Assembly (NCBI GenBank): GCA_963767005.1
Contig: CAVYCN010000002.1
Coordinates: forward strand, 256,001 to 320,000
Length of the DNA: 64,000 bases
Origin: an uncultured Actinomycetes bacterium
GTDB taxonomy: Bacteria > Actinomycetota > Thermoleophilia > UBA2241
Direction: 5' to 3'
Shown: positions 1 to 64,000 of the stretch, piece by piece
Position numbering within the stretch: the stretch's first letter is position 1
How the letters are laid out: the number at the start of each line of letters is the position of its first letter
The notes under the pieces: model-generated
Told to the model about the DNA's origin: nothing
The model's database searches: none
The model's input: the letters and a program-made list of their open reading frames with translations, nothing else
Program-made: the position numbers and the translations under genes

Positions 1-1
1 C

Positions 2-508
2 GCCTTCGAGCGCGCCGGCTTCGCCGGCGAGGCCCTGATCAGGCGGCGGCAGGAGCTCCTCCGGCAGCGCCTGCCGCGCCAGACGAGGGTGCGCTTCCAC
101 GACGTCGAGACGTCGCTCGTCGAGGCGACCTTGGCGATGGGCGGGCGCGAGGTCGGCGCGCTCGTCGAGGCGGCCTGGCGCGGCGGGGCGCGCTTCGACG
201 GCTGGAGCGAGTCGTTCGACGCCGGCGTGTGGCGGCGCGCGGCCGACGAGCTCGGCCTCGAGCTCGGCGGCCGCGCCTGGGCGGCGGCCGACGACCTGCC
301 CTGGCGGACGGTCGACCCGCTCGTCGACGACGCCTTCCTGCGCGCCGAGGCGGCGCGTGGGGCCGAGGGCGTGACGACCGACGACTGCCGCGACGGGGCC
401 TGCGCGTCCTGCGGGGTGTGCGGCGCTGAGATCGAGATGGACCTCGTGGCGGGCGGCGACCGGCGGACCGCTCGCTTGCAGACGAGCGCGGGCGGGGAGG
501 AGCGGTGA
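2..508 (+). CDS. Radical SAM protein, TIGR03960-like, C-terminal part (5' truncated by window)
   Basis: Frame is open from base 2 (AFERAGF...). C-terminal WRGGARFDGWSE, DLPW and CRDGACASCGVC motifs; sits directly before a DUF2344 gene, as is typical for this pair. Confidence 0.8.
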   Translation, partial: AFERAGFAGEALIRRRQELLRQRLPRQTRVRFHDVETSLVEATLAMGGREVGALVEAAWRGGARFDGWSESFDAGVWRRAADELGLELGGRAWAAADDLPWRTVDPLVDDAFLRAEAARGAEGVTTDDCRDGACASCGVCGAEIEMDLVAGGDRRTARLQTSAGGEER

Positions 509-1242
509 GCTGGTGGCTGCTGAGCTTTGCCCGCGGCGGTCCCGCGCGCTACATCTCGCACCTCGACACCATGCGCGTCGTGCAGCGCACCTTCGCGCGG
601 GCCGGCATCGAGCTCGCCTTCTCACAGGGCATGCGGCCCAAGCCGCGCCTTTCGCTGCCGCTGCCCTTGCAGACCGGTGCGGCCGCGCTCGACGAGCTCG
701 CCGTGGTCGAGGTCGCCGAAGAGACGCCGGCGGCAGCGCTCGGGGAGCGCCTGCGGGCACTGCGCGCAGGCGCGGCCGATGGCTTCTCGTTCGAGCGGCT
801 CAGCCTGGCCGAGGCGCGCGTGCGACCGCAGCCGGTCGCGGCGGCATACGAGTGCCGCCTGGCGGCGCCGGTCGCGGCGGTCGACGAGGCGCTCGCGGCG
901 CTTGCCGCCGCGCCTCAGTCGCCGGTCGAGCGGCGCTCGCCGAAAGGGAGTCGCACGTTCGACTTGAAGAAGTACGTCAGTGGCCTGGCGGCGTGCCCGC
1001 ACGACGCCGGCACCAAGGTTTCTTTCACACTGCGCTACGGGCCGGACGGCTCGGCGCGCGTCGACGAGGTCGTCGCCGCGCTCGCCGCCCGCCTGGGGAT
1101 CGAGCCCGTCGTGCTCGGCCTCGTGCGCACGCACGTGGACTGGAAGGGTTTGCGGCCGCGGCCATCCGGCGCGGCCGAGCAGGTTTCGTCCGACGACGCA
1201 GCGAGCGTCGCGGACCTAAAGGAGATGACGACACGTGAGTGA
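505..1242 (+). CDS. Radical SAM-linked protein (DUF2344/TIGR03936)
   Basis: ARYISHLD...FSQGMRPKPRLS motif; GTGA overlap with the upstream gene; upstream of rne. Confidence 0.85.
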   Translation: MSWWLLSFARGGPARYISHLDTMRVVQRTFARAGIELAFSQGMRPKPRLSLPLPLQTGAAALDELAVVEVAEETPAAALGERLRALRAGAADGFSFERLSLAEARVRPQPVAAAYECRLAAPVAAVDEALAALAAAPQSPVERRSPKGSRTFDLKKYVSGLAACPHDAGTKVSFTLRYGPDGSARVDEVVAALAARLGIEPVVLGLVRTHVDWKGLRPRPSGAAEQVSSDDAASVADLKEMTTRE

Positions 1243-4200
1243 CGAACAACCCAAGCGCCGCCGCCGTGCGGCGCGTCCGCGACGCGCGGCTGTCGAAGGC
1301 GACGCCGCGCTCGAGCCGGCCAAGACCGCTGCGGGCGAGAGCGACGAGCCTTCTGCTACCGTCGCGCCGCCGCCTCAGGGCGCCGCGACGCCCCCGTCGC
1401 CCGACGCCGGCGGTGCGGACCGCGATGAGCGGCCCCGGCGCGGAGCGCCGGAAGCAGCCGGCGACGACGACCGCGAGGCCGGCGACGGCGGACCCGAGAT
1501 CCGCGTGACCGAGCCCGGTGCGTGGGCCGCGCTTCACGCGCGCCGCACGCGGGGGCGCCGTCCCGTCCGGCGCGGCCGGTCCGCGACACCGTCGAGCGAC
1601 GCGGGCGGCGAAGCCCCGCCGGCGGCGGCCGCGACCACAGCAGGAGCCGCGACCGCGGCAGAGACGGCGACCACGACCGGGCCCGCCCGCCCGGCGGCCA
1701 CCACCGCCGTCGAGGAGGCCCGCGTCGCGGGCGCGAGCGAGGCGCCGCCGCCGGCCGCCGGTCCGGCGACCGCGCGCGACGAGGAGCGTGACGTGATCGT
1801 GGCCACGGCGGCGCCCGACGAGGCGCTCCTCGAGCGCTCGCCGACGCCCGTGTCCGACGAGGCCATGGCCGCCGCCGCAGCCGACCGTGACGTGGCGCCG
1901 TCGCGGCGTCGCCGGCGCGGCCGTCGCGGCCGCGGCGGGTCGGCGGCGGCCGAGGCGCGACCCGACGAGGGCGTCGCTGCGCCGGCGCAGGCCCAGGTCG
2001 AGGGCGGTGGTGACGCCGCCGGCAAGGCGGCGCCGACCGACGCCGACGCGCGCCCCGCGTCGGGCGGCGGCGAGCCGTCGGTCGTCGAGCCGCAGGCGAC
2101 GGCCGCGCCAGACGCGACGGCCGCGCCGGAGGCGACGGCTGCGACGACGGCCGACGCGACGACCGAGGAAGAGGGCGACGACGGACACCGGCGCCGGCGT
2201 CGCGGACACCGCGGCGGGCGTCGGCATCGCCGTCACAACGGCGACGGCGAGGCGCCGGTCGAGACGGCGGTCGCCGAGACCGGCGACGTAGAGCCGGCGG
2301 CCACCGGCGCCGACGCCGCGGCCCTGGCCGGCGAGGCCGTCGTCGGCGACGATGCGACGCCGCCCGCCGCCGTCGAGACGGCGGTCGCCGAGAGCGAGCA
2401 GGGGGAGGAGCCCTCCGAAGGCGGGCCGAGTCGACGCCGTCGCCGCCGTCGCCGGGGCGGCGGCAGCGGTGAGACCGACGAGGCCGCCACCGAGCCGGCG
2501 ACCGCCGAGCCCGCCGCCCGGGCGCAGGCGGGCGAGGCCGAACCGGCCGAGGGAGTCGGTCGCCGCCGTGGCGGCCGCCTGCGGCGTCCGAAGGACACCG
2601 GCGTCACCGCCGACCTGCCGGGCCACAAGGAAATCCTCGTGAGCGAGGACGCCGGCGAGATGCGCGTAGCCCTGGTCGAGGACGGCCGCCTGGCCGAGAT
2701 CTACATCGAGCGCCCGGGTAAGCGCTCGTACGCGGGCAACATCTACCGCGGCAAGGTCGACAACGTGCTGCCCGGCATGGACGCCGCGTTCGTCGACATC
2801 GGCCTCGAGCGCAACGGCTTCCTGTATGTCGACGACGTCGCCGATCCCGAGGACGGCGAGAAGCGCCCGCACAAGATCACGCAGATGCTCAAGCCGGGCC
2901 AGGAGATCATGGTCCAGGTGTCCAAGGACCCGATGGGCAGCAAGGGGGCGCGCCTGACGGGCCAGCTGTCGCTGGCCGGACGCTACCTCGTCTACGTGCC
3001 CGGCGGCTCCGGCGTGGGCGTGTCGCGCCGCCTGCCGACCGACGAGCGCGACCGTCTGCGCGAGCTCTGCAAGTCGCTCAAGGCCAAGGACGCCGGCTTG
3101 ATCGTGCGCACCGTCGCCGAGGGCAAGAGCGTCGAGGAGATGAAGGGCGACCTGCGTTTCCTGTCGCGCCTCTGGACCCGCCTCAAGGCCAAGGCCGACA
3201 AGGTCAAGGCGCCCGGTCTCGTCTACGCCGAGGCCGACGTGTCGCTGCAGGTCGCGCGCGACCTGTACGACGAGTCGTTCGCGGCCGTGCTCGTCGACGG
3301 CGAGAAGCGCCGCAAGGAGCTCGTGGGCTACCTCGACAAGGTCGCTCCCGAGCTGGCCACCCGCGTCAAGCTGTACGAAGACGACGAGGCGCTGTTCAAG
3401 GCGCACGGCATCGAGGAGCAGATCGCGCGCGCCCTGGAGCGCCGGGTACCGCTGCCGAGCGGCGGCAACCTCGTGATCGACCACACCGAGGCGCTCACCG
3501 TGATCGACGTGAACACGGGCCGCTTCACCGGCGGCAAGGGCCTCGAGGACACGATCACGCGCAACAACCTCGAGGCCGCCCGCGAGGTCGTGCGCCAGCT
3601 CCGGCTGCGCGACATCGGCGGCATCATCATCATCGACTTCATCGACATGGAGTACGCGCGCAACCGCGAGGCGGTGCTGGCCAAGCTCCAGGCCGAGCTC
3701 GCCACCGACCGGACCAAGACCTACGTCGTCGAGATCTCGCCGCTCGGCCTGGTCGAGATGACGAGGCAGAACATCACCGACGGCGCGCGAGGCATCCTCA
3801 CCCAGACCTGCCCGGTCTGCGAGGGGAAGGCGCGGGTGCTGTCGGCCGAGACCATGGCGATCACGATCGAGCGTCGGCTCGGCGAGCACGCCGCCGACAC
3901 GCAGGCGCGGGCCCTGCTGATCGAGGTCAACACCGCGGTCGCCGAGCGGCTTACCGTCGGCGGCCGCGTGAAGCGTCTCGAGCGCGCCACCGGCAAGCGC
4001 ATCTTCCTCGAAGGCTCGCGCTTCCTGCCGATCGAGACCTTCCGCATCGTGGCGGAAGGGTCGCTCGAGGCGGTCGAGTCGCACCGCATCCCGGTCCGCG
4101 AGGACGAGGAGGTGGCCGTCGAGCTCGAGTACGCCCTGACCTACAGCCCCGGTGATGCCGTCGCTCACGTGAGCGGGTATCAGGTGATCGTGCTGAACGG

Positions 4201-4282
4201 CCGGCGAGCGCTCGGCGAGAAGCGCAAGGTGCGCATCACGTCGCTCACCCGGGCGGGTGCGATGGGCGTGATCGTCTCGTAG
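1235..4282 (+). CDS. rne: Ribonuclease E/G with long N-terminal disordered region and C-terminal TRAM-like domain
   Basis: S1 domain (GNIYRGKVDNVLPGMDAAFVDIG), catalytic VIDVNTG and LRDIGGIIIIDFIDM, CPVC zinc link; about 460 aa of Ala/Glu/Arg-rich N-terminus. Confidence 0.92.
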   Translation: MSDEQPKRRRRAARPRRAAVEGDAALEPAKTAAGESDEPSATVAPPPQGAATPPSPDAGGADRDERPRRGAPEAAGDDDREAGDGGPEIRVTEPGAWAALHARRTRGRRPVRRGRSATPSSDAGGEAPPAAAATTAGAATAAETATTTGPARPAATTAVEEARVAGASEAPPPAAGPATARDEERDVIVATAAPDEALLERSPTPVSDEAMAAAAADRDVAPSRRRRRGRRGRGGSAAAEARPDEGVAAPAQAQVEGGGDAAGKAAPTDADARPASGGGEPSVVEPQATAAPDATAAPEATAATTADATTEEEGDDGHRRRRRGHRGGRRHRRHNGDGEAPVETAVAETGDVEPAATGADAAALAGEAVVGDDATPPAAVETAVAESEQGEEPSEGGPSRRRRRRRRGGGSGETDEAATEPATAEPAARAQAGEAEPAEGVGRRRGGRLRRPKDTGVTADLPGHKEILVSEDAGEMRVALVEDGRLAEIYIERPGKRSYAGNIYRGKVDNVLPGMDAAFVDIGLERNGFLYVDDVADPEDGEKRPHKITQMLKPGQEIMVQVSKDPMGSKGARLTGQLSLAGRYLVYVPGGSGVGVSRRLPTDERDRLRELCKSLKAKDAGLIVRTVAEGKSVEEMKGDLRFLSRLWTRLKAKADKVKAPGLVYAEADVSLQVARDLYDESFAAVLVDGEKRRKELVGYLDKVAPELATRVKLYEDDEALFKAHGIEEQIARALERRVPLPSGGNLVIDHTEALTVIDVNTGRFTGGKGLEDTITRNNLEAAREVVRQLRLRDIGGIIIIDFIDMEYARNREAVLAKLQAELATDRTKTYVVEISPLGLVEMTRQNITDGARGILTQTCPVCEGKARVLSAETMAITIERRLGEHAADTQARALLIEVNTAVAERLTVGGRVKRLERATGKRIFLEGSRFLPIETFRIVAEGSLEAVESHRIPVREDEEVAVELEYALTYSPGDAVAHVSGYQVIVLNGRRALGEKRKVRITSLTRAGAMGVIVS

Positions 4283-4323
4283 GCGTCGGCGGCGCGGGAC
4301 CGTGGTCCCGCGCCGCCGACGCC
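4282..4323 (+). terminator. GC-rich hairpin after rne
   Basis: Perfect 20-bp inverted repeat ggcgtcggcggcgcgggacc-gt-ggtcccgcgccgccgacgcc; no U-tract. Confidence 0.55.
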
Positions 4324-4362
4324 CTCCGGGTGGCCTCCGGCGCCGCGGCGCCGGAGGCCGCG

Positions 4363-4391
4363 TTGACAGTCCGAAGGCTATCGACTAGCAT
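4363..4391 (+). promoter_or_regulatory. Housekeeping-sigma promoter for rplU-rpmA
   Basis: TTGACA (4363-4368), 17-nt spacer, TAGCAT (4386-4391). Confidence 0.75.
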
Positions 4392-4419
4392 CGTTGGCCG
4401 TTGTCTTACGGGAGAAGGC

Positions 4420-4773
4420 ATGACTGACACCTCCGCGCCGTACGCCATCGTGCGAGTCGGCGGCAAGCAGTACAAGGTGGCCAAGGGCGACTCGATCGTG
4501 GTCGACCGCGTCGCCGCCGACGAGGGCGCTCACATCGAGCTCGTACCGCTCGCCGTGCGCGACGAGAGCGGTGAGATGCACGCCGGCAAGACGGCGCGCG
4601 CCAAGGTCAAGGCCACGGTCGTCGAGCACCTGCTGGGCGACAAGATCGACGTGTTCACCTACCGGCCGAAGTCGACGTACAAGAAGTCGCACGGCCATCG
4701 CAGCCGGCTCACCAAGCTCGACATCGACGCGATCGACATCGCCGGCCAGAAGGAGAAGAAGAGTGGCTCATAA
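4420..4773 (+). CDS. rplU: 50S ribosomal protein bL21
   Basis: [13 protein letters not shown] ... HGHRSRLT; ATG at 4420 after GGAGAAGG. Confidence 0.93.
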
Positions 4774-5017
4774 GAAGGGCGCCGGTACCAGCCGCAACGG
4801 CCGCGACTCCGAAGCCAAGCGCCTCGGCGTCAAGGCCTTTGCCGGGCAGGTCGTGCCGGCCGGCTCCATCATCGTCCGTCAGCGCGGTACGCGGTTCCGT
4901 CCCGGCGTCGGCGCCGGCATCGGCGTCGATCACACCATCTTCGCCCGCACGACGGGCCGCATCGAGTTCGGGCGCAGCGGTAGCGACCGAATCATCTCGA
5001 TCGTCCCCGAGGCCTAG
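4763..5017 (+). CDS. rpmA: 50S ribosomal protein bL27
   Basis: GTG start, [23 protein letters not shown]. Confidence 0.96.
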
Positions 5018-5053
5018 CGCCCTCGTCCGGCCGGGTCGGCCGGGTCCGTCCTT

Positions 5054-6331
5054 ATGCTGAGCGACCACGCGACCATCAACGTCCGCGGCGGTAGCGGGGG
5101 GGCTGGGGCGGTCAGCTTCCGGCGCGAGAAGCACGTGCCGCGTGGCGGCCCCGACGGCGGCAACGGTGGGCCCGGCGGCGACGTCGTGATCGTCGCGAGC
5201 CGCCAGCACCGCGACCTCGCCTACTTCCGCCACAAGGTCCATTTCCGCGGGCAGCGCGGCGGCCACGGCATGGGGCAGAACCGCCACGGCAAGGCCGGCG
5301 AGACGACCGTGGTCGAGGTGCCGGTCGGCACCGAGGTGCACGATGCCGAAGGGCTCCTGCTCGCCGACCTCACGCGTGAGGGCCAGCGCTACCTCGCGGC
5401 CCGCGGCGCCGAGGGCGGCCGCGGCAATGTGTGCTTCGTTTCGCCCACGCGGCGCACGCCGCGCTTCGCCGAGAAGGGCCTGCCGGGCGACGAGCGCTGG
5501 CTCACGCTGCAGCTCAAGCTGCTCGCCGACGTCGGTCTCGTCGGCCTGCCCAACGCCGGCAAGTCGTCGCTGCTCGCGGCGCTCACGCGCGCACACCCCA
5601 AGGTCGCGGCCTACCCCTTCACGACGCTCGAGCCCAACCTCGGCACGATGAGCCTGGGCGAGCGCGTCGTCGTGCTCGCCGACATCCCCGGCTTGATCGA
5701 GGGCGCGAGCGCGGGCAGTGGGCTCGGCGACCGGTTCCTGGCGCACATCGAGCGCACCGCCGTGCTGGTCTACGTGGTCGACGGCTCGCTCGGCGTCGAG
5801 GCCGCGCGGGCGGCGGCCGCGACCGTGCGCGGCGAGCTCGCCGCGTTTCGCGCCGAGCTCGCCGATCACCCCGGCCTGATCGCCGTGAACAAGGCCGATC
5901 TGATCGACGAGGACACGGCCGGCAAGGTCGCCGCGGCGCTTGCGACCGATGCGGCCCGGGCCGGCGACGCGGTGGTCGTGGTGTCGGCCGTCGAGCAGCA
6001 GGGCCTCGACGCGCTGCGGCGCGCCCTCGCCGACGTCGTCGAGCGTGTCACGCCGCCGCCCGAGGCCTTCGAGGAGGCCGAGCCCGTCCTGCTGCGGCCG
6101 GCCGAGGGCCGCCTCGGCGACTTCACGGTGCGGCGCGACGGCGTCGCCTGGCGCGTCGAAGGACGCGTGCTGGAGCGCCTGGTCGCCAAGGCCGAGCTCG
6201 GCAACGACGAGGCGGTGCGCTACCTGCAGGACGTGATGGAGCGGGCCGGCGTGTCCGACGCGCTGCGCAAGGCCGGCGCCGTCGACGGCGACACCATCGT
6301 GATCGGTGCCGCGGAGTTCGTGCTCGCGTGA
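5054..6331 (+). CDS. obgE: GTPase ObgE
   Basis: SFRREKHVPRGGPDGGNGG, GLPNAGKS, YPFTTLEP, DIPG, NKAD; C-terminal OCT domain. Confidence 0.96.
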   Translation: MLSDHATINVRGGSGGAGAVSFRREKHVPRGGPDGGNGGPGGDVVIVASRQHRDLAYFRHKVHFRGQRGGHGMGQNRHGKAGETTVVEVPVGTEVHDAEGLLLADLTREGQRYLAARGAEGGRGNVCFVSPTRRTPRFAEKGLPGDERWLTLQLKLLADVGLVGLPNAGKSSLLAALTRAHPKVAAYPFTTLEPNLGTMSLGERVVVLADIPGLIEGASAGSGLGDRFLAHIERTAVLVYVVDGSLGVEAARAAAATVRGELAAFRAELADHPGLIAVNKADLIDEDTAGKVAAALATDAARAGDAVVVVSAVEQQGLDALRRALADVVERVTPPPEAFEEAEPVLLRPAEGRLGDFTVRRDGVAWRVEGRVLERLVAKAELGNDEAVRYLQDVMERAGVSDALRKAGAVDGDTIVIGAAEFVLA

Positions 6332-6401
6332 GGGGCCGTTCGAGCCGGCGGGCTGATGAGTAGAATGAAGACATGAAGATTGGCGTCGTGGAGCCGGACG
6401 T

Positions 6402-7505
6402 ATGAAGACCGTGGTCGTGAAGCTGGGCTCGAGCACGGTGGCCGACGGCCGCGGCAGGCTGCGCCGCGCCGTGCTGGCGGCGCGGGTGGCCGAAGTGGCC
6501 GCCCTGGCCACCGACGGCCACCGCGTGGTCGTGGTCTCGAGTGGCGCGATCGCCTGTGGGCAGAGCGCGCTCGGTCTGCGCGAGCGGCCCGAACGCATGG
6601 CCGAGCTGCAGGCGGCGTCGGCCGTGGGCCAGGGCCGCCTGTTCGCGGCCTACGCCCGGCTCTGCGCCGGGCACGACCTGACCGCGGCGCAGGTGCTGCT
6701 CACGAGCACCGATTTCGCCCAGCGCATCAGCTACGTAAACGCGCGCGCCACGCTGCGCCGCCTGCTGGCCTGGCGCATCGTGCCGATCGTCAACGAGAAC
6801 GACACGACGGCGACCGACGAGATCGGCTTCGGCGACAACGACGTTCTGGCCGCCCAGGTAGCGATCATGCTGCGCGCCGACTTGCTCCTGCTGCTCACCG
6901 ACCGCGACGGCCTCTACACGTCCGACCCGAGGCGCGATCCCGGCGCGCGACCGATCGCCGTGCTCGGCTCCGACGACGACCTCGTGGGCGTGAGCTGGCG
7001 CTCCGCCAAGCGCGGCGCCGGCGGTATGAGCGGCAAGACGGCCGCCGCCCTCATGGCGGCCGGTGCCGGCGTGCGCGCCGTGATCGCCCGCGGCGAGCGC
7101 GAGGGCGTGATCGCCGACGCGCTCGCCGGACGCCCGGTGGGCACGGTGGCGCCGGCGCGGCGCAAGGACGATTCCGCCTTCAAGCTCTGGTTGCGCTACG
7201 CCAAGCCCGTGCGCGGCACCCTCGAGGTCGACGACGGCGCGGCGCGCGCCCTGGCCGAGGCCGGCGGCAGCCTCTTGCCGGTGGGCGTCACCGGGGTGCA
7301 CGGCGCCTTCGCGGCCGGCGACGCGGTCTCGGTCGTGCGCCCAGGGCGCGGCGAGATCGCTCGCGGCCTCGCCGCGATCGGGGCGCGCGACCTGCGGCGC
7401 GTCGCCGGCCTGCGCAGCGCCGAGGCGCGCCGTCTCGTGCCGCACGCGGGCGAAGAGGTCGTGCATCGCGACCATCTGGTGCTGATCGACGAGGAGGACA
7501 CGTGA
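6402..7505 (+). CDS. proB: Glutamate 5-kinase
   Basis: VVKLGSS, VSSGAI, PIVNEND, FGDND; C-terminal PUA domain. Confidence 0.95.
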   Translation: MKTVVVKLGSSTVADGRGRLRRAVLAARVAEVAALATDGHRVVVVSSGAIACGQSALGLRERPERMAELQAASAVGQGRLFAAYARLCAGHDLTAAQVLLTSTDFAQRISYVNARATLRRLLAWRIVPIVNENDTTATDEIGFGDNDVLAAQVAIMLRADLLLLLTDRDGLYTSDPRRDPGARPIAVLGSDDDLVGVSWRSAKRGAGGMSGKTAAALMAAGAGVRAVIARGEREGVIADALAGRPVGTVAPARRKDDSAFKLWLRYAKPVRGTLEVDDGAARALAEAGGSLLPVGVTGVHGAFAAGDAVSVVRPGRGEIARGLAAIGARDLRRVAGLRSAEARRLVPHAGEEVVHRDHLVLIDEEDT

Positions 7506-8749
7506 CGGTCGAGGAACAGGTCCGCAAGGCGAGAGCGGCGTCGCGCACGCTGGCGGCGCTGTCGCGCGCCGACAAGGACGAGGCCCTCGTGCTCATCGCC
7601 GAGGCGCTCGACCGCCGCGCCGGCGAGATCCTCGCCGAGAACGCCGAGGACGTCGCGCTCGCGCGCGCGAGCAAGCTGAGCTCGGCCCTGGTCGATCGTC
7701 TGTACCTGGACGAGGACCGTCTGCGCGACGTCGCGCGCAGCGTGCGCGAGATCGCTGCGCTGCCCGATCCGGTGGGCGAGACCGAGGAGGGGCGTCGCCT
7801 GCCCAACGGCCTCGAGCTCACCCGCCTGCGCGTGCCGCTCGGCGTGGTCGCTGTCGTCTACGAGGCGCGGCCCAACGTGACGGTCGACGCCGCCGCCCTG
7901 TGCCTCAAGTCGGGCAACGCGGTGGTGCTGCGCGGCGGCAGCGCGGCCAAGCACTCCAACCGCATGCTCGCCGAGGTGGTGCAGGGCGCCATCCTCGAGG
8001 CCGGCCTGCCGGCCGAGGCCGTGGCCTTCGTCGCCGGCCCGCGCGAGGTGCTGCTCGAGCTCGTGGCGCTCAAGGATCTCATCGACGTGGTCATCCCGCG
8101 CGGCGGCGACGAGCTCAAAGAGCTGCTCGCCGAGCATAGCCGCGTGCCCGTGATCGCGGCCGCCGGCGGCAACTGTCACGTGTACGTCGACGCGGCCGCC
8201 GATCTCGACATGGCGCTCGCCGTGACGGTCAACGCAAAGTGCCAGCGGCCCGGCGTCTGCAACGCCGCCGAGACCCTGCTCGTGCACCGCGCGGTCGCGG
8301 CGCGGTTCCTGCCACCGGCCGTGGCCGAGCTCCAGCGCCGCGGCGTCGAGCTCGTCGTCGACCGTCCGACGAGCGAGTTCGTGCCGGACCAGACGCTCAA
8401 GCGGGCCAACCGCACGCACTACGAGACTGAGTTCCTCGACCTCAAGATGGCCGTGCGGGTGGTCGACTCGCTCGACGAGGCCATCGACCACATCGCGACG
8501 TTCGGCAGCGGCCATTCCGAGGCGATCCTCACCGGCGACCTCGAGGCCGCGCGCCGCTTCGCCCGCGAGGTCGACGCGGCCGCCGTCTACGTGAACGCCT
8601 CGACCCGCTTCACCGACGGCGCGCAGTTCGGTCTGGGCGCCGAGATGGGCATCTCCACGCAGAAGCTGCACGTCCGCGGCCCCATCTCGCTGCGCGAGCT
8701 CACCTGCCTCAAGTACGTCGCCTGGGGCGATGGTCAGGTGCGCGGGTAG
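7502..8749 (+). CDS. proA: Gamma-glutamyl phosphate reductase
   Basis: GTGA overlap with proB; YEARPNVT, CNAAETLLVH, VNASTRFTDG, ISTQKLHVRGP. Confidence 0.96.
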   Translation: MTVEEQVRKARAASRTLAALSRADKDEALVLIAEALDRRAGEILAENAEDVALARASKLSSALVDRLYLDEDRLRDVARSVREIAALPDPVGETEEGRRLPNGLELTRLRVPLGVVAVVYEARPNVTVDAAALCLKSGNAVVLRGGSAAKHSNRMLAEVVQGAILEAGLPAEAVAFVAGPREVLLELVALKDLIDVVIPRGGDELKELLAEHSRVPVIAAAGGNCHVYVDAAADLDMALAVTVNAKCQRPGVCNAAETLLVHRAVAARFLPPAVAELQRRGVELVVDRPTSEFVPDQTLKRANRTHYETEFLDLKMAVRVVDSLDEAIDHIATFGSGHSEAILTGDLEAARRFAREVDAAAVYVNASTRFTDGAQFGLGAEMGISTQKLHVRGPISLRELTCLKYVAWGDGQVRG

Positions 8750-8761
8750 GGCGGCTCCGAA

Positions 8762-9400
8762 GTGACGGCGCTGCGGGCCATCGGCGTGCTGGGCGGCAGC
8801 TTCAACCCGCCGCACGTCGGCCACCTTGCGATCGCCTCCGACGCGGCCGCCGCCCTCGACCTCGAGCAGGTCCTGTTCGTGCCGGCGGCGGCGCCGCCCC
8901 ACAAGGACGTGGCCGACGACGTGCCCGCGGCCGTGCGCCTCGAGATGACGCGTCTCGCCGTCGACGACGATGAGCGCTTTGCGACGTCGGCGGTCGAGAT
9001 CGAGCTCGGGCTGCGCTTCACGAGCGACACGCTCGCCGCACTCGCCGCGCGCCGTCCGGGCCACGAGCTCGTCTTCATTGGCGGCTCCGACACCCTGTTG
9101 CAGCTCGAGACCTGGCACGAGCCCGGGGCCATCCTCGAGCGGGCGCGGCTCGTGGTCGCTCCGCGTCCCGGCGACGCCCCCGCGGCGATCGAGCGGGCCG
9201 TGGCGCGGTGGGGGAGGGGCCGGGCGACGATCCTGCCGAGCGTGGCCATCGACATCTCCTCGAGCATGGTCCGGGCCCGGGTGCGGGCCGGACGGCCGAT
9301 CCGCTACCTCGTGCCGCCCGCGGTCGAGCGCTTCATCGAGGAGCGCGGGCTGTACCGCTCACCGTCGACCCATCCGTCTCCGGCCGCGGCGGGCTCGTGA
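8762..9400 (+). CDS. nadD: Nicotinate-nucleotide adenylyltransferase
   Basis: GGSFNPPHVGH, ISSSMVR. Confidence 0.94.
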   Translation: MTALRAIGVLGGSFNPPHVGHLAIASDAAAALDLEQVLFVPAAAPPHKDVADDVPAAVRLEMTRLAVDDDERFATSAVEIELGLRFTSDTLAALAARRPGHELVFIGGSDTLLQLETWHEPGAILERARLVVAPRPGDAPAAIERAVARWGRGRATILPSVAIDISSSMVRARVRAGRPIRYLVPPAVERFIEERGLYRSPSTHPSPAAAGS

Positions 9401-9978
9401 CGTCACCTCTCATGGAGGAGCGCCGTCGTGCCGAACAGATGCTCGAGGCACGCGGACTCTCGGAGAGCCTCGTCGAGCACTGTCGCGGCACGGCGCGCCA
9501 GGCCGAGGCGCTCGCCCGGCGCTGGGGCGCCTCGCCCGACGACGCCGTCACGGCGGGCCTGCTGCACGACCTGTGTCGCGAGCTGCCGCGGCAGGAAGTC
9601 CTCGCGCTCTCGCGAAAGCACGGACTCGAGACCGACCCTATCGAGGAGGAGTACGCGGTGCAGTTGCTGCACGCCCGACTGGCCGCCGCCGAAGCGGGTG
9701 CGGCCGGCTTCTCGCCGGCCGTGGTCGAGGCCATCGCCCGGCACACGCTGGGCGGGCCGGGCATGAGCGCGCTCGACGCCTGTGTCTATGTGGCCGACGC
9801 GACCGAGCCCGGGCGCACCTGGAAAGGGGTCGACGACGTGCGCCGTCTCGCCCTCGAGTCGCTCGACGGCGCCGTGCTGACCCTGGTCGAGCGCGACGTG
9901 GCCCGCCTGCGCGAGCGCGGCCGGGCGCCCCACCCGCTCATGCTGGCGCTGCTCGAGGAGCGACGTGCCGGGCGCTGA
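9397..9978 (+). CDS. yqeK: HD-domain Ap4A hydrolase (YqeK family)
   Basis: H...GLLHD...LH...HT...YVADATEPGR pattern; follows nadD; start is 9397 (GTG) or 9412 (ATG). Confidence 0.85.
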   Translation: MTSPLMEERRRAEQMLEARGLSESLVEHCRGTARQAEALARRWGASPDDAVTAGLLHDLCRELPRQEVLALSRKHGLETDPIEEEYAVQLLHARLAAAEAGAAGFSPAVVEAIARHTLGGPGMSALDACVYVADATEPGRTWKGVDDVRRLALESLDGAVLTLVERDVARLRERGRAPHPLMLALLEERRAGR

Positions 9979-11110
9979 GGGCTATCGCGCGAAGCGGCTG
10001 GCCGCGCGGCGCAGCCGGCGCTGGGGCGCCTACCAGAACCTGGCGCTCTACGCCCTCGCGGCCGCCGTCGCCTTCGGCGCGGTGCTGGGCGCCGTGCACC
10101 TGGCTCACTCCCTGCGCCAGCATCACGTGCTGCCGAGCGCCGCGAACTACCTCGCGCTGGTGCAGGTCGGCGGCGGCCGCGACGGCTCGCCGACGGCCGC
10201 CGTGCTCGTCAACAACGCCGCTCAGGGCACGACCACGCTCTACACGATCCCGCCCGACCTGCTGCTCACGAGCGCGAGCGGCGAGTACATGATGGCCGGC
10301 GACGTGGCGGCCGAGGACGAGCTGCCCTCGTACCTGGCACGCCTGCTCGGCGCGTCGCTCAGCTACCGGCTCCACCTCTCGTACGCCGACCTTGGCCGCC
10401 TGGCCGGAGGCGGCGCTCTCACGGTCACCGCGCCGACGCCCTTCAGCCTGCAGATGGGCAGCGTCTCCCGGCTCTTCGGGGGCAGCTTCGCGCTGCCGGC
10501 TGCTCAGCTGCGCACCGTGCTGACCGCGGCCGGCAAGGGCGACGGTGACCAGGCGAGCGCCCAGGTCGCGGTCGTGGGCGCGGTGCTGTCGGCGGCCGCC
10601 GCGGTGCCCCAGTCACGGCGCTCGGCGACGATCGACAAGCTGGCCGGCGAGCAGAAGGGCATCGCCAGAGTCGACGCCCGCGACCTGCTGCGCACGCTGG
10701 TGTCGGGGCGCGTCACGGTCGCCCGCCTGCCGTCGGTCGGGCAGGTCTCCTACGGCCAGTTCGCCTGGCGACCCGACCCGGCGGCCATCATGGCGCAGAT
10801 CACCCGCGACGCGCGGGGCTTCGTGGCGCCCTACACCGTGATCGTCGAGAACGGCTCGGGCGCCGTCGGCATCGGCCGGCTCGTGGTCGCCCAGCTCGCG
10901 AGCATGGACGTCAACCTGCCGGCCGTGCGCAACGCGAGCTCGTTCGACTACCAGGACACGCAGATCGAGGCGGGCTCGAAGGCCTTCGGGGTGGCCACGC
11001 AGGTGCGTGCTATACTCGGCCACGGCGTCGTCCTGACCGGCAGCGGGTTGCCGGCTACGACGGTGATCGTCATCGTCGGCAAGGACATCACGGCAAAGGA
11101 CCTGCAGTAG
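9965..11110 (+). CDS. Membrane-anchored LytR/CpsA/Psr-like protein with LytR_C domain
   Basis: N-terminal TM helix; degenerate TIPPD motif (family SIPRD); C-terminal VENGSG...VIVIVGKD. Confidence 0.7.
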   Translation: MPGAEGYRAKRLAARRSRRWGAYQNLALYALAAAVAFGAVLGAVHLAHSLRQHHVLPSAANYLALVQVGGGRDGSPTAAVLVNNAAQGTTTLYTIPPDLLLTSASGEYMMAGDVAAEDELPSYLARLLGASLSYRLHLSYADLGRLAGGGALTVTAPTPFSLQMGSVSRLFGGSFALPAAQLRTVLTAAGKGDGDQASAQVAVVGAVLSAAAAVPQSRRSATIDKLAGEQKGIARVDARDLLRTLVSGRVTVARLPSVGQVSYGQFAWRPDPAAIMAQITRDARGFVAPYTVIVENGSGAVGIGRLVVAQLASMDVNLPAVRNASSFDYQDTQIEAGSKAFGVATQVRAILGHGVVLTGSGLPATTVIVIVGKDITAKDLQ

Positions 11111-11157
11111 CAGCAGCCGATCAGAACGAGCGCACGCTGGACCTGGTCCGCCGGGCC

Positions 11158-11508
11158 GTGCAGCTCGCCGCCGACAAGAAGGCCCACGAGCCCGTCGTGC
11201 TCGACATGGCCGACGCGGTCGGCTACACCGACTACTTCGTCATCGTGAGCGGCGGCAGCACGCGTCAGGCCAAGGCGATCGCCGACGCCATCGTCGAGGG
11301 CCTGCGCGTCGCGGGGGCGCGGCCGGCGCGCTCCGAGGGCGAACGCGAGGCCGAGTGGATCCTGCTCGACTATCTCGACCTCGTCGTGCACATCTTCACC
11401 CCCGGGGCGCGCGACTTCTACCGGCTCGAGGCCCTCTGGCGCGACGTGCCGCGGGTCACGGTCGCCGTCGATCCCCCAGACCAAAGCAGCGCTTCGAGCA
11501 GCGGCTGA
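11158..11508 (+). CDS. rsfS: Ribosome silencing factor RsfS (true start probably upstream)
   Basis: DKKA, YTDYFVIVSG, WILLDYLDLVVHIF, RDFYRLEALW. Confidence 0.92.
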   Translation: MQLAADKKAHEPVVLDMADAVGYTDYFVIVSGGSTRQAKAIADAIVEGLRVAGARPARSEGEREAEWILLDYLDLVVHIFTPGARDFYRLEALWRDVPRVTVAVDPPDQSSASSSG

Positions 11509-11649
11509 AGCTTCGGGGCGGCGGGGGAGGGGCGGCCGGCTCCGGGACCGACCTTCCGCAGGGCTGCGCGGTCGACCCTCCGCAGCGCCCTCCACGATCG
11601 TCAACCGAGAAAGCGCCATCCGACGCTGTCACTCCTCCCCGGCCGCGGG

Positions 11650-11671
11650 TATACTACGAACGTATGTTCGT
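11650..11671 (+). promoter_or_regulatory. -10 box plus LexA (SOS) box overlapping the dinB start
   Basis: TATACT (11650-11655) followed by ACGAAC-GTAT-GTTCGT, matching the Gram-positive/actinobacterial CGAAC-N4-GTTCG box. Confidence 0.88.
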
Positions 11672-12842
11672 TTCAGCGCCGTCCATCATCCACATCGACA
11701 TGGACGCCTTCTTCGCGTCGGTCGAGCAAGCACGCCGTCCCGAGTTGCGCGGCAAGCCCGTCATCGTCGGCGGTCGGGCCGAACGGCGCAGCGTGGTGGC
11801 CACCGCCTCCTACGAAGCACGGGCCTGCGGCGTGCGCACCGCCATGCCGATCGCCCGGGCGCGGCGCCTGTGCCCGCAAGGGGTGTACCTGCCCACCGAC
11901 CTGCACGCCTACACGGCCGTGCATCGCGAGCTGCTCGAGCTGTTCGGCCGCTTCACCGACCTGGTCGAACCGGTGTCCATCGACGAAGCTGTCCTCGACG
12001 TCGCCGGCAGCCGCCGGCTCTTCGGGCCGCCACGGGCCATCGCCGGCCGCATCCAGGAGCTCGTCTACGATGAGCACGGCCTCACCTGCACGCTGGGCGT
12101 CGCCCCCAACAAGCTGCTCGCCAAGCTCGCCGCCAACCTGAACAAACCGGCCGGCATCGGCGTGCTCGACGAAGCCGACGTCCACGGCCGGCTGCGCGAC
12201 CTGCCGGTCGGCGAGCTCTACGGGGTCGGACCGGTCACGCAGGAGCGCCTGCACTCCCTCGGCCTCACCACCGTGGGCATGCTGCAAGACGTCCCCCTGT
12301 CGTTCCTCGCGGCGGCCTTCGGTCGGGGCGCGCGGCCGCTCAAGCAGCTCGCCTTCGGCCGCAGCCTGTCGTCCGTGCGGTCCGCGGCCGCGGCGCCCGC
12401 GTCCATGGGCCACGAGACCACCTTCGCCGTCGACACCGCCGAGCCCGTCGTCCTGCGGGGCGCCCTGCTCGCGCTGACCGACCAGCTCATGACGCGGCTG
12501 CGCGGGCACCACTACGCCGCCCGCACGGTGACCCTCAAGGTGCGCGACGGCTCCTTCCACACCTTCGAGCGTCACGTCACGCTGCCGCGCGCGACCACGA
12601 GCACCCGCGTCGTCTACGACGCCGTCGCCGGTCTGCTCGATGCCGTCGACCTCGGCCCCCGGCGCGTCCGCTTGCTCGGCGTCGCGGTGAGCGGCATCGT
12701 GAGCGGCGCCTGGCAGCTCACCTTCGACGACGGCTGGAAACACCTCGCCGTCGACGAGGCGGTCGACGCCGTGCGGGCCCGGTTCGGCAGCCGTGCCATC
12801 CGTCCAGCCGCCACCTGCACAGCCGGCGTGGGCTTGTGCTAG
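11664..12842 (+). CDS. dinB: DNA polymerase IV
   Basis: HIDMDAFFASVE, TASYEAR, SIDEA, NKLLAKLA. Confidence 0.94.
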   Translation: MFVSAPSIIHIDMDAFFASVEQARRPELRGKPVIVGGRAERRSVVATASYEARACGVRTAMPIARARRLCPQGVYLPTDLHAYTAVHRELLELFGRFTDLVEPVSIDEAVLDVAGSRRLFGPPRAIAGRIQELVYDEHGLTCTLGVAPNKLLAKLAANLNKPAGIGVLDEADVHGRLRDLPVGELYGVGPVTQERLHSLGLTTVGMLQDVPLSFLAAAFGRGARPLKQLAFGRSLSSVRSAAAAPASMGHETTFAVDTAEPVVLRGALLALTDQLMTRLRGHHYAARTVTLKVRDGSFHTFERHVTLPRATTSTRVVYDAVAGLLDAVDLGPRRVRLLGVAVSGIVSGAWQLTFDDGWKHLAVDEAVDAVRARFGSRAIRPAATCTAGVGLC

Positions 12843-12845
12843 ACT

Positions 12846-13007
12846 CCTGCGGTTGCGGGCACGAGTCCCGAACCTCTGAGCACCCTCCGGTCCGGTCGCG
12901 CCGGGCAGCCGCCGGGCGTTTGGCCACGCCGCCTTCAGGCGGTCGGCGGGGGTACGGGCACGAGTGCCGCCAGACGAAAGGCAGGACGTCCGGGCCCATG
13001 ACGCAGG
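12846..13007 (+). ncRNA. Candidate structured non-coding RNA (6S/Ms1-like closed rod?)
   Basis: Intergenic, after a TGC-TAGACT -10-like element; 5' and 3' ends pair (cctgcg/cgcagg, gggc/gccc, gtcc/ggac, tctg/caga). No family match established. Confidence 0.3.
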
Positions 13008-13149
13008 CACAGCCGACACGGAGGTCTGTCCCCCACGGGGGCTCATCCGGCCGCCATCCGGTCAGCATCTCGCCGCGCGCGACAGTCGACCGTCGCGCGC
13101 GTTTGCGCTGCGCCCTGGGCCCGCACGCAAGCGATCCGAGGAGACCAGC

Positions 13150-15222
13150 ATGAACGAACCCGGCAAGATCAGGAACGTCGCGCTCGTGGGCCACCGCGGC
13201 ACAGGCAAGACGTCGCTGCTCGAGGCGCTCCTGTTTCGCGCCGGCGCCATCAACCGCCTCGGCAAGATCGAGGACGGCAGCACCGTGGGCGACTGGGACG
13301 ACGACGAGAAGCGCCGCCAGCTCAGCCTCGCCTCGTCGCTCGCCCACGTCGAGCACGGCGGGCTCACCTACAACCTCATCGACACCCCCGGCGATCCGAG
13401 CTTTCAGGCCGACACGATCGGCGCGCTGCGCGTCGTCGAGACCGCCCTCGTCGTCGTCAACGCCGTGATGGGCGTCGAGGTGCAGACCGAGCGCCTCTGG
13501 TCGCGGGCCGCCGACGCCGGCCGGGCCCGAGTGCTGTTCTGCAACATGCTCGACCGCGAGCGGGCCGACTTCGATCGCTGCCTGGGCAGCCTGCGCGAGG
13601 CCTTCGGCCACGAGGTCGTGGCGGTGCAGCTTCCGATCGGCGCCGAGCACGACTTCGCCGGCGTCGTCGACGTCCTCAAGATGAAGGCCTACATGCTCGA
13701 CGGCCAGAAGGTCGTCGAGGGCGACGTGCCGGCCGACCTCGCCGATCGCGCCAAAGAGCTGCGCGACGCGCTCACCGAGGTCGTCGCCGAGTCCAGCGAC
13801 GAGCTCACCGAGAAGTTCCTCATGGAGGAGGAGATCTCAGACGACGAGCTGCAGCGCGGCTTCGCCGAAGCCGTGCGCGACGCCAAGGTGTTCCCCGTCG
13901 CCGTGGGCTCCGCCACGCATCTCGTCGGCGTCGACCTGCTGCTCGACCTGCTCGCGCTGTCGCCGTCGCCGGCGGCCGCGCCGCCGGCCGTGGCGCTCGC
14001 CGCCGACGGCGCCGAGGTCGAGTTCCCGTGCGATCCCGACGCCGCGCCGGCTGCCTTCGTGTTCAAGACGGTGGCCGACCCGTTCAGCGGCCGCATCAAC
14101 ATCTTCCGCGTCTTCAGCGGCGCTATCGGCAGCGACAGCAACCTCACGGTGGCGCGCGACGGCCACAAGGAGCGCGTCGGCGCGCTGCTCAAGCAGCAGG
14201 GCAAAGAGACCAAGCCGGCCGACAAGCTCGCGGCCGGCGATATCGGCGCCGTGGCCAAGCTCAAGGACGTCGTCACCGGCGACACGCTGTCGGCCGACGG
14301 CGCCGCCGCCTTCCCGGCCATCGGGTATCCCGCGCCGCTCATGTCGTTCGCCGTCAAGGCCAAGACCAAGGGCGACGAAGACAAGGTCGTGAGCGCCCTG
14401 CGGCGGCTCGCCGAAGAAGACCGCATGGTCCACGTGCAGCGCGACGCCCAGACCGGCGAGATGATCGTCTCGGGCATGAGCCAGGTGCACGTCGAGGTCA
14501 CGGTCGAGCGCATGAGGCGCCGCTTCAACGTCGACGTCGACCTCAAGCCGCCGCGTGTGCCCTATCGCGAGACGATCCGCGGCTCGGCCAAGGCGCAGGG
14601 CAAGCACAAAAAGCAGACCGGCGGCCGCGGCCAGTTCGCCGACACCTGGATGGAGGTCGCCCCGCTCTCCGGCGACGACGACTTCGCGTTCGTCGACAAG
14701 ATCGTCGGCGGCGCCATCCCGCGCAACTTCATCCCGGCGGTCGAGAAAGGCGTGCGGGCGGCCATGACCGAAGGCTTCCTGGCCGGCTACCCGATGGTCG
14801 GTGTCCAGGTCACCCTCTACGACGGCAAGTACCACCCGGTCGACTCGTCGGACATGGCCTTCCAGATTGCCGGCTCGATCGGCTTCAAGGCGGCCGTCGA
14901 AAAGGCCCAGCCGGTGCTGCTCGAGCCCATCATGAACGTCGAGGTCACCGTGCCCGAAGAAAACGTCGGCGACATCATCGGCGACATGAACTCGCGGCGC
15001 GGCAGGGTGCTCGGCACCACGCCGCGTGGCCACAGCAGCGTGATCGCCGTCGAAGCGCCGCTCGCCGAGATGGTGAGCTACGCGCCCGACCTCACGTCCA
15101 TGACCGGCGGGCGCGGCGACTACCACATGGAGTTCCTGCGCTACGAAGAGGTGCCGGCGCACATGGCTCAGAAGGTCATCGACGAGGCGCGCAAGGCACG
15201 CGAGGAGGCGCAGAAGAGCTAG
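13150..15222 (+). CDS. Elongation factor G paralog (EF-G II type)
   Basis: GHRGTGKT, DTPG, KKQTGGRGQF, YHPVDSS, five-domain EF-G layout; outside the str operon. Confidence 0.9.
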   Translation: MNEPGKIRNVALVGHRGTGKTSLLEALLFRAGAINRLGKIEDGSTVGDWDDDEKRRQLSLASSLAHVEHGGLTYNLIDTPGDPSFQADTIGALRVVETALVVVNAVMGVEVQTERLWSRAADAGRARVLFCNMLDRERADFDRCLGSLREAFGHEVVAVQLPIGAEHDFAGVVDVLKMKAYMLDGQKVVEGDVPADLADRAKELRDALTEVVAESSDELTEKFLMEEEISDDELQRGFAEAVRDAKVFPVAVGSATHLVGVDLLLDLLALSPSPAAAPPAVALAADGAEVEFPCDPDAAPAAFVFKTVADPFSGRINIFRVFSGAIGSDSNLTVARDGHKERVGALLKQQGKETKPADKLAAGDIGAVAKLKDVVTGDTLSADGAAAFPAIGYPAPLMSFAVKAKTKGDEDKVVSALRRLAEEDRMVHVQRDAQTGEMIVSGMSQVHVEVTVERMRRRFNVDVDLKPPRVPYRETIRGSAKAQGKHKKQTGGRGQFADTWMEVAPLSGDDDFAFVDKIVGGAIPRNFIPAVEKGVRAAMTEGFLAGYPMVGVQVTLYDGKYHPVDSSDMAFQIAGSIGFKAAVEKAQPVLLEPIMNVEVTVPEENVGDIIGDMNSRRGRVLGTTPRGHSSVIAVEAPLAEMVSYAPDLTSMTGGRGDYHMEFLRYEEVPAHMAQKVIDEARKAREEAQKS

Positions 15223-15332
15223 GGCCTCCTGCTCTTTGCCGCAATTTGCGGGTATTTTAGAGGAGTGACCGTTGGAAGCCGGTGCGGGGCTACGGTAGAA
15301 TCGACTCCTCGGGCAAACGACGGAGGTATCCC

Positions 15333-16217
15333 GTGAGCGACATCGGGACGATGCGTGTGAAGAGTGGTCTCGCCGACATGCTGAAGGGCGGCGTGATCAT
15401 GGACGTCACCAACGCCGAGCAGGCGCGGATCGCCGAAGAGGCCGGCGCCTGTGCCGTCATGGCGCTCGAGCGCGTGCCCGCCGACATCCGCCGCGACGGC
15501 GGCGTGGCGCGTATGGCCGACCCCCTCAAGGTCAAGGAGATCCAGGCGACCGTGACCATCCCGGTCATGGCCAAGGCGCGGATCGGTCACTTCGTCGAGG
15601 CCCAGATCCTCGAGGCGCTCGAGGTCGACTACATCGACGAGTCCGAGGTTCTGACGCCGGCCGACGAAGCCAACCACATCGACAAGTTCAAGTTCACGGT
15701 GCCGTTCGTGTGCGGCGCGATCGACCTCGGTCAGGCGCTGCGGCGCATCGGCGAGGGCGCCGCCATGATCCGCACCAAGGGCGAGGCCGGCACCGGCGAC
15801 GTCGTCGAGGCCGTCCGCCACATGCGCACCATCATGGGGCAGATCCGTCGTCTCACCTCCATGGACGAAGACGAGCTCTACAACGCGGCGGCCAAAGACC
15901 TGCTCGCGCCCTACGAGCTCGTGCGCTGGGTTGCCGAGCACGGCAAGCTGCCGGTCGTCAACTTCTCGGCCGGCGGCATCGCGACGCCGGCCGACGCCGC
16001 GCTCATGATGCAGCTCGGGGCCGAGGGCGTGTTCGTCGGCTCGGGCATCTTCAAGAGCGCCGACCCGGCGAGCCGCGCGGTAGCCATCGTGCGCGCCACG
16101 ACCAACTACAACGATCCCGCGGTGCTCGCCGAGGTGTCGGTGGGCCTGGGCGACGCCATGGAGGGCATCGAGGCGGCCAAGATGACCGCCGACCAGAAGA
16201 TCCAGTACCGCGGTTGA
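15333..16217 (+). CDS. pdxS: PLP synthase subunit PdxS
   Basis: [30 protein letters not shown]; GTG after GGAGG. Confidence 0.97.
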
Positions 16218-16951
16218 CCAAGGCGGCACCCGACATCCGCAGGCTGAGCTTCGCGCCGGGCGCCCGGCGCGACGCCATCCTGTCGCCGGCCTACGAGCAG
16301 GCCGCGCCGACCGAAGCGCCGCGCGTGGGCGTGCTCGCCTTGCAGGGCGACTTCCGTGAGCATCGCGCCACGTTCGCGCGGCTTGGCGCGGCGACCGTCG
16401 AGGTGCGCAAGCCGGCCGACCTCGAGCGGGTCGACGGCCTCGCCATCCCCGGCGGCGAGAGCACCACGATCGGCAAGCTCATGACTCACTTCGGTCTCAT
16501 CGCGCCGATCAGGGCGCGCCACGCCGCCGGCATGCCGGTGCTGGGCACCTGCGCCGGGCTCATCACCGTGGCGCGCACCATCGCCGAGGGCGACCAGCCG
16601 CTGCTCGGGCTCATCGACATCGTCGCCCGGCGCAACGCCTTCGGCCGTCAGGTGCACAGCTTCGAGGTCGACCTCGACATGCCGGCCTTCGGGCCGCCGC
16701 CGCTGCGCGCCGTGTTCATCCGCGCGCCCTGGATCGACGCCGTGGGGCCGGGCGTCGAGGTGCTCGCCTCCTTCCAGGGGCACGCCGTGGCGGCCCGTCA
16801 GGGTCACGTGCTGGTCACGGCCTTCCACCCGGAGCTGACGGGTGATACAAGGGTGCATGACGCGTTCCTCGCCATGGTGCGCGCCGCATCGAGCAAGACG
16901 GGGGCGACCGGCTCGCGCGCCGGGTCGCCGACCGAGGAGGTGGTCTCGTAG
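16214..16951 (+). CDS. pdxT: PLP synthase glutaminase PdxT (start uncertain)
   Basis: [31 protein letters not shown]. Confidence 0.93.
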
Positions 16952-17700
16952 TGTCCGGGCACTCGAAGTGGTCCACGATCAAGCACAAGAAGGGCGCGGC
17001 CGATGCCAAGCGGGGCCAGCTCTTCTCAAAGCTCGCCCGCGCCATCATGGTGGCCGCCAAAGAGGGTGGTCCCGATCCGGCCGCCAACGCGACACTGGCA
17101 GCGGCCATCGAAAAGGCACGCTCCTACAGCATGCCGAAGGACAACATCGACCGGGCGATCGAGCGCGGCGCGGGCAAAGAGGGCGGCGCCTCGTTCGAGG
17201 CGATCGTCTACGAAGGCTACGGCCCGAACGGCGTGGCGGTGATCGTCGAAGCCCTCACCGACAACCGCAACCGTTCCGCGGCCGACGTGCGCAACATCTT
17301 CACTAAGCACAACGGCAGCCTCGGCGGACCGGGCTCGGTCGCCTGGATCTTCGAGCGTCGCGGCTCGCTCACAGTCGACGCCGGGCGCTTTACCGAAGAC
17401 GCCGTCATGGAGGCCGCGATCGAGGGCGGCGCCGACGACGTCACGCTCGACGGCGACACCATCCAGATCGTCACCGAGCCGAGCGCGCTGACCGCCGTGC
17501 GCGAGGCCCTCGACGCCGCGGGCATCGAGTGCGAGCAGGTCGAGCTGACCATGATCCCCAAGACCACCGTCAAGCTCGACGAAACCGACGCGCGCAAGAC
17601 CCTGCGCCTGATCGACGCGCTCGAAAGCAGCGACGACGTGCAAGAGGTCTACGCCAACTTCGACATACCCGACGAGGTCCTCGAGGCCGTCGCGGGGTAG
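16951..17700 (+). CDS. yebC: YebC/PmpR family protein
   Basis: MSGHSKWSTIKHKK, YEGYGPNG. Confidence 0.95.
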   Translation: MSGHSKWSTIKHKKGAADAKRGQLFSKLARAIMVAAKEGGPDPAANATLAAAIEKARSYSMPKDNIDRAIERGAGKEGGASFEAIVYEGYGPNGVAVIVEALTDNRNRSAADVRNIFTKHNGSLGGPGSVAWIFERRGSLTVDAGRFTEDAVMEAAIEGGADDVTLDGDTIQIVTEPSALTAVREALDAAGIECEQVELTMIPKTTVKLDETDARKTLRLIDALESSDDVQEVYANFDIPDEVLEAVAG

Positions 17701-17772
17701 CCCGCACGCGGCGCGGGGGGTCACAGCGCCCGACGGCGGCCAGCCGGCGGTCAGAGGCCGAGGGGAGAGGTC

Positions 17773-18294
17773 ATGCGACAGGAGCCAACCGACGGACGGC
17801 CCACGGTCGTCCTGGGCATCGATCCGGGCACGGCCAGCACCGGCTGGGGCGTGATCGAGCAGCAGGGCAACAAGATCCGCTCGCTCGGTCACGGCTGCAT
17901 CGTCACGTCGGCGCGTACAGAGACGCCCCTGCGGCTGCGCCAGATCCACGACGAGGTACTCAGCCTTATCGATCGCTTCCAGCCATCGGTCGTCGCGCTC
18001 GAGGAGCTCTTCGTCAACGTCAACGTGAAGACGGCGCTCGCGGTGGGCCACGCCCGTGGCGCCATCATCCTCGCCGCCGGCGAGCGCGACCTGCCTTGCG
18101 TCGACTACACGCCGCTCGCCATCAAGCAGGCCGTGACGGGTTACGGCCGGGCCAATAAGGTACAGGTCCAGGAGATGACCAAGGTGCTGCTCGCGCTGCC
18201 CCGCATCGTGCAGCCCGATCACGCCTCCGACGCCCTGGCCGTGGCGATCACTCACGTGCACACGACCGCGCTGCTCGGAGCGCTGCGCAGGTGA
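17773..18294 (+). CDS. ruvC: Holliday junction resolvase RuvC
   Basis: LGIDPG, VTGYGRANK, DHASDALAVA. Confidence 0.95.
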   Translation: MRQEPTDGRPTVVLGIDPGTASTGWGVIEQQGNKIRSLGHGCIVTSARTETPLRLRQIHDEVLSLIDRFQPSVVALEELFVNVNVKTALAVGHARGAIILAAGERDLPCVDYTPLAIKQAVTGYGRANKVQVQEMTKVLLALPRIVQPDHASDALAVAITHVHTTALLGALRR

Positions 18295-18373
18295 GAACGG
18301 CGGGCTATCGGTCCCAGCCCGATCGAGTCGCGGCCGCGACGCGCTCGGGCGCGTCCCCGCGGGGACGCACGTC

Positions 18374-18982
18374 GTGATCGTCTCGCTGCGCGGCTTCGTG
18401 GCCGACGCCGACGCCGAGCGCGTCGTGATCGAGACGGCCGGCGTCGGCTACGCGGTGCTCGTGCCCGGCCGGCTCTCGTCGGACCTGTCGCGTCGCGTCG
18501 GCGACGAGGTCTTCGTGCACACCTACCTGCACGTGCGCGACGACGCCTGGCAGCTCTTCGGCTTCGAGTCGTCGCGCGAGCGGCGCTTCTTCATCACCCT
18601 GATCGGGGTGAACGGCGTGGGCCCCAAGGTCGCCCTCGCCATCATGTCGGCCTACCCGGTCGACGACCTCGAGACCGCCGTCATGCGGGGCGACGACAAG
18701 CGCTTCGAATCCATCCCCGGCATCGGCCGCAAGCTGGCGCAGCGCCTGGTGATGGAGCTCAAGGACAAGGTCGGGGTCGAGCTCGCGGCCGGGCCGGCGC
18801 CGGCGCCCGACGGCGCCGGCCCGGCCGTCGACTCGTTCCTGCAGGCGCGGGTCGCGCTGCAGCACCTCGGCCTGCAGCTGCGCGAGGCCGAGGCGGCCCT
18901 GCAGGGCGCGCCCGACGACACCTCGGTCGAGGAGCTCGTGCGCTACGCGCTGAGCCGCAAGGTCGCCGGGGGCGAGCAATGA
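18374..18982 (+). CDS. ruvA: Holliday junction branch migration protein RuvA
   Basis: GVGY, LFGF, HhH motifs GVGPK and PGIGRK. Confidence 0.95.
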   Translation: MIVSLRGFVADADAERVVIETAGVGYAVLVPGRLSSDLSRRVGDEVFVHTYLHVRDDAWQLFGFESSRERRFFITLIGVNGVGPKVALAIMSAYPVDDLETAVMRGDDKRFESIPGIGRKLAQRLVMELKDKVGVELAAGPAPAPDGAGPAVDSFLQARVALQHLGLQLREAEAALQGAPDDTSVEELVRYALSRKVAGGEQ

Positions 18983-19045
18983 TGAGGCGCCGCGCGACAG
19001 GGGCTCCGGCGCGGGTCCGGCCCCTTGGGTGAGGATGAGCGGGGC

Positions 19046-20077
19046 GTGACCGACGACGACTCGAAACGTCTGGGCGACCCCGCCGAGCTCCCCGACGAGG
19101 GCGAGTTCGACACTTCGCTGCGGCCGCGACGCTTCGCCGACTTCGTCGGCCAGACCAGCGTCAAGGAGCAGCTCCAGATCTTCGTGCAGGCGTCGCGCAA
19201 CCGGGGCGACACGCTCGACCACGTGCTGCTGGCCGGTCCGCCCGGCCTGGGCAAGACGACGCTCGCCGGCATCATCGCCACCGAGCTCGGCGTGAGCATC
19301 CACACGACGTCGGGGCCGGCGCTCGAACGCAAGGTCGACGTCGCCGGCATCCTTACGAACCTGCAGCAGGGCGACGTGCTGTTCGTCGACGAGATCCATC
19401 GCCTGAACACCGCGATCGAAGAGGTGCTCTACCCGGCGATGGAGGACTACGAGATCGACATCATGATCGGCGAGGGCCCGGCGGCGCGCAGCATCCGGTT
19501 GTCGGTGCCGCCCTTCACGCTGATCGGCGCGACGACGCGCAGCGGCCTTCTGACCACGCCGCTGCGCGACCGTTTCGGTGTGACCCAGCGCCTCGAGTAC
19601 TACACCGAACCCGAGCTCGCCGCGATCGTGCGGCGGTCGGCCGGCATCCTCGGCGTCGCGCTCGACGACGAGTCGGCGGTACAGCTCGCCGCCCGCTCGC
19701 GCGGCACGCCGCGCGTGGCCAACCGCCTGCTGCGCCGCGTGCGCGACTTCGCCGAGGTGCGCCACGAGGGCGCCATCGACGTCGAGATCTGCCTGGCCGC
19801 CCTCGAGCTCTTCCAGGTCGACCACGAGGGCCTCGACAAGCTCGACCGCGACATCCTGCTCACCATCGTGCACAAGTTCGACGGCGGCCCCGTGGGCCTC
19901 GACACGCTCGCCGTCGCGCTCGGCGAAGAGGCCGACACGCTGATGGACGTCTACGAGCCCTACCTCATCATGCGCGGCTTTCTCAAGCGCACGCCGCGCG
20001 GCCGGATGGTCACTTCGTCGGGCTTCCGTCACTGCGGCCTCGAGCCGCCCGCCGCGTTCGGCAAGCTCTTCGACTGA
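19046..20077 (+). CDS. ruvB: Holliday junction helicase RuvB
   Basis: [37 protein letters not shown]. Confidence 0.97.
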
Positions 20078-20177
20078 AGGAGAGCGACGACCGCGTGCGC
20101 CGCGCCCGCGCGCCCGGCGGCCGCCGAGCCCGGCGCCGCGAACGTCGTCGCGGCGCGGCCCGCCGCGACCGCCCGCG

Positions 20178-20193
20178 TATAATCGCCGGCATG
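20178..20193 (+). promoter_or_regulatory. -10 box for a probably leaderless queH transcript
   Basis: TATAAT at 20178-20183, 7 nt before ATG 20191; no Shine-Dalgarno. Confidence 0.6.
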
Positions 20194-20768
20194 GAGCGCG
20201 TCCTCATGCACGCCTGCTGCGGTCCCTGTAGCACCGTCGCCGTGCCGTACCTGCGGGCCGAGGGGCTCGAGCCCCTCGCCTTCTTCGCCAACCCCAACGT
20301 GCAGCCGCCCGACGAGCACGAGCGCCGGCTCGGCGCCATGCGCCGCTACGCGGCCGCCGCCGAGCTCGAGCTCGTGATCGACCCGGGCGCCGGCGTGCGC
20401 GAGTGGGCGGCGGGGGCGGGGCGCACGGCCGCGCGCCCCGCCCCCGACTCGCGTGAGCGCTGCCGGCAGTGCCTCGAGACGCGCCTCTCCGAGGCGGCCC
20501 ATGCCGCCGCCGCCCGCGACATCGGCCTGTTCTCGACGTCGCTCAGCGTGAGCCCCTGGCAGCATCACGACCTGATCGCGCGGGCGGGCCTCGCGGCGGC
20601 CGCGGCCGCCGGGGTCGAGTTCGTCTATGCCGACCTGCGCCGCGCCTACCCGCGCAGCATCGACGAGAGCCGCCGCCTCGGCCTCTACCGGCAGCGCTGG
20701 TGCGGCTGCGTGGCGGGGCGCTGGGATGCCTGGCACGAGCGCCGGGCGCGGCGCCGAGCGCCCGCTGC

Positions 20769-20772
<4 letters not shown>
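20191..20772 (+). CDS. queH: Epoxyqueuosine reductase QueH (DUF208)
   Basis: HACCGPCS, NPNVQP, CxxC, LYRQRWCGC; adjacent to queA/tgt. Confidence 0.88.
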
Positions 20773-23625
<2,853 letters not shown>

Positions 23626-23673
23626 CGGCCGGCCCGATCCGCAGGTGACGCGGCGGTCCCACGACAGTGACGC

Positions 23674-23732
23674 GTGACGAGGGGCGCGGCGGCGGGGCAT
23701 TCGTGATGCCCCGCCGCCGCGCCCCTCGTCAC
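23674..23732. terminator. 27-bp perfect hairpin between yajC and parA
   Basis: gtgacgaggggcgcggcggcggggcat-tcgtg-atgccccgccgccgcgcccctcgtcac. Confidence 0.6.
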
Positions 23733-23900
23733 AGGCACAGCCACACGTCCGGCGGCGCCTCGGGCGCAGGTGGCGAGACCGGTCCGGGGCGTGTCGCCGG
23801 CGGACGGCGGGACGAGGCCGTCGCAGGCGTGGTTTTGCAGGGTTTCCCCGGTGCGGCAAGAATGCTAGCAGGAACCGGTCTCGAGACAGGAGCATGACCC

Positions 23901-24659
23901 ATGGCTCAGGTTCTGGCTTTCGCGAACCAGAAGGGTGGCGTAGCCAAGACGACCTCCACCGTCAATCTCGGCGTGGCCCTGACCGAGATGGGCAAGAGTG
24001 TGCTGGCCGTCGACATGGACCCCCAGGGCAACCTGACCATGAGCCAGGGCATCGACCCCGAGAACCTCGAGAAGAGCATGTACGACGTGCTCGTCCACCG
24101 GTTGCCGATCACCGAGGTCATCCTGAGCAACGAGATCGACGTGGCCTGCTCGACGATCGACCTGGCCGGCGCCGAGATGGCGCTGTCCACGCAGATCGGC
24201 CGCGAGCGGGCCCTCGAGAAGGCGCTGCGCCCGGTGCGCGACCGCTACGATTTCATCCTGATTGACACGCCGCCGTCGCTCGGCCTGCTCACCATCAACG
24301 CGCTCACCGCCGCCGAGGGCGTGATCGTGCCGGTGCAGTGCGAGTACCTGTCGTTGCGCGGTCTGCTGCAGCTCGAGCGCACCCTCGAGATGATCCGCGA
24401 GAACATCAACCCGAAGGTGCGCATCAAGGGCATCCTGCCGACGCTGCTCGATTCGCGCACGATCCACGGGCGCGAATCGATCGAGGTGCTGCGCGAGAAC
24501 TTCGGCGCGCTCGTCTTCGACACGGTGGTGCGCAAGACGATCAAGTTCGCCGAGGCGCCCGTGCAGGGCTCCTCGGTCCTCAAGTACGATCCCAGGGGGA
24601 AGGGTGCCGAGGCGTACCGCAGCCTCGCTCGGGAGGTGCTGAATGGCAAATCGGCCTAG
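23901..24659 (+). CDS. ParA/Soj family ATPase
   Basis: [11 protein letters not shown] deviant Walker [22 protein letters not shown]. Confidence 0.93.
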
Positions 24660-25821
24660 CATGCGCGACGGCCTGTCGGAGCTGTTCCGGCGTACCGACG
24701 TCGGTCGCGACCCTGCGCCGCCGGGGGGCGACGCCGACGAGCCGGTCGCGAGGGGCAAGGCCTACGTCACGACCATCAAGGTCGTAGGCGTGGGCGGCGG
24801 CGGCACGAACGCCGTCAACCGCATGGTCGACGCCGGCATCCGCGGCGTCGAGTTCATCGCCGTCAACACCGACTCCCAGGCGCTGCAGGCCTGCGACGCC
24901 GACGTGAAGATCCACGTGGGCCAGGAGATCACGCACGGCCTCGGCGGCGGCGCTGTGCCCGACGTGGGCCGGCAGGCGGTCGAGGTGTCGCGCGACCAGA
25001 TCAAGCAGGCGCTGCGCGGCGCCGACATGGTGTTCGTGACGGCCGGCGAAGGCGGCGGCACCGGCACGGGCGCCGCGCCCGTCATCGCGGCCGTGGCGCG
25101 CGAGATCGGCGCGCTGACCGTCGCCATCGTCACCCGGCCGTTCTCCTTCGAGGGGCGCAAGCGTGAGGCTCAGGCGCAGGCCGGCATCGACGAGCTCAGG
25201 GCGGCGGTCGACACCGTGATCGTCATCCCCAACGACCGCCTCCTGCAGGTGGTCGACCGCACGACCACGATCGTCGAGGCGTTCCGCTACGCCGACGACA
25301 TTTTGCGCCAGGGCGTGCAGGGCATCTGCGACCTGATCACCGTGCCCGGCCTGATCAACCTCGACTTCGCCGACGTGCGCACCATCATGAGAGACGCCGG
25401 CACCGCGCTGATGGGCATCGGCAGCGGCCGCGGCGAGGCGCGCGCCAACGAGGCCGCCCGCATGGCGGTGAGCTCGCCGCTGCTCGAGACCTCGATCAGC
25501 GGGGCACGCGGCATCCTGCTCAACATCACCGGCGGGCGCGACCTCTCGCTCTACGAGGTAAACGAGGCGGCCGGCGAGATCGCCCTCGCCGCCGACGACG
25601 ACGCCAACATCATCTTCGGCGCGGTGGTCGACGAGCGGCTCGAGGGCCTCATGAGCGTGACCGTGATCGCCACGGGGTTCGGCCCAGAGGCCCTGGCCAA
25701 GGCACCGCCGGCACCCTCGCAGCGAGCGATCGAGCCGCTGAGCACGCCCTTCGAGCGGCCGCCCGACTTCGACGCCGGCGACCTCGACATCCCGCCGTTC
25801 GTCCGCCACCCCGACGAGTGA
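24643..25821 (+). CDS. ftsZ: Cell division protein FtsZ with N-terminal extension
   Basis: [28 protein letters not shown]-terminal DLDIPPFVR peptide. Confidence 0.93.
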
Positions 25822-25858
25822 CGCAGCTCCGCGTGACCGGCGCGCCCAGGACCCGCCT

Positions 25859-26662
25859 GTGAGCCCGGCTGCCCGGGTCGCGGCGCCACCCGGTCCGCTC
25901 GACGGCCTGCACGTCGACCTCGACGTCTTCGATGGTCCCTTCGACCTGCTCGTCACTCTCATCCTGCGCGACGAGGTCGACCTGTGGGAGATCCGCGTGT
26001 CGCGGATCGTGGCCGAGTACATCCTGCGTCTCGCCGAATCCGACGAGTTCGACATCGACGCGACCTCGCACTTCGTGCTGCTGGTCGCCGGGCTGCTCGA
26101 GCTCAAGTCGCGTCGCCTGCTCGACACCGGCCATCCGTTCGAGGAGCTCCTCGAGATCGACGAGGAGACCGCCGGCGAGGAGCTGCTCGCCACCCTGCTG
26201 CGGTTCGCTCGCTTCAAGGGTGCGGCCGAGCGCCTGCGGGAGCGGTTCGACGAACACGCGGGTCGCATCTACCGCACGGCTCCCGTGCCGGAGCGCTTCC
26301 TGCGGACGGCGAGCGCCGGGCCGGCGCTGCCGGTCGGAGCGCTCGCTCGCGCCCTCGAGGTGCTGCTCGCCGAGCCGCCCGCGCCCGACATGCGCCACAT
26401 CACCGACATCGCCGTCACGCTGGTGGCCGAGCTGCGCCGCCTGCGCGACCTGCTGGCGGCCGCCGAGAGCTTCACGTTCTCCGCGGTCGCGCCGCGCGAC
26501 CGGCTCGAGAAGGCGGTCACGTTCTTCGCGCTGCTCGAGCTGCACAACCGCGGCGAGGTGAGCCTGCGGCAGGCGCGGCCCTTCGCCGAGATCACGGTGA
26601 CACGGGCCGCGGCGCCGGCCGTCGTGCGGCCGCCCGATGACGCGGCCGCCGTGGTGGGGTAG
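25859..26662 (+). CDS. scpA: Segregation and condensation protein ScpA
   Basis: FDGPFDLLV, LKSRRLL, TFFALLEL. Confidence 0.92.
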   Translation: MSPAARVAAPPGPLDGLHVDLDVFDGPFDLLVTLILRDEVDLWEIRVSRIVAEYILRLAESDEFDIDATSHFVLLVAGLLELKSRRLLDTGHPFEELLEIDEETAGEELLATLLRFARFKGAAERLRERFDEHAGRIYRTAPVPERFLRTASAGPALPVGALARALEVLLAEPPAPDMRHITDIAVTLVAELRRLRDLLAAAESFTFSAVAPRDRLEKAVTFFALLELHNRGEVSLRQARPFAEITVTRAAAPAVVRPPDDAAAVVG

Positions 26663-26731
26663 GATGGTCGCCTGAGCGACGCCGACCGACTCCCCGCAAG
26701 CTTGCGAGCCTCTGATACCCTCGGACTCCTG

Positions 26732-27307
26732 ATGGACGATATCGCCCGCCGCCTCGAAGCTGTGATCTTCATCGCGCCCCGGCCCGTCGCGCTCGACGAG
26801 CTCGCCGCCGCGTGCGACGAGCCCGGCGAGCGCGTGCGTGAGGGTCTCGAGAGACTGGCGGCAGAGTACGCCGGCGCGCGTCACGGGATCGAGCTTGCCG
26901 AGGTGGCCGGCGGCTGGGCCTTTCGCGTCGCCGCCGACTGCGAGGCGCCGGTCGAACGCTTCGCGGGCGCCCGGCGCCCCGACGACCTCTCGCCAGCCCT
27001 GCTCGAGACGCTCGCCGTGGTCGCCTACCTGCAGCCCACGACCCGCGCCGAGGTCGCTCAGGTGCGCGGCGTCTCGTCGGAGTGGGCCCTGACCTCGCTC
27101 GTCGAGCGCGGCCTGGTCGAGGAGCGCGGCCGCGCGGACACGCCCGGCGCGCCCATCCTCTACGCGACCACCGGACGGTTCCTGCAGCTCTTCGGGCTGC
27201 GCGACCTCGCCGATCTCGACGACCTCGAGGCGTTCGCGCTGTCGGCCGACGAGACCGAGGAGCTGCGCGCCCGGCTGCTGGCCAACGCCGAGCGGAGGCG
27301 ACCGTGA
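26732..27307 (+). CDS. scpB: Segregation and condensation protein ScpB
   Basis: LEAVIF, LSPALLETLAVVAYLQP, RGV, YATT. Confidence 0.93.
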   Translation: MDDIARRLEAVIFIAPRPVALDELAAACDEPGERVREGLERLAAEYAGARHGIELAEVAGGWAFRVAADCEAPVERFAGARRPDDLSPALLETLAVVAYLQPTTRAEVAQVRGVSSEWALTSLVERGLVEERGRADTPGAPILYATTGRFLQLFGLRDLADLDDLEAFALSADETEELRARLLANAERRRP

Positions 27308-28521
27308 GCGACGAGCCGCGCGACGAGACGCGCGACGATCGGCCGGCGAGCGACCCTCAGGGTGGAGGCGCCGGCGGCGAAAGCGGCGCCGGGCCCGAGA
27401 CGCCGGCCGCGGGCGGCCGCGGGCGCGGTCGCCGCGAACGCGGCGGCCGCGGGCGGCGCGGCCGCGGACGCGGCGAGCGCCACGACGAGCGTCGCGACGA
27501 GCGTGCGGGTGAGCAGGCTTCCGCCGCCCGCGCCGGCGAGCGTCGCGAGGAGCGCGCCGACAACAGCCTCGTCGTCTACCTGGCGCGCTCTGGGGTGGGC
27601 TCGCGGCGCCGTTGCGACGAGCTCGTGCGCGAGGGTCACGTCACGGTCGACGGCGCGCCTGTCACGTTCCCCCGCGAGAAGCTTGCCGAGGGCGTCGAAG
27701 TCGTCGTCGACGGCGAGGTCGTCACCCCCCGCGAGTATCGGTACGTGCTCGTCAACAAGCCGCGCGGCGTCGCCTCGACCCGCTACGACCCGCACGCCGA
27801 CAAGGTGCTGGTCGACCTGGTGCCCGACGGACGCGTGCTGTTCCCGGTCGGCCGGCTCGACCTCGACACGACCGGCTTGATCATCCTCACGAACGACGGC
27901 GTGCTGGCCAACCGTCTCATGCATCCCCGCTACGGCGTCAGCAAGACCTACGTGGCGCGAGTGCGTGGCCAGGCCGGCAAGCGCGCGCTCGGCGAGCTGC
28001 GCGACGGCATCGAGCTCGAGGACGGCCGCACGTCGCCGGCCGAGGTGCGGGTCGAAAAGCAGGCCGGGAAGTCGACCGTGGTCGAGCTCACGATCCACGA
28101 GGGCCGCAAACGGCAGGTGCGGCGCATGCTCGCGGCCGTGGGCCTGCCGGTCGAGGAGCTCCACCGCCGCCGCTACGGGCCGATCACCGACAAGAACCTG
28201 AAGATCGGCGCCTGGCGCACGCTGGCGGGCGACGAGGTCGAGGCGTTGCGCCGCGCGGCCGAGGAAGTCGAGCGTAACCTCGAGGGCGACGACCCCGGAC
28301 AGGCCGTCGATCTGGCCGCCCACGACGGCGAGGCCGCCCGCGGCGCGGCCGTCCGCCACGATCGCCCCGCCGACGGCGCGGACGCCGGCGACGATCCCGC
28401 CGATGGCGACGCTGCCGGCGACAGTCGCCCCGCCGACGGCGCGGACGCCGGCGACGATCTTGCCGACGGCGACGCGGCCGGCGACGCCGGCCCCGACACG
28501 CCCGAGCACGGCCTGACGTAG
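27304..28521 (+). CDS. rluB: RluB/RsuA-family rRNA pseudouridine synthase
   Basis: S4 domain (SRRRCDEL), NKPRG, GRLDLDTTGL, EGRKRQVRRM; low-complexity ends. Confidence 0.88.
   Translation: MSDEPRDETRDDRPASDPQGGGAGGESGAGPETPAAGGRGRGRRERGGRGRRGRGRGERHDERRDERAGEQASAARAGERREERADNSLVVYLARSGVGSRRRCDELVREGHVTVDGAPVTFPREKLAEGVEVVVDGEVVTPREYRYVLVNKPRGVASTRYDPHADKVLVDLVPDGRVLFPVGRLDLDTTGLIILTNDGVLANRLMHPRYGVSKTYVARVRGQAGKRALGELRDGIELEDGRTSPAEVRVEKQAGKSTVVELTIHEGRKRQVRRMLAAVGLPVEELHRRRYGPITDKNLKIGAWRTLAGDEVEALRRAAEEVERNLEGDDPGQAVDLAAHDGEAARGAAVRHDRPADGADAGDDPADGDAAGDSRPADGADAGDDLADGDAAGDAGPDTPEHGLT
28363..28488 (+). repeat. 63-bp tandem duplication in the rluB tail
   Basis: RPADGADAGDD(P/L)ADGDAAGD encoded twice, at 28363 and 28426. 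Confidence 0.8.
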
Positions 28522-28591
28522 GCCCCCGGGCGCGAGCGTGGGGCATCGGCTATAATCGCTGTCCGCCCTGCTCGTGGCACCGGAGGGACCT

Positions 28592-28969
28592 GTGATCGAC
28601 GCTCAGAGGACCAGACTGGTCGCCTTGCGCGGCGCGACGACCGTCGACGCCGACTCGCAGAGCGACATCAAGCTGCGCACCGAGGAGCTCCTCACACAGC
28701 TGCTCGAGCGCAACAGCCTGGCGGTCGACGACATCGTGAGCATCCTGTTCACGGCGACGCCCGACCTGCGCTCCGACTTTCCCGCGGCGGCCGCACGGAC
28801 GCTGGGTCTCTCGCACACGCCGCTGCTGTGTGCGCAGGAGATCCCCGTCGAGGGCGCGGTGGAGCGCTGTATCAGGGTGATGATCCACTGCTACGCGCCG
28901 GTGGAGGGCGAGCGCCATCACGTCTATCTGCACGAGGCGCGGCAGTTGCGCCTCGACCTGCCCGCGTGA
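28592..28969 (+). CDS. aroH: Chorismate mutase AroH
   Basis: LRGATT, FPAAAAR, CIRVMIH, HVYL..A..LR.D; TATAAT at 28551 and GGAGGG before the GTG. Confidence 0.92.
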   Translation: MIDAQRTRLVALRGATTVDADSQSDIKLRTEELLTQLLERNSLAVDDIVSILFTATPDLRSDFPAAAARTLGLSHTPLLCAQEIPVEGAVERCIRVMIHCYAPVEGERHHVYLHEARQLRLDLPA

Positions 28970-29018
28970 GCGCGGCGGGCACGAGGGCGGCGCGCCGACC
29001 GAGGAGGGACCGCTGAGC

Positions 29019-30035
29019 ATGCTGATCGTCATGCAGGAGGGCGCGACCGACGAGCAGATCGCGCACGTGGTCGCGCGCATCGAAGAGGTCGGCGCGAGCG
29101 CCCACGTGTCGGTCGGCGAGCGCGTCGCCGTGATCGGCGCGCTCGGCGATCGCGAGGAGCTCGCCGGCGTGCCGCTCGAGGCGTGCCCCGGCGTCGACCG
29201 GGTGGTCGCCGTCCTCAAGCCCTACAAGCTCGTCGGTCGCGAGTTCCACCCCCACGACACGGTCGTCGAGGTGCGCGGCAAGCGCGTCGGTGGCGGCCAC
29301 TTCGGCCTGATCGCGGGGCCCTGCTCGGTCGAGACCGAGCAGCAGGTCATGGCCGCGGCGCGCGCCGTGGCCGCCGCCGGCGGCACCATGCTGCGCGGCG
29401 GCGCCTTCAAGCCGCGCTCGTCGCCGTACGCCTTTCAGGGCCTCGGCGTCGACGGCCTCAAGATCCTGGCCGCGGCGCGCGACGAGACCGGCCTGCCGAT
29501 CGTCACCGAGCTCATGGACCCGCGCGACCTCGACGACCTGCTCGAGTTCGCCGACGTCGTGCAGATCGGCGCCCGCAACATGCAGAACTTCCAGCTCCTG
29601 TCCGAGGTGGGGCGCTGCGACGCGCCGGTGCTCCTCAAGCGCGGCCTGGCGGCCACGATCGAGGAGTGGCTGATGGCGGCCGAGTACATCGTCAAGGAGG
29701 GCAACCGCCAGGTGATCCTCTGCGAGCGTGGCATCCGCACGTTCGAGACGGCCACCCGCAACACGCTCGACCTGAGCGCCGTGCCGATGGTGCGCCTGGC
29801 CAGCCACCTGCCGGTGATCGTCGATCCGAGTCACGCGACCGGGCGCCCCGATCTCGTGCTGCCGCTGTCGCTGGCGGCCGTCGCCGCCGGCGCCGACGGC
29901 GTGCTGGTCGAGACGCACCCCAACCCCGAGCACGCGCTCTGCGACGGTCCGCAGTCGCTCCCGCCGGCGGCCTTCGCCGAGTTCGCCGAGCGTGTGGCCG
30001 AGCTGGTCCGCTGGACCGGCAAGGCCCTGTCCTAG
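29019..30035 (+). CDS. aroF: DAHP synthase, type I-beta, with N-terminal regulatory domain
   Basis: IAGPCSVE, RGGAFKPRSSPY, IGARNMQN, DPSH. Confidence 0.93.
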   Translation: MLIVMQEGATDEQIAHVVARIEEVGASAHVSVGERVAVIGALGDREELAGVPLEACPGVDRVVAVLKPYKLVGREFHPHDTVVEVRGKRVGGGHFGLIAGPCSVETEQQVMAAARAVAAAGGTMLRGGAFKPRSSPYAFQGLGVDGLKILAAARDETGLPIVTELMDPRDLDDLLEFADVVQIGARNMQNFQLLSEVGRCDAPVLLKRGLAATIEEWLMAAEYIVKEGNRQVILCERGIRTFETATRNTLDLSAVPMVRLASHLPVIVDPSHATGRPDLVLPLSLAAVAAGADGVLVETHPNPEHALCDGPQSLPPAAFAEFAERVAELVRWTGKALS

Positions 30036-30042
30036 GGTCGTC

Positions 30043-31161
30043 GTGGCCACGCGGCCGGGCTCGGGCGCCGTCGTCGCCGTCGTCGGCGTCGGTCTCATGG
30101 GCGGCTCGCTGGGGCTCGCCGCCCGCGAGCTGGCCGGCGTGCGCCGCGTGGTGGGGTACAGTCGCAGCTCCGAGACCGTGCGTGCCGCGCTCGAGCTGGG
30201 CGCGATCACCGAGGCGGCGGCCAGCCTCGAAGAGGCCGCCGCCGCCGCCGACCTCGTCTTCGTGTGCACGCCGGTGCGCCTGGTCGTGTCGCACGTGCGC
30301 CGCGCCCACGCGGTCGCCGGGCCCGACGCCGTGGTGAGCGACGTGGGCAGCACCAAGGCCATGCTCATGGACACCCTGACCGCCGACGAGCAGCGTCGCT
30401 GCGTGGGCGGCCATCCGCTGTGCGGCTCAGAGACGGCCGGCGTGCGCAACGCCCGCGCCTCGCTGTACGAGGGCGCGACCTACTTTCTGACGCCGGGCGC
30501 CCATGTGAGCCCGGCCGCTTTCCAGCGCCTCTACGACTTCCTGCTGCAGATCGGGGCGCGGCCGGTGGCGGTCGAGCCGCACGAGCACGACCGCGTGCTG
30601 GCGCTGGTGAGTCACCTGCCCCACGTGCTGGCCAACGTGCTCATGACCCAGGCCGGCGAGCACGAGGGCTCGCGCGACCCCCTGCTGTGCGCCGGACCGA
30701 GCTTTCGCGACATGACCCGCATCGCCGGCAGCAACGCGCGCGTGTGGGCCGACATCTTCCTCGAGAACCGCGAGGCGCTGCTCGCCGCCCTCAGCGGCTA
30801 CCGCGAGGGGCTCGACGACCTGACTCGCGCGCTCGAGGCGGCCGACGAGCAGCGCCTGACGGCCTTCGTTGGCCGGGCCGCCCTGCAGCGCCAGCGCATG
30901 CTCGCCGCCGAGAGCCTCGCCGCCGAGAAACTCTTCCGCATCATGGTGAAGCTGCCCGACCGTCCCGGACAGCTCCAGCGCATCACTGTGGCGCTCGGCG
31001 ATGCCGCCATCAACATCGAGGACCTCGCCCTGCATCACATGAGCGCCGAGCTGGGCGGCGAGCTCACCGTGTACGTGCTCGGGACCGAGGTGTGCGAGCG
31101 CGCCACGACGCTGCTCGAGGGGCTCGGCTACCAGGTCACGAGCGGGCGCGGCGTGCAGTGA
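30043..31161 (+). CDS. tyrA: Prephenate dehydrogenase with ACT domain
   Basis: GVGLMGGS, DVGSTK, GGHPLCGSE, SHLPH, FRDMTRIA, DRPG. Confidence 0.92.
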   Translation: MATRPGSGAVVAVVGVGLMGGSLGLAARELAGVRRVVGYSRSSETVRAALELGAITEAAASLEEAAAAADLVFVCTPVRLVVSHVRRAHAVAGPDAVVSDVGSTKAMLMDTLTADEQRRCVGGHPLCGSETAGVRNARASLYEGATYFLTPGAHVSPAAFQRLYDFLLQIGARPVAVEPHEHDRVLALVSHLPHVLANVLMTQAGEHEGSRDPLLCAGPSFRDMTRIAGSNARVWADIFLENREALLAALSGYREGLDDLTRALEAADEQRLTAFVGRAALQRQRMLAAESLAAEKLFRIMVKLPDRPGQLQRITVALGDAAINIEDLALHHMSAELGGELTVYVLGTEVCERATTLLEGLGYQVTSGRGVQ

Positions 31162-32501
31162 GCGGACAGGCCGACGACAGGCCGCAAGCGGCGGCCGCTC
31201 GGAGCGGCGCCGACGTCGTCACGTTCCGGCCGGCGGGGCCGCTGCGCGGCACGGTGCGCGCCCCGGGCGACAAGTCCATCACCCAGCGCGCCCTGCTGAT
31301 CGCCGCCGTCTGCGATGGTCCCGTGGTCGTCGAGGACCCCGTGTGGGCGGGCGACCCGCTCGCCACCGCGGGCATGGTCACGGCCCTGGGCGCCGCGGTC
31401 GACGGCCTCGCCGGCCGCGAGCGCCGCGCCGTCGTCCACGGCGTCGGCCTGCGCGGCCTGCGCGCGCCGGCGGGGCCGCTCGACGCCGGCAACTCGGGCA
31501 CCGGCATGCGCCTGCTGGCCGGCCTGCTGGCCGGCCAGCGCGGCAGGTTCGTGGTCGACGGCGACGCCTCGCTGCGCCGCCGACCGATGGGCCGCATCGT
31601 CGCGCCGCTGCGCGCCATGGGGGCGCGTATCGCGGCCCGTGACGGCGACCTCGCGCCGCTTGCGATCGAGGGTGGGCCGCTCACCGGCGTGCGCCACGAG
31701 TCGCCGGTGGCGAGCGCCCAGGTGAAGTCGTGCTTGCTGCTCGCCGGCCTGCTGGCCGAGGGCGAGACCGTGGTCGCCGAACCGGCGCCCAGCCGTGATC
31801 ACACCGAGCGCATGCTGGCGGCGGCGGGGGCGGCGCCGCGCCGGCGCGGCGCCGAGGTCGCGGTGCGCGGCGTCGAGCGCCTGTCGCTCGAGCGGGTCGT
31901 CGTGCCCGGCGACCTGTCGTCGGCCGCGTTCCTCGTGGCCGCCGCGCTGCTCGTGCCCGGCTCGCACCTGCGCGTCACCGACGTCGGCCTCAACCCGACG
32001 CGGCTCGGGTTCCTCGAAGTCGTGCGTCGCATGGGCGCTGCTGTGAGCTGGAGCGTGACCGGCGACGACGGCGGCGAGCCGCGCGGCGAGCTCGAGGTGC
32101 GCGCGTCCGCGTTGCACGGCACGACGGTGGCCGCCGCCGAGACGCCGGCGCTGATCGACGAGGTCACCCTCGTGGCGCTGCTCGGCTGCTTCGCCGAAGG
32201 CGACACGTTCGTGGCCGGGGTGGCCGACCTGCGCGCCAAAGAGAGCGACCGGCTCACGGCCATCGTCGAGATCGTGCGCGATCTCGGCGGTCGGGCCGAG
32301 GCGAGCGCCGACGAGCTGCGCGTGAGCGGCGCCCGGCCGCGCGGCGGCGCCGTCGACAGCCGCGGCGACCACCGTCTGGCGATGCTCGGCGCCGTCGCCG
32401 GCCTGTCCTGCCCCGACGGCGTCCGCGTGAGCGGGTTCTCGGCGTCCGCCGTCACGTTCCCGGGTTTCGTCGACTGCCTCGCGGAGGTGCTCCCTTCATG
32501 A
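31158..32501 (+). CDS. aroA: EPSP synthase
   Basis: PGDKSI, DAGNSGT, ASAQVKS, RDHTERML, KESDRL, DHRLAM. Confidence 0.95.
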   Translation: MSGQADDRPQAAAARSGADVVTFRPAGPLRGTVRAPGDKSITQRALLIAAVCDGPVVVEDPVWAGDPLATAGMVTALGAAVDGLAGRERRAVVHGVGLRGLRAPAGPLDAGNSGTGMRLLAGLLAGQRGRFVVDGDASLRRRPMGRIVAPLRAMGARIAARDGDLAPLAIEGGPLTGVRHESPVASAQVKSCLLLAGLLAEGETVVAEPAPSRDHTERMLAAAGAAPRRRGAEVAVRGVERLSLERVVVPGDLSSAAFLVAAALLVPGSHLRVTDVGLNPTRLGFLEVVRRMGAAVSWSVTGDDGGEPRGELEVRASALHGTTVAAAETPALIDEVTLVALLGCFAEGDTFVAGVADLRAKESDRLTAIVEIVRDLGGRAEASADELRVSGARPRGGAVDSRGDHRLAMLGAVAGLSCPDGVRVSGFSASAVTFPGFVDCLAEVLPS

Positions 32502-33163
32502 CCGTCATCGCCATCGACGGACCGGCCGGCTCGGGCAAGAGCACGCTGGCCCGGCTGCTCGCCGAACGCCTCGGCTACGCCTACCTGGACACCGGCGCGA
32601 TGTACCGCGCGATCGCCTACCTCGCCCTGCGGGACGGTGTCGCCACCGACGACGGTGCCTCCCTCGCCGCGCTCGCGCGCGAGGCGCACATCGCCTTCCG
32701 CCCCGACGGCCGCATCATCGCGGCCGACCGCGACGTGAGCGAGGAGATCAGGCGGCCGGCGGTGTCGGCGGCCGTGTCCGAGGTGTCGGCCCACGCCGAG
32801 GTCCGTGCCGTGCTGCTCGACGAGCAGCGCCGTATCGGCGCCGTGCAGGACATCGTGATCGAAGGTCGCGACATCGGCACGGTGGTGTTCCCCGACGCGC
32901 CGGTCAAGCTGTTCCTCACGGCGACGCCCGAGATCCGGGCCGAACGCCGGCGCCGTGAGCTGATCGCCGGCGGCGAGCACGTCGGCGCCGACGAGACCCT
33001 GCGCGCCATCGTGGCGCGTGACGCCTTCGACTCGCAGCGCCCCGTGGCGCCGCTGCGGCCCGCGACCGACGCCATCGAGCTCGACACCTCGACGCTCGAC
33101 ATCGGCCAGGTCGTCGAGCGCGCCCGTGAGGTCGTGCTCGCGCGACTCGGGGGCAGCCGATGA
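32498..33163 (+). CDS. cmk: Cytidylate kinase
   Basis: IAIDGPAGSGKST, DTGAMYR, EGRDIGT. Confidence 0.96.
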   Translation: MTVIAIDGPAGSGKSTLARLLAERLGYAYLDTGAMYRAIAYLALRDGVATDDGASLAALAREAHIAFRPDGRIIAADRDVSEEIRRPAVSAAVSEVSAHAEVRAVLLDEQRRIGAVQDIVIEGRDIGTVVFPDAPVKLFLTATPEIRAERRRRELIAGGEHVGADETLRAIVARDAFDSQRPVAPLRPATDAIELDTSTLDIGQVVERAREVVLARLGGSR

Positions 33164-33795
33164 GAAACGTGCCGCTCTACGTGCCCGAGGACGGCTGGTT
33201 CTACCGCACGGTGCGCATCGTCTCGGGCCTCTCGCTGTGTCAGGTCTACCGGCTCAGCTGCGAGGGCGCCGAGAACCTGCCGGCGAAGGGCCCGGCCATC
33301 ATCGCGTCCAACCACAAGAGCGAGCTCGACCCCTTCTTCGTGGGGCACGCCTTCCCTCGGCCGGTGCGCTACTTCGCCAAGTCGGAGCTGTTCGGCAACC
33401 GGGCCCTGCGCTGGGCGGTTACCGAGCTCGGCGCCATCCCGGTGCGGCGCGGCGAGAGCGACCGCCAGGCCCTGCAGATGGCGCTCGACGCGCTCGCCCG
33501 GGGCGACGCCATGATCATCTACCCCGAGGGTCACCGCATGCGCGACGACCGCGTCCACGAGTTCCTGCCCGGAGTGGGCATGCTCGCCCTGCGCAGCGGC
33601 GCGCCGGTCGTGCCGGTCGCCCTGCGCGGCAGCGGTGAGCTGCTGCGCGACGGCCGGCCGGCGTTCCCGGTCGTGCGACTCAAAGCCGGTCCGGTGGTCG
33701 ACCTTTCGGGCCTCGAGGGGAAGAAGAGCGCCATGTACGCTCAGGCCGCCGATCGCATCCGCCGGGCCGTCGAGGCGCTCTATGAGACCGTCTGA
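33160..33795 (+). CDS. plsC: 1-acylglycerol-3-phosphate acyltransferase
   Basis: SNHKSELD, FAKSELF, YPEGHR. Confidence 0.88.
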   Translation: MRNVPLYVPEDGWFYRTVRIVSGLSLCQVYRLSCEGAENLPAKGPAIIASNHKSELDPFFVGHAFPRPVRYFAKSELFGNRALRWAVTELGAIPVRRGESDRQALQMALDALARGDAMIIYPEGHRMRDDRVHEFLPGVGMLALRSGAPVVPVALRGSGELLRDGRPAFPVVRLKAGPVVDLSGLEGKKSAMYAQAADRIRRAVEALYETV

Positions 33796-34753
33796 GGACG
33801 ATCCCGACGAGCGCGCCGGCGATGACCGCGGCGGCGGGGGAGAGGTGTCCGCGACAGGCGGTGCCGGCGCCGTGAGCGCCGCGAGGGGCGACGACGATCG
33901 TGGCGGCGCCACGATCGTCGTCGCCCCCTACGCCGGCTACTGCTACGGCGTCGAACGGGCCCTGCGCCTGGCCGAAGAGGCCGGCGTCACGCTCTCGCCG
34001 CCGATCTACACGCTCGGCCCGCTCATCCACAACCCGTCGGTCGTGGAGCGCCTCGCGCGCGGCGGCATCGCCGCGGTCGACGACCTCGAGCAGATCGAGC
34101 GCGGCACGGTGATCGTGCGCACCCATGGCGTCGACCCCAAGGTCGTGGCCGCCGCACGGGCCCGCGGCCTGGCCGTGATCGACGCCACCTGTCCGTTCGT
34201 CACGGTGGCTCAGCAGAAGGCCGAGATGCTGCGTGACAAGGGCTACGTGCCTGTCATCCTCGGCGAGCGCGACCACCCCGAGGTCGTGGGCCTGGCCGCG
34301 TGGGCCGGCGCCGGTGCGGTGCTCGTGCAGGACGCCGAGGAGCTGCGCCTGTCCGAGGTGCGCAACAAGCGCGTCGGCGTCGTCGTGCAGACGACGCAGA
34401 CGCGCGACAACCTCGCCCGGCTGGCGGCGCGCCTGGCGCCGGTGGCGCGCGAGACGCTCGTCTTCAACACCATCTGCGACGCGACCGGCAAGCGTCAGGC
34501 GGCCGCCCAGAAGCTCGCCGGCGAAGTCGACGCTGTGATCGTGGTCGGCGGCCGCAACAGCGCCAACACGACTCGCCTCGCCAGCCTGTGCCGCTCCATC
34601 CAGCCACGCACCTGGCACATCGAGACGGCGGCCGAACTCGAGGCCGGCTGGCTGTCCGGCGCCGTGCGGGTCGGCGTGACCGCCGGCGCTTCGACCCCCG
34701 AGGAGGAGATCGAGGCCGTGGTGGCGCGCATCCGCGAGCTCACGCAGCCGTGA
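33782..34753 (+). CDS. ispH: 4-hydroxy-3-methylbut-2-enyl diphosphate reductase (start uncertain)
   Basis: GYCYGV, IHNP, DATCPFV, TICDAT, SANT, TAGASTP. Confidence 0.94.
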   Translation: MRPSEDDPDERAGDDRGGGGEVSATGGAGAVSAARGDDDRGGATIVVAPYAGYCYGVERALRLAEEAGVTLSPPIYTLGPLIHNPSVVERLARGGIAAVDDLEQIERGTVIVRTHGVDPKVVAAARARGLAVIDATCPFVTVAQQKAEMLRDKGYVPVILGERDHPEVVGLAAWAGAGAVLVQDAEELRLSEVRNKRVGVVVQTTQTRDNLARLAARLAPVARETLVFNTICDATGKRQAAAQKLAGEVDAVIVVGGRNSANTTRLASLCRSIQPRTWHIETAAELEAGWLSGAVRVGVTAGASTPEEEIEAVVARIRELTQP

Positions 34754-34772
34754 GCCGCCGGCCGCCAGGGCG

Positions 34773-36119
<1,347 letters not shown>

Positions 36120-36241
36120 GTCGCACCCTCCCGGCGACGCGCCCGGCAGAAGGCGCGGGGGGCACCCGTGAGCCGGTCGCTGCGGAGTCCGCCGGGCGCG
36201 AGGGCCACTTGCAGGAAAGCGCCCGATACCGTACGTTCTCC

Positions 36242-36305
36242 CACACAGTCGCACTTGACTGTAGCCCGTGTGAGCTTAGTATCGTTTGCGATTCTGTGCG
36301 ATTCG
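36242..36305 (+). promoter_or_regulatory. Promoter/operator region of the first island operon
   Basis: TTGACT (36255) with TAGTAT 16 nt later; cacacagtcgcac and tandem tgcgattc units, also seen at 53648. Confidence 0.55.
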
Positions 36306-36603
36306 ATCCGGGCTCTGTACGGGATCGCGGCGGCAAGGGGGGTGCCCGAACACTCCCGGCGACGCGGCCGCTCCGTCGCCCGAGTCGGGCAGAGGGGCGG
36401 CGCCGCGAAGGGGGCGGACGCATGGCGGCCCACGGCGACACGGTCCCGTGCGGAGACACGGCGAGGGTGGGCAACGAAATCGCCAGGGATTAAGCTAGCA
36501 CGAGGGCACGGCTGCGGGGTCGCGGTCCTTTCCCCGAGTGGGCCACGAAAGGAGCGGGTGGACACATGAACGCGGACACCACGATGGTCGAGGGAGGTGC
36601 TCG

Positions 36604-37551
36604 GTGAAGGTGCGGCTCTTCTTCGCTACCGACGTACACGGGTCCGAGGTCTGCTGGCGCAAGTTCATCAACTCGGCCAAGCACTACGAAGCCGACGTCC
36701 TCATCCTGGGCGGCGACATGACCGGCAAGGCGATCGTCCCGGTCGTGGCGACCGGCGCCGACAGCTGGCAGTACCACATGCAGGACCTGCAGCACGAGCT
36801 GCACGGCGACGACGAGCTCGCCAAGGGCGAGCGCCTGATCCGCGATCACGGTTACTATCCGGTGCGAGTCACGCACGACCAGGTGCAGGAGTACATGTCG
36901 CAGCCCGAGAAGCTCGACGACCTCTTCGCCCAGGAGCGCCGGCACACCCTCGAGGGCTGGGTCGAGTGGGCCGACGAGCGCCTCGCCGGCAGCGGCATCC
37001 AGTGCATCGTCTGTCCCGGCAACGACGACCATAGCGACATCGACGAGGTCCTCGCCACGTCCAAGGAGATCATCGTGGGCGAGGGCAACGTCCTCGACCT
37101 GTCGGGCGGCTACCAGCTTGTCTCGAGCGGGTGGACCAACCTGACCCCCTGGGACACGCCGCGCGAAGAAGACGAACCGCTTCTCAAGCGGCGCATCGAG
37201 GCGATCATCGCGCAGGCCAGCGCACCGGCCGACAAGCTCGTCCTCGGCCTGCACGCGCCGCCCTTCGACACGCAGCTCGACGTGGCTCCCAAGATCGACT
37301 GGGAGACGCTCACGGTGCAGGGCCAGGACACGGCCCACGTGGGTTCCACGGCGGTGCGCGAGATCATCGACCAGGTGCAGCCGCTGCTGTCGCTGCACGG
37401 CCACATCCACGAAAGCCGCGCCGCCGTGCGCATCGGGCGCACGCTTGCGGTCAACCCCGGCAGCTCCTACGTCGAGGGCACGCTGTCGGGCTGCGTCGTC
37501 GAGCTCGACGGCAAGAGCAAGGTCAAACGCTACCGGCTGACCATGGGATGA
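36604..37551 (+). CDS. Calcineurin-like (Icc-related) metallophosphoesterase, copy 1
   Basis: ATDVHG, GGD, PGNDD, HAPP, HGHIHE; GTG after GGAGG. Confidence 0.88.
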   Translation: MKVRLFFATDVHGSEVCWRKFINSAKHYEADVLILGGDMTGKAIVPVVATGADSWQYHMQDLQHELHGDDELAKGERLIRDHGYYPVRVTHDQVQEYMSQPEKLDDLFAQERRHTLEGWVEWADERLAGSGIQCIVCPGNDDHSDIDEVLATSKEIIVGEGNVLDLSGGYQLVSSGWTNLTPWDTPREEDEPLLKRRIEAIIAQASAPADKLVLGLHAPPFDTQLDVAPKIDWETLTVQGQDTAHVGSTAVREIIDQVQPLLSLHGHIHESRAAVRIGRTLAVNPGSSYVEGTLSGCVVELDGKSKVKRYRLTMG

Positions 37552-37628
37552 GCGTGCCCGGGTCTGTCGTTCGGGGGAGGCGGCGTCCGTCGCCGTCCGT
37601 GATGGGTCAGTTCAAGGAGGTTCGCTAG

Positions 37629-39272
37629 ATGGCGACGAACACGCAAGCACCGCGGGCGCCGGAGCAAACGCTCTTCGTCCGCAAGGCGAGCGGTCTGGTC
37701 AAGGGGTGGTCCACGACCGACGGCTTTCGCTACTCGTTCTTCTCGACCAACATCTTCCTGGGAATCTGGGGCATCCTCTACTGTGTCTTCATCCCTGGAG
37801 GCAGCGTGTTCTGGGGTGTCGTCATCACGACGGCGTTCGTTCTGCTCGAAGTGTTGGTGTATTCGGGCCTGATCTCAGCCATGCCGCGTGCCGGCGGCGA
37901 CTATGTCTGGCAATCGCGCGTGTTTCACAGCTCGGTGGGCTTTGTGCTAGGGGCCACGGGCTGGTGGTTCATTCTCTGGCTCTGGATCCCCATCTACGCC
38001 GCCCTGTGCGTGAACTCGTTCATCAACCCGGTCCTCAGGATCGTCGGCGCCGGTGGCACCGCCAACTGGCTGCTCACGCACAACGGCGTCTTCGTGGCCT
38101 CACTTGCCACCATCGCGCTCGCCACGTATCTGGTCGCGATCGGCATGAAGGCCTATGCGACCTTCCAGAAGTGGGCCCTCTGGATCGGCCTGGCCGGCAT
38201 CGCCGTCGCCGGCGTCATCCTGCTCGTCACCTCGAAGGCCGGGTTCATCAGCGCCTTCAACCGTGAGAGCCTCCACCTCTACGGCGCGCACAACGCCTAC
38301 GCCGCGACCATCAAGAACAGCGGCGCCGGCATGCCGTCGTCGATGTTCAGCGGCACGGTCTGGCAGACCTTCAAGCTCATCCCCTTCATGTGCTTCTGGT
38401 TGCTGTGGCCGAACTGGGGCGCCACCCTCTACGGCGAGGTCCGCGGCGCCAAGGACTTCCGCAAGAACATCTACCAGATGGGTGGCGGCCTGCTGTCGGC
38501 GGCCGTCATAGTGATCATCTTTCTGTTCCTCGTGACCAAGACGATGGGCTACAAGTTCTTCATGGCCGCGGCCAACGGCTACATGGGCGTGCTCTACGGC
38601 TACATCAAGTCGACGCCGCACAACGGCGACTACCTCTCGCCGACCGCCATGATCGCCTGGGTCGTCAACAACTCGGCCTTCCAGGTGGTCCTCATCGCCG
38701 CCATCAGCCTGCTCGTGTTCGGCTGGTGGGGCACCGTGTTCCTCTCGTCGACGCGCATGATCTTCGCTTCGGCCTTCGACCGCATCCTGCCCGAAGGCGT
38801 GGCCAAGGTGACGTCGGGCGGCGTGCCGGTCGTGGCGCTTCTGTGCATGGTGATCCCGTCGATCATCGTGTCGGCCTTCTACGCCTACCAGCCTTCGTTC
38901 GTGCAGCTCACCTATGACGCCACGCTGGTCATCGCGGTCATGTTCCTCGGCTCCGGCCTGGCTTTCATGGTCATGCCGTGGCGCACCAAGACCATCTGGG
39001 ACAACTCGGCGCTGCCCAAGCTCAAGGCCCTGGGTGTGCCGATCATGTCGATCGTGGCCGCCGCCTACTCGGCGTTCATGGTGTTCAACCTCTACCTGTG
39101 GATCTACGACCCGACCAACACCTACGGCATCGGCTACAAGAACAAGAACTCGATGATCTTCATGGGCATCCTGTACGTCGCCGCGATCGCCATCTGGGTC
39201 GTGGCCTGGGCCGTCCGCAAGCGCCAGGGCATGGCGCTCGAAGCGGTCGCCAAGGAGATCCCGGTCGAGTAA
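37629..39272 (+). CDS. APC-superfamily permease, copy 1
   Basis: About 12 or more TM segments; FVRKASGL, MPRAGGDY, GEVRGA, AFDRILP, C-terminal EIPVE. Confidence 0.9.
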   Translation: MATNTQAPRAPEQTLFVRKASGLVKGWSTTDGFRYSFFSTNIFLGIWGILYCVFIPGGSVFWGVVITTAFVLLEVLVYSGLISAMPRAGGDYVWQSRVFHSSVGFVLGATGWWFILWLWIPIYAALCVNSFINPVLRIVGAGGTANWLLTHNGVFVASLATIALATYLVAIGMKAYATFQKWALWIGLAGIAVAGVILLVTSKAGFISAFNRESLHLYGAHNAYAATIKNSGAGMPSSMFSGTVWQTFKLIPFMCFWLLWPNWGATLYGEVRGAKDFRKNIYQMGGGLLSAAVIVIIFLFLVTKTMGYKFFMAAANGYMGVLYGYIKSTPHNGDYLSPTAMIAWVVNNSAFQVVLIAAISLLVFGWWGTVFLSSTRMIFASAFDRILPEGVAKVTSGGVPVVALLCMVIPSIIVSAFYAYQPSFVQLTYDATLVIAVMFLGSGLAFMVMPWRTKTIWDNSALPKLKALGVPIMSIVAAAYSAFMVFNLYLWIYDPTNTYGIGYKNKNSMIFMGILYVAAIAIWVVAWAVRKRQGMALEAVAKEIPVE

Positions 39273-39311
39273 CCTGCATCTGTCGTATACGCCAGTCTCG
39301 CGCGGCGTGAC

Positions 39312-39354
39312 GGCGGCGGCGGTCCGGCCCCACAGGGGCCGGACCGCCGCCGCC
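39312..39354. terminator. 20-bp intra-operon hairpin
   Basis: ggcggcggcggtccggcccc-aca-ggggccggaccgccgccgcc. Confidence 0.5.
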
Positions 39355-39392
39355 CTGCCACGCCGGGCACCGACCACGAAGGAGGTCGATAC

Positions 39393-40205
39393 ATGGCACA
39401 GCCGTTCATCCTGCCCAAGGACATCCCGATCGAGCGTTACCCCAAGCCCGAGGTCTTCCTCTCCGAGGGCAAGCGCCTGACCGAGGAAGCGCAGAAGCGC
39501 GGCATCATCATGCGCGTCATGGGGCCGCTCGCGCTGCACTACTACTTCCCTGACCAGATCGACCTGTATGCCAAGCTCGAGCGCCTCGGTGAGCGCTACT
39601 TCACCGACATCGACTACGCGGCCTACAGCAAGACCGGCGGCAAGATGCGCGACTTCATGAAGGACATGGGCTACGAGTGCGACCTGCAGACCATGGCGAT
39701 GTCGGGCAAGACGCGGCACATCTACTACGCCGGCCCCGTGCCGATGATCGACGTGTTCTTCGACAAGCTCGACTACTGCCACGAGGTCAACTACAAGGAC
39801 CGTCTCGAGCTCGATCCGTGGAGCGTCTCGCTGTCCGACATCCTGCTGCAGAAGCTGCAGATCGTCGAGATCAACGACAAGGACCTGAAGGACATCGAGT
39901 ATCTGTTCATCACCTGCGAGATCGGCGACGACGACGATCACAAGATCAACCAGAACTACATCGCCAAGCGCTTCGCCGACGACTGGGGCTTCTGGTACAC
40001 CGCGACGCAGCTCAACCTCGATCGCGTCAAGAAGCACTGCGACACGGTGCCGGCCCTCACGCCCGAGATGCGCGAGCGGGTCAAGGCGCAGGCCGACAAG
40101 ATGATCGCGCGCGTCGACGCCGAGCCCAAGACCAAGGCCTGGACCAAGCGCGCCAAGAAGGGCGCCTCGAAGACCTGGTACAACGAGGGCTTCTCCGACT
40201 GGTGA
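39393..40205 (+). CDS. Uncharacterised nucleotidyltransferase-fold protein, copy 1
   Basis: RVMGPLA ... RYFTDIDY (hG/DxD pattern), IDVFFD third Asp, KLQIVEINDKD; paralog of 45548-46360. Confidence 0.7.
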   Translation: MAQPFILPKDIPIERYPKPEVFLSEGKRLTEEAQKRGIIMRVMGPLALHYYFPDQIDLYAKLERLGERYFTDIDYAAYSKTGGKMRDFMKDMGYECDLQTMAMSGKTRHIYYAGPVPMIDVFFDKLDYCHEVNYKDRLELDPWSVSLSDILLQKLQIVEINDKDLKDIEYLFITCEIGDDDDHKINQNYIAKRFADDWGFWYTATQLNLDRVKKHCDTVPALTPEMRERVKAQADKMIARVDAEPKTKAWTKRAKKGASKTWYNEGFSDW

Positions 40206-40251
40206 CGCCCGCACGGCAGCGATCCCGAGAAGGAGGAAGGTTCAAGCGTCT

Positions 40252-41661
40252 ATGAAGATCCTCACCCGTATGGGCGACAGCTCCACGGTCGAGATCACCC
40301 GTGACGAGTTGCGCCACGAACTCGAGGAGGGCACCGAGTCGGCCGCCAAGAGGGCCAAGATCCCTCCGCTCACCGAGAACGAGCTCGACTACCTCGAGGA
40401 CATGTTCGCCTGCCCCAGCCGCATCTGGGGCGTCGAGCGTGGTCACGAGGTCGTCATGACGAAGGACGGGTGCGTCAACGCCCTGAACTCGTCGCGCATG
40501 TCGAGCGGCGTGACGGCGCCGGTCAACCGCGAGGTCGGCGTGCGCCTCTTCGAGTCGATGCTCGGCTTCGACTCGATGGAGGTCTCGCACAACGACTACT
40601 CGGTCAAGCCGCAGCGCTTCCTCAAGGCGCTCGAGCAGGTGCACATGGAGCTCCTGCAGGAGACCACGATCTTCCCCCTGCTCTACGGCTTCATGCCCAA
40701 CCTGGGGCTCTACTACCGGCCCGACGGCTCCTTCGAGAACCCCTCCGACCTGCTGCCACTGGGCAAGATCGACGAAGCTCGCAAGACCCAGGAAGCGGCC
40801 CTGCAGGCGTGCATGGACGACTGCATCCTGATGAGCGACTGCATGCTCGAGATGGGCGCCGACGGCATCGACTACGACACCGTGGCATCCACGGGCGACG
40901 CCGAGTTCCTCGCCGTCCTGAAGACGACCGAGCACGTTGCCAACGTCACCGGTCTGCCGGTCGAGATCGGCATGTCGGCCGAGATGGTGCTCGGCTTCCA
41001 CGGCGAGCTCGAATACGACGGCGTGCGGCTCGCCGGCCTGTGGCCGCACCAGCAGCTCCAGCTCTGCGAGAAGGCCGGCACCGCGATCTTCGGGCCGGTC
41101 GTGAACACCAACACCAGAAAGACGGTGCCCTGGAACCTCTCGCGGGCCGTCACCTTCGTGAAGGCCTGCACCGACATCGCCAAGATCCCGGTGCACGCCA
41201 ACGTCGGCATGGGCGTCGGCGGCGTGCCGATGTTCGAGACGCCGGCCGTCGACGCGGTGACCAGGGCCAGCGCGGCCATGGTCGAGATCGGCCGCGCCGA
41301 CGGGTTGTAGGTGGGTACAGGCGATCCAGCCGGCATGCACATGGCGCATCTGCTGGCCTCGTCGATGGGTGGCATCAGGGCCGCTGGAGATCTGGTAGCC
41401 CGTATGGAGCTCAAGAAGATGAGGATCACGGAAGCCAAGCAGTACGTGGCCGACAAGCTGCACGTCAGCCCGCTCGACCTGTCCGACCCGCTCGTCATGC
41501 GCAACCTGCGCGAGGAGCTCGACATCGGCGTCATCACCGGCGTGCCGGGCGTCGCGAAGGGCATGGCGGCGAAGTTCCGCATCGCCGAGCTGCTCGACAT
41601 CGAGATCAACTCGGTGGAGCAGTTCAAGAAGAAGACCGGCGTCACGACCGCCAAGGTCTGA
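40252..41661 (+). CDS. mtbB: MtbB-family (dimethylamine:corrinoid) methyltransferase with in-frame amber codon, probable pyrrolysine at codon 353
   Basis: ORFs 40252-41310 and 41311-41661 are one frame separated only by TAG (41308-41310). MtbB motifs on both sides: [64 protein letters not shown]. Confidence 0.92.
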
Positions 41662-41670
41662 GAGCGCCGC

Positions 41671-41730
41671 AAAAGCGAAGCGACGGGGCGGGGCGAGCCA
41701 GAGGGCTCGCCCTGTCCCGTCGCCGTTTTC
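41671..41730. terminator. Bidirectional terminator between convergent operons
   Basis: aaaa..gcgacggggcggggcgagcc-agag-ggctcgccctgtcccgtcgc..tttt. Confidence 0.75.
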
Positions 41731-41732
41731 GG

Positions 41733-42659
41733 TCAGACCTGGGAGAGCCAGTCCCTGAAGGCGGGCTGGCCGGCGTTGCGCCAGAAACGCTCGATGCGGT
41801 TCATGCCGTAGGCGAAGAAATCGAAGTCGAGCGCCGAGACCTTGTGCTGGATCATCGCCCAGATGCTCCACCAGTGATCGGCGACCAGCTTGTAGAGCAT
41901 CATGCGGCCGTAGCGCTGCTCGTCCCAGCCGCCGCAGTAGGTGGTCAGGACGGTGCGCTCCTCGGCGTCGCTCAGCGGGTGCTCGACGCAGAAGTCGCCG
42001 AGGTCGAAGTACGGGTCGGCCATGCCGCCGTACTCCCAGTCGATCACCCACAGCCTGCCGTCCCGCGCGACGATGAAGTTCTCGGACAGCAGGTCGCAGT
42101 GGCAAGCGACGGGGGCCGGCTGGTCGCGCTCCATGGCGAGCTCGATGGCGTCGCCCAGCGGGAACATGTGCTCGAGCGACGCCGGCAGCACGGCGCCGAC
42201 CTCGTGGGCCATCGCCGTGTACTCGCGGATCATGTCGAAGACCTGGATCTCGTTCGAGAACACGGCGCCGTCGTGATAGGTGCGCACGGCCTGCACGATC
42301 TTGTCGAGATGGTCGGGGTGGCCGGCGATCGTGTCGGGGTGCAGGGTGACGCCGTCGATGAACGGCACCACCGTGCAGGGCCCCGGCTCGATGCGGTGCA
42401 GCAACGGCGGCGTCACGCCGGTCGCGGCGGCGGCCACGTGGTTGGCGAGCTCGCGCTCACGGTCGATGAAGACATCGGTGCCCTGGCCGGGGATGCGCAG
42501 CACGTAGCGCGCGGCCGGCTCCGCGCCCTCGCCGGCGACGCTCACCAGGAAGTTCTGGTTGGTGATGCCGCCGCCGAGCACCTCCCAGCTCACCTGCCGG
42601 CCCTGCCAGTCGGCGATCTGGGCGATGACCTCGTCGGGTGTCATGGTGGCGGTCGTCAT
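41733..42659 (-). CDS. Choline/ethanolamine kinase-family phosphotransferase, copy 1
   Basis: GGGITNQN, VLRIPG, CHCDLLSENF (Brenner motif), IDWEYGG, DPYFDLG. Confidence 0.88.
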   Translation of the reverse strand: MTTATMTPDEVIAQIADWQGRQVSWEVLGGGITNQNFLVSVAGEGAEPAARYVLRIPGQGTDVFIDRERELANHVAAAATGVTPPLLHRIEPGPCTVVPFIDGVTLHPDTIAGHPDHLDKIVQAVRTYHDGAVFSNEIQVFDMIREYTAMAHEVGAVLPASLEHMFPLGDAIELAMERDQPAPVACHCDLLSENFIVARDGRLWVIDWEYGGMADPYFDLGDFCVEHPLSDAEERTVLTTYCGGWDEQRYGRMMLYKLVADHWWSIWAMIQHKVSALDFDFFAYGMNRIERFWRNAGQPAFRDWLSQV

Positions 42660-42833
42660 GCTTCGTCGTCCCCTCGCTTGAGATCGTGGTGCGGCCGGAC
42701 CGACGCCGCTCGCAGCGGAAAGGAGCGATGGGACCGGCCTGTGCGGGTGGCGGGGAAGAGGCCGCGGGCGCCGGGCCGTGCAGCCCGGCGCCCGCGGCGC
42801 CCTTGCGAGCCCGCGGCTGATGCTAGAGCCGCC

Positions 42834-44468
42834 TCACTCGGGCGGCACCTCGAGGAACGCGTACGAGATGTCGACGCCCCTGCCGCGCTGGTAGTAACGG
42901 GTGATCCAGAAGACGACGAGGCAGGCGACGAACACGCCCGCGACGATGACGTAGCCGACGGTGTTCTTGAGACCGTAGGCGGGCTTGATCAGGAACAGCG
43001 CGGAAGCGATGACGCCGAGAACGAAGCCGATCAGTCCGAGCACGGTGACCCACGGGATACCGAAGATCTTGTACTGGGCGCCGGGCGCCGCGTCGAAGAG
43101 CGCCTTCGCGCGATACGGGAGCAGGGCGGCCGCGAGTGCGCTGACCACGAAGACGTAGCCTGCGGCGAACGTGACGCCCAGCGTCAGCTTCGCCCAGGAG
43201 CTGATCATGGTGTAGCCGAACAGCCAGACGACCCCGCAGATGAAGTAGATGAGGTGGGCGTTCAGCGGGGAGCGGAAGCGGGGGCTGATCCGCGAGAGCC
43301 AGGCCGGCAGCGTGCGGTCCAGCGACATGCCGACCATGATACGGGTCACCCCGATGTAGCAGTTGCAGGTGATCTGCAGCGAGGCGAGCATGAAGCAGAC
43401 GCCGGTGACGATCACGAGGATCGGGTTCGGCGAGATCACGGTCGCGTACGTGCCCGGGAAGGGGAAGACGCTGCCGATGCCGTTGCCCGACTTGCTCACC
43501 CCGCCGAACCACGAAGCCGACACCGCGTGGAAGAAGCCGGTGCCGACGGCCTTCTGCTCGGCGGCCGCGATGAGCGCGAGGACGCAGCCCAGCGCGATCA
43601 GGGAGCCCACGATGATGAAGATCTGGTTCTTGAACACGCGTGCGCCCTTGATCTCACCACCCTGCTCGACGCTGTAGGTCGCCCACTGCGTGCTGGTCCA
43701 GGCGATCGGGGCGGCCAGGAGGGTCGCTCCCAGGGCGAACTTCGCATGCAGGTTGAAGCCGGCGGCTGAGACGTCGTGCTGGATCCAGTTGTAGTAGTTC
43801 GGGTTCTTGTCGACGAAGGCCGAGTAGTGGTTCATCGCGACCGCGAAGCTCGACGGCGACGTACGCAGGAACTGGATGAGCACGATCGCGATGAGGATCC
43901 CGGTGCCGGCGAACATGAAGTACTGCAGGCGGACGTAGTTCTTGAAGCCGGTCACCAGCAGCATGGCCATGGCCGCCATTCCGATGATCGAGACGACGAT
44001 GAGCCCCTCCTTCGACTGCGCCCAGACGGCGGCGCTGACGAGGTGCTGGTTCTGGTAGTGGACGCCCAGGCCCATCAGCATGGGCGAGAGGCCGAGCGTG
44101 CAGAACAGCCAGCCGGCCAGCGACAGCCACTGCAGGATCCAGATGACGAAGCCGCTCATCACGATCGGAAAGCCGACCGCGCCTCCGAGGATACGGCTCT
44201 GGAAGACGTAGTCACCGCCGGAGCGCGGCATCGCCGTGGCCATCCAGCAGTAAGCCAGCGCGATCGGCAGCTCGAGCAGCGTGGCAAACAGGCACGCCAG
44301 CCACACCGAGACGCCGGGGAACGCATACGGCGCCTCGGCGATGATCCAGGGGAAGATGACCCCCATGGTCAGGAAGTTGTACATGAACGCAGACCAGGGC
44401 GACATGACCCTGGACAGCCCCGAAGCCTTGCGACTGAAGACTTCGGGTTTGGCGACGGTTGCTTCCAT
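42834..44468 (-). CDS. APC-superfamily permease, copy 2
   Basis: FSRKASGL, MPRSGGDY, GGEIKGA, SLDRTLP, C-terminal EVPPE. Confidence 0.9.
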   Translation of the reverse strand: MEATVAKPEVFSRKASGLSRVMSPWSAFMYNFLTMGVIFPWIIAEAPYAFPGVSVWLACLFATLLELPIALAYCWMATAMPRSGGDYVFQSRILGGAVGFPIVMSGFVIWILQWLSLAGWLFCTLGLSPMLMGLGVHYQNQHLVSAAVWAQSKEGLIVVSIIGMAAMAMLLVTGFKNYVRLQYFMFAGTGILIAIVLIQFLRTSPSSFAVAMNHYSAFVDKNPNYYNWIQHDVSAAGFNLHAKFALGATLLAAPIAWTSTQWATYSVEQGGEIKGARVFKNQIFIIVGSLIALGCVLALIAAAEQKAVGTGFFHAVSASWFGGVSKSGNGIGSVFPFPGTYATVISPNPILVIVTGVCFMLASLQITCNCYIGVTRIMVGMSLDRTLPAWLSRISPRFRSPLNAHLIYFICGVVWLFGYTMISSWAKLTLGVTFAAGYVFVVSALAAALLPYRAKALFDAAPGAQYKIFGIPWVTVLGLIGFVLGVIASALFLIKPAYGLKNTVGYVIVAGVFVACLVVFWITRYYQRGRGVDISYAFLEVPPE

Positions 44469-44532
44469 GGTTACCCCCAGATCAGTTTGCGGACCGAAAC
44501 GCCGGCCGGTTCACGGCCGTGAGTGAGCAGAC

Positions 44533-45531
44533 TCAGCCTGACGTCATCTGATAGCCCACCACCTTGCCGGGCTCGAGCGTGATGATGCAGCCCCGGATGA
44601 TGCCCTCGCCGTACTCGCTGCCGGGGTTGATGACGGTCGTGCGACCGAGGTTCACAAGGCCGCGCGACTCGTGGATGTGTCCCGTAAGGGCGAGCAGGGG
44701 CGCGTGCTTCTCGATGATCTTGCGCACCGCCGTGCTGCCGGCCGGCGCCGACTGCGGCACGCCGGCGATGACGATGGGCGAGGGCGGGTCGGTCGACCAG
44801 TCGAGCTTGGGGCAGTCGTCGAGCGTGCAGTCGTAGGGCGGCACGTGCATGTTGAAGATGGCGCTCGTGAAGTCGTCGATGCCGTCGACCGCCTGCTCGA
44901 GCAGCGTGTAGAGGGACTCCTCATCGGTCTCGCGCGGCGTCGCCCAGGGCGTCGGGTTGCTGTGGCCGCAGTTGGCCATGGGGTAGAAGTCGTCGAACAG
45001 CACGACCCGGCCCTCGCAGTTGACTACATGCTCGCTCTGCACCTCGTCGAAGACGGTGAGCACGTCGGGCGGGTCGTCGTTGCCGCCGGTCACGTACCAC
45101 TTGATCGGCGTGTCGGCGAGGCGCTCGTCGGCCAGCGCGATCCAGCGCTCGATGCGCTCGCGCGCCAGGCGATGGAACGTGCCGTCGACCTGTGACTGGT
45201 CCGCCTGCATGGCGTGGAGCTCGTCCTCGGCCATCGTCACGTGGTAGAAGCCGAGCGTCTCGATGCGCTCCTTGATGGCGGCCAGGGCGTCGTCGCCCTC
45301 GATGTGCTCGGTCGTGCCCTGGAGCGTCACGCGGTAGTGGCTGTCGTGCTCATGGACGATGGGCACGAGGAACTTGCCCATGATGTCGCCGCCCATGATG
45401 ATGTGGTCGACCTTGTAGAACTTGGCGCAGTTCACGAACTTGCGGAACGTGCGCTCCGAGCCGTGCACGTCGGTCGCATAGAACAGGCGCACGCGTTTGG
45501 CCCCGCCGTCCTTCTTCTTGAACAGTCCCAT
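44533..45531 (-). CDS. Calcineurin-like metallophosphoesterase, copy 2
   Basis: ATDVHG, GGD, GGNDD, HVPP, TGHIHE. Confidence 0.88.
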   Translation of the reverse strand: MGLFKKKDGGAKRVRLFYATDVHGSERTFRKFVNCAKFYKVDHIIMGGDIMGKFLVPIVHEHDSHYRVTLQGTTEHIEGDDALAAIKERIETLGFYHVTMAEDELHAMQADQSQVDGTFHRLARERIERWIALADERLADTPIKWYVTGGNDDPPDVLTVFDEVQSEHVVNCEGRVVLFDDFYPMANCGHSNPTPWATPRETDEESLYTLLEQAVDGIDDFTSAIFNMHVPPYDCTLDDCPKLDWSTDPPSPIVIAGVPQSAPAGSTAVRKIIEKHAPLLALTGHIHESRGLVNLGRTTVINPGSEYGEGIIRGCIITLEPGKVVGYQMTSG

Positions 45532-45547
45532 GGCGTGACCCGTCCTC

Positions 45548-46360
45548 TCAGTCGATCTCGTTGTACCACTTGACCTTGTCGCCGACCTTGGAGCGCAGGC
45601 GCCAGCGGGTGCCCTTGGGCTCGTCGTCCATCGCCTTGAGCAGCTCGCCGACGCGCTGCGCCACGACGGCGCGGTCTTCGTCGGACAGGTCGACGTGCGG
45701 CAGGTAGTCGCGTACCTTGCCGAGGTTCATCGAGCTCGTGCGCCACAGGCCCCACTCGCCGGCGCACAGGGTGGCGATCCGGGCCGCGTTTATGTGATCG
45801 GCGTCGTCGCGCGCGATCTCGTGCTCGCGCAGCAGCATGATGGTGTCGATGATGTCCTTCTCGTTGATCTTGACGATCTGCATCTTCTCCAGGACGAGCT
45901 CGGCCAGCGGGATGGTGGGGCTGTCGACGGCGAGCCGGTCCTTCCAGGGGATGGGGTGGCAGAAGTCGAGCCGGTCCATGAAGACGTCGACGTGGATGTG
46001 CTTGACCGGGTGGTTGAAGATCAGGCGCCCGGCCTCGGCGTGGAAGCTGTTGATCTCGACGTCCTCGTCGTAGCCGAGCGCGATGAAGAGGTCGCGGATC
46101 GGCTTTGACTGCTTGCCGTAGCCGGCGAAGTCGATGTCGGTGTACACGCGGTTGAGTTTGGCCTGGATCCAGCCGAACTGCGGGCAGTGATGGTGGAAGG
46201 CAAGGGCGCCGATCACGCGCAGCGCCACGCCGGCCTGCTGACCCGCCTGGACGACCCGCAGGGCCTCGTCCTCGAACACCCGCGCGAGGTCGGCGTCGGG
46301 CTGGCCGACGCCGACCTGCGCGCCGATCTCGCCGGCGGGGTGGGTGTCCTGATCGCTCAT
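45548..46360 (-). CDS. Uncharacterised nucleotidyltransferase-fold protein, copy 2
   Basis: RVIGALA ... RVYTDIDF, VDVFMD, KMQIVKINEKD, PK...W..R.K.G....WYNE; ATG 46360 after GGAGAG. Confidence 0.7.
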   Translation of the reverse strand: MSDQDTHPAGEIGAQVGVGQPDADLARVFEDEALRVVQAGQQAGVALRVIGALAFHHHCPQFGWIQAKLNRVYTDIDFAGYGKQSKPIRDLFIALGYDEDVEINSFHAEAGRLIFNHPVKHIHVDVFMDRLDFCHPIPWKDRLAVDSPTIPLAELVLEKMQIVKINEKDIIDTIMLLREHEIARDDADHINAARIATLCAGEWGLWRTSSMNLGKVRDYLPHVDLSDEDRAVVAQRVGELLKAMDDEPKGTRWRLRSKVGDKVKWYNEID

Positions 46361-46418
46361 GCGATGCTCTCCAGTCGTGTCGGGTTGCCGTGTGTGAGGG
46401 TGGGCTCGGCGGTCATCG

Positions 46419-47201
46419 CTAGACCACCTCGCAGCGCGGTCCGGCACGCTCGACGCGCTTGCAGACGTCGGCCGCGAGGCCGCCGTCGGTGACGACCACA
46501 TCGACCTGGTCGAGCGGGCAGATGACGACCGGGCCGACGCGCTCGAACTTGGTGTGGTCGGCGAGGACCACTACCTCGCCGCGCGTGCGGCGCACCATGG
46601 CGAGCTCGAGCCCGGCGGCGGCGATGCTCACGGTCGTGAGGCCGGCGCGCACGTCGATGCAGTCGGCGCCCAGGAAGGCCTTGTCGGCGTTGAAGTGCTG
46701 GATCATGTCGAGCGGCCAGGAGCCCTCGACCGACTCGAGCTGCGGCCGGTAGAGGCCGCCCAGAAAGACGAGCTCGACGCGCAGGCCGCGGGCCTCGGAG
46801 ACGGCCGCGAGGTTCGGCGTGACGACCCTGGCCTCGAGGCGCGGGTCGATGTGGCGCATGATCTGCGCGACCGTGCTGCCGGAGCCGAAGAAGACGGTGT
46901 CGCGCGGTTCGATCATGGCGGCCGCCGCGCGGGCGATGCCGTCCTTCTCGGCCGCCTGGGGATCGGGGCCGCCGTCGAAGCCGGCTTCGACGGCCGGCCG
47001 GCGGCGCACGGCGCCACCGTGGGTGCGGGCGAGCACGCCCTCCTGCTCGAGCAGCATGAGGTCGCGCCGGATGGTGATCTCGGAGACGCCGAGGTCTTCG
47101 GACAGGGTGGTGACGCGCACGGCCGGCCGACCCCGCAGCGCGGCCACGATGCGCGCCCGCCGTTCCGCGGGCAGCATCTCGCGTACGTCGGACGCGGACA
47201 C
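46419..47201 (-). CDS. DeoR/GlpR-family regulator 1
   Basis: HTH VSEITIRRDL...RTHGGA, EKDGIA, GSGST, ADHTKF. Confidence 0.93.
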   Translation of the reverse strand: MSASDVREMLPAERRARIVAALRGRPAVRVTTLSEDLGVSEITIRRDLMLLEQEGVLARTHGGAVRRRPAVEAGFDGGPDPQAAEKDGIARAAAAMIEPRDTVFFGSGSTVAQIMRHIDPRLEARVVTPNLAAVSEARGLRVELVFLGGLYRPQLESVEGSWPLDMIQHFNADKAFLGADCIDVRAGLTTVSIAAAGLELAMVRRTRGEVVVLADHTKFERVGPVVICPLDQVDVVVTDGGLAADVCKRVERAGPRCEVV

Positions 47202-47226
47202 CTGACCCCCTTCCCCTCGGCTTCAA

Positions 47227-47291
47227 CGATCATGATCGGACATGACCGTTCAAAGGTGATCAGATTCTAGGATCGGTTTCGGCGATGTCAA
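47227..47291 (-). promoter_or_regulatory. Promoter and palindromic operator for the deoR1 operon
   Basis: On the minus strand TTGACA (47291-47286), 16 nt, TAGAAT (47269-47264); downstream palindrome CGATCATGATCG (47227-47238). Confidence 0.7.
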
Positions 47292-47353
47292 GGGATCGTG
47301 TGCAACCCGCAGGGGAAGGTGCCAGTGGCGCAGCCGCGACGCCTGAGAGGCGC

Positions 47354-47917
47354 TTAGTGCCTGCGGCCTCCACGACGCTGCCGCGCTCGGGGGCGGCGGG
47401 TGGGTCGCGGGGAGGCGGGATGTTCACGATCCTCGGGTGCGCTCGGTGCGGCCGCGTGCGCCCTGGTCAGACGGGCGTCCCGGATCATGATGAAGGCGAA
47501 GGCGAGAGACGCAAAGACGAAGCGGGTGACCGACGGGCCTGCGCCCCTTCCCAAGGTCAGGAGCCCCGTGACCATGCCGGTCAGGCCGGTCGCCCACATT
47601 ACGAGTTGCACGTTGGCGGTTTGATGGCGAGGCACGATCCGGAGGTACGACGCGTTCAGAGCCATGACCAGCATGAGGAGCACGCTGATCGTGGTGAGAC
47701 CGAGCATCACGTACATCGGGCCCGCCTTGACCGAGGGGTCAGGCCTTTCGACGAAGCCGATGAGCGACGCCAGCATCATGAGGGCGACCACTCCGACCAC
47801 GCACACCAGCAAGAACAGGCTGCCTCGGCGGATCGAACGGCCCCCGCCGACGGGCCGCGGCGCCCAATTGGCGCCGCGGCCGTCGCGTGGCCCTTTGGCT
47901 GACCCCCTACGATTCAC
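47354..47917 (-). CDS. Hypothetical 4-TM membrane protein
   Basis: Four hydrophobic segments flanked by basic ends; start uncertain. Confidence 0.55.
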   Translation of the reverse strand: MNRRGSAKGPRDGRGANWAPRPVGGGRSIRRGSLFLLVCVVGVVALMMLASLIGFVERPDPSVKAGPMYVMLGLTTISVLLMLVMALNASYLRIVPRHQTANVQLVMWATGLTGMVTGLLTLGRGAGPSVTRFVFASLAFAFIMIRDARLTRAHAAAPSAPEDREHPASPRPTRRPRARQRRGGRRH

Positions 47918-47952
47918 CCGGGCCCCGTCGCGGCTCTCACTCGGCGAGTCGA

Positions 47953-48879
47953 TCAGCAGCCGCCGAGCCAGGTGGGGTAGTCGGGGTCGGCTACGCCGCG
48001 CTCGGCGCGACCTACGCGCTCCATGCCCCACTCCATGTAGTCGAAGTCGATCTGCGAGACAGTGTGTTGGATCATCGCCCAGACGGCCCACCAGATCGCC
48101 GAGACGATCTTGTAGAGCATCATGCGACCGAAGTAGCGCTCGTCGAAGCTGCCGCAGTAGGCGTCGATGACGAGGCGCTCTTCCTCGCGTGAGTAGGGAT
48201 GCTCCATTACGTGGTCGCCAAGGTCGAAGTACGGATCGGTCATGCCACCGTACTCCCAGTCGATGATCCACATCTTGCCGTCGGCGTCGATGATGAAGTT
48301 CTCGGACAGCAGGTCGTTGTGGCAGGCCACGTCGGGCACAGGTCGCGCGGCCGTGGCCTTCTCGATGTCGTCCATCACCTCGAGCATCTCCGCGAGGCGG
48401 TCTGGCATGGGGGCGTTGATGTCCTTTGCCACCTTGGTGTAACGGCGCAGCATGTCGAAGATCTCGATCTTATTGCCGAAAGTGGCCTGCTGATGGAAGA
48501 CCTTCACCGTCTCGACCGCCTGGCGGATGTTCTCGGGGTGCCCGGCCATGGTGTCGGGGTGCATGACCTCGCCGTCGACGAAGTCGATGGCCATCGCCTT
48601 CTCAGGCTCGATGACGTGGGCGACCGGCGGCGCCACGCCGACTCGGGCCGCCTCGATCATGCATTCGCGCTCGACGTCGCGGTCGATGAACATGTCGGTG
48701 CCGGCGCCGGGCACCCGCAGCACGTACTTGCCGCCGCCGGGATTGCCCCAGCCGCCGTTCACCCAGACGATGTAGTTGTGGTTGGTGATGCCGCCGCCGA
48801 GCTCCTCCCAGCGCACGTCCTTGCCTCTCCAGTCGGCGATGCGCGCGATGGCCTCGTCCGGCGTCAGCCCGTGTCCCAT
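47953..48879 (-). CDS. Choline/ethanolamine kinase-family phosphotransferase, copy 2
   Basis: GGGITNHN, CHNDLLSENF, IDWEYGG; paralog of 41733-42659. Confidence 0.88.
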   Translation of the reverse strand: MGHGLTPDEAIARIADWRGKDVRWEELGGGITNHNYIVWVNGGWGNPGGGKYVLRVPGAGTDMFIDRDVERECMIEAARVGVAPPVAHVIEPEKAMAIDFVDGEVMHPDTMAGHPENIRQAVETVKVFHQQATFGNKIEIFDMLRRYTKVAKDINAPMPDRLAEMLEVMDDIEKATAARPVPDVACHNDLLSENFIIDADGKMWIIDWEYGGMTDPYFDLGDHVMEHPYSREEERLVIDAYCGSFDERYFGRMMLYKIVSAIWWAVWAMIQHTVSQIDFDYMEWGMERVGRAERGVADPDYPTWLGGC

Positions 48880-48989
48880 GGTCTCTCCCTTGTGCTCGAA
48901 CGGTCACGCATGAGATACGGGCGGGGTGCGGCTCGTTCGAGCCCCACCCCGCCCGTACCGTGGTTACGATGACATCGAGTGCGCGACGG

Positions 48990-50636
48990 CTAGTCCTGCA
49001 GCTCCAGTTCGCGCTCGATGGCCGCGAGCTCCTCGGCCGAGCCCTGGACCTTCGGGCCCTTGAACCACTTCCGGGCCGAGACTGCCCAGTAGATGCCGGC
49101 GAAGCCGATGACCGCGCCCACCGCGATGGGCGTGTAGTTGAACGTCTTGGCCGTGACCGGCGCATAGGTCGGCAGCAGGAAGATGATGCAGATGAACACC
49201 ACCCACACGATGGAGATCCAGCCGATGATCGCACCGAAGGTCTTGCCCAGGACCCAGGGCCCGGGTTTGAAGGCCTTGCCGTTGATGCGGCGCAGGAACA
49301 CCGGCGTGAGGTAGGCGATGTAGAGCCCGATGACGGCGATCGACGTGACGGCGCCGTAGGCGACCGTGTTCCAGAGGTAGGGCAGCGCCAGCAAGAAGGC
49401 GCCGACGGCGCCGAACCAAGCGGTGCGCACCGGTACGCGGCGCCTCGGGTTGACGTGGTGCCAGAAGTTCGAGCCGGGGACCGCGCCGTCACGTGAGAAG
49501 GCGTAGATCATGCGCGAGTTCGCGGTGACCGACGACATGCCGCAGTAGAACTGGGCGCCGATCACGACCAGGATAAGCAGCTCGGCGACGATGCGACCGG
49601 CACTGTACTCGAAGATCGTGGCCCATGGCACGACGGCAAGGGCCACATCCGAGTAGCTCTTGTAGACGGTGCCCTCGATAGTGATCGGGAAGTGAGTGGG
49701 AATGGCGATGCTCACCGCGAACAGCAGGATGAAGCCCGCGATCAGAGAGACCCAGATCGAGTCGACGATCCCCCTGGGGCCAGCGATGTCGGCGCGCACC
49801 GTCTCTTCGGTCACGTGGGCCGAGGCGTCGTAGCCGGTGAACGTGTACTGCGCGTTCAGCAGGCCGACCAGAACGATATAGAAGGGGATCGAGAAGCCTG
49901 AAAGGCCGGTGAAGGCGTGCCAGCCCGAACTGCCGAAGAGGAAGCCCACAGTCTGGTGCGTGTGCGACTTCGGGGCCACCAACAGAATCACGAGGATCAC
50001 CGCGACACCCAGGATGTGCCACCACACCGAGACGTCGTTCAGGAGCGCCACCAGGCGGATGCTGAACGTGTTGAGCAGACCCTGCGCAAAGAGGATGACG
50101 GCAAGAATGGCGATCGTGTGGCCGGGCGAGAGCCAGTAGCTCTGGTTGGTGTAGAGGGCGAGGAACGCCGACACGGAGAAGGCGCAGCCGAAGCTGATGC
50201 CCGCCGTGACGGCGACCTGGCCGAGCAGGTTGAACCAGCCGGTGAACCACGACCAGACCGGGGCGCTGTTGCCGGGCGCGAGCTTGGCCGCCCAGTAGTA
50301 CAGGCCGCCCGCCGTAGGGAACGACGAACAGATCTCGGCCATGGACATGCCGACGAAGATCACGATCACGCCGACGCCGAGCCAGCCCCAGAGCATGACG
50401 GGCGGGCCGCCGTGCTGCAGGCCGAAGTAATAGAGGGTGAGGCAGCCCGAGAGGATCGAGATGATGGTGAACGAGATGGCGAAGTTCGAGAAACGGCTCA
50501 TCCGCCGGTCGAGCTCCTGGGCGTAGCCCATCTGGTGGAGCCGCTCCTCGTCGGTCATCTCGCGAGGCGGCCCGGCGGACGTCAGGCCGGTCCCTCCCTG
50601 AGCGTCGGCCGAAGGAGTGTGGACGTCGTCAGCCAT
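48990..50636 (-). CDS. APC-superfamily amino acid/choline/GABA-type permease
   Basis: GYAQEL..R..SNFAISF, EICSSFPTAGGLY, GYDASAH..EET, SRMIYAFSRDG; a different subfamily from the two cassette permeases. Confidence 0.9.
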   Translation of the reverse strand: MADDVHTPSADAQGGTGLTSAGPPREMTDEERLHQMGYAQELDRRMSRFSNFAISFTIISILSGCLTLYYFGLQHGGPPVMLWGWLGVGVIVIFVGMSMAEICSSFPTAGGLYYWAAKLAPGNSAPVWSWFTGWFNLLGQVAVTAGISFGCAFSVSAFLALYTNQSYWLSPGHTIAILAVILFAQGLLNTFSIRLVALLNDVSVWWHILGVAVILVILLVAPKSHTHQTVGFLFGSSGWHAFTGLSGFSIPFYIVLVGLLNAQYTFTGYDASAHVTEETVRADIAGPRGIVDSIWVSLIAGFILLFAVSIAIPTHFPITIEGTVYKSYSDVALAVVPWATIFEYSAGRIVAELLILVVIGAQFYCGMSSVTANSRMIYAFSRDGAVPGSNFWHHVNPRRRVPVRTAWFGAVGAFLLALPYLWNTVAYGAVTSIAVIGLYIAYLTPVFLRRINGKAFKPGPWVLGKTFGAIIGWISIVWVVFICIIFLLPTYAPVTAKTFNYTPIAVGAVIGFAGIYWAVSARKWFKGPKVQGSAEELAAIERELELQD

Positions 50637-50891
50637 GGCTGCCCCCGTAGTCCAGTGTGGCAAACAGTGTCGCCGTCTATCTAGACCGCTCACCGGTCTT
50701 CCTGTCAACCACTTTTCATGACGCACTATTTATGCACCGGCACGCACAGAAGCCTTGAGAATTGCCGTTTAAGGAAATCGCGACCCCCGAAACTGCCCCC
50801 GGAGTCGTATGCCGACCGGCGCCGCGTCGCCGTCGGGCGGACCCGCGTCGACCGTGCCGCGCAACGGCGCGGCGGCCGCTCCGCTCACGCA

Positions 50892-52145
50892 TCAGACCGG
50901 CTCGACCATGATCGCGCGGAAGTCGTTGACGTTGGTGCGTGTCGGGCCGGTGACGAGCAGGTCGCCGAGGCTCGCGAAGAGCGTGCCGGTGTCGTTGTCG
51001 CGCAGTGCCGCGCCCACGTCGAGACCTGCCGCGGCGGCCCGCGCGAGCGTGTCGGGGCCGACGAAGGCGCCGGCGTGGCCGCCCCGGCCGTCGATGCCGT
51101 CGGTGTCGGCGGCGAGGGCGCTCACGCCGGCGCGCCCCTCGAGGCCGAGGGCGAGCCCCGCGAGGTACTCGGTGTTGCGTCCGCCGGTCCCCCGTGCGTG
51201 CACCGTCACCGTGGTCTCGCCGCCCGACAGCAGCACGGCGGGCTCGCCGGGTGGGCTCCAGTCGAGCAGGTCGATGGCGTGCTGAGCGTGGCGCAGGCCG
51301 ACCTCGCGGGCCTCGCCCTCGATGCTGTCGCCCAGCAGGACCGGCCGCAGGCCGCAGCCGCGGGCGGCCTCGGCGGCGGCCGCGAGCGCGACCGCCGCCG
51401 AGGCCACGATCACGTGCGACGCGCGGGCGAGGCGCCCGTCGCCCGGCTTGGGCGTCTCGCCGGGCGCGCCGGGGCCGTCGGCGGCCCCGGCGCGCAGGTG
51501 CGCGACCACGCGTGCCGGGGCCGCCACGTGGTATCGCTCGAGCACGTCGAGCGCCTCGGCGTAGGTCGACGGGTCGGCCACGGTCGGGCCCGAGCCGATC
51601 GCCGCGGGGTCGTCGCCCGGGATGTCGGACACAAGCAGGGTGACGACCCGCGCGGGCCAGGCGGCCGCCGCCAGGCGGCCGCCCTTGACCGCCGACACGT
51701 GCTTGCGCACGCGGTTGATCTCGACGATCGGCGCGCCGCTGCGCAGCAGCGCGGCGCCGAGCGCACGTTCGTCGGCCGGGCTGATGCCCTCGGCGGGTAG
51801 CGCCAGCAGCGACGAGGCGCCGCCCGAGACGAGGGCGAGGACGAGGTCGTCGGTCGTGAGGCCGCCGACGAGCGCCAGCAGGCGCCGCGCCGCTTCGGCG
51901 CCGGCCTCGTCGGGAACCGGGTGTGCCGCTTCGAGACAGGTAAGGCGCTCGCAGGGCACAGCGTGGCCGTACGGGGTGACCACGAGGCCCTCGAGCGGCG
52001 CCGGCCAGCGCCGCTCGAGGGCGCGCGCCATGGCGCCGGCCGCCTTGCCGGCGCCGACCACCACGGTGCGACCGGCGGGCGGCCGCGGCAGGGCGGGCGG
52101 CACGACGCGGTCGGCGGCGACCGCGTCGACGGCCGCGTCGAACAA
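50892..52145 (-). CDS. Glycerate 2-kinase (TtuD/GckA, MOFRL); true start probably upstream
   Basis: GAGKA, HPVPD, SGGASS, KGGRL, GGETTV, GGRN, TDGIDG, TNVND. Confidence 0.92.
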   Translation of the reverse strand: MFDAAVDAVAADRVVPPALPRPPAGRTVVVGAGKAAGAMARALERRWPAPLEGLVVTPYGHAVPCERLTCLEAAHPVPDEAGAEAARRLLALVGGLTTDDLVLALVSGGASSLLALPAEGISPADERALGAALLRSGAPIVEINRVRKHVSAVKGGRLAAAAWPARVVTLLVSDIPGDDPAAIGSGPTVADPSTYAEALDVLERYHVAAPARVVAHLRAGAADGPGAPGETPKPGDGRLARASHVIVASAAVALAAAAEAARGCGLRPVLLGDSIEGEAREVGLRHAQHAIDLLDWSPPGEPAVLLSGGETTVTVHARGTGGRNTEYLAGLALGLEGRAGVSALAADTDGIDGRGGHAGAFVGPDTLARAAAAGLDVGAALRDNDTGTLFASLGDLLVTGPTRTNVNDFRAIMVEPV

Positions 52146-52197
52146 CGTCCGTAGGCGGGCGCGCGGCGCGGTCTCGACCAGGCGCGGAGGACCGGCG

Positions 52198-53397
52198 TCA
52201 GCCGTGGGCGCTCACCGCCCCGGGCGCCGCGCCGGCAAAGGCGAGCCCGAGCTCGCCCGCGTTCACGACGCTGGGGGCGGCGCGGGGCAGGTCATAGCCC
52301 AGGAACGGCGCGACGTCGCCGCGCCACACCGGCCAGCCCGACAGCACACCGACGACATTCGCGGCGGCGAGCGTGGCCATGCCGCGTCTCGTCCAGCCGG
52401 TCGCCGAGCCTATATGAGGGACGGCGACGACGTTGTCGAGGGCGAGCAGGCCGGGGGCGATGCGCGGCTCGTCTTCAAAGACATCGAGGGCGGCAGTGAA
52501 GCCGGGATGGCTGCGGCAATGCTCGACGAGTGCGGCCTCGTCTATGAGCGGGCCGCGGGCCGTGTTCACCAGGATGGCGTCGTCCTTCATGGCGGCGAGA
52601 GCGGCGCGGTCGATCAGGTGGCGCGTGTCGGCCGTGAGCGAGAGATGCAGGCTGACCACGTCGGCGGCGCGCAGGAGCTCGTCGAGCGACGCCGCTCGGC
52701 GGCAGGTGACGGGCCTCTCACCGCGACCCGCGAGGAAGGCGCCGTAGGCGGCCACGGTCGACTCGAGCTCCGGGTCCGGCCGGGGATCGAGGTAGACGAC
52801 GTCCATCCTGTGCCCTTCGACCATCATGCGCGTGTAGGTGCGACCGATCCGCCCGGCGCCGATCACGCCGAGCGTCGTGCTCCAGAGCCGCTTGCCGAGC
52901 AGCAGCGACGGCAGCCACCCGGTGAAACGGTCCTCGCGCAGATACCGCTCGGCCTCGACGACGCGGCGCGCGGCGGCGAAGGTGAGCGCGACGGCGAGCT
53001 CGGCCGTGGTCTCGGTGAGGACGCCGGGCGTGTTGCCGATCGCGATGCCCAGGCGCGTCGCGGTCGCGAGGTCGACGTTGTCGTAGCCCACCGCGTAGAG
53101 GCTGAGGATGCGTCCGCCGGCGCGGCCGAGCGCCTCGACCAGCCCCGCGTCCCAGCGCTCGGTGAGCTGGGCGACGACCGCGTCGCAACGTCCTCCCACC
53201 AGCCGCGCGAGGTCATCGCCGTCGAGTGGCAGGTCGCTGCTGCAGACGTCCACGCGGTAGCCCGCGCCAGTCAGGAGCTCGAGCCAGCGGTCGCCCGGCA
53301 GCACTCGGGTCGTCACGACCCGGCGCGACCCCGCGGGGTTGTGGGTGACGCACGTGACGTCGCTCAAACCGCGGCTCTCCTGTCTCGGCCGGGCCAT
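52198..53397 (-). CDS. D-glycerate dehydrogenase / hydroxypyruvate reductase
   Basis: AVGYDN, NTPGVLTETTAE, GAGRIG, NTARG, LDVFEDEP, PHIGSAT; start uncertain. Confidence 0.9.
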   Translation of the reverse strand: MARPRQESRGLSDVTCVTHNPAGSRRVVTTRVLPGDRWLELLTGAGYRVDVCSSDLPLDGDDLARLVGGRCDAVVAQLTERWDAGLVEALGRAGGRILSLYAVGYDNVDLATATRLGIAIGNTPGVLTETTAELAVALTFAAARRVVEAERYLREDRFTGWLPSLLLGKRLWSTTLGVIGAGRIGRTYTRMMVEGHRMDVVYLDPRPDPELESTVAAYGAFLAGRGERPVTCRRAASLDELLRAADVVSLHLSLTADTRHLIDRAALAAMKDDAILVNTARGPLIDEAALVEHCRSHPGFTAALDVFEDEPRIAPGLLALDNVVAVPHIGSATGWTRRGMATLAAANVVGVLSGWPVWRGDVAPFLGYDLPRAAPSVVNAGELGLAFAGAAPGAVSAHG

Positions 53398-53618
53398 CTC
53401 GCCGGGGCCGGCTCAAATCACTTCTGCACGCGATCGCGCGCAAGGCGTGGTTTGCCCGCTCGCGCCGGGCCCCACACGCGTGGCGTCGGCGGCGGCCGGC
53501 GCCTGCAGCGCCGCCTGCCCGGTCGACCCCTCGAAACGGTCGCGATCAGGGCTGGTCGGGGTCGATACTAGGGCATGTGGAGCCGGAAGAGAATCGGCGT
53601 TCTCTCAGAAATGCACAC

Positions 53619-53660
53619 TTGACACCCGCACACCGGTGCTATGATGTGTGCGACTGTGTG
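53619..53660 (+). promoter_or_regulatory. Promoter/operator upstream of deoR2
   Basis: TTGACA 53619; extended -10 TGC-TATGAT 53637-53645 (spacer only 15 nt); then gtgcgactgtgtg, the reverse complement of 36242-36254. Confidence 0.6.
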
Positions 53661-53716
53661 CGGAAACGGCGAAGGGCCACCGCTGCCGAACGTCGCCGCC
53701 GAGACGGGGGGAGCCG

Positions 53717-54508
53717 ATGTCGCTGCCAGGCCCTGAGGTACGAGAGATGATCCCGGCGCAACGCCGCGTGCGTATCGTGGAGTTCCTGCGCGACCAGCGC
53801 GCCGTGCGCGTGTCGTCGCTGTCCGAAGAGCTCGGCGTGTCGGAGATGACGATCCGCCGCGACCTCGAGCGCCTCGAGGCCGAGGGGCTGCTCACGCGCA
53901 CGCACGGGGGCGCCATCATCAAGCGGCACATGGCCGAGGAGCCCCAGTACCTCGACAACGTTGCGACGCACGCCGAGGAGAAGGAGCGCATCGCGCGCGC
54001 GGCCGCCGCGCTGATCGAGCCCGGCGAGACCGTCTTCCTGAGCTCTGGCACCACGGCGGCGCGCGTCCTGCGCCACGTGAGCCCTGAGCTCGAGGCGCGC
54101 GTCGTCACCCACAACGCCGGCGCGCTGACCGAGTGCCACGGCCTGCGGCTCGAGCTGATCCTTCTCGGCGGCCGGTTCCGCGCGCGCTCCAACGTGCTCG
54201 ACGGGCCCGCCGCCGTGGAGTTCGTGAGCCGTTTCCATGCCGCCCGCATGCTGATCGGCGTCGACGGGTTCGACCTGCGTGAGGGCCTGACGACGCCGTC
54301 GCTCGGCATCGCCGGCATCGAGCGTGCCATGATCGCCCACACCCGCGGCGAGGTCGTCGTGCTGGCCGACCGCAGCAAGATCGGCGTGGTGGCCGACGTC
54401 GTCATCTGTGGCCTCGACCAGGCCGACGTGGTCATCTGCGACGACGGCGTCGACGACGGCGTGCGCGAGGACATGCGCCGCCTGGGCCTGCGCTGCATGG
54501 TCGTATGA
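53717..54508 (+). CDS. DeoR/GlpR-family regulator 2
   Basis: VSEMTIRRDL...RTHGGA, EKERIA, SSGTT, ADRSK. Confidence 0.93.
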   Translation: MSLPGPEVREMIPAQRRVRIVEFLRDQRAVRVSSLSEELGVSEMTIRRDLERLEAEGLLTRTHGGAIIKRHMAEEPQYLDNVATHAEEKERIARAAAALIEPGETVFLSSGTTAARVLRHVSPELEARVVTHNAGALTECHGLRLELILLGGRFRARSNVLDGPAAVEFVSRFHAARMLIGVDGFDLREGLTTPSLGIAGIERAMIAHTRGEVVVLADRSKIGVVADVVICGLDQADVVICDDGVDDGVREDMRRLGLRCMVV

Positions 54509-54574
54509 GTCGTCCCGCACGAGTGCCGGCGCGCCGCGCCGTGCGAGGCTGAGCGCCGACATCGGAGGGAAGCG

Positions 54575-55825
54575 TTGGACCCGGACAGGGCAAACGAGCT
54601 GCTCGAGGTGGCCGAGAGGCTGGCGGCCGACGCCGCCGCGCTGCGCGCCGAGCTCGACTACGAGTTCAAGACCGGTCAGCTCGCGGCGGTGGTCGCCGAC
54701 GACTACGACCTCGGCGAGGTCGTCGGCGTCGACCAGATCTTCGGCGGCTACTGCAACCTGAGCTTCGCCGTGCGTACGCGCACGGCCGCGGGCGAGCAGC
54801 GCTACTTCGTGCGCAAGTACGGTCGCTCGATCACCGAACGCGAGATCCGCTTCGAGCACGCGCTCGTGCACCACATCGACGGGCAGGGCCTGCATCTGGC
54901 CGCGCGCGTGTACACCAACAAGGCCGGTGGCACCTACGTCGTGCGCGACGAGCTCCACGGTGGTGAGCGCGAGACCAGGTACTTCGCGGTCTACGAGATG
55001 CTCGGCGGGCTCGACAAGTACACCTGGGTGAAGAACCGCCTGACCGACGTCGAGTTCGACAGCGCTGCTCGCGTCCTCGCCCAGTTCCACTATCTGGCCC
55101 ACGACTTCGACCCCGGTGACCTGGGCCGCAACCAGCCGCCGATCATGCAGCTCCTGCGCGACCTGCGCCCGGCCTTTGCGCGCTACGCCGAGCAGGCGAA
55201 GGCCGGTGGGAGCATCGTCGACGACTACTACCTGCACTGGCTACCCACCATCGACGAGGCCCTGCGCCGCGGCGCCGAACAGGAGGCCGACCTGCAGGGG
55301 ATGCCCTACATCCCGGTGCACTGCGACTATCACCCCGGCAACCTCAAGTGGGTCGACGGCGACGTGCCGGCCGGCGCCTCGCGTTGCTGCGGCCTCTTCG
55401 ACTTCGACTGGTCCAAGCTCGACTATCGCATCTTCGACGTGGCCGAGGGCATCGTGTACTTCTGCAGCTCCTGGGAGGGGCACGACAGCGGCGAGCTGTG
55501 GCTCGACAAGGCGGCGATCTTCCTGCGCGCCTACCAGGACGAGGCCGCGCGCTTCGACACGCCCGGGCCGCTGTCGGCAGCCGAGCTCGCGGCTCTGCCG
55601 CGCATGATCGCGAGCGCCAACCTGTACGTGCTCAACTGGGACGTGAGCGCCTACTACGAGGCCGAGGACGAGTTAAACGACGACGAGTACCTCATGTACC
55701 TCAAGCATCAGGTCATGTTGATGGAGTTCATCGAGGCTCACCTCGACGAGCTGTCGCGCCTGGCGGAGCCGCAGGAGGCAGCGGCGCGACCGTCGGGCCT
55801 CGACCACGAGAAGGAGAGGGGCTGA
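54575..55825 (+). CDS. Aminoglycoside/homoserine kinase type II-like phosphotransferase
   Basis: GGYCNLSF, FVRKY, FEHAL, VHCDYHPGN, FDFDW. Confidence 0.82.
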   Translation: MDPDRANELLEVAERLAADAAALRAELDYEFKTGQLAAVVADDYDLGEVVGVDQIFGGYCNLSFAVRTRTAAGEQRYFVRKYGRSITEREIRFEHALVHHIDGQGLHLAARVYTNKAGGTYVVRDELHGGERETRYFAVYEMLGGLDKYTWVKNRLTDVEFDSAARVLAQFHYLAHDFDPGDLGRNQPPIMQLLRDLRPAFARYAEQAKAGGSIVDDYYLHWLPTIDEALRRGAEQEADLQGMPYIPVHCDYHPGNLKWVDGDVPAGASRCCGLFDFDWSKLDYRIFDVAEGIVYFCSSWEGHDSGELWLDKAAIFLRAYQDEAARFDTPGPLSAAELAALPRMIASANLYVLNWDVSAYYEAEDELNDDEYLMYLKHQVMLMEFIEAHLDELSRLAEPQEAAARPSGLDHEKERG

Positions 55826-55830
55826 TCCGC

Positions 55831-57282
55831 ATGGGATTCGCCGAGCTGCTCACGCCGCAGGAGGTCCGCCGCACGCACGAGGCGTCGCTCGAGGTACTCG
55901 AGGCCGTCGGCATCCTGGCGCACAACCCGCGGGCCCGCGACGTCTTCGCCAGGCACGGCTGCACGGTCGACGCCGAGACCGGCGTCGTGCGGCTCCCGGC
56001 CGACGTGGTCGAGCGCTACCGCGCGCTCGCGCCGTCGAGCTTCACGTTCCGGGGCCGCGACCCGAAGTTCGACCGCACCATCCCCGACGACGGCCCGATC
56101 GTCGTCACGGGCTCGTCGGCGCCCAACGTCGTCGACCCGGCGAGCGGCGTGGAACGGCGCGCGACGTCGGCCGACATCGCCACGATCGCGCACCTGATCA
56201 ACGAGCTGCCGGGCTTCGACGTCTTCTCGATCTCGACCCTGGCCGACGACGCGCCAGAGGGCCAGTTCAGCCTGAGCCGCTTCTACCCGGCCCTCAAGAA
56301 CTGTCTCAAGCCGGTGCGCAGCAACACGCCCAACATGGAGGACCTGCGTCAGGTGGTCGAGCTCGGCGAGATCATCGCCGGCGGCCCCGACGCGTACCGC
56401 GAGCGACCCGTCATCAACCACCACTACTGCCCGATGGTGAGCCCGCTCACCATGGACGTCGAGTCGACCGAGGCCGTCCTGTGGCTGACCGAGCGCGGCC
56501 TGCCGGTGTACACGACGGTCGTACCCAACGCCGGCCTGACCGCGCCGATGACCATGATGGGCTGCCTTGTCGTGGGCAACGCCGAGTTCCTCGCCATCAC
56601 CGTGTTCCAGCAGATGGTGAAAGAGGCGACGCCGGTCATCTACGCCAGCCTGCCGACCGTGGCCGACATGCGCACCGGCGCCTACGCGCCGGGCGCGATC
56701 GAGACCGGCATGCTGCTCGCCGCCCAGGCCCAGCTCGCGCGCTTCTACGACGTGCCGGCGGGCGGCTACATCGGGCTCACCAACGCCCACAGCAACGACG
56801 CCCAGGCGGGCTTCGAGACCGGCATGAACACCGTCCTCGGCGTGGCGGCCGGCGCGACCCTGCTTAACATGGGCGGTCTGTTCAGCTCGCTCATGGCGTT
56901 CGACTTCGCCAAGTGCGTGATCGACAACGAGATCGCCCTCATGGACAAGCGCGTCTGGCGCGGCCTCGAGTTCAGCGAGGAGAACCTGGCGCTCGCCGAG
57001 ATCGCGGCCGTCGGACCGGGCGGCAGCTACATGGGCCGCCAGCACACCAAGCAGCGCATGAAGACCACCGCCGTCCTGCCGCGCCTGGCCAACCGCGAGA
57101 TGCGGGCCCAGTGGGAGGACGCCGGGCGTCCCGACATCCACAGCCGGGCGCTGGCCGAGGCGCGCCGCATCCTGGCCGAGCCCAACCCGGCCGTGTGGGA
57201 CGCGTCGCTCGACGCGGCCGTCCGGGCGCGGTTCCCGGGCATCGTCGCCGGCGACGCCGTGCCGCTCGAGGCGCGGGTGTAG
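55831..57282 (+). CDS. MttB-superfamily corrinoid methyltransferase, non-pyrrolysine
   Basis: HEASLEVLE..GI, SPL, AGLTAPMT..G....NAE.LA, DMRTG, DAQAGFE, IDNEI, VGPGG; no internal TAG. Confidence 0.92.
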   Translation: MGFAELLTPQEVRRTHEASLEVLEAVGILAHNPRARDVFARHGCTVDAETGVVRLPADVVERYRALAPSSFTFRGRDPKFDRTIPDDGPIVVTGSSAPNVVDPASGVERRATSADIATIAHLINELPGFDVFSISTLADDAPEGQFSLSRFYPALKNCLKPVRSNTPNMEDLRQVVELGEIIAGGPDAYRERPVINHHYCPMVSPLTMDVESTEAVLWLTERGLPVYTTVVPNAGLTAPMTMMGCLVVGNAEFLAITVFQQMVKEATPVIYASLPTVADMRTGAYAPGAIETGMLLAAQAQLARFYDVPAGGYIGLTNAHSNDAQAGFETGMNTVLGVAAGATLLNMGGLFSSLMAFDFAKCVIDNEIALMDKRVWRGLEFSEENLALAEIAAVGPGGSYMGRQHTKQRMKTTAVLPRLANREMRAQWEDAGRPDIHSRALAEARRILAEPNPAVWDASLDAAVRARFPGIVAGDAVPLEARV

Positions 57283-57372
57283 CGAGCGCGCGGCGAGGAG
57301 CCTGCGAAGAGAAGCGACCGGCCGCGCACGAAGGCGGCCTGACCGGTCACCGTCAAGACCAAGGAGTAGCGC

Positions 57373-58020
57373 ATGGCGCACGAGGAGCTGTTCGAGCAGT
57401 TGAAGCACGCGATCATCGACCAGGACGAGGACGCCGTCCTCGCGGCCGTCGACAAGGGCCTGGCCGCCGGCGTCGAGCCGAAGACCCTGATCGACCAGGG
57501 CCTGCTGCCCGGCCTCAACGTCATCGGCGAGCAGTTCGAGGCCGAAGACATCTTCCTGCCCGAGCTGATGCAGGCGGCTCTGGCGTTCCAGGCGGCCATG
57601 GCCGTGCTCGAGCCGAAGATCAAGGAGAGCGGCAGCGAAGGTCCGAAGAAGGGCAAGATCGTGCTCGGCACGGTCAAGGGCGACCTGCATTCCATCGGCA
57701 AGAACATCCTCAAGCTGCTCTTCGAGACCTCGGGCTACGAGGTGTGGGACCTCGGCATCGACGTCGACCTGTTCAAGTTCGTCGACAAGGCCAAGGAGGT
57801 CGACGCCGACGTCATCGCCATGTCGGCCCTGCTCACCACCACCCTGGTCGGCCAGCGCGATGTGATCGAGGCGCTCAAGGGTCAGGGGACGCGCGAGAAG
57901 TACAAGGTCATCATCGGCGGCGGCGCTACCACCCAGGCGTGGGCCGACCAGATCGAGGCCGACGGCTGGGCCGGCACAGCCTACGAGGCCGTGAACCTCG
58001 TGGGCAGGCTGGTCTCGTGA
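57373..58020 (+). CDS. Methyltransferase-associated corrinoid protein (MtmC/MtbC/MttC-like)
   Basis: Cap domain with IFLPEL, GTVKGDLHSIGK (DxHxxG), SALLTTT, IIGG. Confidence 0.93.
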   Translation: MAHEELFEQLKHAIIDQDEDAVLAAVDKGLAAGVEPKTLIDQGLLPGLNVIGEQFEAEDIFLPELMQAALAFQAAMAVLEPKIKESGSEGPKKGKIVLGTVKGDLHSIGKNILKLLFETSGYEVWDLGIDVDLFKFVDKAKEVDADVIAMSALLTTTLVGQRDVIEALKGQGTREKYKVIIGGGATTQAWADQIEADGWAGTAYEAVNLVGRLVS

Positions 58021-58108
58021 GGCAGTCCGCCGGCGGACGCGGCACGACGGTCACGGCCGTCGCGCGGCGCCGCCATGCTCCGTCGAACCCGACTTGCAGG
58101 AGAACGCC

Positions 58109-59491
58109 ATGATCGATCTGGTAGAGGTCTTCGAGCGCGCCGAGGTCGGCCCGCTCACCTCCGAGACCGACTACTACATGAAGCGCTTCGTCCCCAAGCT
58201 CGCCGAGGTCATCGCCCGGCACAACGTCAAGTGGGACAAGCAGACCATCATCAACTCAGACGACGCCCTCACCGACCGCGTCTTCGAGGCGGCCGTCGAC
58301 CTGCTCGCCGAGGCCGGCGCCTACTGCCCCGAGACCAACCGCGTCATGGAGTTCACGCGCGACGAGATCGTGACCGCCTGCGGCCAGTGCCCGACCGAGG
58401 CGACCTTCGGCGAGGGCCGCGAGCGCAAGGTCATGCGCGGCCGGCGCCCCGACACGACCGACGACCGCCCCTGGGTACACGTCGGCGGCGGCATCTACAC
58501 GACCGATGAGACGGTCTTCGTCGACACGGTCGAGAAGATGGCCTCGTGCAACATCGTCGACTCGGTCAGCGTGCCGTCGATCCTCCACCTGCGCGGCAAG
58601 GACGCCCGCGTGCGCTCGCCGCAGGAGGTGCTCTCTGCCTGCAAGACCGTGCGTCTCGCGCGTGAGGGCATCCGCCGCTCCGGCCGCGCCGGCCTGCCGA
58701 TCATCAACGGCATCTCGGCCGCCTCGCAGCCGGCCTCGATGTTCGCGGCCAGCTACCCCGACTTCGGGCTGCGCCCGAGCGACGGTTTTCTGATCGACTT
58801 TCTGTCGGAGCTCGTGGTGGGGTACGAGGCGCTGCAGAAGGTGGCCTTCTACAACAGCATCTCGGCCAACATCGGCTCGACCTCGACGCCGCTGTTCGGC
58901 GGCTACGCCGGCGGCGCCGAAGGCGTCGCCGTGACGGCCACCTGCTACATGATCATGGGCAACCTGATCTTCCGCGGCAGCTACCACTACAACGCGCCGC
59001 TGCACAGCAAGCTGCACCTGTCGTCGACGCGGCCGCTGATCTGGGCGATCGCCATGTCGAACGCCGCCATCGGCCGCAACATGGGCTACCCTATGGTGAA
59101 CCTGCCCTACCTGGGCGGCGGCTCGGGCACCAAGCAGTACCACTACGAGATGGCCTGCTACATGCTGGCCGTGGTCACCTCGGGCGGCAACGTCTTCTCG
59201 GGCCACCCGGCGATGGCCGTCCAGTCCGACTCGCTCGTGCCCGACGACCACAAGTTCCACGCCGAGATCGGCCTCGCCGCGAGCAAGCTCACCCGCGCCC
59301 AGGCCGAGCCGCTCGCGCAGCAGCTCTACCCGCTGTTCGGCGACAAGCTCAAGGACCCCGACAAAGGCCTGACCTTCCAGGAGGTCTACGACCCGCGCAC
59401 CAAGCAGATCGTGAACGCGCAGTACCAGAAGGCCATGGACGAGGTCCGCGGCGAGCTCGCCGGCATGGGCCTCGAGGTGGCCGTGTCCTGA
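58109..59491 (+). CDS. MtmB-family (monomethylamine methyltransferase-like) protein, non-pyrrolysine
   Basis: ERAEVGP, YCPETNRV, FGEG, SPQE, PLFGGYAGGAEG, GLTFQEVYD; no internal TAG. Confidence 0.85.
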   Translation: MIDLVEVFERAEVGPLTSETDYYMKRFVPKLAEVIARHNVKWDKQTIINSDDALTDRVFEAAVDLLAEAGAYCPETNRVMEFTRDEIVTACGQCPTEATFGEGRERKVMRGRRPDTTDDRPWVHVGGGIYTTDETVFVDTVEKMASCNIVDSVSVPSILHLRGKDARVRSPQEVLSACKTVRLAREGIRRSGRAGLPIINGISAASQPASMFAASYPDFGLRPSDGFLIDFLSELVVGYEALQKVAFYNSISANIGSTSTPLFGGYAGGAEGVAVTATCYMIMGNLIFRGSYHYNAPLHSKLHLSSTRPLIWAIAMSNAAIGRNMGYPMVNLPYLGGGSGTKQYHYEMACYMLAVVTSGGNVFSGHPAMAVQSDSLVPDDHKFHAEIGLAASKLTRAQAEPLAQQLYPLFGDKLKDPDKGLTFQEVYDPRTKQIVNAQYQKAMDEVRGELAGMGLEVAVS

Positions 59492-59561
59492 CGGAAGGGC
59501 GGCGGCCGGGCGGCGACGAGCGACATGGTCGTGGCTCGGGCCGGCGTGACGTCGCGGGGCG

Positions 59562-59609
59562 GACGGGACCGGCGCGGCGAGCCGTATGGCTCGCCGCGCC
59601 GGTCCCGTC
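59562..59609 (+). terminator. 22-bp hairpin ending the methyltransferase operon
   Basis: gacgggaccggcgcggcgagcc-gtat-ggctcgccgcgccggtcccgtc. Confidence 0.6.
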
Positions 59610-59771
59610 TCGCCAGCGGGCCCTGCGAGCACTAGACTAGGCAGGCGACGCGGCGCGCAGGCGCGGCGTCACAGCGGCGGCCGTGGGGCGTACGCCCCAA
59701 CGCCGGCACGCAAGCCACAGGAGAGCAACCAGCAGAAGACGGCCGGCAAGTGACGAGGTCTCCCGGTCGAA

Positions 59772-59909
59772 GGTCGCGCGAGAGACCGTCCGCTCGTCGG
59801 ACGGTCGCCGAAGGGGCAAGGCGGCGGCGCCGCCGAAACTCTCAGGCCAACGGAGCGCGGCCGGACGGGTCCCTGAACGCGCCCGCGAAGGGCGACCACG
59901 TGGACAGGG
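59772..59909 (+). ncRNA. Glycine riboswitch (singlet aptamer plus 3' ghost aptamer)
   Basis: P1 ggtcgcgc/gcgcggcc, GAGAGAC-P2-CGCCGAAGG.GCAA-P3a-GAAACTCTCAGGC; then a ccctgaa...ggacaggg stem; upstream of gcvT. Confidence 0.88.
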
Positions 59910-60110
59910 TGAAGCCAGACGCTTCGCCTCTGTCCATTCTTCGTTTCGGGGGTGGACGGGGCGCACCGGGTCGCAGGCGACTGGGTGGTCGGGCGGCGGC
60001 GGACGGGTAAGGAGGAGGCCGATGACAGCCGCAGCCTCGAAGACGAAGATGCCGGTGGCGCGCACGGTGGCGCGCCCGAGGCGACGCTCGGCGCAGGGGG
60101 GGTGGGCACG

Positions 60111-62801
60111 ATGAGCGCCACTGAGCTCGCGCGCACCGCGCTGCACGACCGTCACGTGGCGGCCGGCGGGCGCATGGTCGATTTCGCCGGCTGGGAGATG
60201 CCGCTGCAGTACGCAGGCGGCATCGTCGGCGAGCACCTGACAACGCGGCGCGAGGCCGGCCTGTTCGACGTGTCGCACATGGGGCGGTTCATGGTGGGCG
60301 GCGCCGAGGCGCTGGCCTTCCTGCAGCGCGTTCTCAGCAACAACGCCGCCGCGCTCGAGGTCGACCAGGCGCAGTACACGATCATCGCCGACGAGGCCGG
60401 CGGGGCGCTCGACGACGCCTACCTGTACCGCTTCGAGGCCGGCGAGTACCTGCTCGTGGTGAACGCAGCGAACCGCCTGACGGACTGGGCCCACTTCGAG
60501 CGCGCGGCCGCGTCGTTCCCCGGCGTCAGGCTGCACGACGCCACCGCCGAGATCGCCATGATCGCGCTGCAGGGGCCGCGCTCGCGGGACATCCTGGCCG
60601 GCGTGATCGGCGCCGGGCGGCTGCCCGAGCCGCTGCGCAACGAGTGCGCGACGGTGGCGGCCGTGGGCACGACCGTGCGCGTCGGTCGCACGGGGTACAC
60701 CGGCGAGCCGCTGTGCTTCGAGCTCTTCGTGCCGGCCGAGGCGGCCACTCGCCTGTGGGACGCCCTTCTGGCGGGCGGCGCCGCGCCGGCCGGCCTCGGC
60801 GCGCGCGATACGCTGCGCCTCGAGGCCGGCCTGCCGCTCTACGGCTTCGAGCTCGGCACAGACGACGACGGCCGTGAGATCCCGATCTTCGCCATCCCGC
60901 TCGCCAAGCTCGCCGTGAGCCTTTCGCCGCTAAAGGGCGACTTCATCGGGCGCGCCACCCTGGCGCGCCAGCACGACGCTTACGCCCGCATCGTGGCGCG
61001 CGACTGGTCGCGGCGCGCCGACCTGCCGCGGCTCGTGCAGCCCCTCGCCCTGGCCGGCCGCGGCGTCGCCCGCACGCACGCTCCCGTGTTCCGGGACGGC
61101 CGCCGGGTCGGTACGGTGACGAGCGGCACCGCAGTGCCGTACTGGGAGGTCGAGGGCGAGGGGCTCGACTCGCGCCAGACCGACCGGCGCGCCCAGCGCT
61201 CGATCGCCCTCGCCTACCTGGACTGCGATGTGGTCGAAGACGACGAGGTGACGGTCGACGTGCGCGGCACGCTCGTGCCCGCGCTCGTCGTGCCGTACCA
61301 CCTGCGCAGCGACGCGCCGCCCTACGCGCGGCCGATCGTCTACGACCACGTGCTGCCGGCGGCCGCGCTGCCCGCGGGGGAGCCTGCCGCCAAGGCCCGG
61401 CTACTGCTCTCAGAGACGCTCGCCAACACGGCCTGGCGCCAGCGCGAGACCATCAACCTGATCCCCTCCGAGATGACGGCCTCGCCGCTCGTGCGCCTGG
61501 TTTCGGTCATGGACCCCGCCTTCCGCTACGCCGAGCACCGCCGCTCCGAGGCCTTCTACGACGACGAGGTCTTCTACTACCAGGGGACCGGGTTCATCGC
61601 CGCGGTCGAGCGCCGCCTCGAGGCCGAGCTCGCCGCCTACCTGGGCTGCGCCGAGACCGAGACGCGCATGGTAAGCGGCCAGATGGCCAACATGGCGGTC
61701 TTCAGCGGTCTCGTCGAGTATGCAAACAGGGCCGACCCCAAGGCCGAGCCGCGCCGCATCCGTTGCGTGCTGAACAACCACATCGGCAAGGGCGGGCACT
61801 TGAGCGCCCAGCCGATGGGCGCCCTGCGCGACTTCGTGGCGCGCGACCCGCGCACCGACGCGCCGGCCGTCGTGAACTTCCCGATGCGTGCCGACGACCC
61901 CTACCGTATCGACGTCGACGAGACCCGCGAGCTGATCGTGCGGCACCGGCCCGAGCTCGTCGTGTTCGGGCGCAGCATGGTGCTGCACCCGGAGCCGGTC
62001 GCCGAGATCGCGAGCTTCCTGCGGGAGCAGCGCTCGGGCGCCGTCGTGCTCTACGACATGGCGCACGTGCTCGGCCTGGTGGGGCCGCACTTCCAGCAGC
62101 CCTTCGCCGAGGGCGCCGACCTGGTCACCGGCTCCACGCACAAGACGTTCTTCGGCACGCAGCGGGGGGTGGTGGGCAGCCGCTACACAGAGAGCGAGGA
62201 GCGTTACGAGCTGTGGGAGGCGATCCGCCGCCGGACGTTCCCGGGATCGGTGTCCAACCACCACCTCGGCACCCTCCTCGGGCTGCTCTTCGCGACCTAC
62301 GAGATGAACGCCTTCCGCGACACCTATCAGCCGCAGGTGATCGCCAACGCCAAGGCCTTTGCCCGCGCCCTGGCCGCGGCCGGCCTCGACGTGCAGGGCG
62401 ACCCCACCGTGGATCACACCGAGACCCATCAGGTGATCGTGCGGGTCGGGTACGGTCGCGGCCACGAGATGGCCGAGCGGCTCGAAGCAAGCGACATCGT
62501 CTGCAACTACCAGGGGCTGCCCGACGAAGAGGCCTTCACCGCCGCCGGCGGCCTGCGCCTGGGGGTGGCCGAGATGACACGCTTCGGCATGCGCGAGAGC
62601 GACTTCGCCGAGCTCGCGCAGCTCGTGGCCGACGTCGTGCTGCGCGACCGCGACGTCGTCGCCGCCGTCCACGACGTGCGCGCCCGGTTCCGCGAGCTGC
62701 GTTTCTGCTTTGCGCCCGAGGAGCTCGGCGACGGCCTCGGCTCGCTGGTCGAGGCCGTCGTCGGGCGACCCGGCCCGGGCGCGGAAGCGGGCCTGCGATG
62801 A
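60111..62801 (+). CDS. GcvT (aminomethyltransferase)-serine hydroxymethyltransferase fusion
   Basis: N-half: FAGWEMPLQY, LFDVSHMG, RTGYTGE, GLGARDTLRLEAG. C-half: INLIPSE, RYAE, SGQMAN, GGHLS, DMAH, GSTHKT, GLRLG. No stop between them. Confidence 0.9.
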   Translation: MSATELARTALHDRHVAAGGRMVDFAGWEMPLQYAGGIVGEHLTTRREAGLFDVSHMGRFMVGGAEALAFLQRVLSNNAAALEVDQAQYTIIADEAGGALDDAYLYRFEAGEYLLVVNAANRLTDWAHFERAAASFPGVRLHDATAEIAMIALQGPRSRDILAGVIGAGRLPEPLRNECATVAAVGTTVRVGRTGYTGEPLCFELFVPAEAATRLWDALLAGGAAPAGLGARDTLRLEAGLPLYGFELGTDDDGREIPIFAIPLAKLAVSLSPLKGDFIGRATLARQHDAYARIVARDWSRRADLPRLVQPLALAGRGVARTHAPVFRDGRRVGTVTSGTAVPYWEVEGEGLDSRQTDRRAQRSIALAYLDCDVVEDDEVTVDVRGTLVPALVVPYHLRSDAPPYARPIVYDHVLPAAALPAGEPAAKARLLLSETLANTAWRQRETINLIPSEMTASPLVRLVSVMDPAFRYAEHRRSEAFYDDEVFYYQGTGFIAAVERRLEAELAAYLGCAETETRMVSGQMANMAVFSGLVEYANRADPKAEPRRIRCVLNNHIGKGGHLSAQPMGALRDFVARDPRTDAPAVVNFPMRADDPYRIDVDETRELIVRHRPELVVFGRSMVLHPEPVAEIASFLREQRSGAVVLYDMAHVLGLVGPHFQQPFAEGADLVTGSTHKTFFGTQRGVVGSRYTESEERYELWEAIRRRTFPGSVSNHHLGTLLGLLFATYEMNAFRDTYQPQVIANAKAFARALAAAGLDVQGDPTVDHTETHQVIVRVGYGRGHEMAERLEASDIVCNYQGLPDEEAFTAAGGLRLGVAEMTRFGMRESDFAELAQLVADVVLRDRDVVAAVHDVRARFRELRFCFAPEELGDGLGSLVEAVVGRPGPGAEAGLR

Positions 62802-62826
62802 CGACCTTCATGCGGGGAGGCTGGCG

Positions 62827-64000
62827 ATGACGACCGTCTGGGGACCGCGTCGCGGCATCGTGGTCGAGGTCGACGCGGCGAGCGCCGGCGCCCCGCTCGG
62901 GGCGCCCGAGCTCGCCGCCTTCGAGACGCTCGACCTGGTCTACCGTGCGCTCAGCGCGCTGCTGTTCAACTACGTGCCCACTTCGGGTCACCCCGGCGGC
63001 TCGATCTCGTCGGGACGCTTCACCGCGGCGCTGCTCTACGACTCACTCGACTACGACCTGTGCGACCCCGAGCGCGACGACGCCGACCTGCTCAGCTATG
63101 CGGCCGGCCACAAGGCGATGGGGCTCTACGCGATGTGGGCGCTGCGCGACGAGATCGCGCGCCTGGGGGCGCCCGATCTGCTGCCAGCCGACGAGGGGAA
63201 ACGGCTGCGTCTCGAGGACCTGCTCGGCTTTCGCCGCAACCCGACCACGCAGACGCCGCTCTTTCGCCGCCTGCGGGCGCGCGCCCTGGACGGCCATCCG
63301 ACGCCGGCGACGCCGTTCGTGCGCCTGGCCACCGGCGCGTCGGGGGTCGGCATGGCGAGCTCGATCGGCCTCGCCATCGGTGCCCGCGACAGGTTCGGCA
63401 CGGCCTGCCCGCGCGTGCACGTGAGCGAGGGCGAGGGCGGGCTCACGCCAGGGCGGGTGGCCGAGGCTCTGGCCGCGGCCGGCACCGCCCGCCTGGCCAA
63501 CGTCGTCGTGCACCTCGACTGGAACCAGGCCTCGATCGACAGCGAGCGCGTGTGCCGCGAAGAGGATGTGGCCGGCGACTACGTGCAGTGGGAACCCGCC
63601 GAGCTGTTCCACCTGCACGACTGGAACGTCGTGCGCGTCGCCGACGGGCACGATCTCGCCCAGGTCGTGGCGGCCCAGCGGCTGGCCGCCGGCCTGGAGA
63701 CCGGCCAGCCGACGGCGATCGTCTACCGCACGCGCAAGGGCTGGCACTACGGCATCGAGGGGCGCGCCTCGCACGGCGCCGGCCACAAGCTCTGCTCCGA
63801 GGGCTTCTACCGCTCGGTCGCCGAGCTCACCGGGGGCGCCGACGACGCCGGGGGTGACGGCGATGCGTTTCCCACCTGCGCGCCCGACGACCCGCGCTGC
63901 GCCGGCCGCGACGGCGCCGAGGTACGCGAGGAATGCTTCTGGGCGGCGCTGCAGGTCGTGCGGCGACGGCTCGAGCGCGAGACCGACGCCGTGACCGTAC
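62827..64000 (+). CDS. Transketolase-like TPP enzyme, N-terminal part (runs off window; absent from the ORF track)
   Basis: ATG 62827 after GGGAGG; SGHPGGS, AAGHK, DGHP, ATGASGVG, EGEGG...DWN, TRKG, HG; no stop before 64000. Confidence 0.85.
   Translation, partial: MTTVWGPRRGIVVEVDAASAGAPLGAPELAAFETLDLVYRALSALLFNYVPTSGHPGGSISSGRFTAALLYDSLDYDLCDPERDDADLLSYAAGHKAMGLYAMWALRDEIARLGAPDLLPADEGKRLRLEDLLGFRRNPTTQTPLFRRLRARALDGHPTPATPFVRLATGASGVGMASSIGLAIGARDRFGTACPRVHVSEGEGGLTPGRVAEALAAAGTARLANVVVHLDWNQASIDSERVCREEDVAGDYVQWEPAELFHLHDWNVVRVADGHDLAQVVAAQRLAAGLETGQPTAIVYRTRKGWHYGIEGRASHGAGHKLCSEGFYRSVAELTGGADDAGGDGDAFPTCAPDDPRCAGRDGAEVREECFWAALQVVRRRLERETDAVTV

Follow-up and report, generated by a model that had tools for sequence, protein, structure and literature searches.

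Nucleotidylyl switches are represented by GlnD/PII (GlnK)/AmtB and GlnE/glutamine synthetase, and in the former GlnD controls the transporter indirectly. To our knowledge, no transporter family depends on a nucleotidyltransferase and a phosphodiesterase of its own. According to PMC2190708, metallophosphoesterases without the phosphate-binding His are acyclic diesterases, CthPnkp needs this His for its Mn-dependent monoesterase activity, and YfcE, a His-less relative, cleaves p-nitrophenyl phosphorylcholine; according to PMC5803215, the N-terminal lateral helix of the permease GkApcT tethers TM1A and contacts TM8.

The window, that is, the whole 64,000-nucleotide stretch of DNA analysed here, belongs to a soil-type actinobacterium and contains two convergent cassettes, one on the + and one on the - strand, each composed of an APC-superfamily permease, a nucleotidyltransferase (NT) and a metallophosphoesterase (MPE). 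No description of this trio was found in the literature, and the main text of the NTase classification paper (PMC2794190) mentions neither a permease nor a phosphoesterase. On balance, we favour the interpretation that NT tags a Ser/Thr in the permease head with a nucleotide, that MPE removes the tag, and that this cycle controls the inner gate, the permease being the presumed target. If this is true, nutrient uptake would be switched or driven by the tag cycle in a novel manner, and three large 'hypothetical' families would be given one testable job, with a named residue and catalytic mutants.

Two convergent cassettes in the window

The elements of the two cassettes are as follows.
36255..36282, + strand: candidate sigma-70-like promoter of cassette 1 (consensus scan, 9 of 12 matches; a sequence match alone)
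36604..37551, + strand: MPE1, calcineurin-like metallophosphoesterase (Pfam PF00149 above cut-off)
37629..39272, + strand: APC1, APC-superfamily permease with head and tail (PF13520 above cut-off)
37674..37703, + strand: head of APC1, F16-K25, FVRKASGLVK, with Ser21 (37689-37691) as the putative tag site
39255..39269, + strand: C-terminal tail of APC1, EIPVE (P-x-E/D ends are fixed in the family)
39273..39392, + strand: strong hairpin between APC1 and NT1 (-81.9 kcal/mol, z -6.95)
39393..40205, + strand: NT1, Pol-beta-fold nucleotidyltransferase by its model, with G44, D72, D74, D120 and K154
40252..41661, + strand: mtbB, dimethylamine-type methyltransferase, a cargo gene outside the trio (PF09505, E 4e-189 on read-through)
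41308-41310, + strand: in-frame TAG of mtbB (Rfam PYLIS_2 at 41308-41407; tRNA-Pyl in the genome)
41680..41723, no strand assigned: terminator-like hairpin between the convergent units (20-pair stem)
41733..42659, - strand: choline/ethanolamine-kinase-like gene, a cargo gene outside the trio (PF01633)
42834..44468, - strand: APC2, second head-and-tail permease (head FSRKASGLSR, Ser16 at 44421-44423; tail EVPPE; PF13520)
44533..45531, - strand: MPE2, with a short basic N-terminal extension
45548..46360, - strand: NT2, with D75, D77 and D125 (about 36-37% identical to NT1, E 7e-53)
46419..47201, - strand: DeoR-family regulator at the head of cassette 2, local and outside the trio (PF00455 and PF08220)
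47264..47291, - strand: candidate sigma-70-like promoter of cassette 2 (11 of 12 matches)

An earlier note on this DNA had described two cassettes with the three families in different order, and all of its genes and motifs lie where it placed them. Its observation that both cassette permeases carry an FxRKASGL head and an E(I/V)PxE tail was borne out as well; the third permease (48990-50726) has neither. Between the cassettes, the paralogs are 43% (MPE), 26% (APC) and about 36-37% (NT) identical, and the convergent double arrangement was found again in close relatives. The genome holds 9 NT, 6 MPE and 9 head-and-tail permeases in total; five of the nine NTs, one of them fused to Fic, are diverged and stand outside complete trios, so that the NT family may also have other targets.

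Long open frames hinted at an APC-NT fusion, which was rejected because each gene has its own stop. A 99.6% identical copy of NT2 and MPE2 lies on C3, where an FGGY kinase and a permease of 69% identity adjoin it; this copy was not counted as evidence, because its boundaries fall exactly on gene boundaries and a collapse during assembly may have produced it.

The trio is inherited as one unit

With three profiles, 301 related genomes of one phylum, Actinomycetota, were surveyed, and the counts, which are not independent, showed the full set of families in 41 genomes and no member of it in 257, with three exceptions (a weak match, a broken locus and an incomplete genome). Among NT-positive genomes, the permease family was also present in 42 of 43, and 37 of 40 regions selected by NT from other genomes contained all three families. 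Because the survey and the NT-selected regions agree in this way, the association of the trio is not due to chance. Moreover, the complete trio was found in 24 of the 28 metagenome loci that had been selected by MPE and had flanks of at least 3 kb, the other four being without a local NT. The gene order is not fixed, 14 orders and orientations being observed, and the trio is kept in genomes of only 1.4 and 1.6 Mb (G208 and G028). NT was found in 18 of 18 genomes of the source organism's family. The GTDB scan covered the 80 closest of 435 matches, and the coverage of other phyla consists of protein labels, two plasmids and 80 metagenome loci, which carry no taxon names and come from 3 of the 64 parts of the collection. 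Relatives occur in Chloroflexota and archaea, including the trio in the cultured haloarchaeon Halobellus limi, whose three proteins have the accessions WP_160113950.1, WP_103992469.1 and WP_103992470.1; a plasmid of T. roseum carries permease and MPE, with no NT on that plasmid. Thus, the earlier note's idea of a conserved functional unit holds in the neighbourhood survey that it had proposed, and the lack of co-occurrence that would have spoken against it did not appear.

Within this unit, NT1 shares 76% identity with the NT of another cassette, although the permeases of these two cassettes are only 24% identical; more generally, NTs of 64-76% identity pair with permeases of 22-25% identity, and inside one cargo clade of permeases the associated NTs are only 26-40% identical. 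In tree tests, for which the groups were named after the first trees had been inspected, a clade of the permease tree with support 100 was rejected in the NT tree (p-AU 3e-37), and in the MPE tree the permease clade had a support of only 89 and the NT-type grouping was not rejected (p-AU 0.31). As judged from these sequence comparisons, NT1 of the window has been swapped between cassettes, and MPE appears broadly to follow its permease.

The cargo genes near the trios belong to choline, polyamine, guanidino and sugar catabolism. The clade of APC1 adjoins genes of choline-catabolism type, and in the window choline, or else a methylated amine related to it, is the probable cargo, which would be passed to kinases and corrinoid methyltransferases.

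Active sites of the enzymes and the head of the permease

The model of NT1 (pLDDT 91.6) has a Pol-beta fold, as the earlier note had supposed: NTase-fold chains make up nearly all top rows of the structure comparison, and the Foldseek search that the note had suggested gave E 7e-4, so that the idea did not fail on the absence of this fold. The best match was ANT(2'')-Ia (Z 11.9, rmsd 3.5 over 154) and the second-best MenT1 (Z 11.3, rmsd 3.3 over 169); LnuA gave Z 9.7, and cGAS-like chains ranked low (Z 5.5). Models were made for NT1 and MPE1, the fold of NT2 resting on its 36% identity to NT1. At the sequence level, NT1 scored 16.5 bits against NTP_transf_5 (PF14907), below the cut-off of 31.2, and NT2 gave no match; NCBIfam has no name for either; and an NT profile reached among PDB sequences only ANT(2'')-Ia, at E 0.19. 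A PDB sequence search returned no significant match for NT1, MPE2 or APC2, each taken alone. The catalytic columns are kept almost throughout an alignment of 122 NTs (G44, D72 and D74 in 121 each, D/E120 in 122), both NTs of the window have intact catalytic aspartates, and from the full three-Asp set NMP transfer is the predicted activity. NT1 and NT2 are 270 aa each and contain no fused removing domain; all 19 of 19 long NT relatives, among the best 7992 candidates scored, are fused to Fic.

The model of MPE1 (pLDDT 95) has a calcineurin-like fold, for which the best matches were aq_1956 (Z 24.4) and TT1561 (Z 23.7), PptH being placed 22nd (Z 15.5). MPE1 has the metal ligands D10, H12, D38, N140, H217, H267 and H269, a GNDD motif and a C-terminal Gly, and the seven ligands are complete in 31 of 31 aligned MPEs. 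The His after GN, which according to PMC2190708 marks cyclic-nucleotide phosphodiesterases and monoesterases of the Rv0805 and CthPnkp type, is Asp in all 31 and in 123 of 125 in a wider set, where GNDD or ANDD stands in 122 of 125. GNDD in place of GNH, with all ligands retained, fits a predicted acyclic phosphodiesterase. Lys42 is invariant and takes the place of the Arg that monoesterases employ (PMC2190708).

APC1 and APC2 both match PF13520 above cut-off and belong to the APC superfamily, the closest solved permease being GkApcT (E 3e-18 by profile comparison); aligned family members mostly have about 530-580 aa. The hydroxyl position of the head is filled by Ser (85) or Thr (22) in 107 of 107 heads (codons AGY 66, TCN 19 and ACN 22) and by Thr (48) or Ser (10) in 58 of 58 of a second set, and it is also present in the permeases of Halobellus limi and Thermomicrobium roseum. 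It is the sole wholly Ser/Thr column among 90 permeases, Ser96 being likewise Ser/Thr in 89 of 90. All 129 of 129 complete family ends read P-x-E/D, and in a single case a family permease has lost the head as well as the tail and is not flanked by the enzymes. The invariant Ser/Thr could instead be structural, serving as a helix cap or in a gate hydrogen bond.

Presumably, NT would move NMP from an NTP, probably ATP, onto the hydroxyl of FxRxx(S/T)G, which it would read as a short motif, so that unrelated permeases could be served, also in trans, and MPE, as the permease's own partner, would hydrolyse the resulting protein-O-NMP diester. The head directly precedes TM1, at the place where the lateral helix of GkApcT makes the contacts described above, so that a tag there would be expected to open or to lock the inner gate. 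No complete genome was found to carry an intact permease without the enzymes, so that transport probably requires the cycle and does not merely allow it. By analogy, MenT1, which modifies a protein Thr (PMC11375011), and PptH, which shows the MPE fold to be capable of freeing a Ser-linked phosphodiester from a protein (PMC8557913), argue for such a tag, as do the Fic fusions of the long NT relatives. It speaks against it that the substrates of the best NT fold matches are small molecules (ANT(2'')-Ia and LnuA) or tRNA (MenT), and that none of these matches transfers NMP to a protein.

A further reading, possible though doubtful, is primary active transport, in which an APC-fold carrier without ion coupling would be powered by a cycle that consumes NTP, a shared NT loading NMP onto the Ser/Thr of its head and the bound MPE clearing it once per solute taken in. 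It fits the all-or-none inheritance, the retention in small genomes, the unrelated cargoes and the observation that, beyond the predicted cytoplasmic face, no charge is conserved in the family. The TM1 substrate motif varies across the family. If the cycle drives uptake, it would be a new means to energise an APC-fold carrier. The equivalents of K191, D237 and approximately E115 of the proton-coupled GkApcT are not K, D or E in 35 of 35 sequences, as mapped by a profile alignment without a permease model and approximately for E115. We rejected the loss of K191/E115 as proof of a new energy source, since, according to PMC5803215, coupling does not take place at K191 and E115 is missing from mammalian CATs.

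Alternative roles and comparison with known systems

Among the rivals of a covalent tag on the permease, we rate as improbable that NT makes a diffusible signal, such as a linear dinucleotide, which a permease-bound MPE degrades or senses, gating uptake without a covalent mark. Pairs of synthase and phosphoesterase are common in signalling, NT is exchangeable between cassettes, and some NTs carry a fused N-terminal domain, such as an HTH. However, the replacement of the phosphate-binding His by Asp in 31 of 31 MPEs disfavours hydrolysis of a cyclic messenger, no receptor gene was found to recur beside the trios, and the neighbouring regulators differ (DeoR, Lrp, IclR, LacI and PucR). Moreover, neither APC1 nor APC2 gave a match to an extra ligand-binding domain, cGAS-like chains rank low among the fold matches, and the fixed Ser/Thr would be left unexplained. 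For the nucleotide second messenger that the earlier note had considered, a cyclic form is disfavoured by the Asp and the lack of a recurring receptor gene, and a linear messenger made by NT is an improbable form of the same hypothesis.

We give low probability to a plain phospho-switch, in which NT would be an atypical kinase placing the gamma-phosphate on the head Ser/Thr and MPE a phosphatase. MenT1, among the top fold matches, and MenT3 auto-phosphorylate T39 and S78, respectively (PMC11375011), and the invariant Lys42 would suit a monoesterase; yet MPE lacks the His that CthPnkp needs, and in NT the three Asp residues for NMP transfer are all retained.

It is also quite unlikely that the solute itself receives the nucleotide from NT on arrival at the transporter, for trapping or activation in a lic-like or ANT-like manner, and that MPE releases it. 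ANT(2'')-Ia and LnuA adenylate hydroxyls of small molecules, the window has three choline-type kinases, and the His-less YfcE cleaves p-nitrophenyl phosphorylcholine (PMC2190708); against this, the inferred cargoes share no common group, the NT and permease identities given above are mismatched in both directions, a choline-type kinase occurs in only 3 of 40 and 3 of 80 distant loci, and no LicC or LicD family is named among 157 neighbours scanned. The writer/eraser pair proposed in the earlier note is therefore favoured with the transporter as its predicted target and not with the substrate, because the trios differ in the chemistry of their cargo and NT has passed between permeases of only about 24% identity.

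Equally, we attach little weight to the idea that the pair acts instead on RNA, a regulator or a catabolic enzyme, with head and tail serving only to anchor MPE at the membrane: the MenT-like fold and the five NTs outside complete trios, including the Fic fusion, would agree with it, but no fourth gene common to the loci was found, PADLOC gave no match for NT1 or NT2, and NT-positive genomes nearly always have the permease family (42 of 43). The note's lic-like pathway is unlikely, because cargo differs between loci and the kinase is local only, and the lic combination of kinase, cytidylyltransferase and LicD with a transporter was not found.

Compared with described systems, the permeases share cytoplasmic loop motifs with GkApcT and SLC7 CAT (PMC5803215) but have a family-specific head and tail and lack the K191, D237 and E115 equivalents. 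TT1561 and aq_1956 (PDB 1uf3 and 2yvt; Pfam Metallophos_3) are the best structural matches of MPE1, yet they are 17% identical, MPE falls below the PF14582 cut-off, and its family has a long insertion of its own and the fixed C-terminal Gly. The choline demethylation cluster MthK/MthB/MthC/MthA of Eubacterium limosum (PMC12155760) combines a choline-type kinase, an MttB-family methyltransferase and a corrinoid protein, as does the island in the window; its transporter is of the EamA type, however, and the word permease does not occur in the available text, so this comparison accounts for the cargo and not for the trio. ANT(2'')-Ia (PDB 4xje) and LnuA (4wh5), the closest NT folds, share the hG...DxD...D core at 10-15% identity, whereas NT has an extra conserved C-terminal helical part and is tied to a permease and a phosphoesterase, without a resistance context. 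MenT/AbiEii (DUF1814) toxins share RxxxDxD and the later Lys with NT, which differs in having no adjacent antitoxin gene named among the 157 neighbours scanned, and in that the auto-phosphorylated position of MenAT (PMC11375011; two before the first Asp, position 70) is mostly hydrophobic (L/F/Y/I in 94 of 122 NTs). In PptT/PptH of Mycobacterium tuberculosis (PMC8557913), a diesterase of the metallophosphoesterase fold strips a Ser-linked tag from a protein, although PptH is a distant fold match, its writer is not of Pol-beta type and the target is a carrier protein rather than a transporter. GlnD/PII/AmtB differs in that no PII is named among the trio neighbours scanned, the single PII of the genome being on another contig (C6), and in that the proposed target here is the permease itself. 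With GlnD and GlnE, the trio shares a Pol-beta-type transferase and a predicted opposing hydrolytic activity, whereas its putative writer and eraser are separate small proteins and the latter is calcineurin-like. If the cycle is a switch, a dedicated pair of enzymes would nucleotidylate a transporter directly, which would be nearer to the logic of GlnD/GlnE.

The two cassettes in the window

Both cassettes proposed in the earlier note were found, with genes and order as it had them, and the window paralogs are indeed diverged, being 43% (metallophosphoesterase, MPE), 26% (permease), and 37% (nucleotidyltransferase-fold protein, NT) identical:

36604–37551, +, MPE1, metallophosphoesterase, cassette 1
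37629–39272, +, APC1, permease, cassette 1
39393–40205, +, NT1, nucleotidyltransferase-fold protein, cassette 1
40252–41661, +, mtbB, cassette 1
DeoR, −, cassette 2
45548–46360, −, NT2, cassette 2
44533–45531, −, MPE2, cassette 2
42834–44468, −, APC2, permease, cassette 2
choline-type kinase, −, cassette 2

A 20-pair hairpin (41680–41723) lies where the cassettes meet, a candidate promoter-like site (sequence match) upstream of each, and a strong hairpin (z −6.95) between APC1 and NT1. The third permease (48990–50726) is an ordinary APC protein that, as previously described, has neither the N-terminal head nor the C-terminal tail motif. The mtbB reading frame continues through a TAG (41308–41310), where Rfam PYLIS_2 also matches, and tRNA-Pyl is encoded in the same genome. 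The nearest relatives carry the Thermoleophilia label. The genome holds eight mtbB paralogs and, besides tRNA-Pyl, tRNA-Sec, mtbB (40252–41661) being of the pyrrolysine type with PYLIS. Between the second kinase and DeoR, 47357–47902 (−) may encode a small membrane protein, whose product gave no family match above the cut-off. A kinase, MttB, a corrinoid protein, an MtmB-like gene, and a GcvT-SHMT fusion occupy 54608–62801, with a glycine riboswitch aptamer at 59767–59867.

Inheritance of the trio and exchange between cassettes

The trio of head-and-tail permease, NT, and MPE is a real, widespread transport unit, in line with the conserved unit suspected earlier, and apparently an undescribed one. 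When one set of 301 Actinomycetota genomes (including the source genome and two unpublished ones, G120 and G018; kin are not independent) was surveyed with three profiles at differing cut-offs, NT was detected in 43 (E 0.001), the permease in 43 (E 1e-30), and the MPE in 41 (E 1e-20), with all three families in 41 genomes and none in 257. The exceptions were a single NT fragment (G266, E 4e-4), a broken NT with a partial permease (G271), and a permease fragment at a contig end of a 57% complete genome (G280). The complete trio was present in 37 of 40 wider regions around the NT matches of the survey (permease missing in two, NT alone in one), 70 of the 80 closest GTDB loci, and 49 of 80 MPE-selected metagenome loci; among the 28 of the latter with at least 3 kb on either side, 24 were complete and four were devoid of NT. 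The genes occur in 14 orders or orientations, and the source genome encodes nine NTs, six MPEs (every one adjoining a permease), and nine head-and-tail permeases. A Halobellus limi plasmid (NZ_CP031312.1) carries the full trio, and a Thermomicrobium roseum plasmid the permease and MPE without NT.

In a mostly lower-GC group of loci (L122:4037–5084, L167, L168, L171, L184, L185, L173, L177, and L183), further genes recur beside the trio, encoding a W-x-A-x-F-x-E...LSR-motif protein and a small two-helix membrane protein, and some loci have a second, distant NT paralog; none of these extra genes was found in the window.

A neighbor scan (157 proteins, 43 chosen loci) revealed GMC oxidoreductase, aldehyde dehydrogenase, OpuAC, sulfatase, and DAO-GcvT genes around the APC1 clade, a set that we interpret as serving choline and betaine catabolism. 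Other permease clades adjoin class III aminotransferase and Lrp, or amidinotransferase and ornithine carbamoyltransferase; still others have glutamine-synthetase-like neighbors, or FGGY kinases together with sugar isomerases. Judged from these neighborhoods, the cargo differs among trios and the enzymes do not appear to track it. A choline-type kinase accompanies 9 of 80 close loci, in contrast to 3/40 and 3/80 distant ones, and the lic-like pathway (uptake, kinase, NDP-activation, and hydrolysis for an amino-alcohol) formerly considered is not supported.

Pairwise identities across the 43 trios correlate (Pearson) at 0.92 for permease–MPE, 0.73 for permease–NT, and 0.80 for MPE–NT. NT1 shares 76% identity with the NT of the genome's own Lrp/aminotransferase cassette, against 24% for the permeases. 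In trees of 26 of the 43 trios, with groups picked after inspection of pairwise identities, the APC1 clade is supported at 100 (permease) and 89 (MPE) but rejected by the NT tree (p-AU 3e-37); the NT-type grouping is not rejected on MPE data (p-AU 0.31). The rejection by the NT tree and the identity pattern of NT1 indicate that NT has switched cassettes, and the MPE appears, broadly but not provably, to remain with its own permease.

The segment 44535–46360, spanning NT2 and MPE2 and bounded by gene ends, recurs at G000:C3:96911–98736 with 99.6% nucleotide identity, next to an FGGY kinase and a permease sharing 69% identity with APC2, with a terminase gene nearby, reflecting either gene conversion or assembly collapse.

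The permease head and the two enzymes

The nearest solved relative of the permease profile is GkApcT (E 3e-18). The head (FVRKASGLVK in APC1), counted as R-x-x-x-G-h-x-R/K with the candidate position unconstrained, was matched by 107 of 108 N-termini, many closely related, in which the residue preceding Gly is Ser (85) or Thr (22), from two serine codon families (66 and 19) and threonine (22). In the more diverse metagenome loci (58 heads), Thr occupies this position in 48 and Ser in the other 10, and it is the sole fully Ser/Thr column among 90 permeases, Ser96 being nearly as constant (Ser/Thr in 89/90). All 129 complete C-termini end in P-x-E/D. The single failing N-terminus, on contig C11, belongs to a permease lacking both head and tail and any adjacent enzyme, nested on a long branch within the trio permease family; it is one case. 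Next to this permease (L010:6280–7863) are a GAF-containing histidine kinase and a response regulator, together with a gene of beta-lactamase fold. Because the profile alignment starts at APC1 V24, corresponding to GkApcT residue 24, the candidate Ser21 would lie just ahead of TM1; in GkApcT, according to PMC5803215, the N-terminus is a lateral helix tethering TM1A, with a salt bridge to TM8. Conserved charged columns appear, from their positions, to face the cytoplasm. At the columns aligned to GkApcT K191, D237, and about E115, K, D, or E is found in 0/35 sequences, which is also compatible with uniport or exchange. At L005:7974–11096, an ordinary APC permease forms part of a 1040-aa fusion that also contains a GAF and a histidine kinase domain, adjoining an NT and a head-and-tail permease.

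The predicted NT1 model (pLDDT 91.6) resembles ANT(2'')-Ia (Z 11.9, rmsd 3.5, 154 aligned), MenT1 (Z 11.3, rmsd 3.3, 169 aligned), and LnuA (Z 9.7, rmsd 3.1, 137 aligned; best Foldseek E 7e-4), which supports the nucleotidyltransferase fold assigned earlier. Residues G44, D72, D74, and D/E120 are conserved in 121 or 122 of 122 aligned relatives. No Pfam or NCBIfam model scored above threshold for NT, a large family of 1559 clusters (50% identity) at E 0.001. Every long relative found (19) is fused to Fic, which hints weakly at a role in modifying proteins. One (L006:5261–7276; G000:C2, about 614260–616275) joins Fic_N and Fic to a trio-family NT (671 aa), and 16 of the 19 have Gly in place of the D/E typical of the Fic motif (HPFVGGNGR or HPFAGGNGR). 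Diverged stand-alone NTs with intact DxD occur at L003:6219–7355, L005:6406–7717, L007:6089–6901, and L009:6746–7606, two of them adjoining similar 113–115 aa proteins without Pfam match.

The MPE1 model (pLDDT 95) is calcineurin-like, nearest to aq_1956 (Z 24.4) and TT1561 (Z 23.7). All seven metal ligands, and Asp following GN, are invariant in 31 aligned sequences; the motif is GNDD or ANDD in 122/125 (GNDE in one, two unmatched). The C-terminal residue is Gly in 96/96 sequences of one set and 76/80 of another, the remaining four having Ala. MPE2 (44533–45531) and many relatives, unlike MPE1, have a short basic, hydrophobic N-terminal extension (e.g., MGLFKKK), which may bind membranes.

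A proposed nucleotidylation cycle on the permease

The exchangeable transferase, the partner diesterase, the unrelated cargoes, and the single fixed hydroxyl are together most simply explained by a tag cycle, and we lean modestly toward one in which NT would transfer NMP onto the head Ser/Thr and MPE would remove it, every chemical step being inferred. According to PMC11375011, MenT, of the nearest NT fold, can modify protein Thr. PptH, as described in PMC8557913, shows that a metallophosphoesterase-fold enzyme can free a Ser-linked diester from protein. PMC2190708 reports that His after GN is required for Mn-dependent monoesterase and cyclic phosphodiesterase activity and that acyclic diesters are the only substrates of those enzymes in which Asn or Cys takes its place; MPE, with Asp instead, may by analogy be an acyclic diesterase. 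A diffusible nucleotide signal is unlikely, and phosphate rather than NMP as the tag, modification of the cargo itself, and modification of a different target each seem improbable.

The preferred NMP cycle on the head would fit either a switch or a transport-coupled cycle. As inheritance of the trio is all-or-none, we lean toward the cycle being required for transport; the boldest reading, that nucleotidylation powers uptake, is rather doubtful.

No paper describing the trio or such a transporter modification was found by full-text search, mostly outside subscription journals. The E. limosum choline pathway, as outlined in PMC12155760, explains the kinases and methyltransferases of the window island but not the trio, which fits neither the GlnD/PII/AmtB system nor MenAT in the features compared. 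It may instead resemble a GlnD/GlnE-type switch, here acting directly on the carrier.
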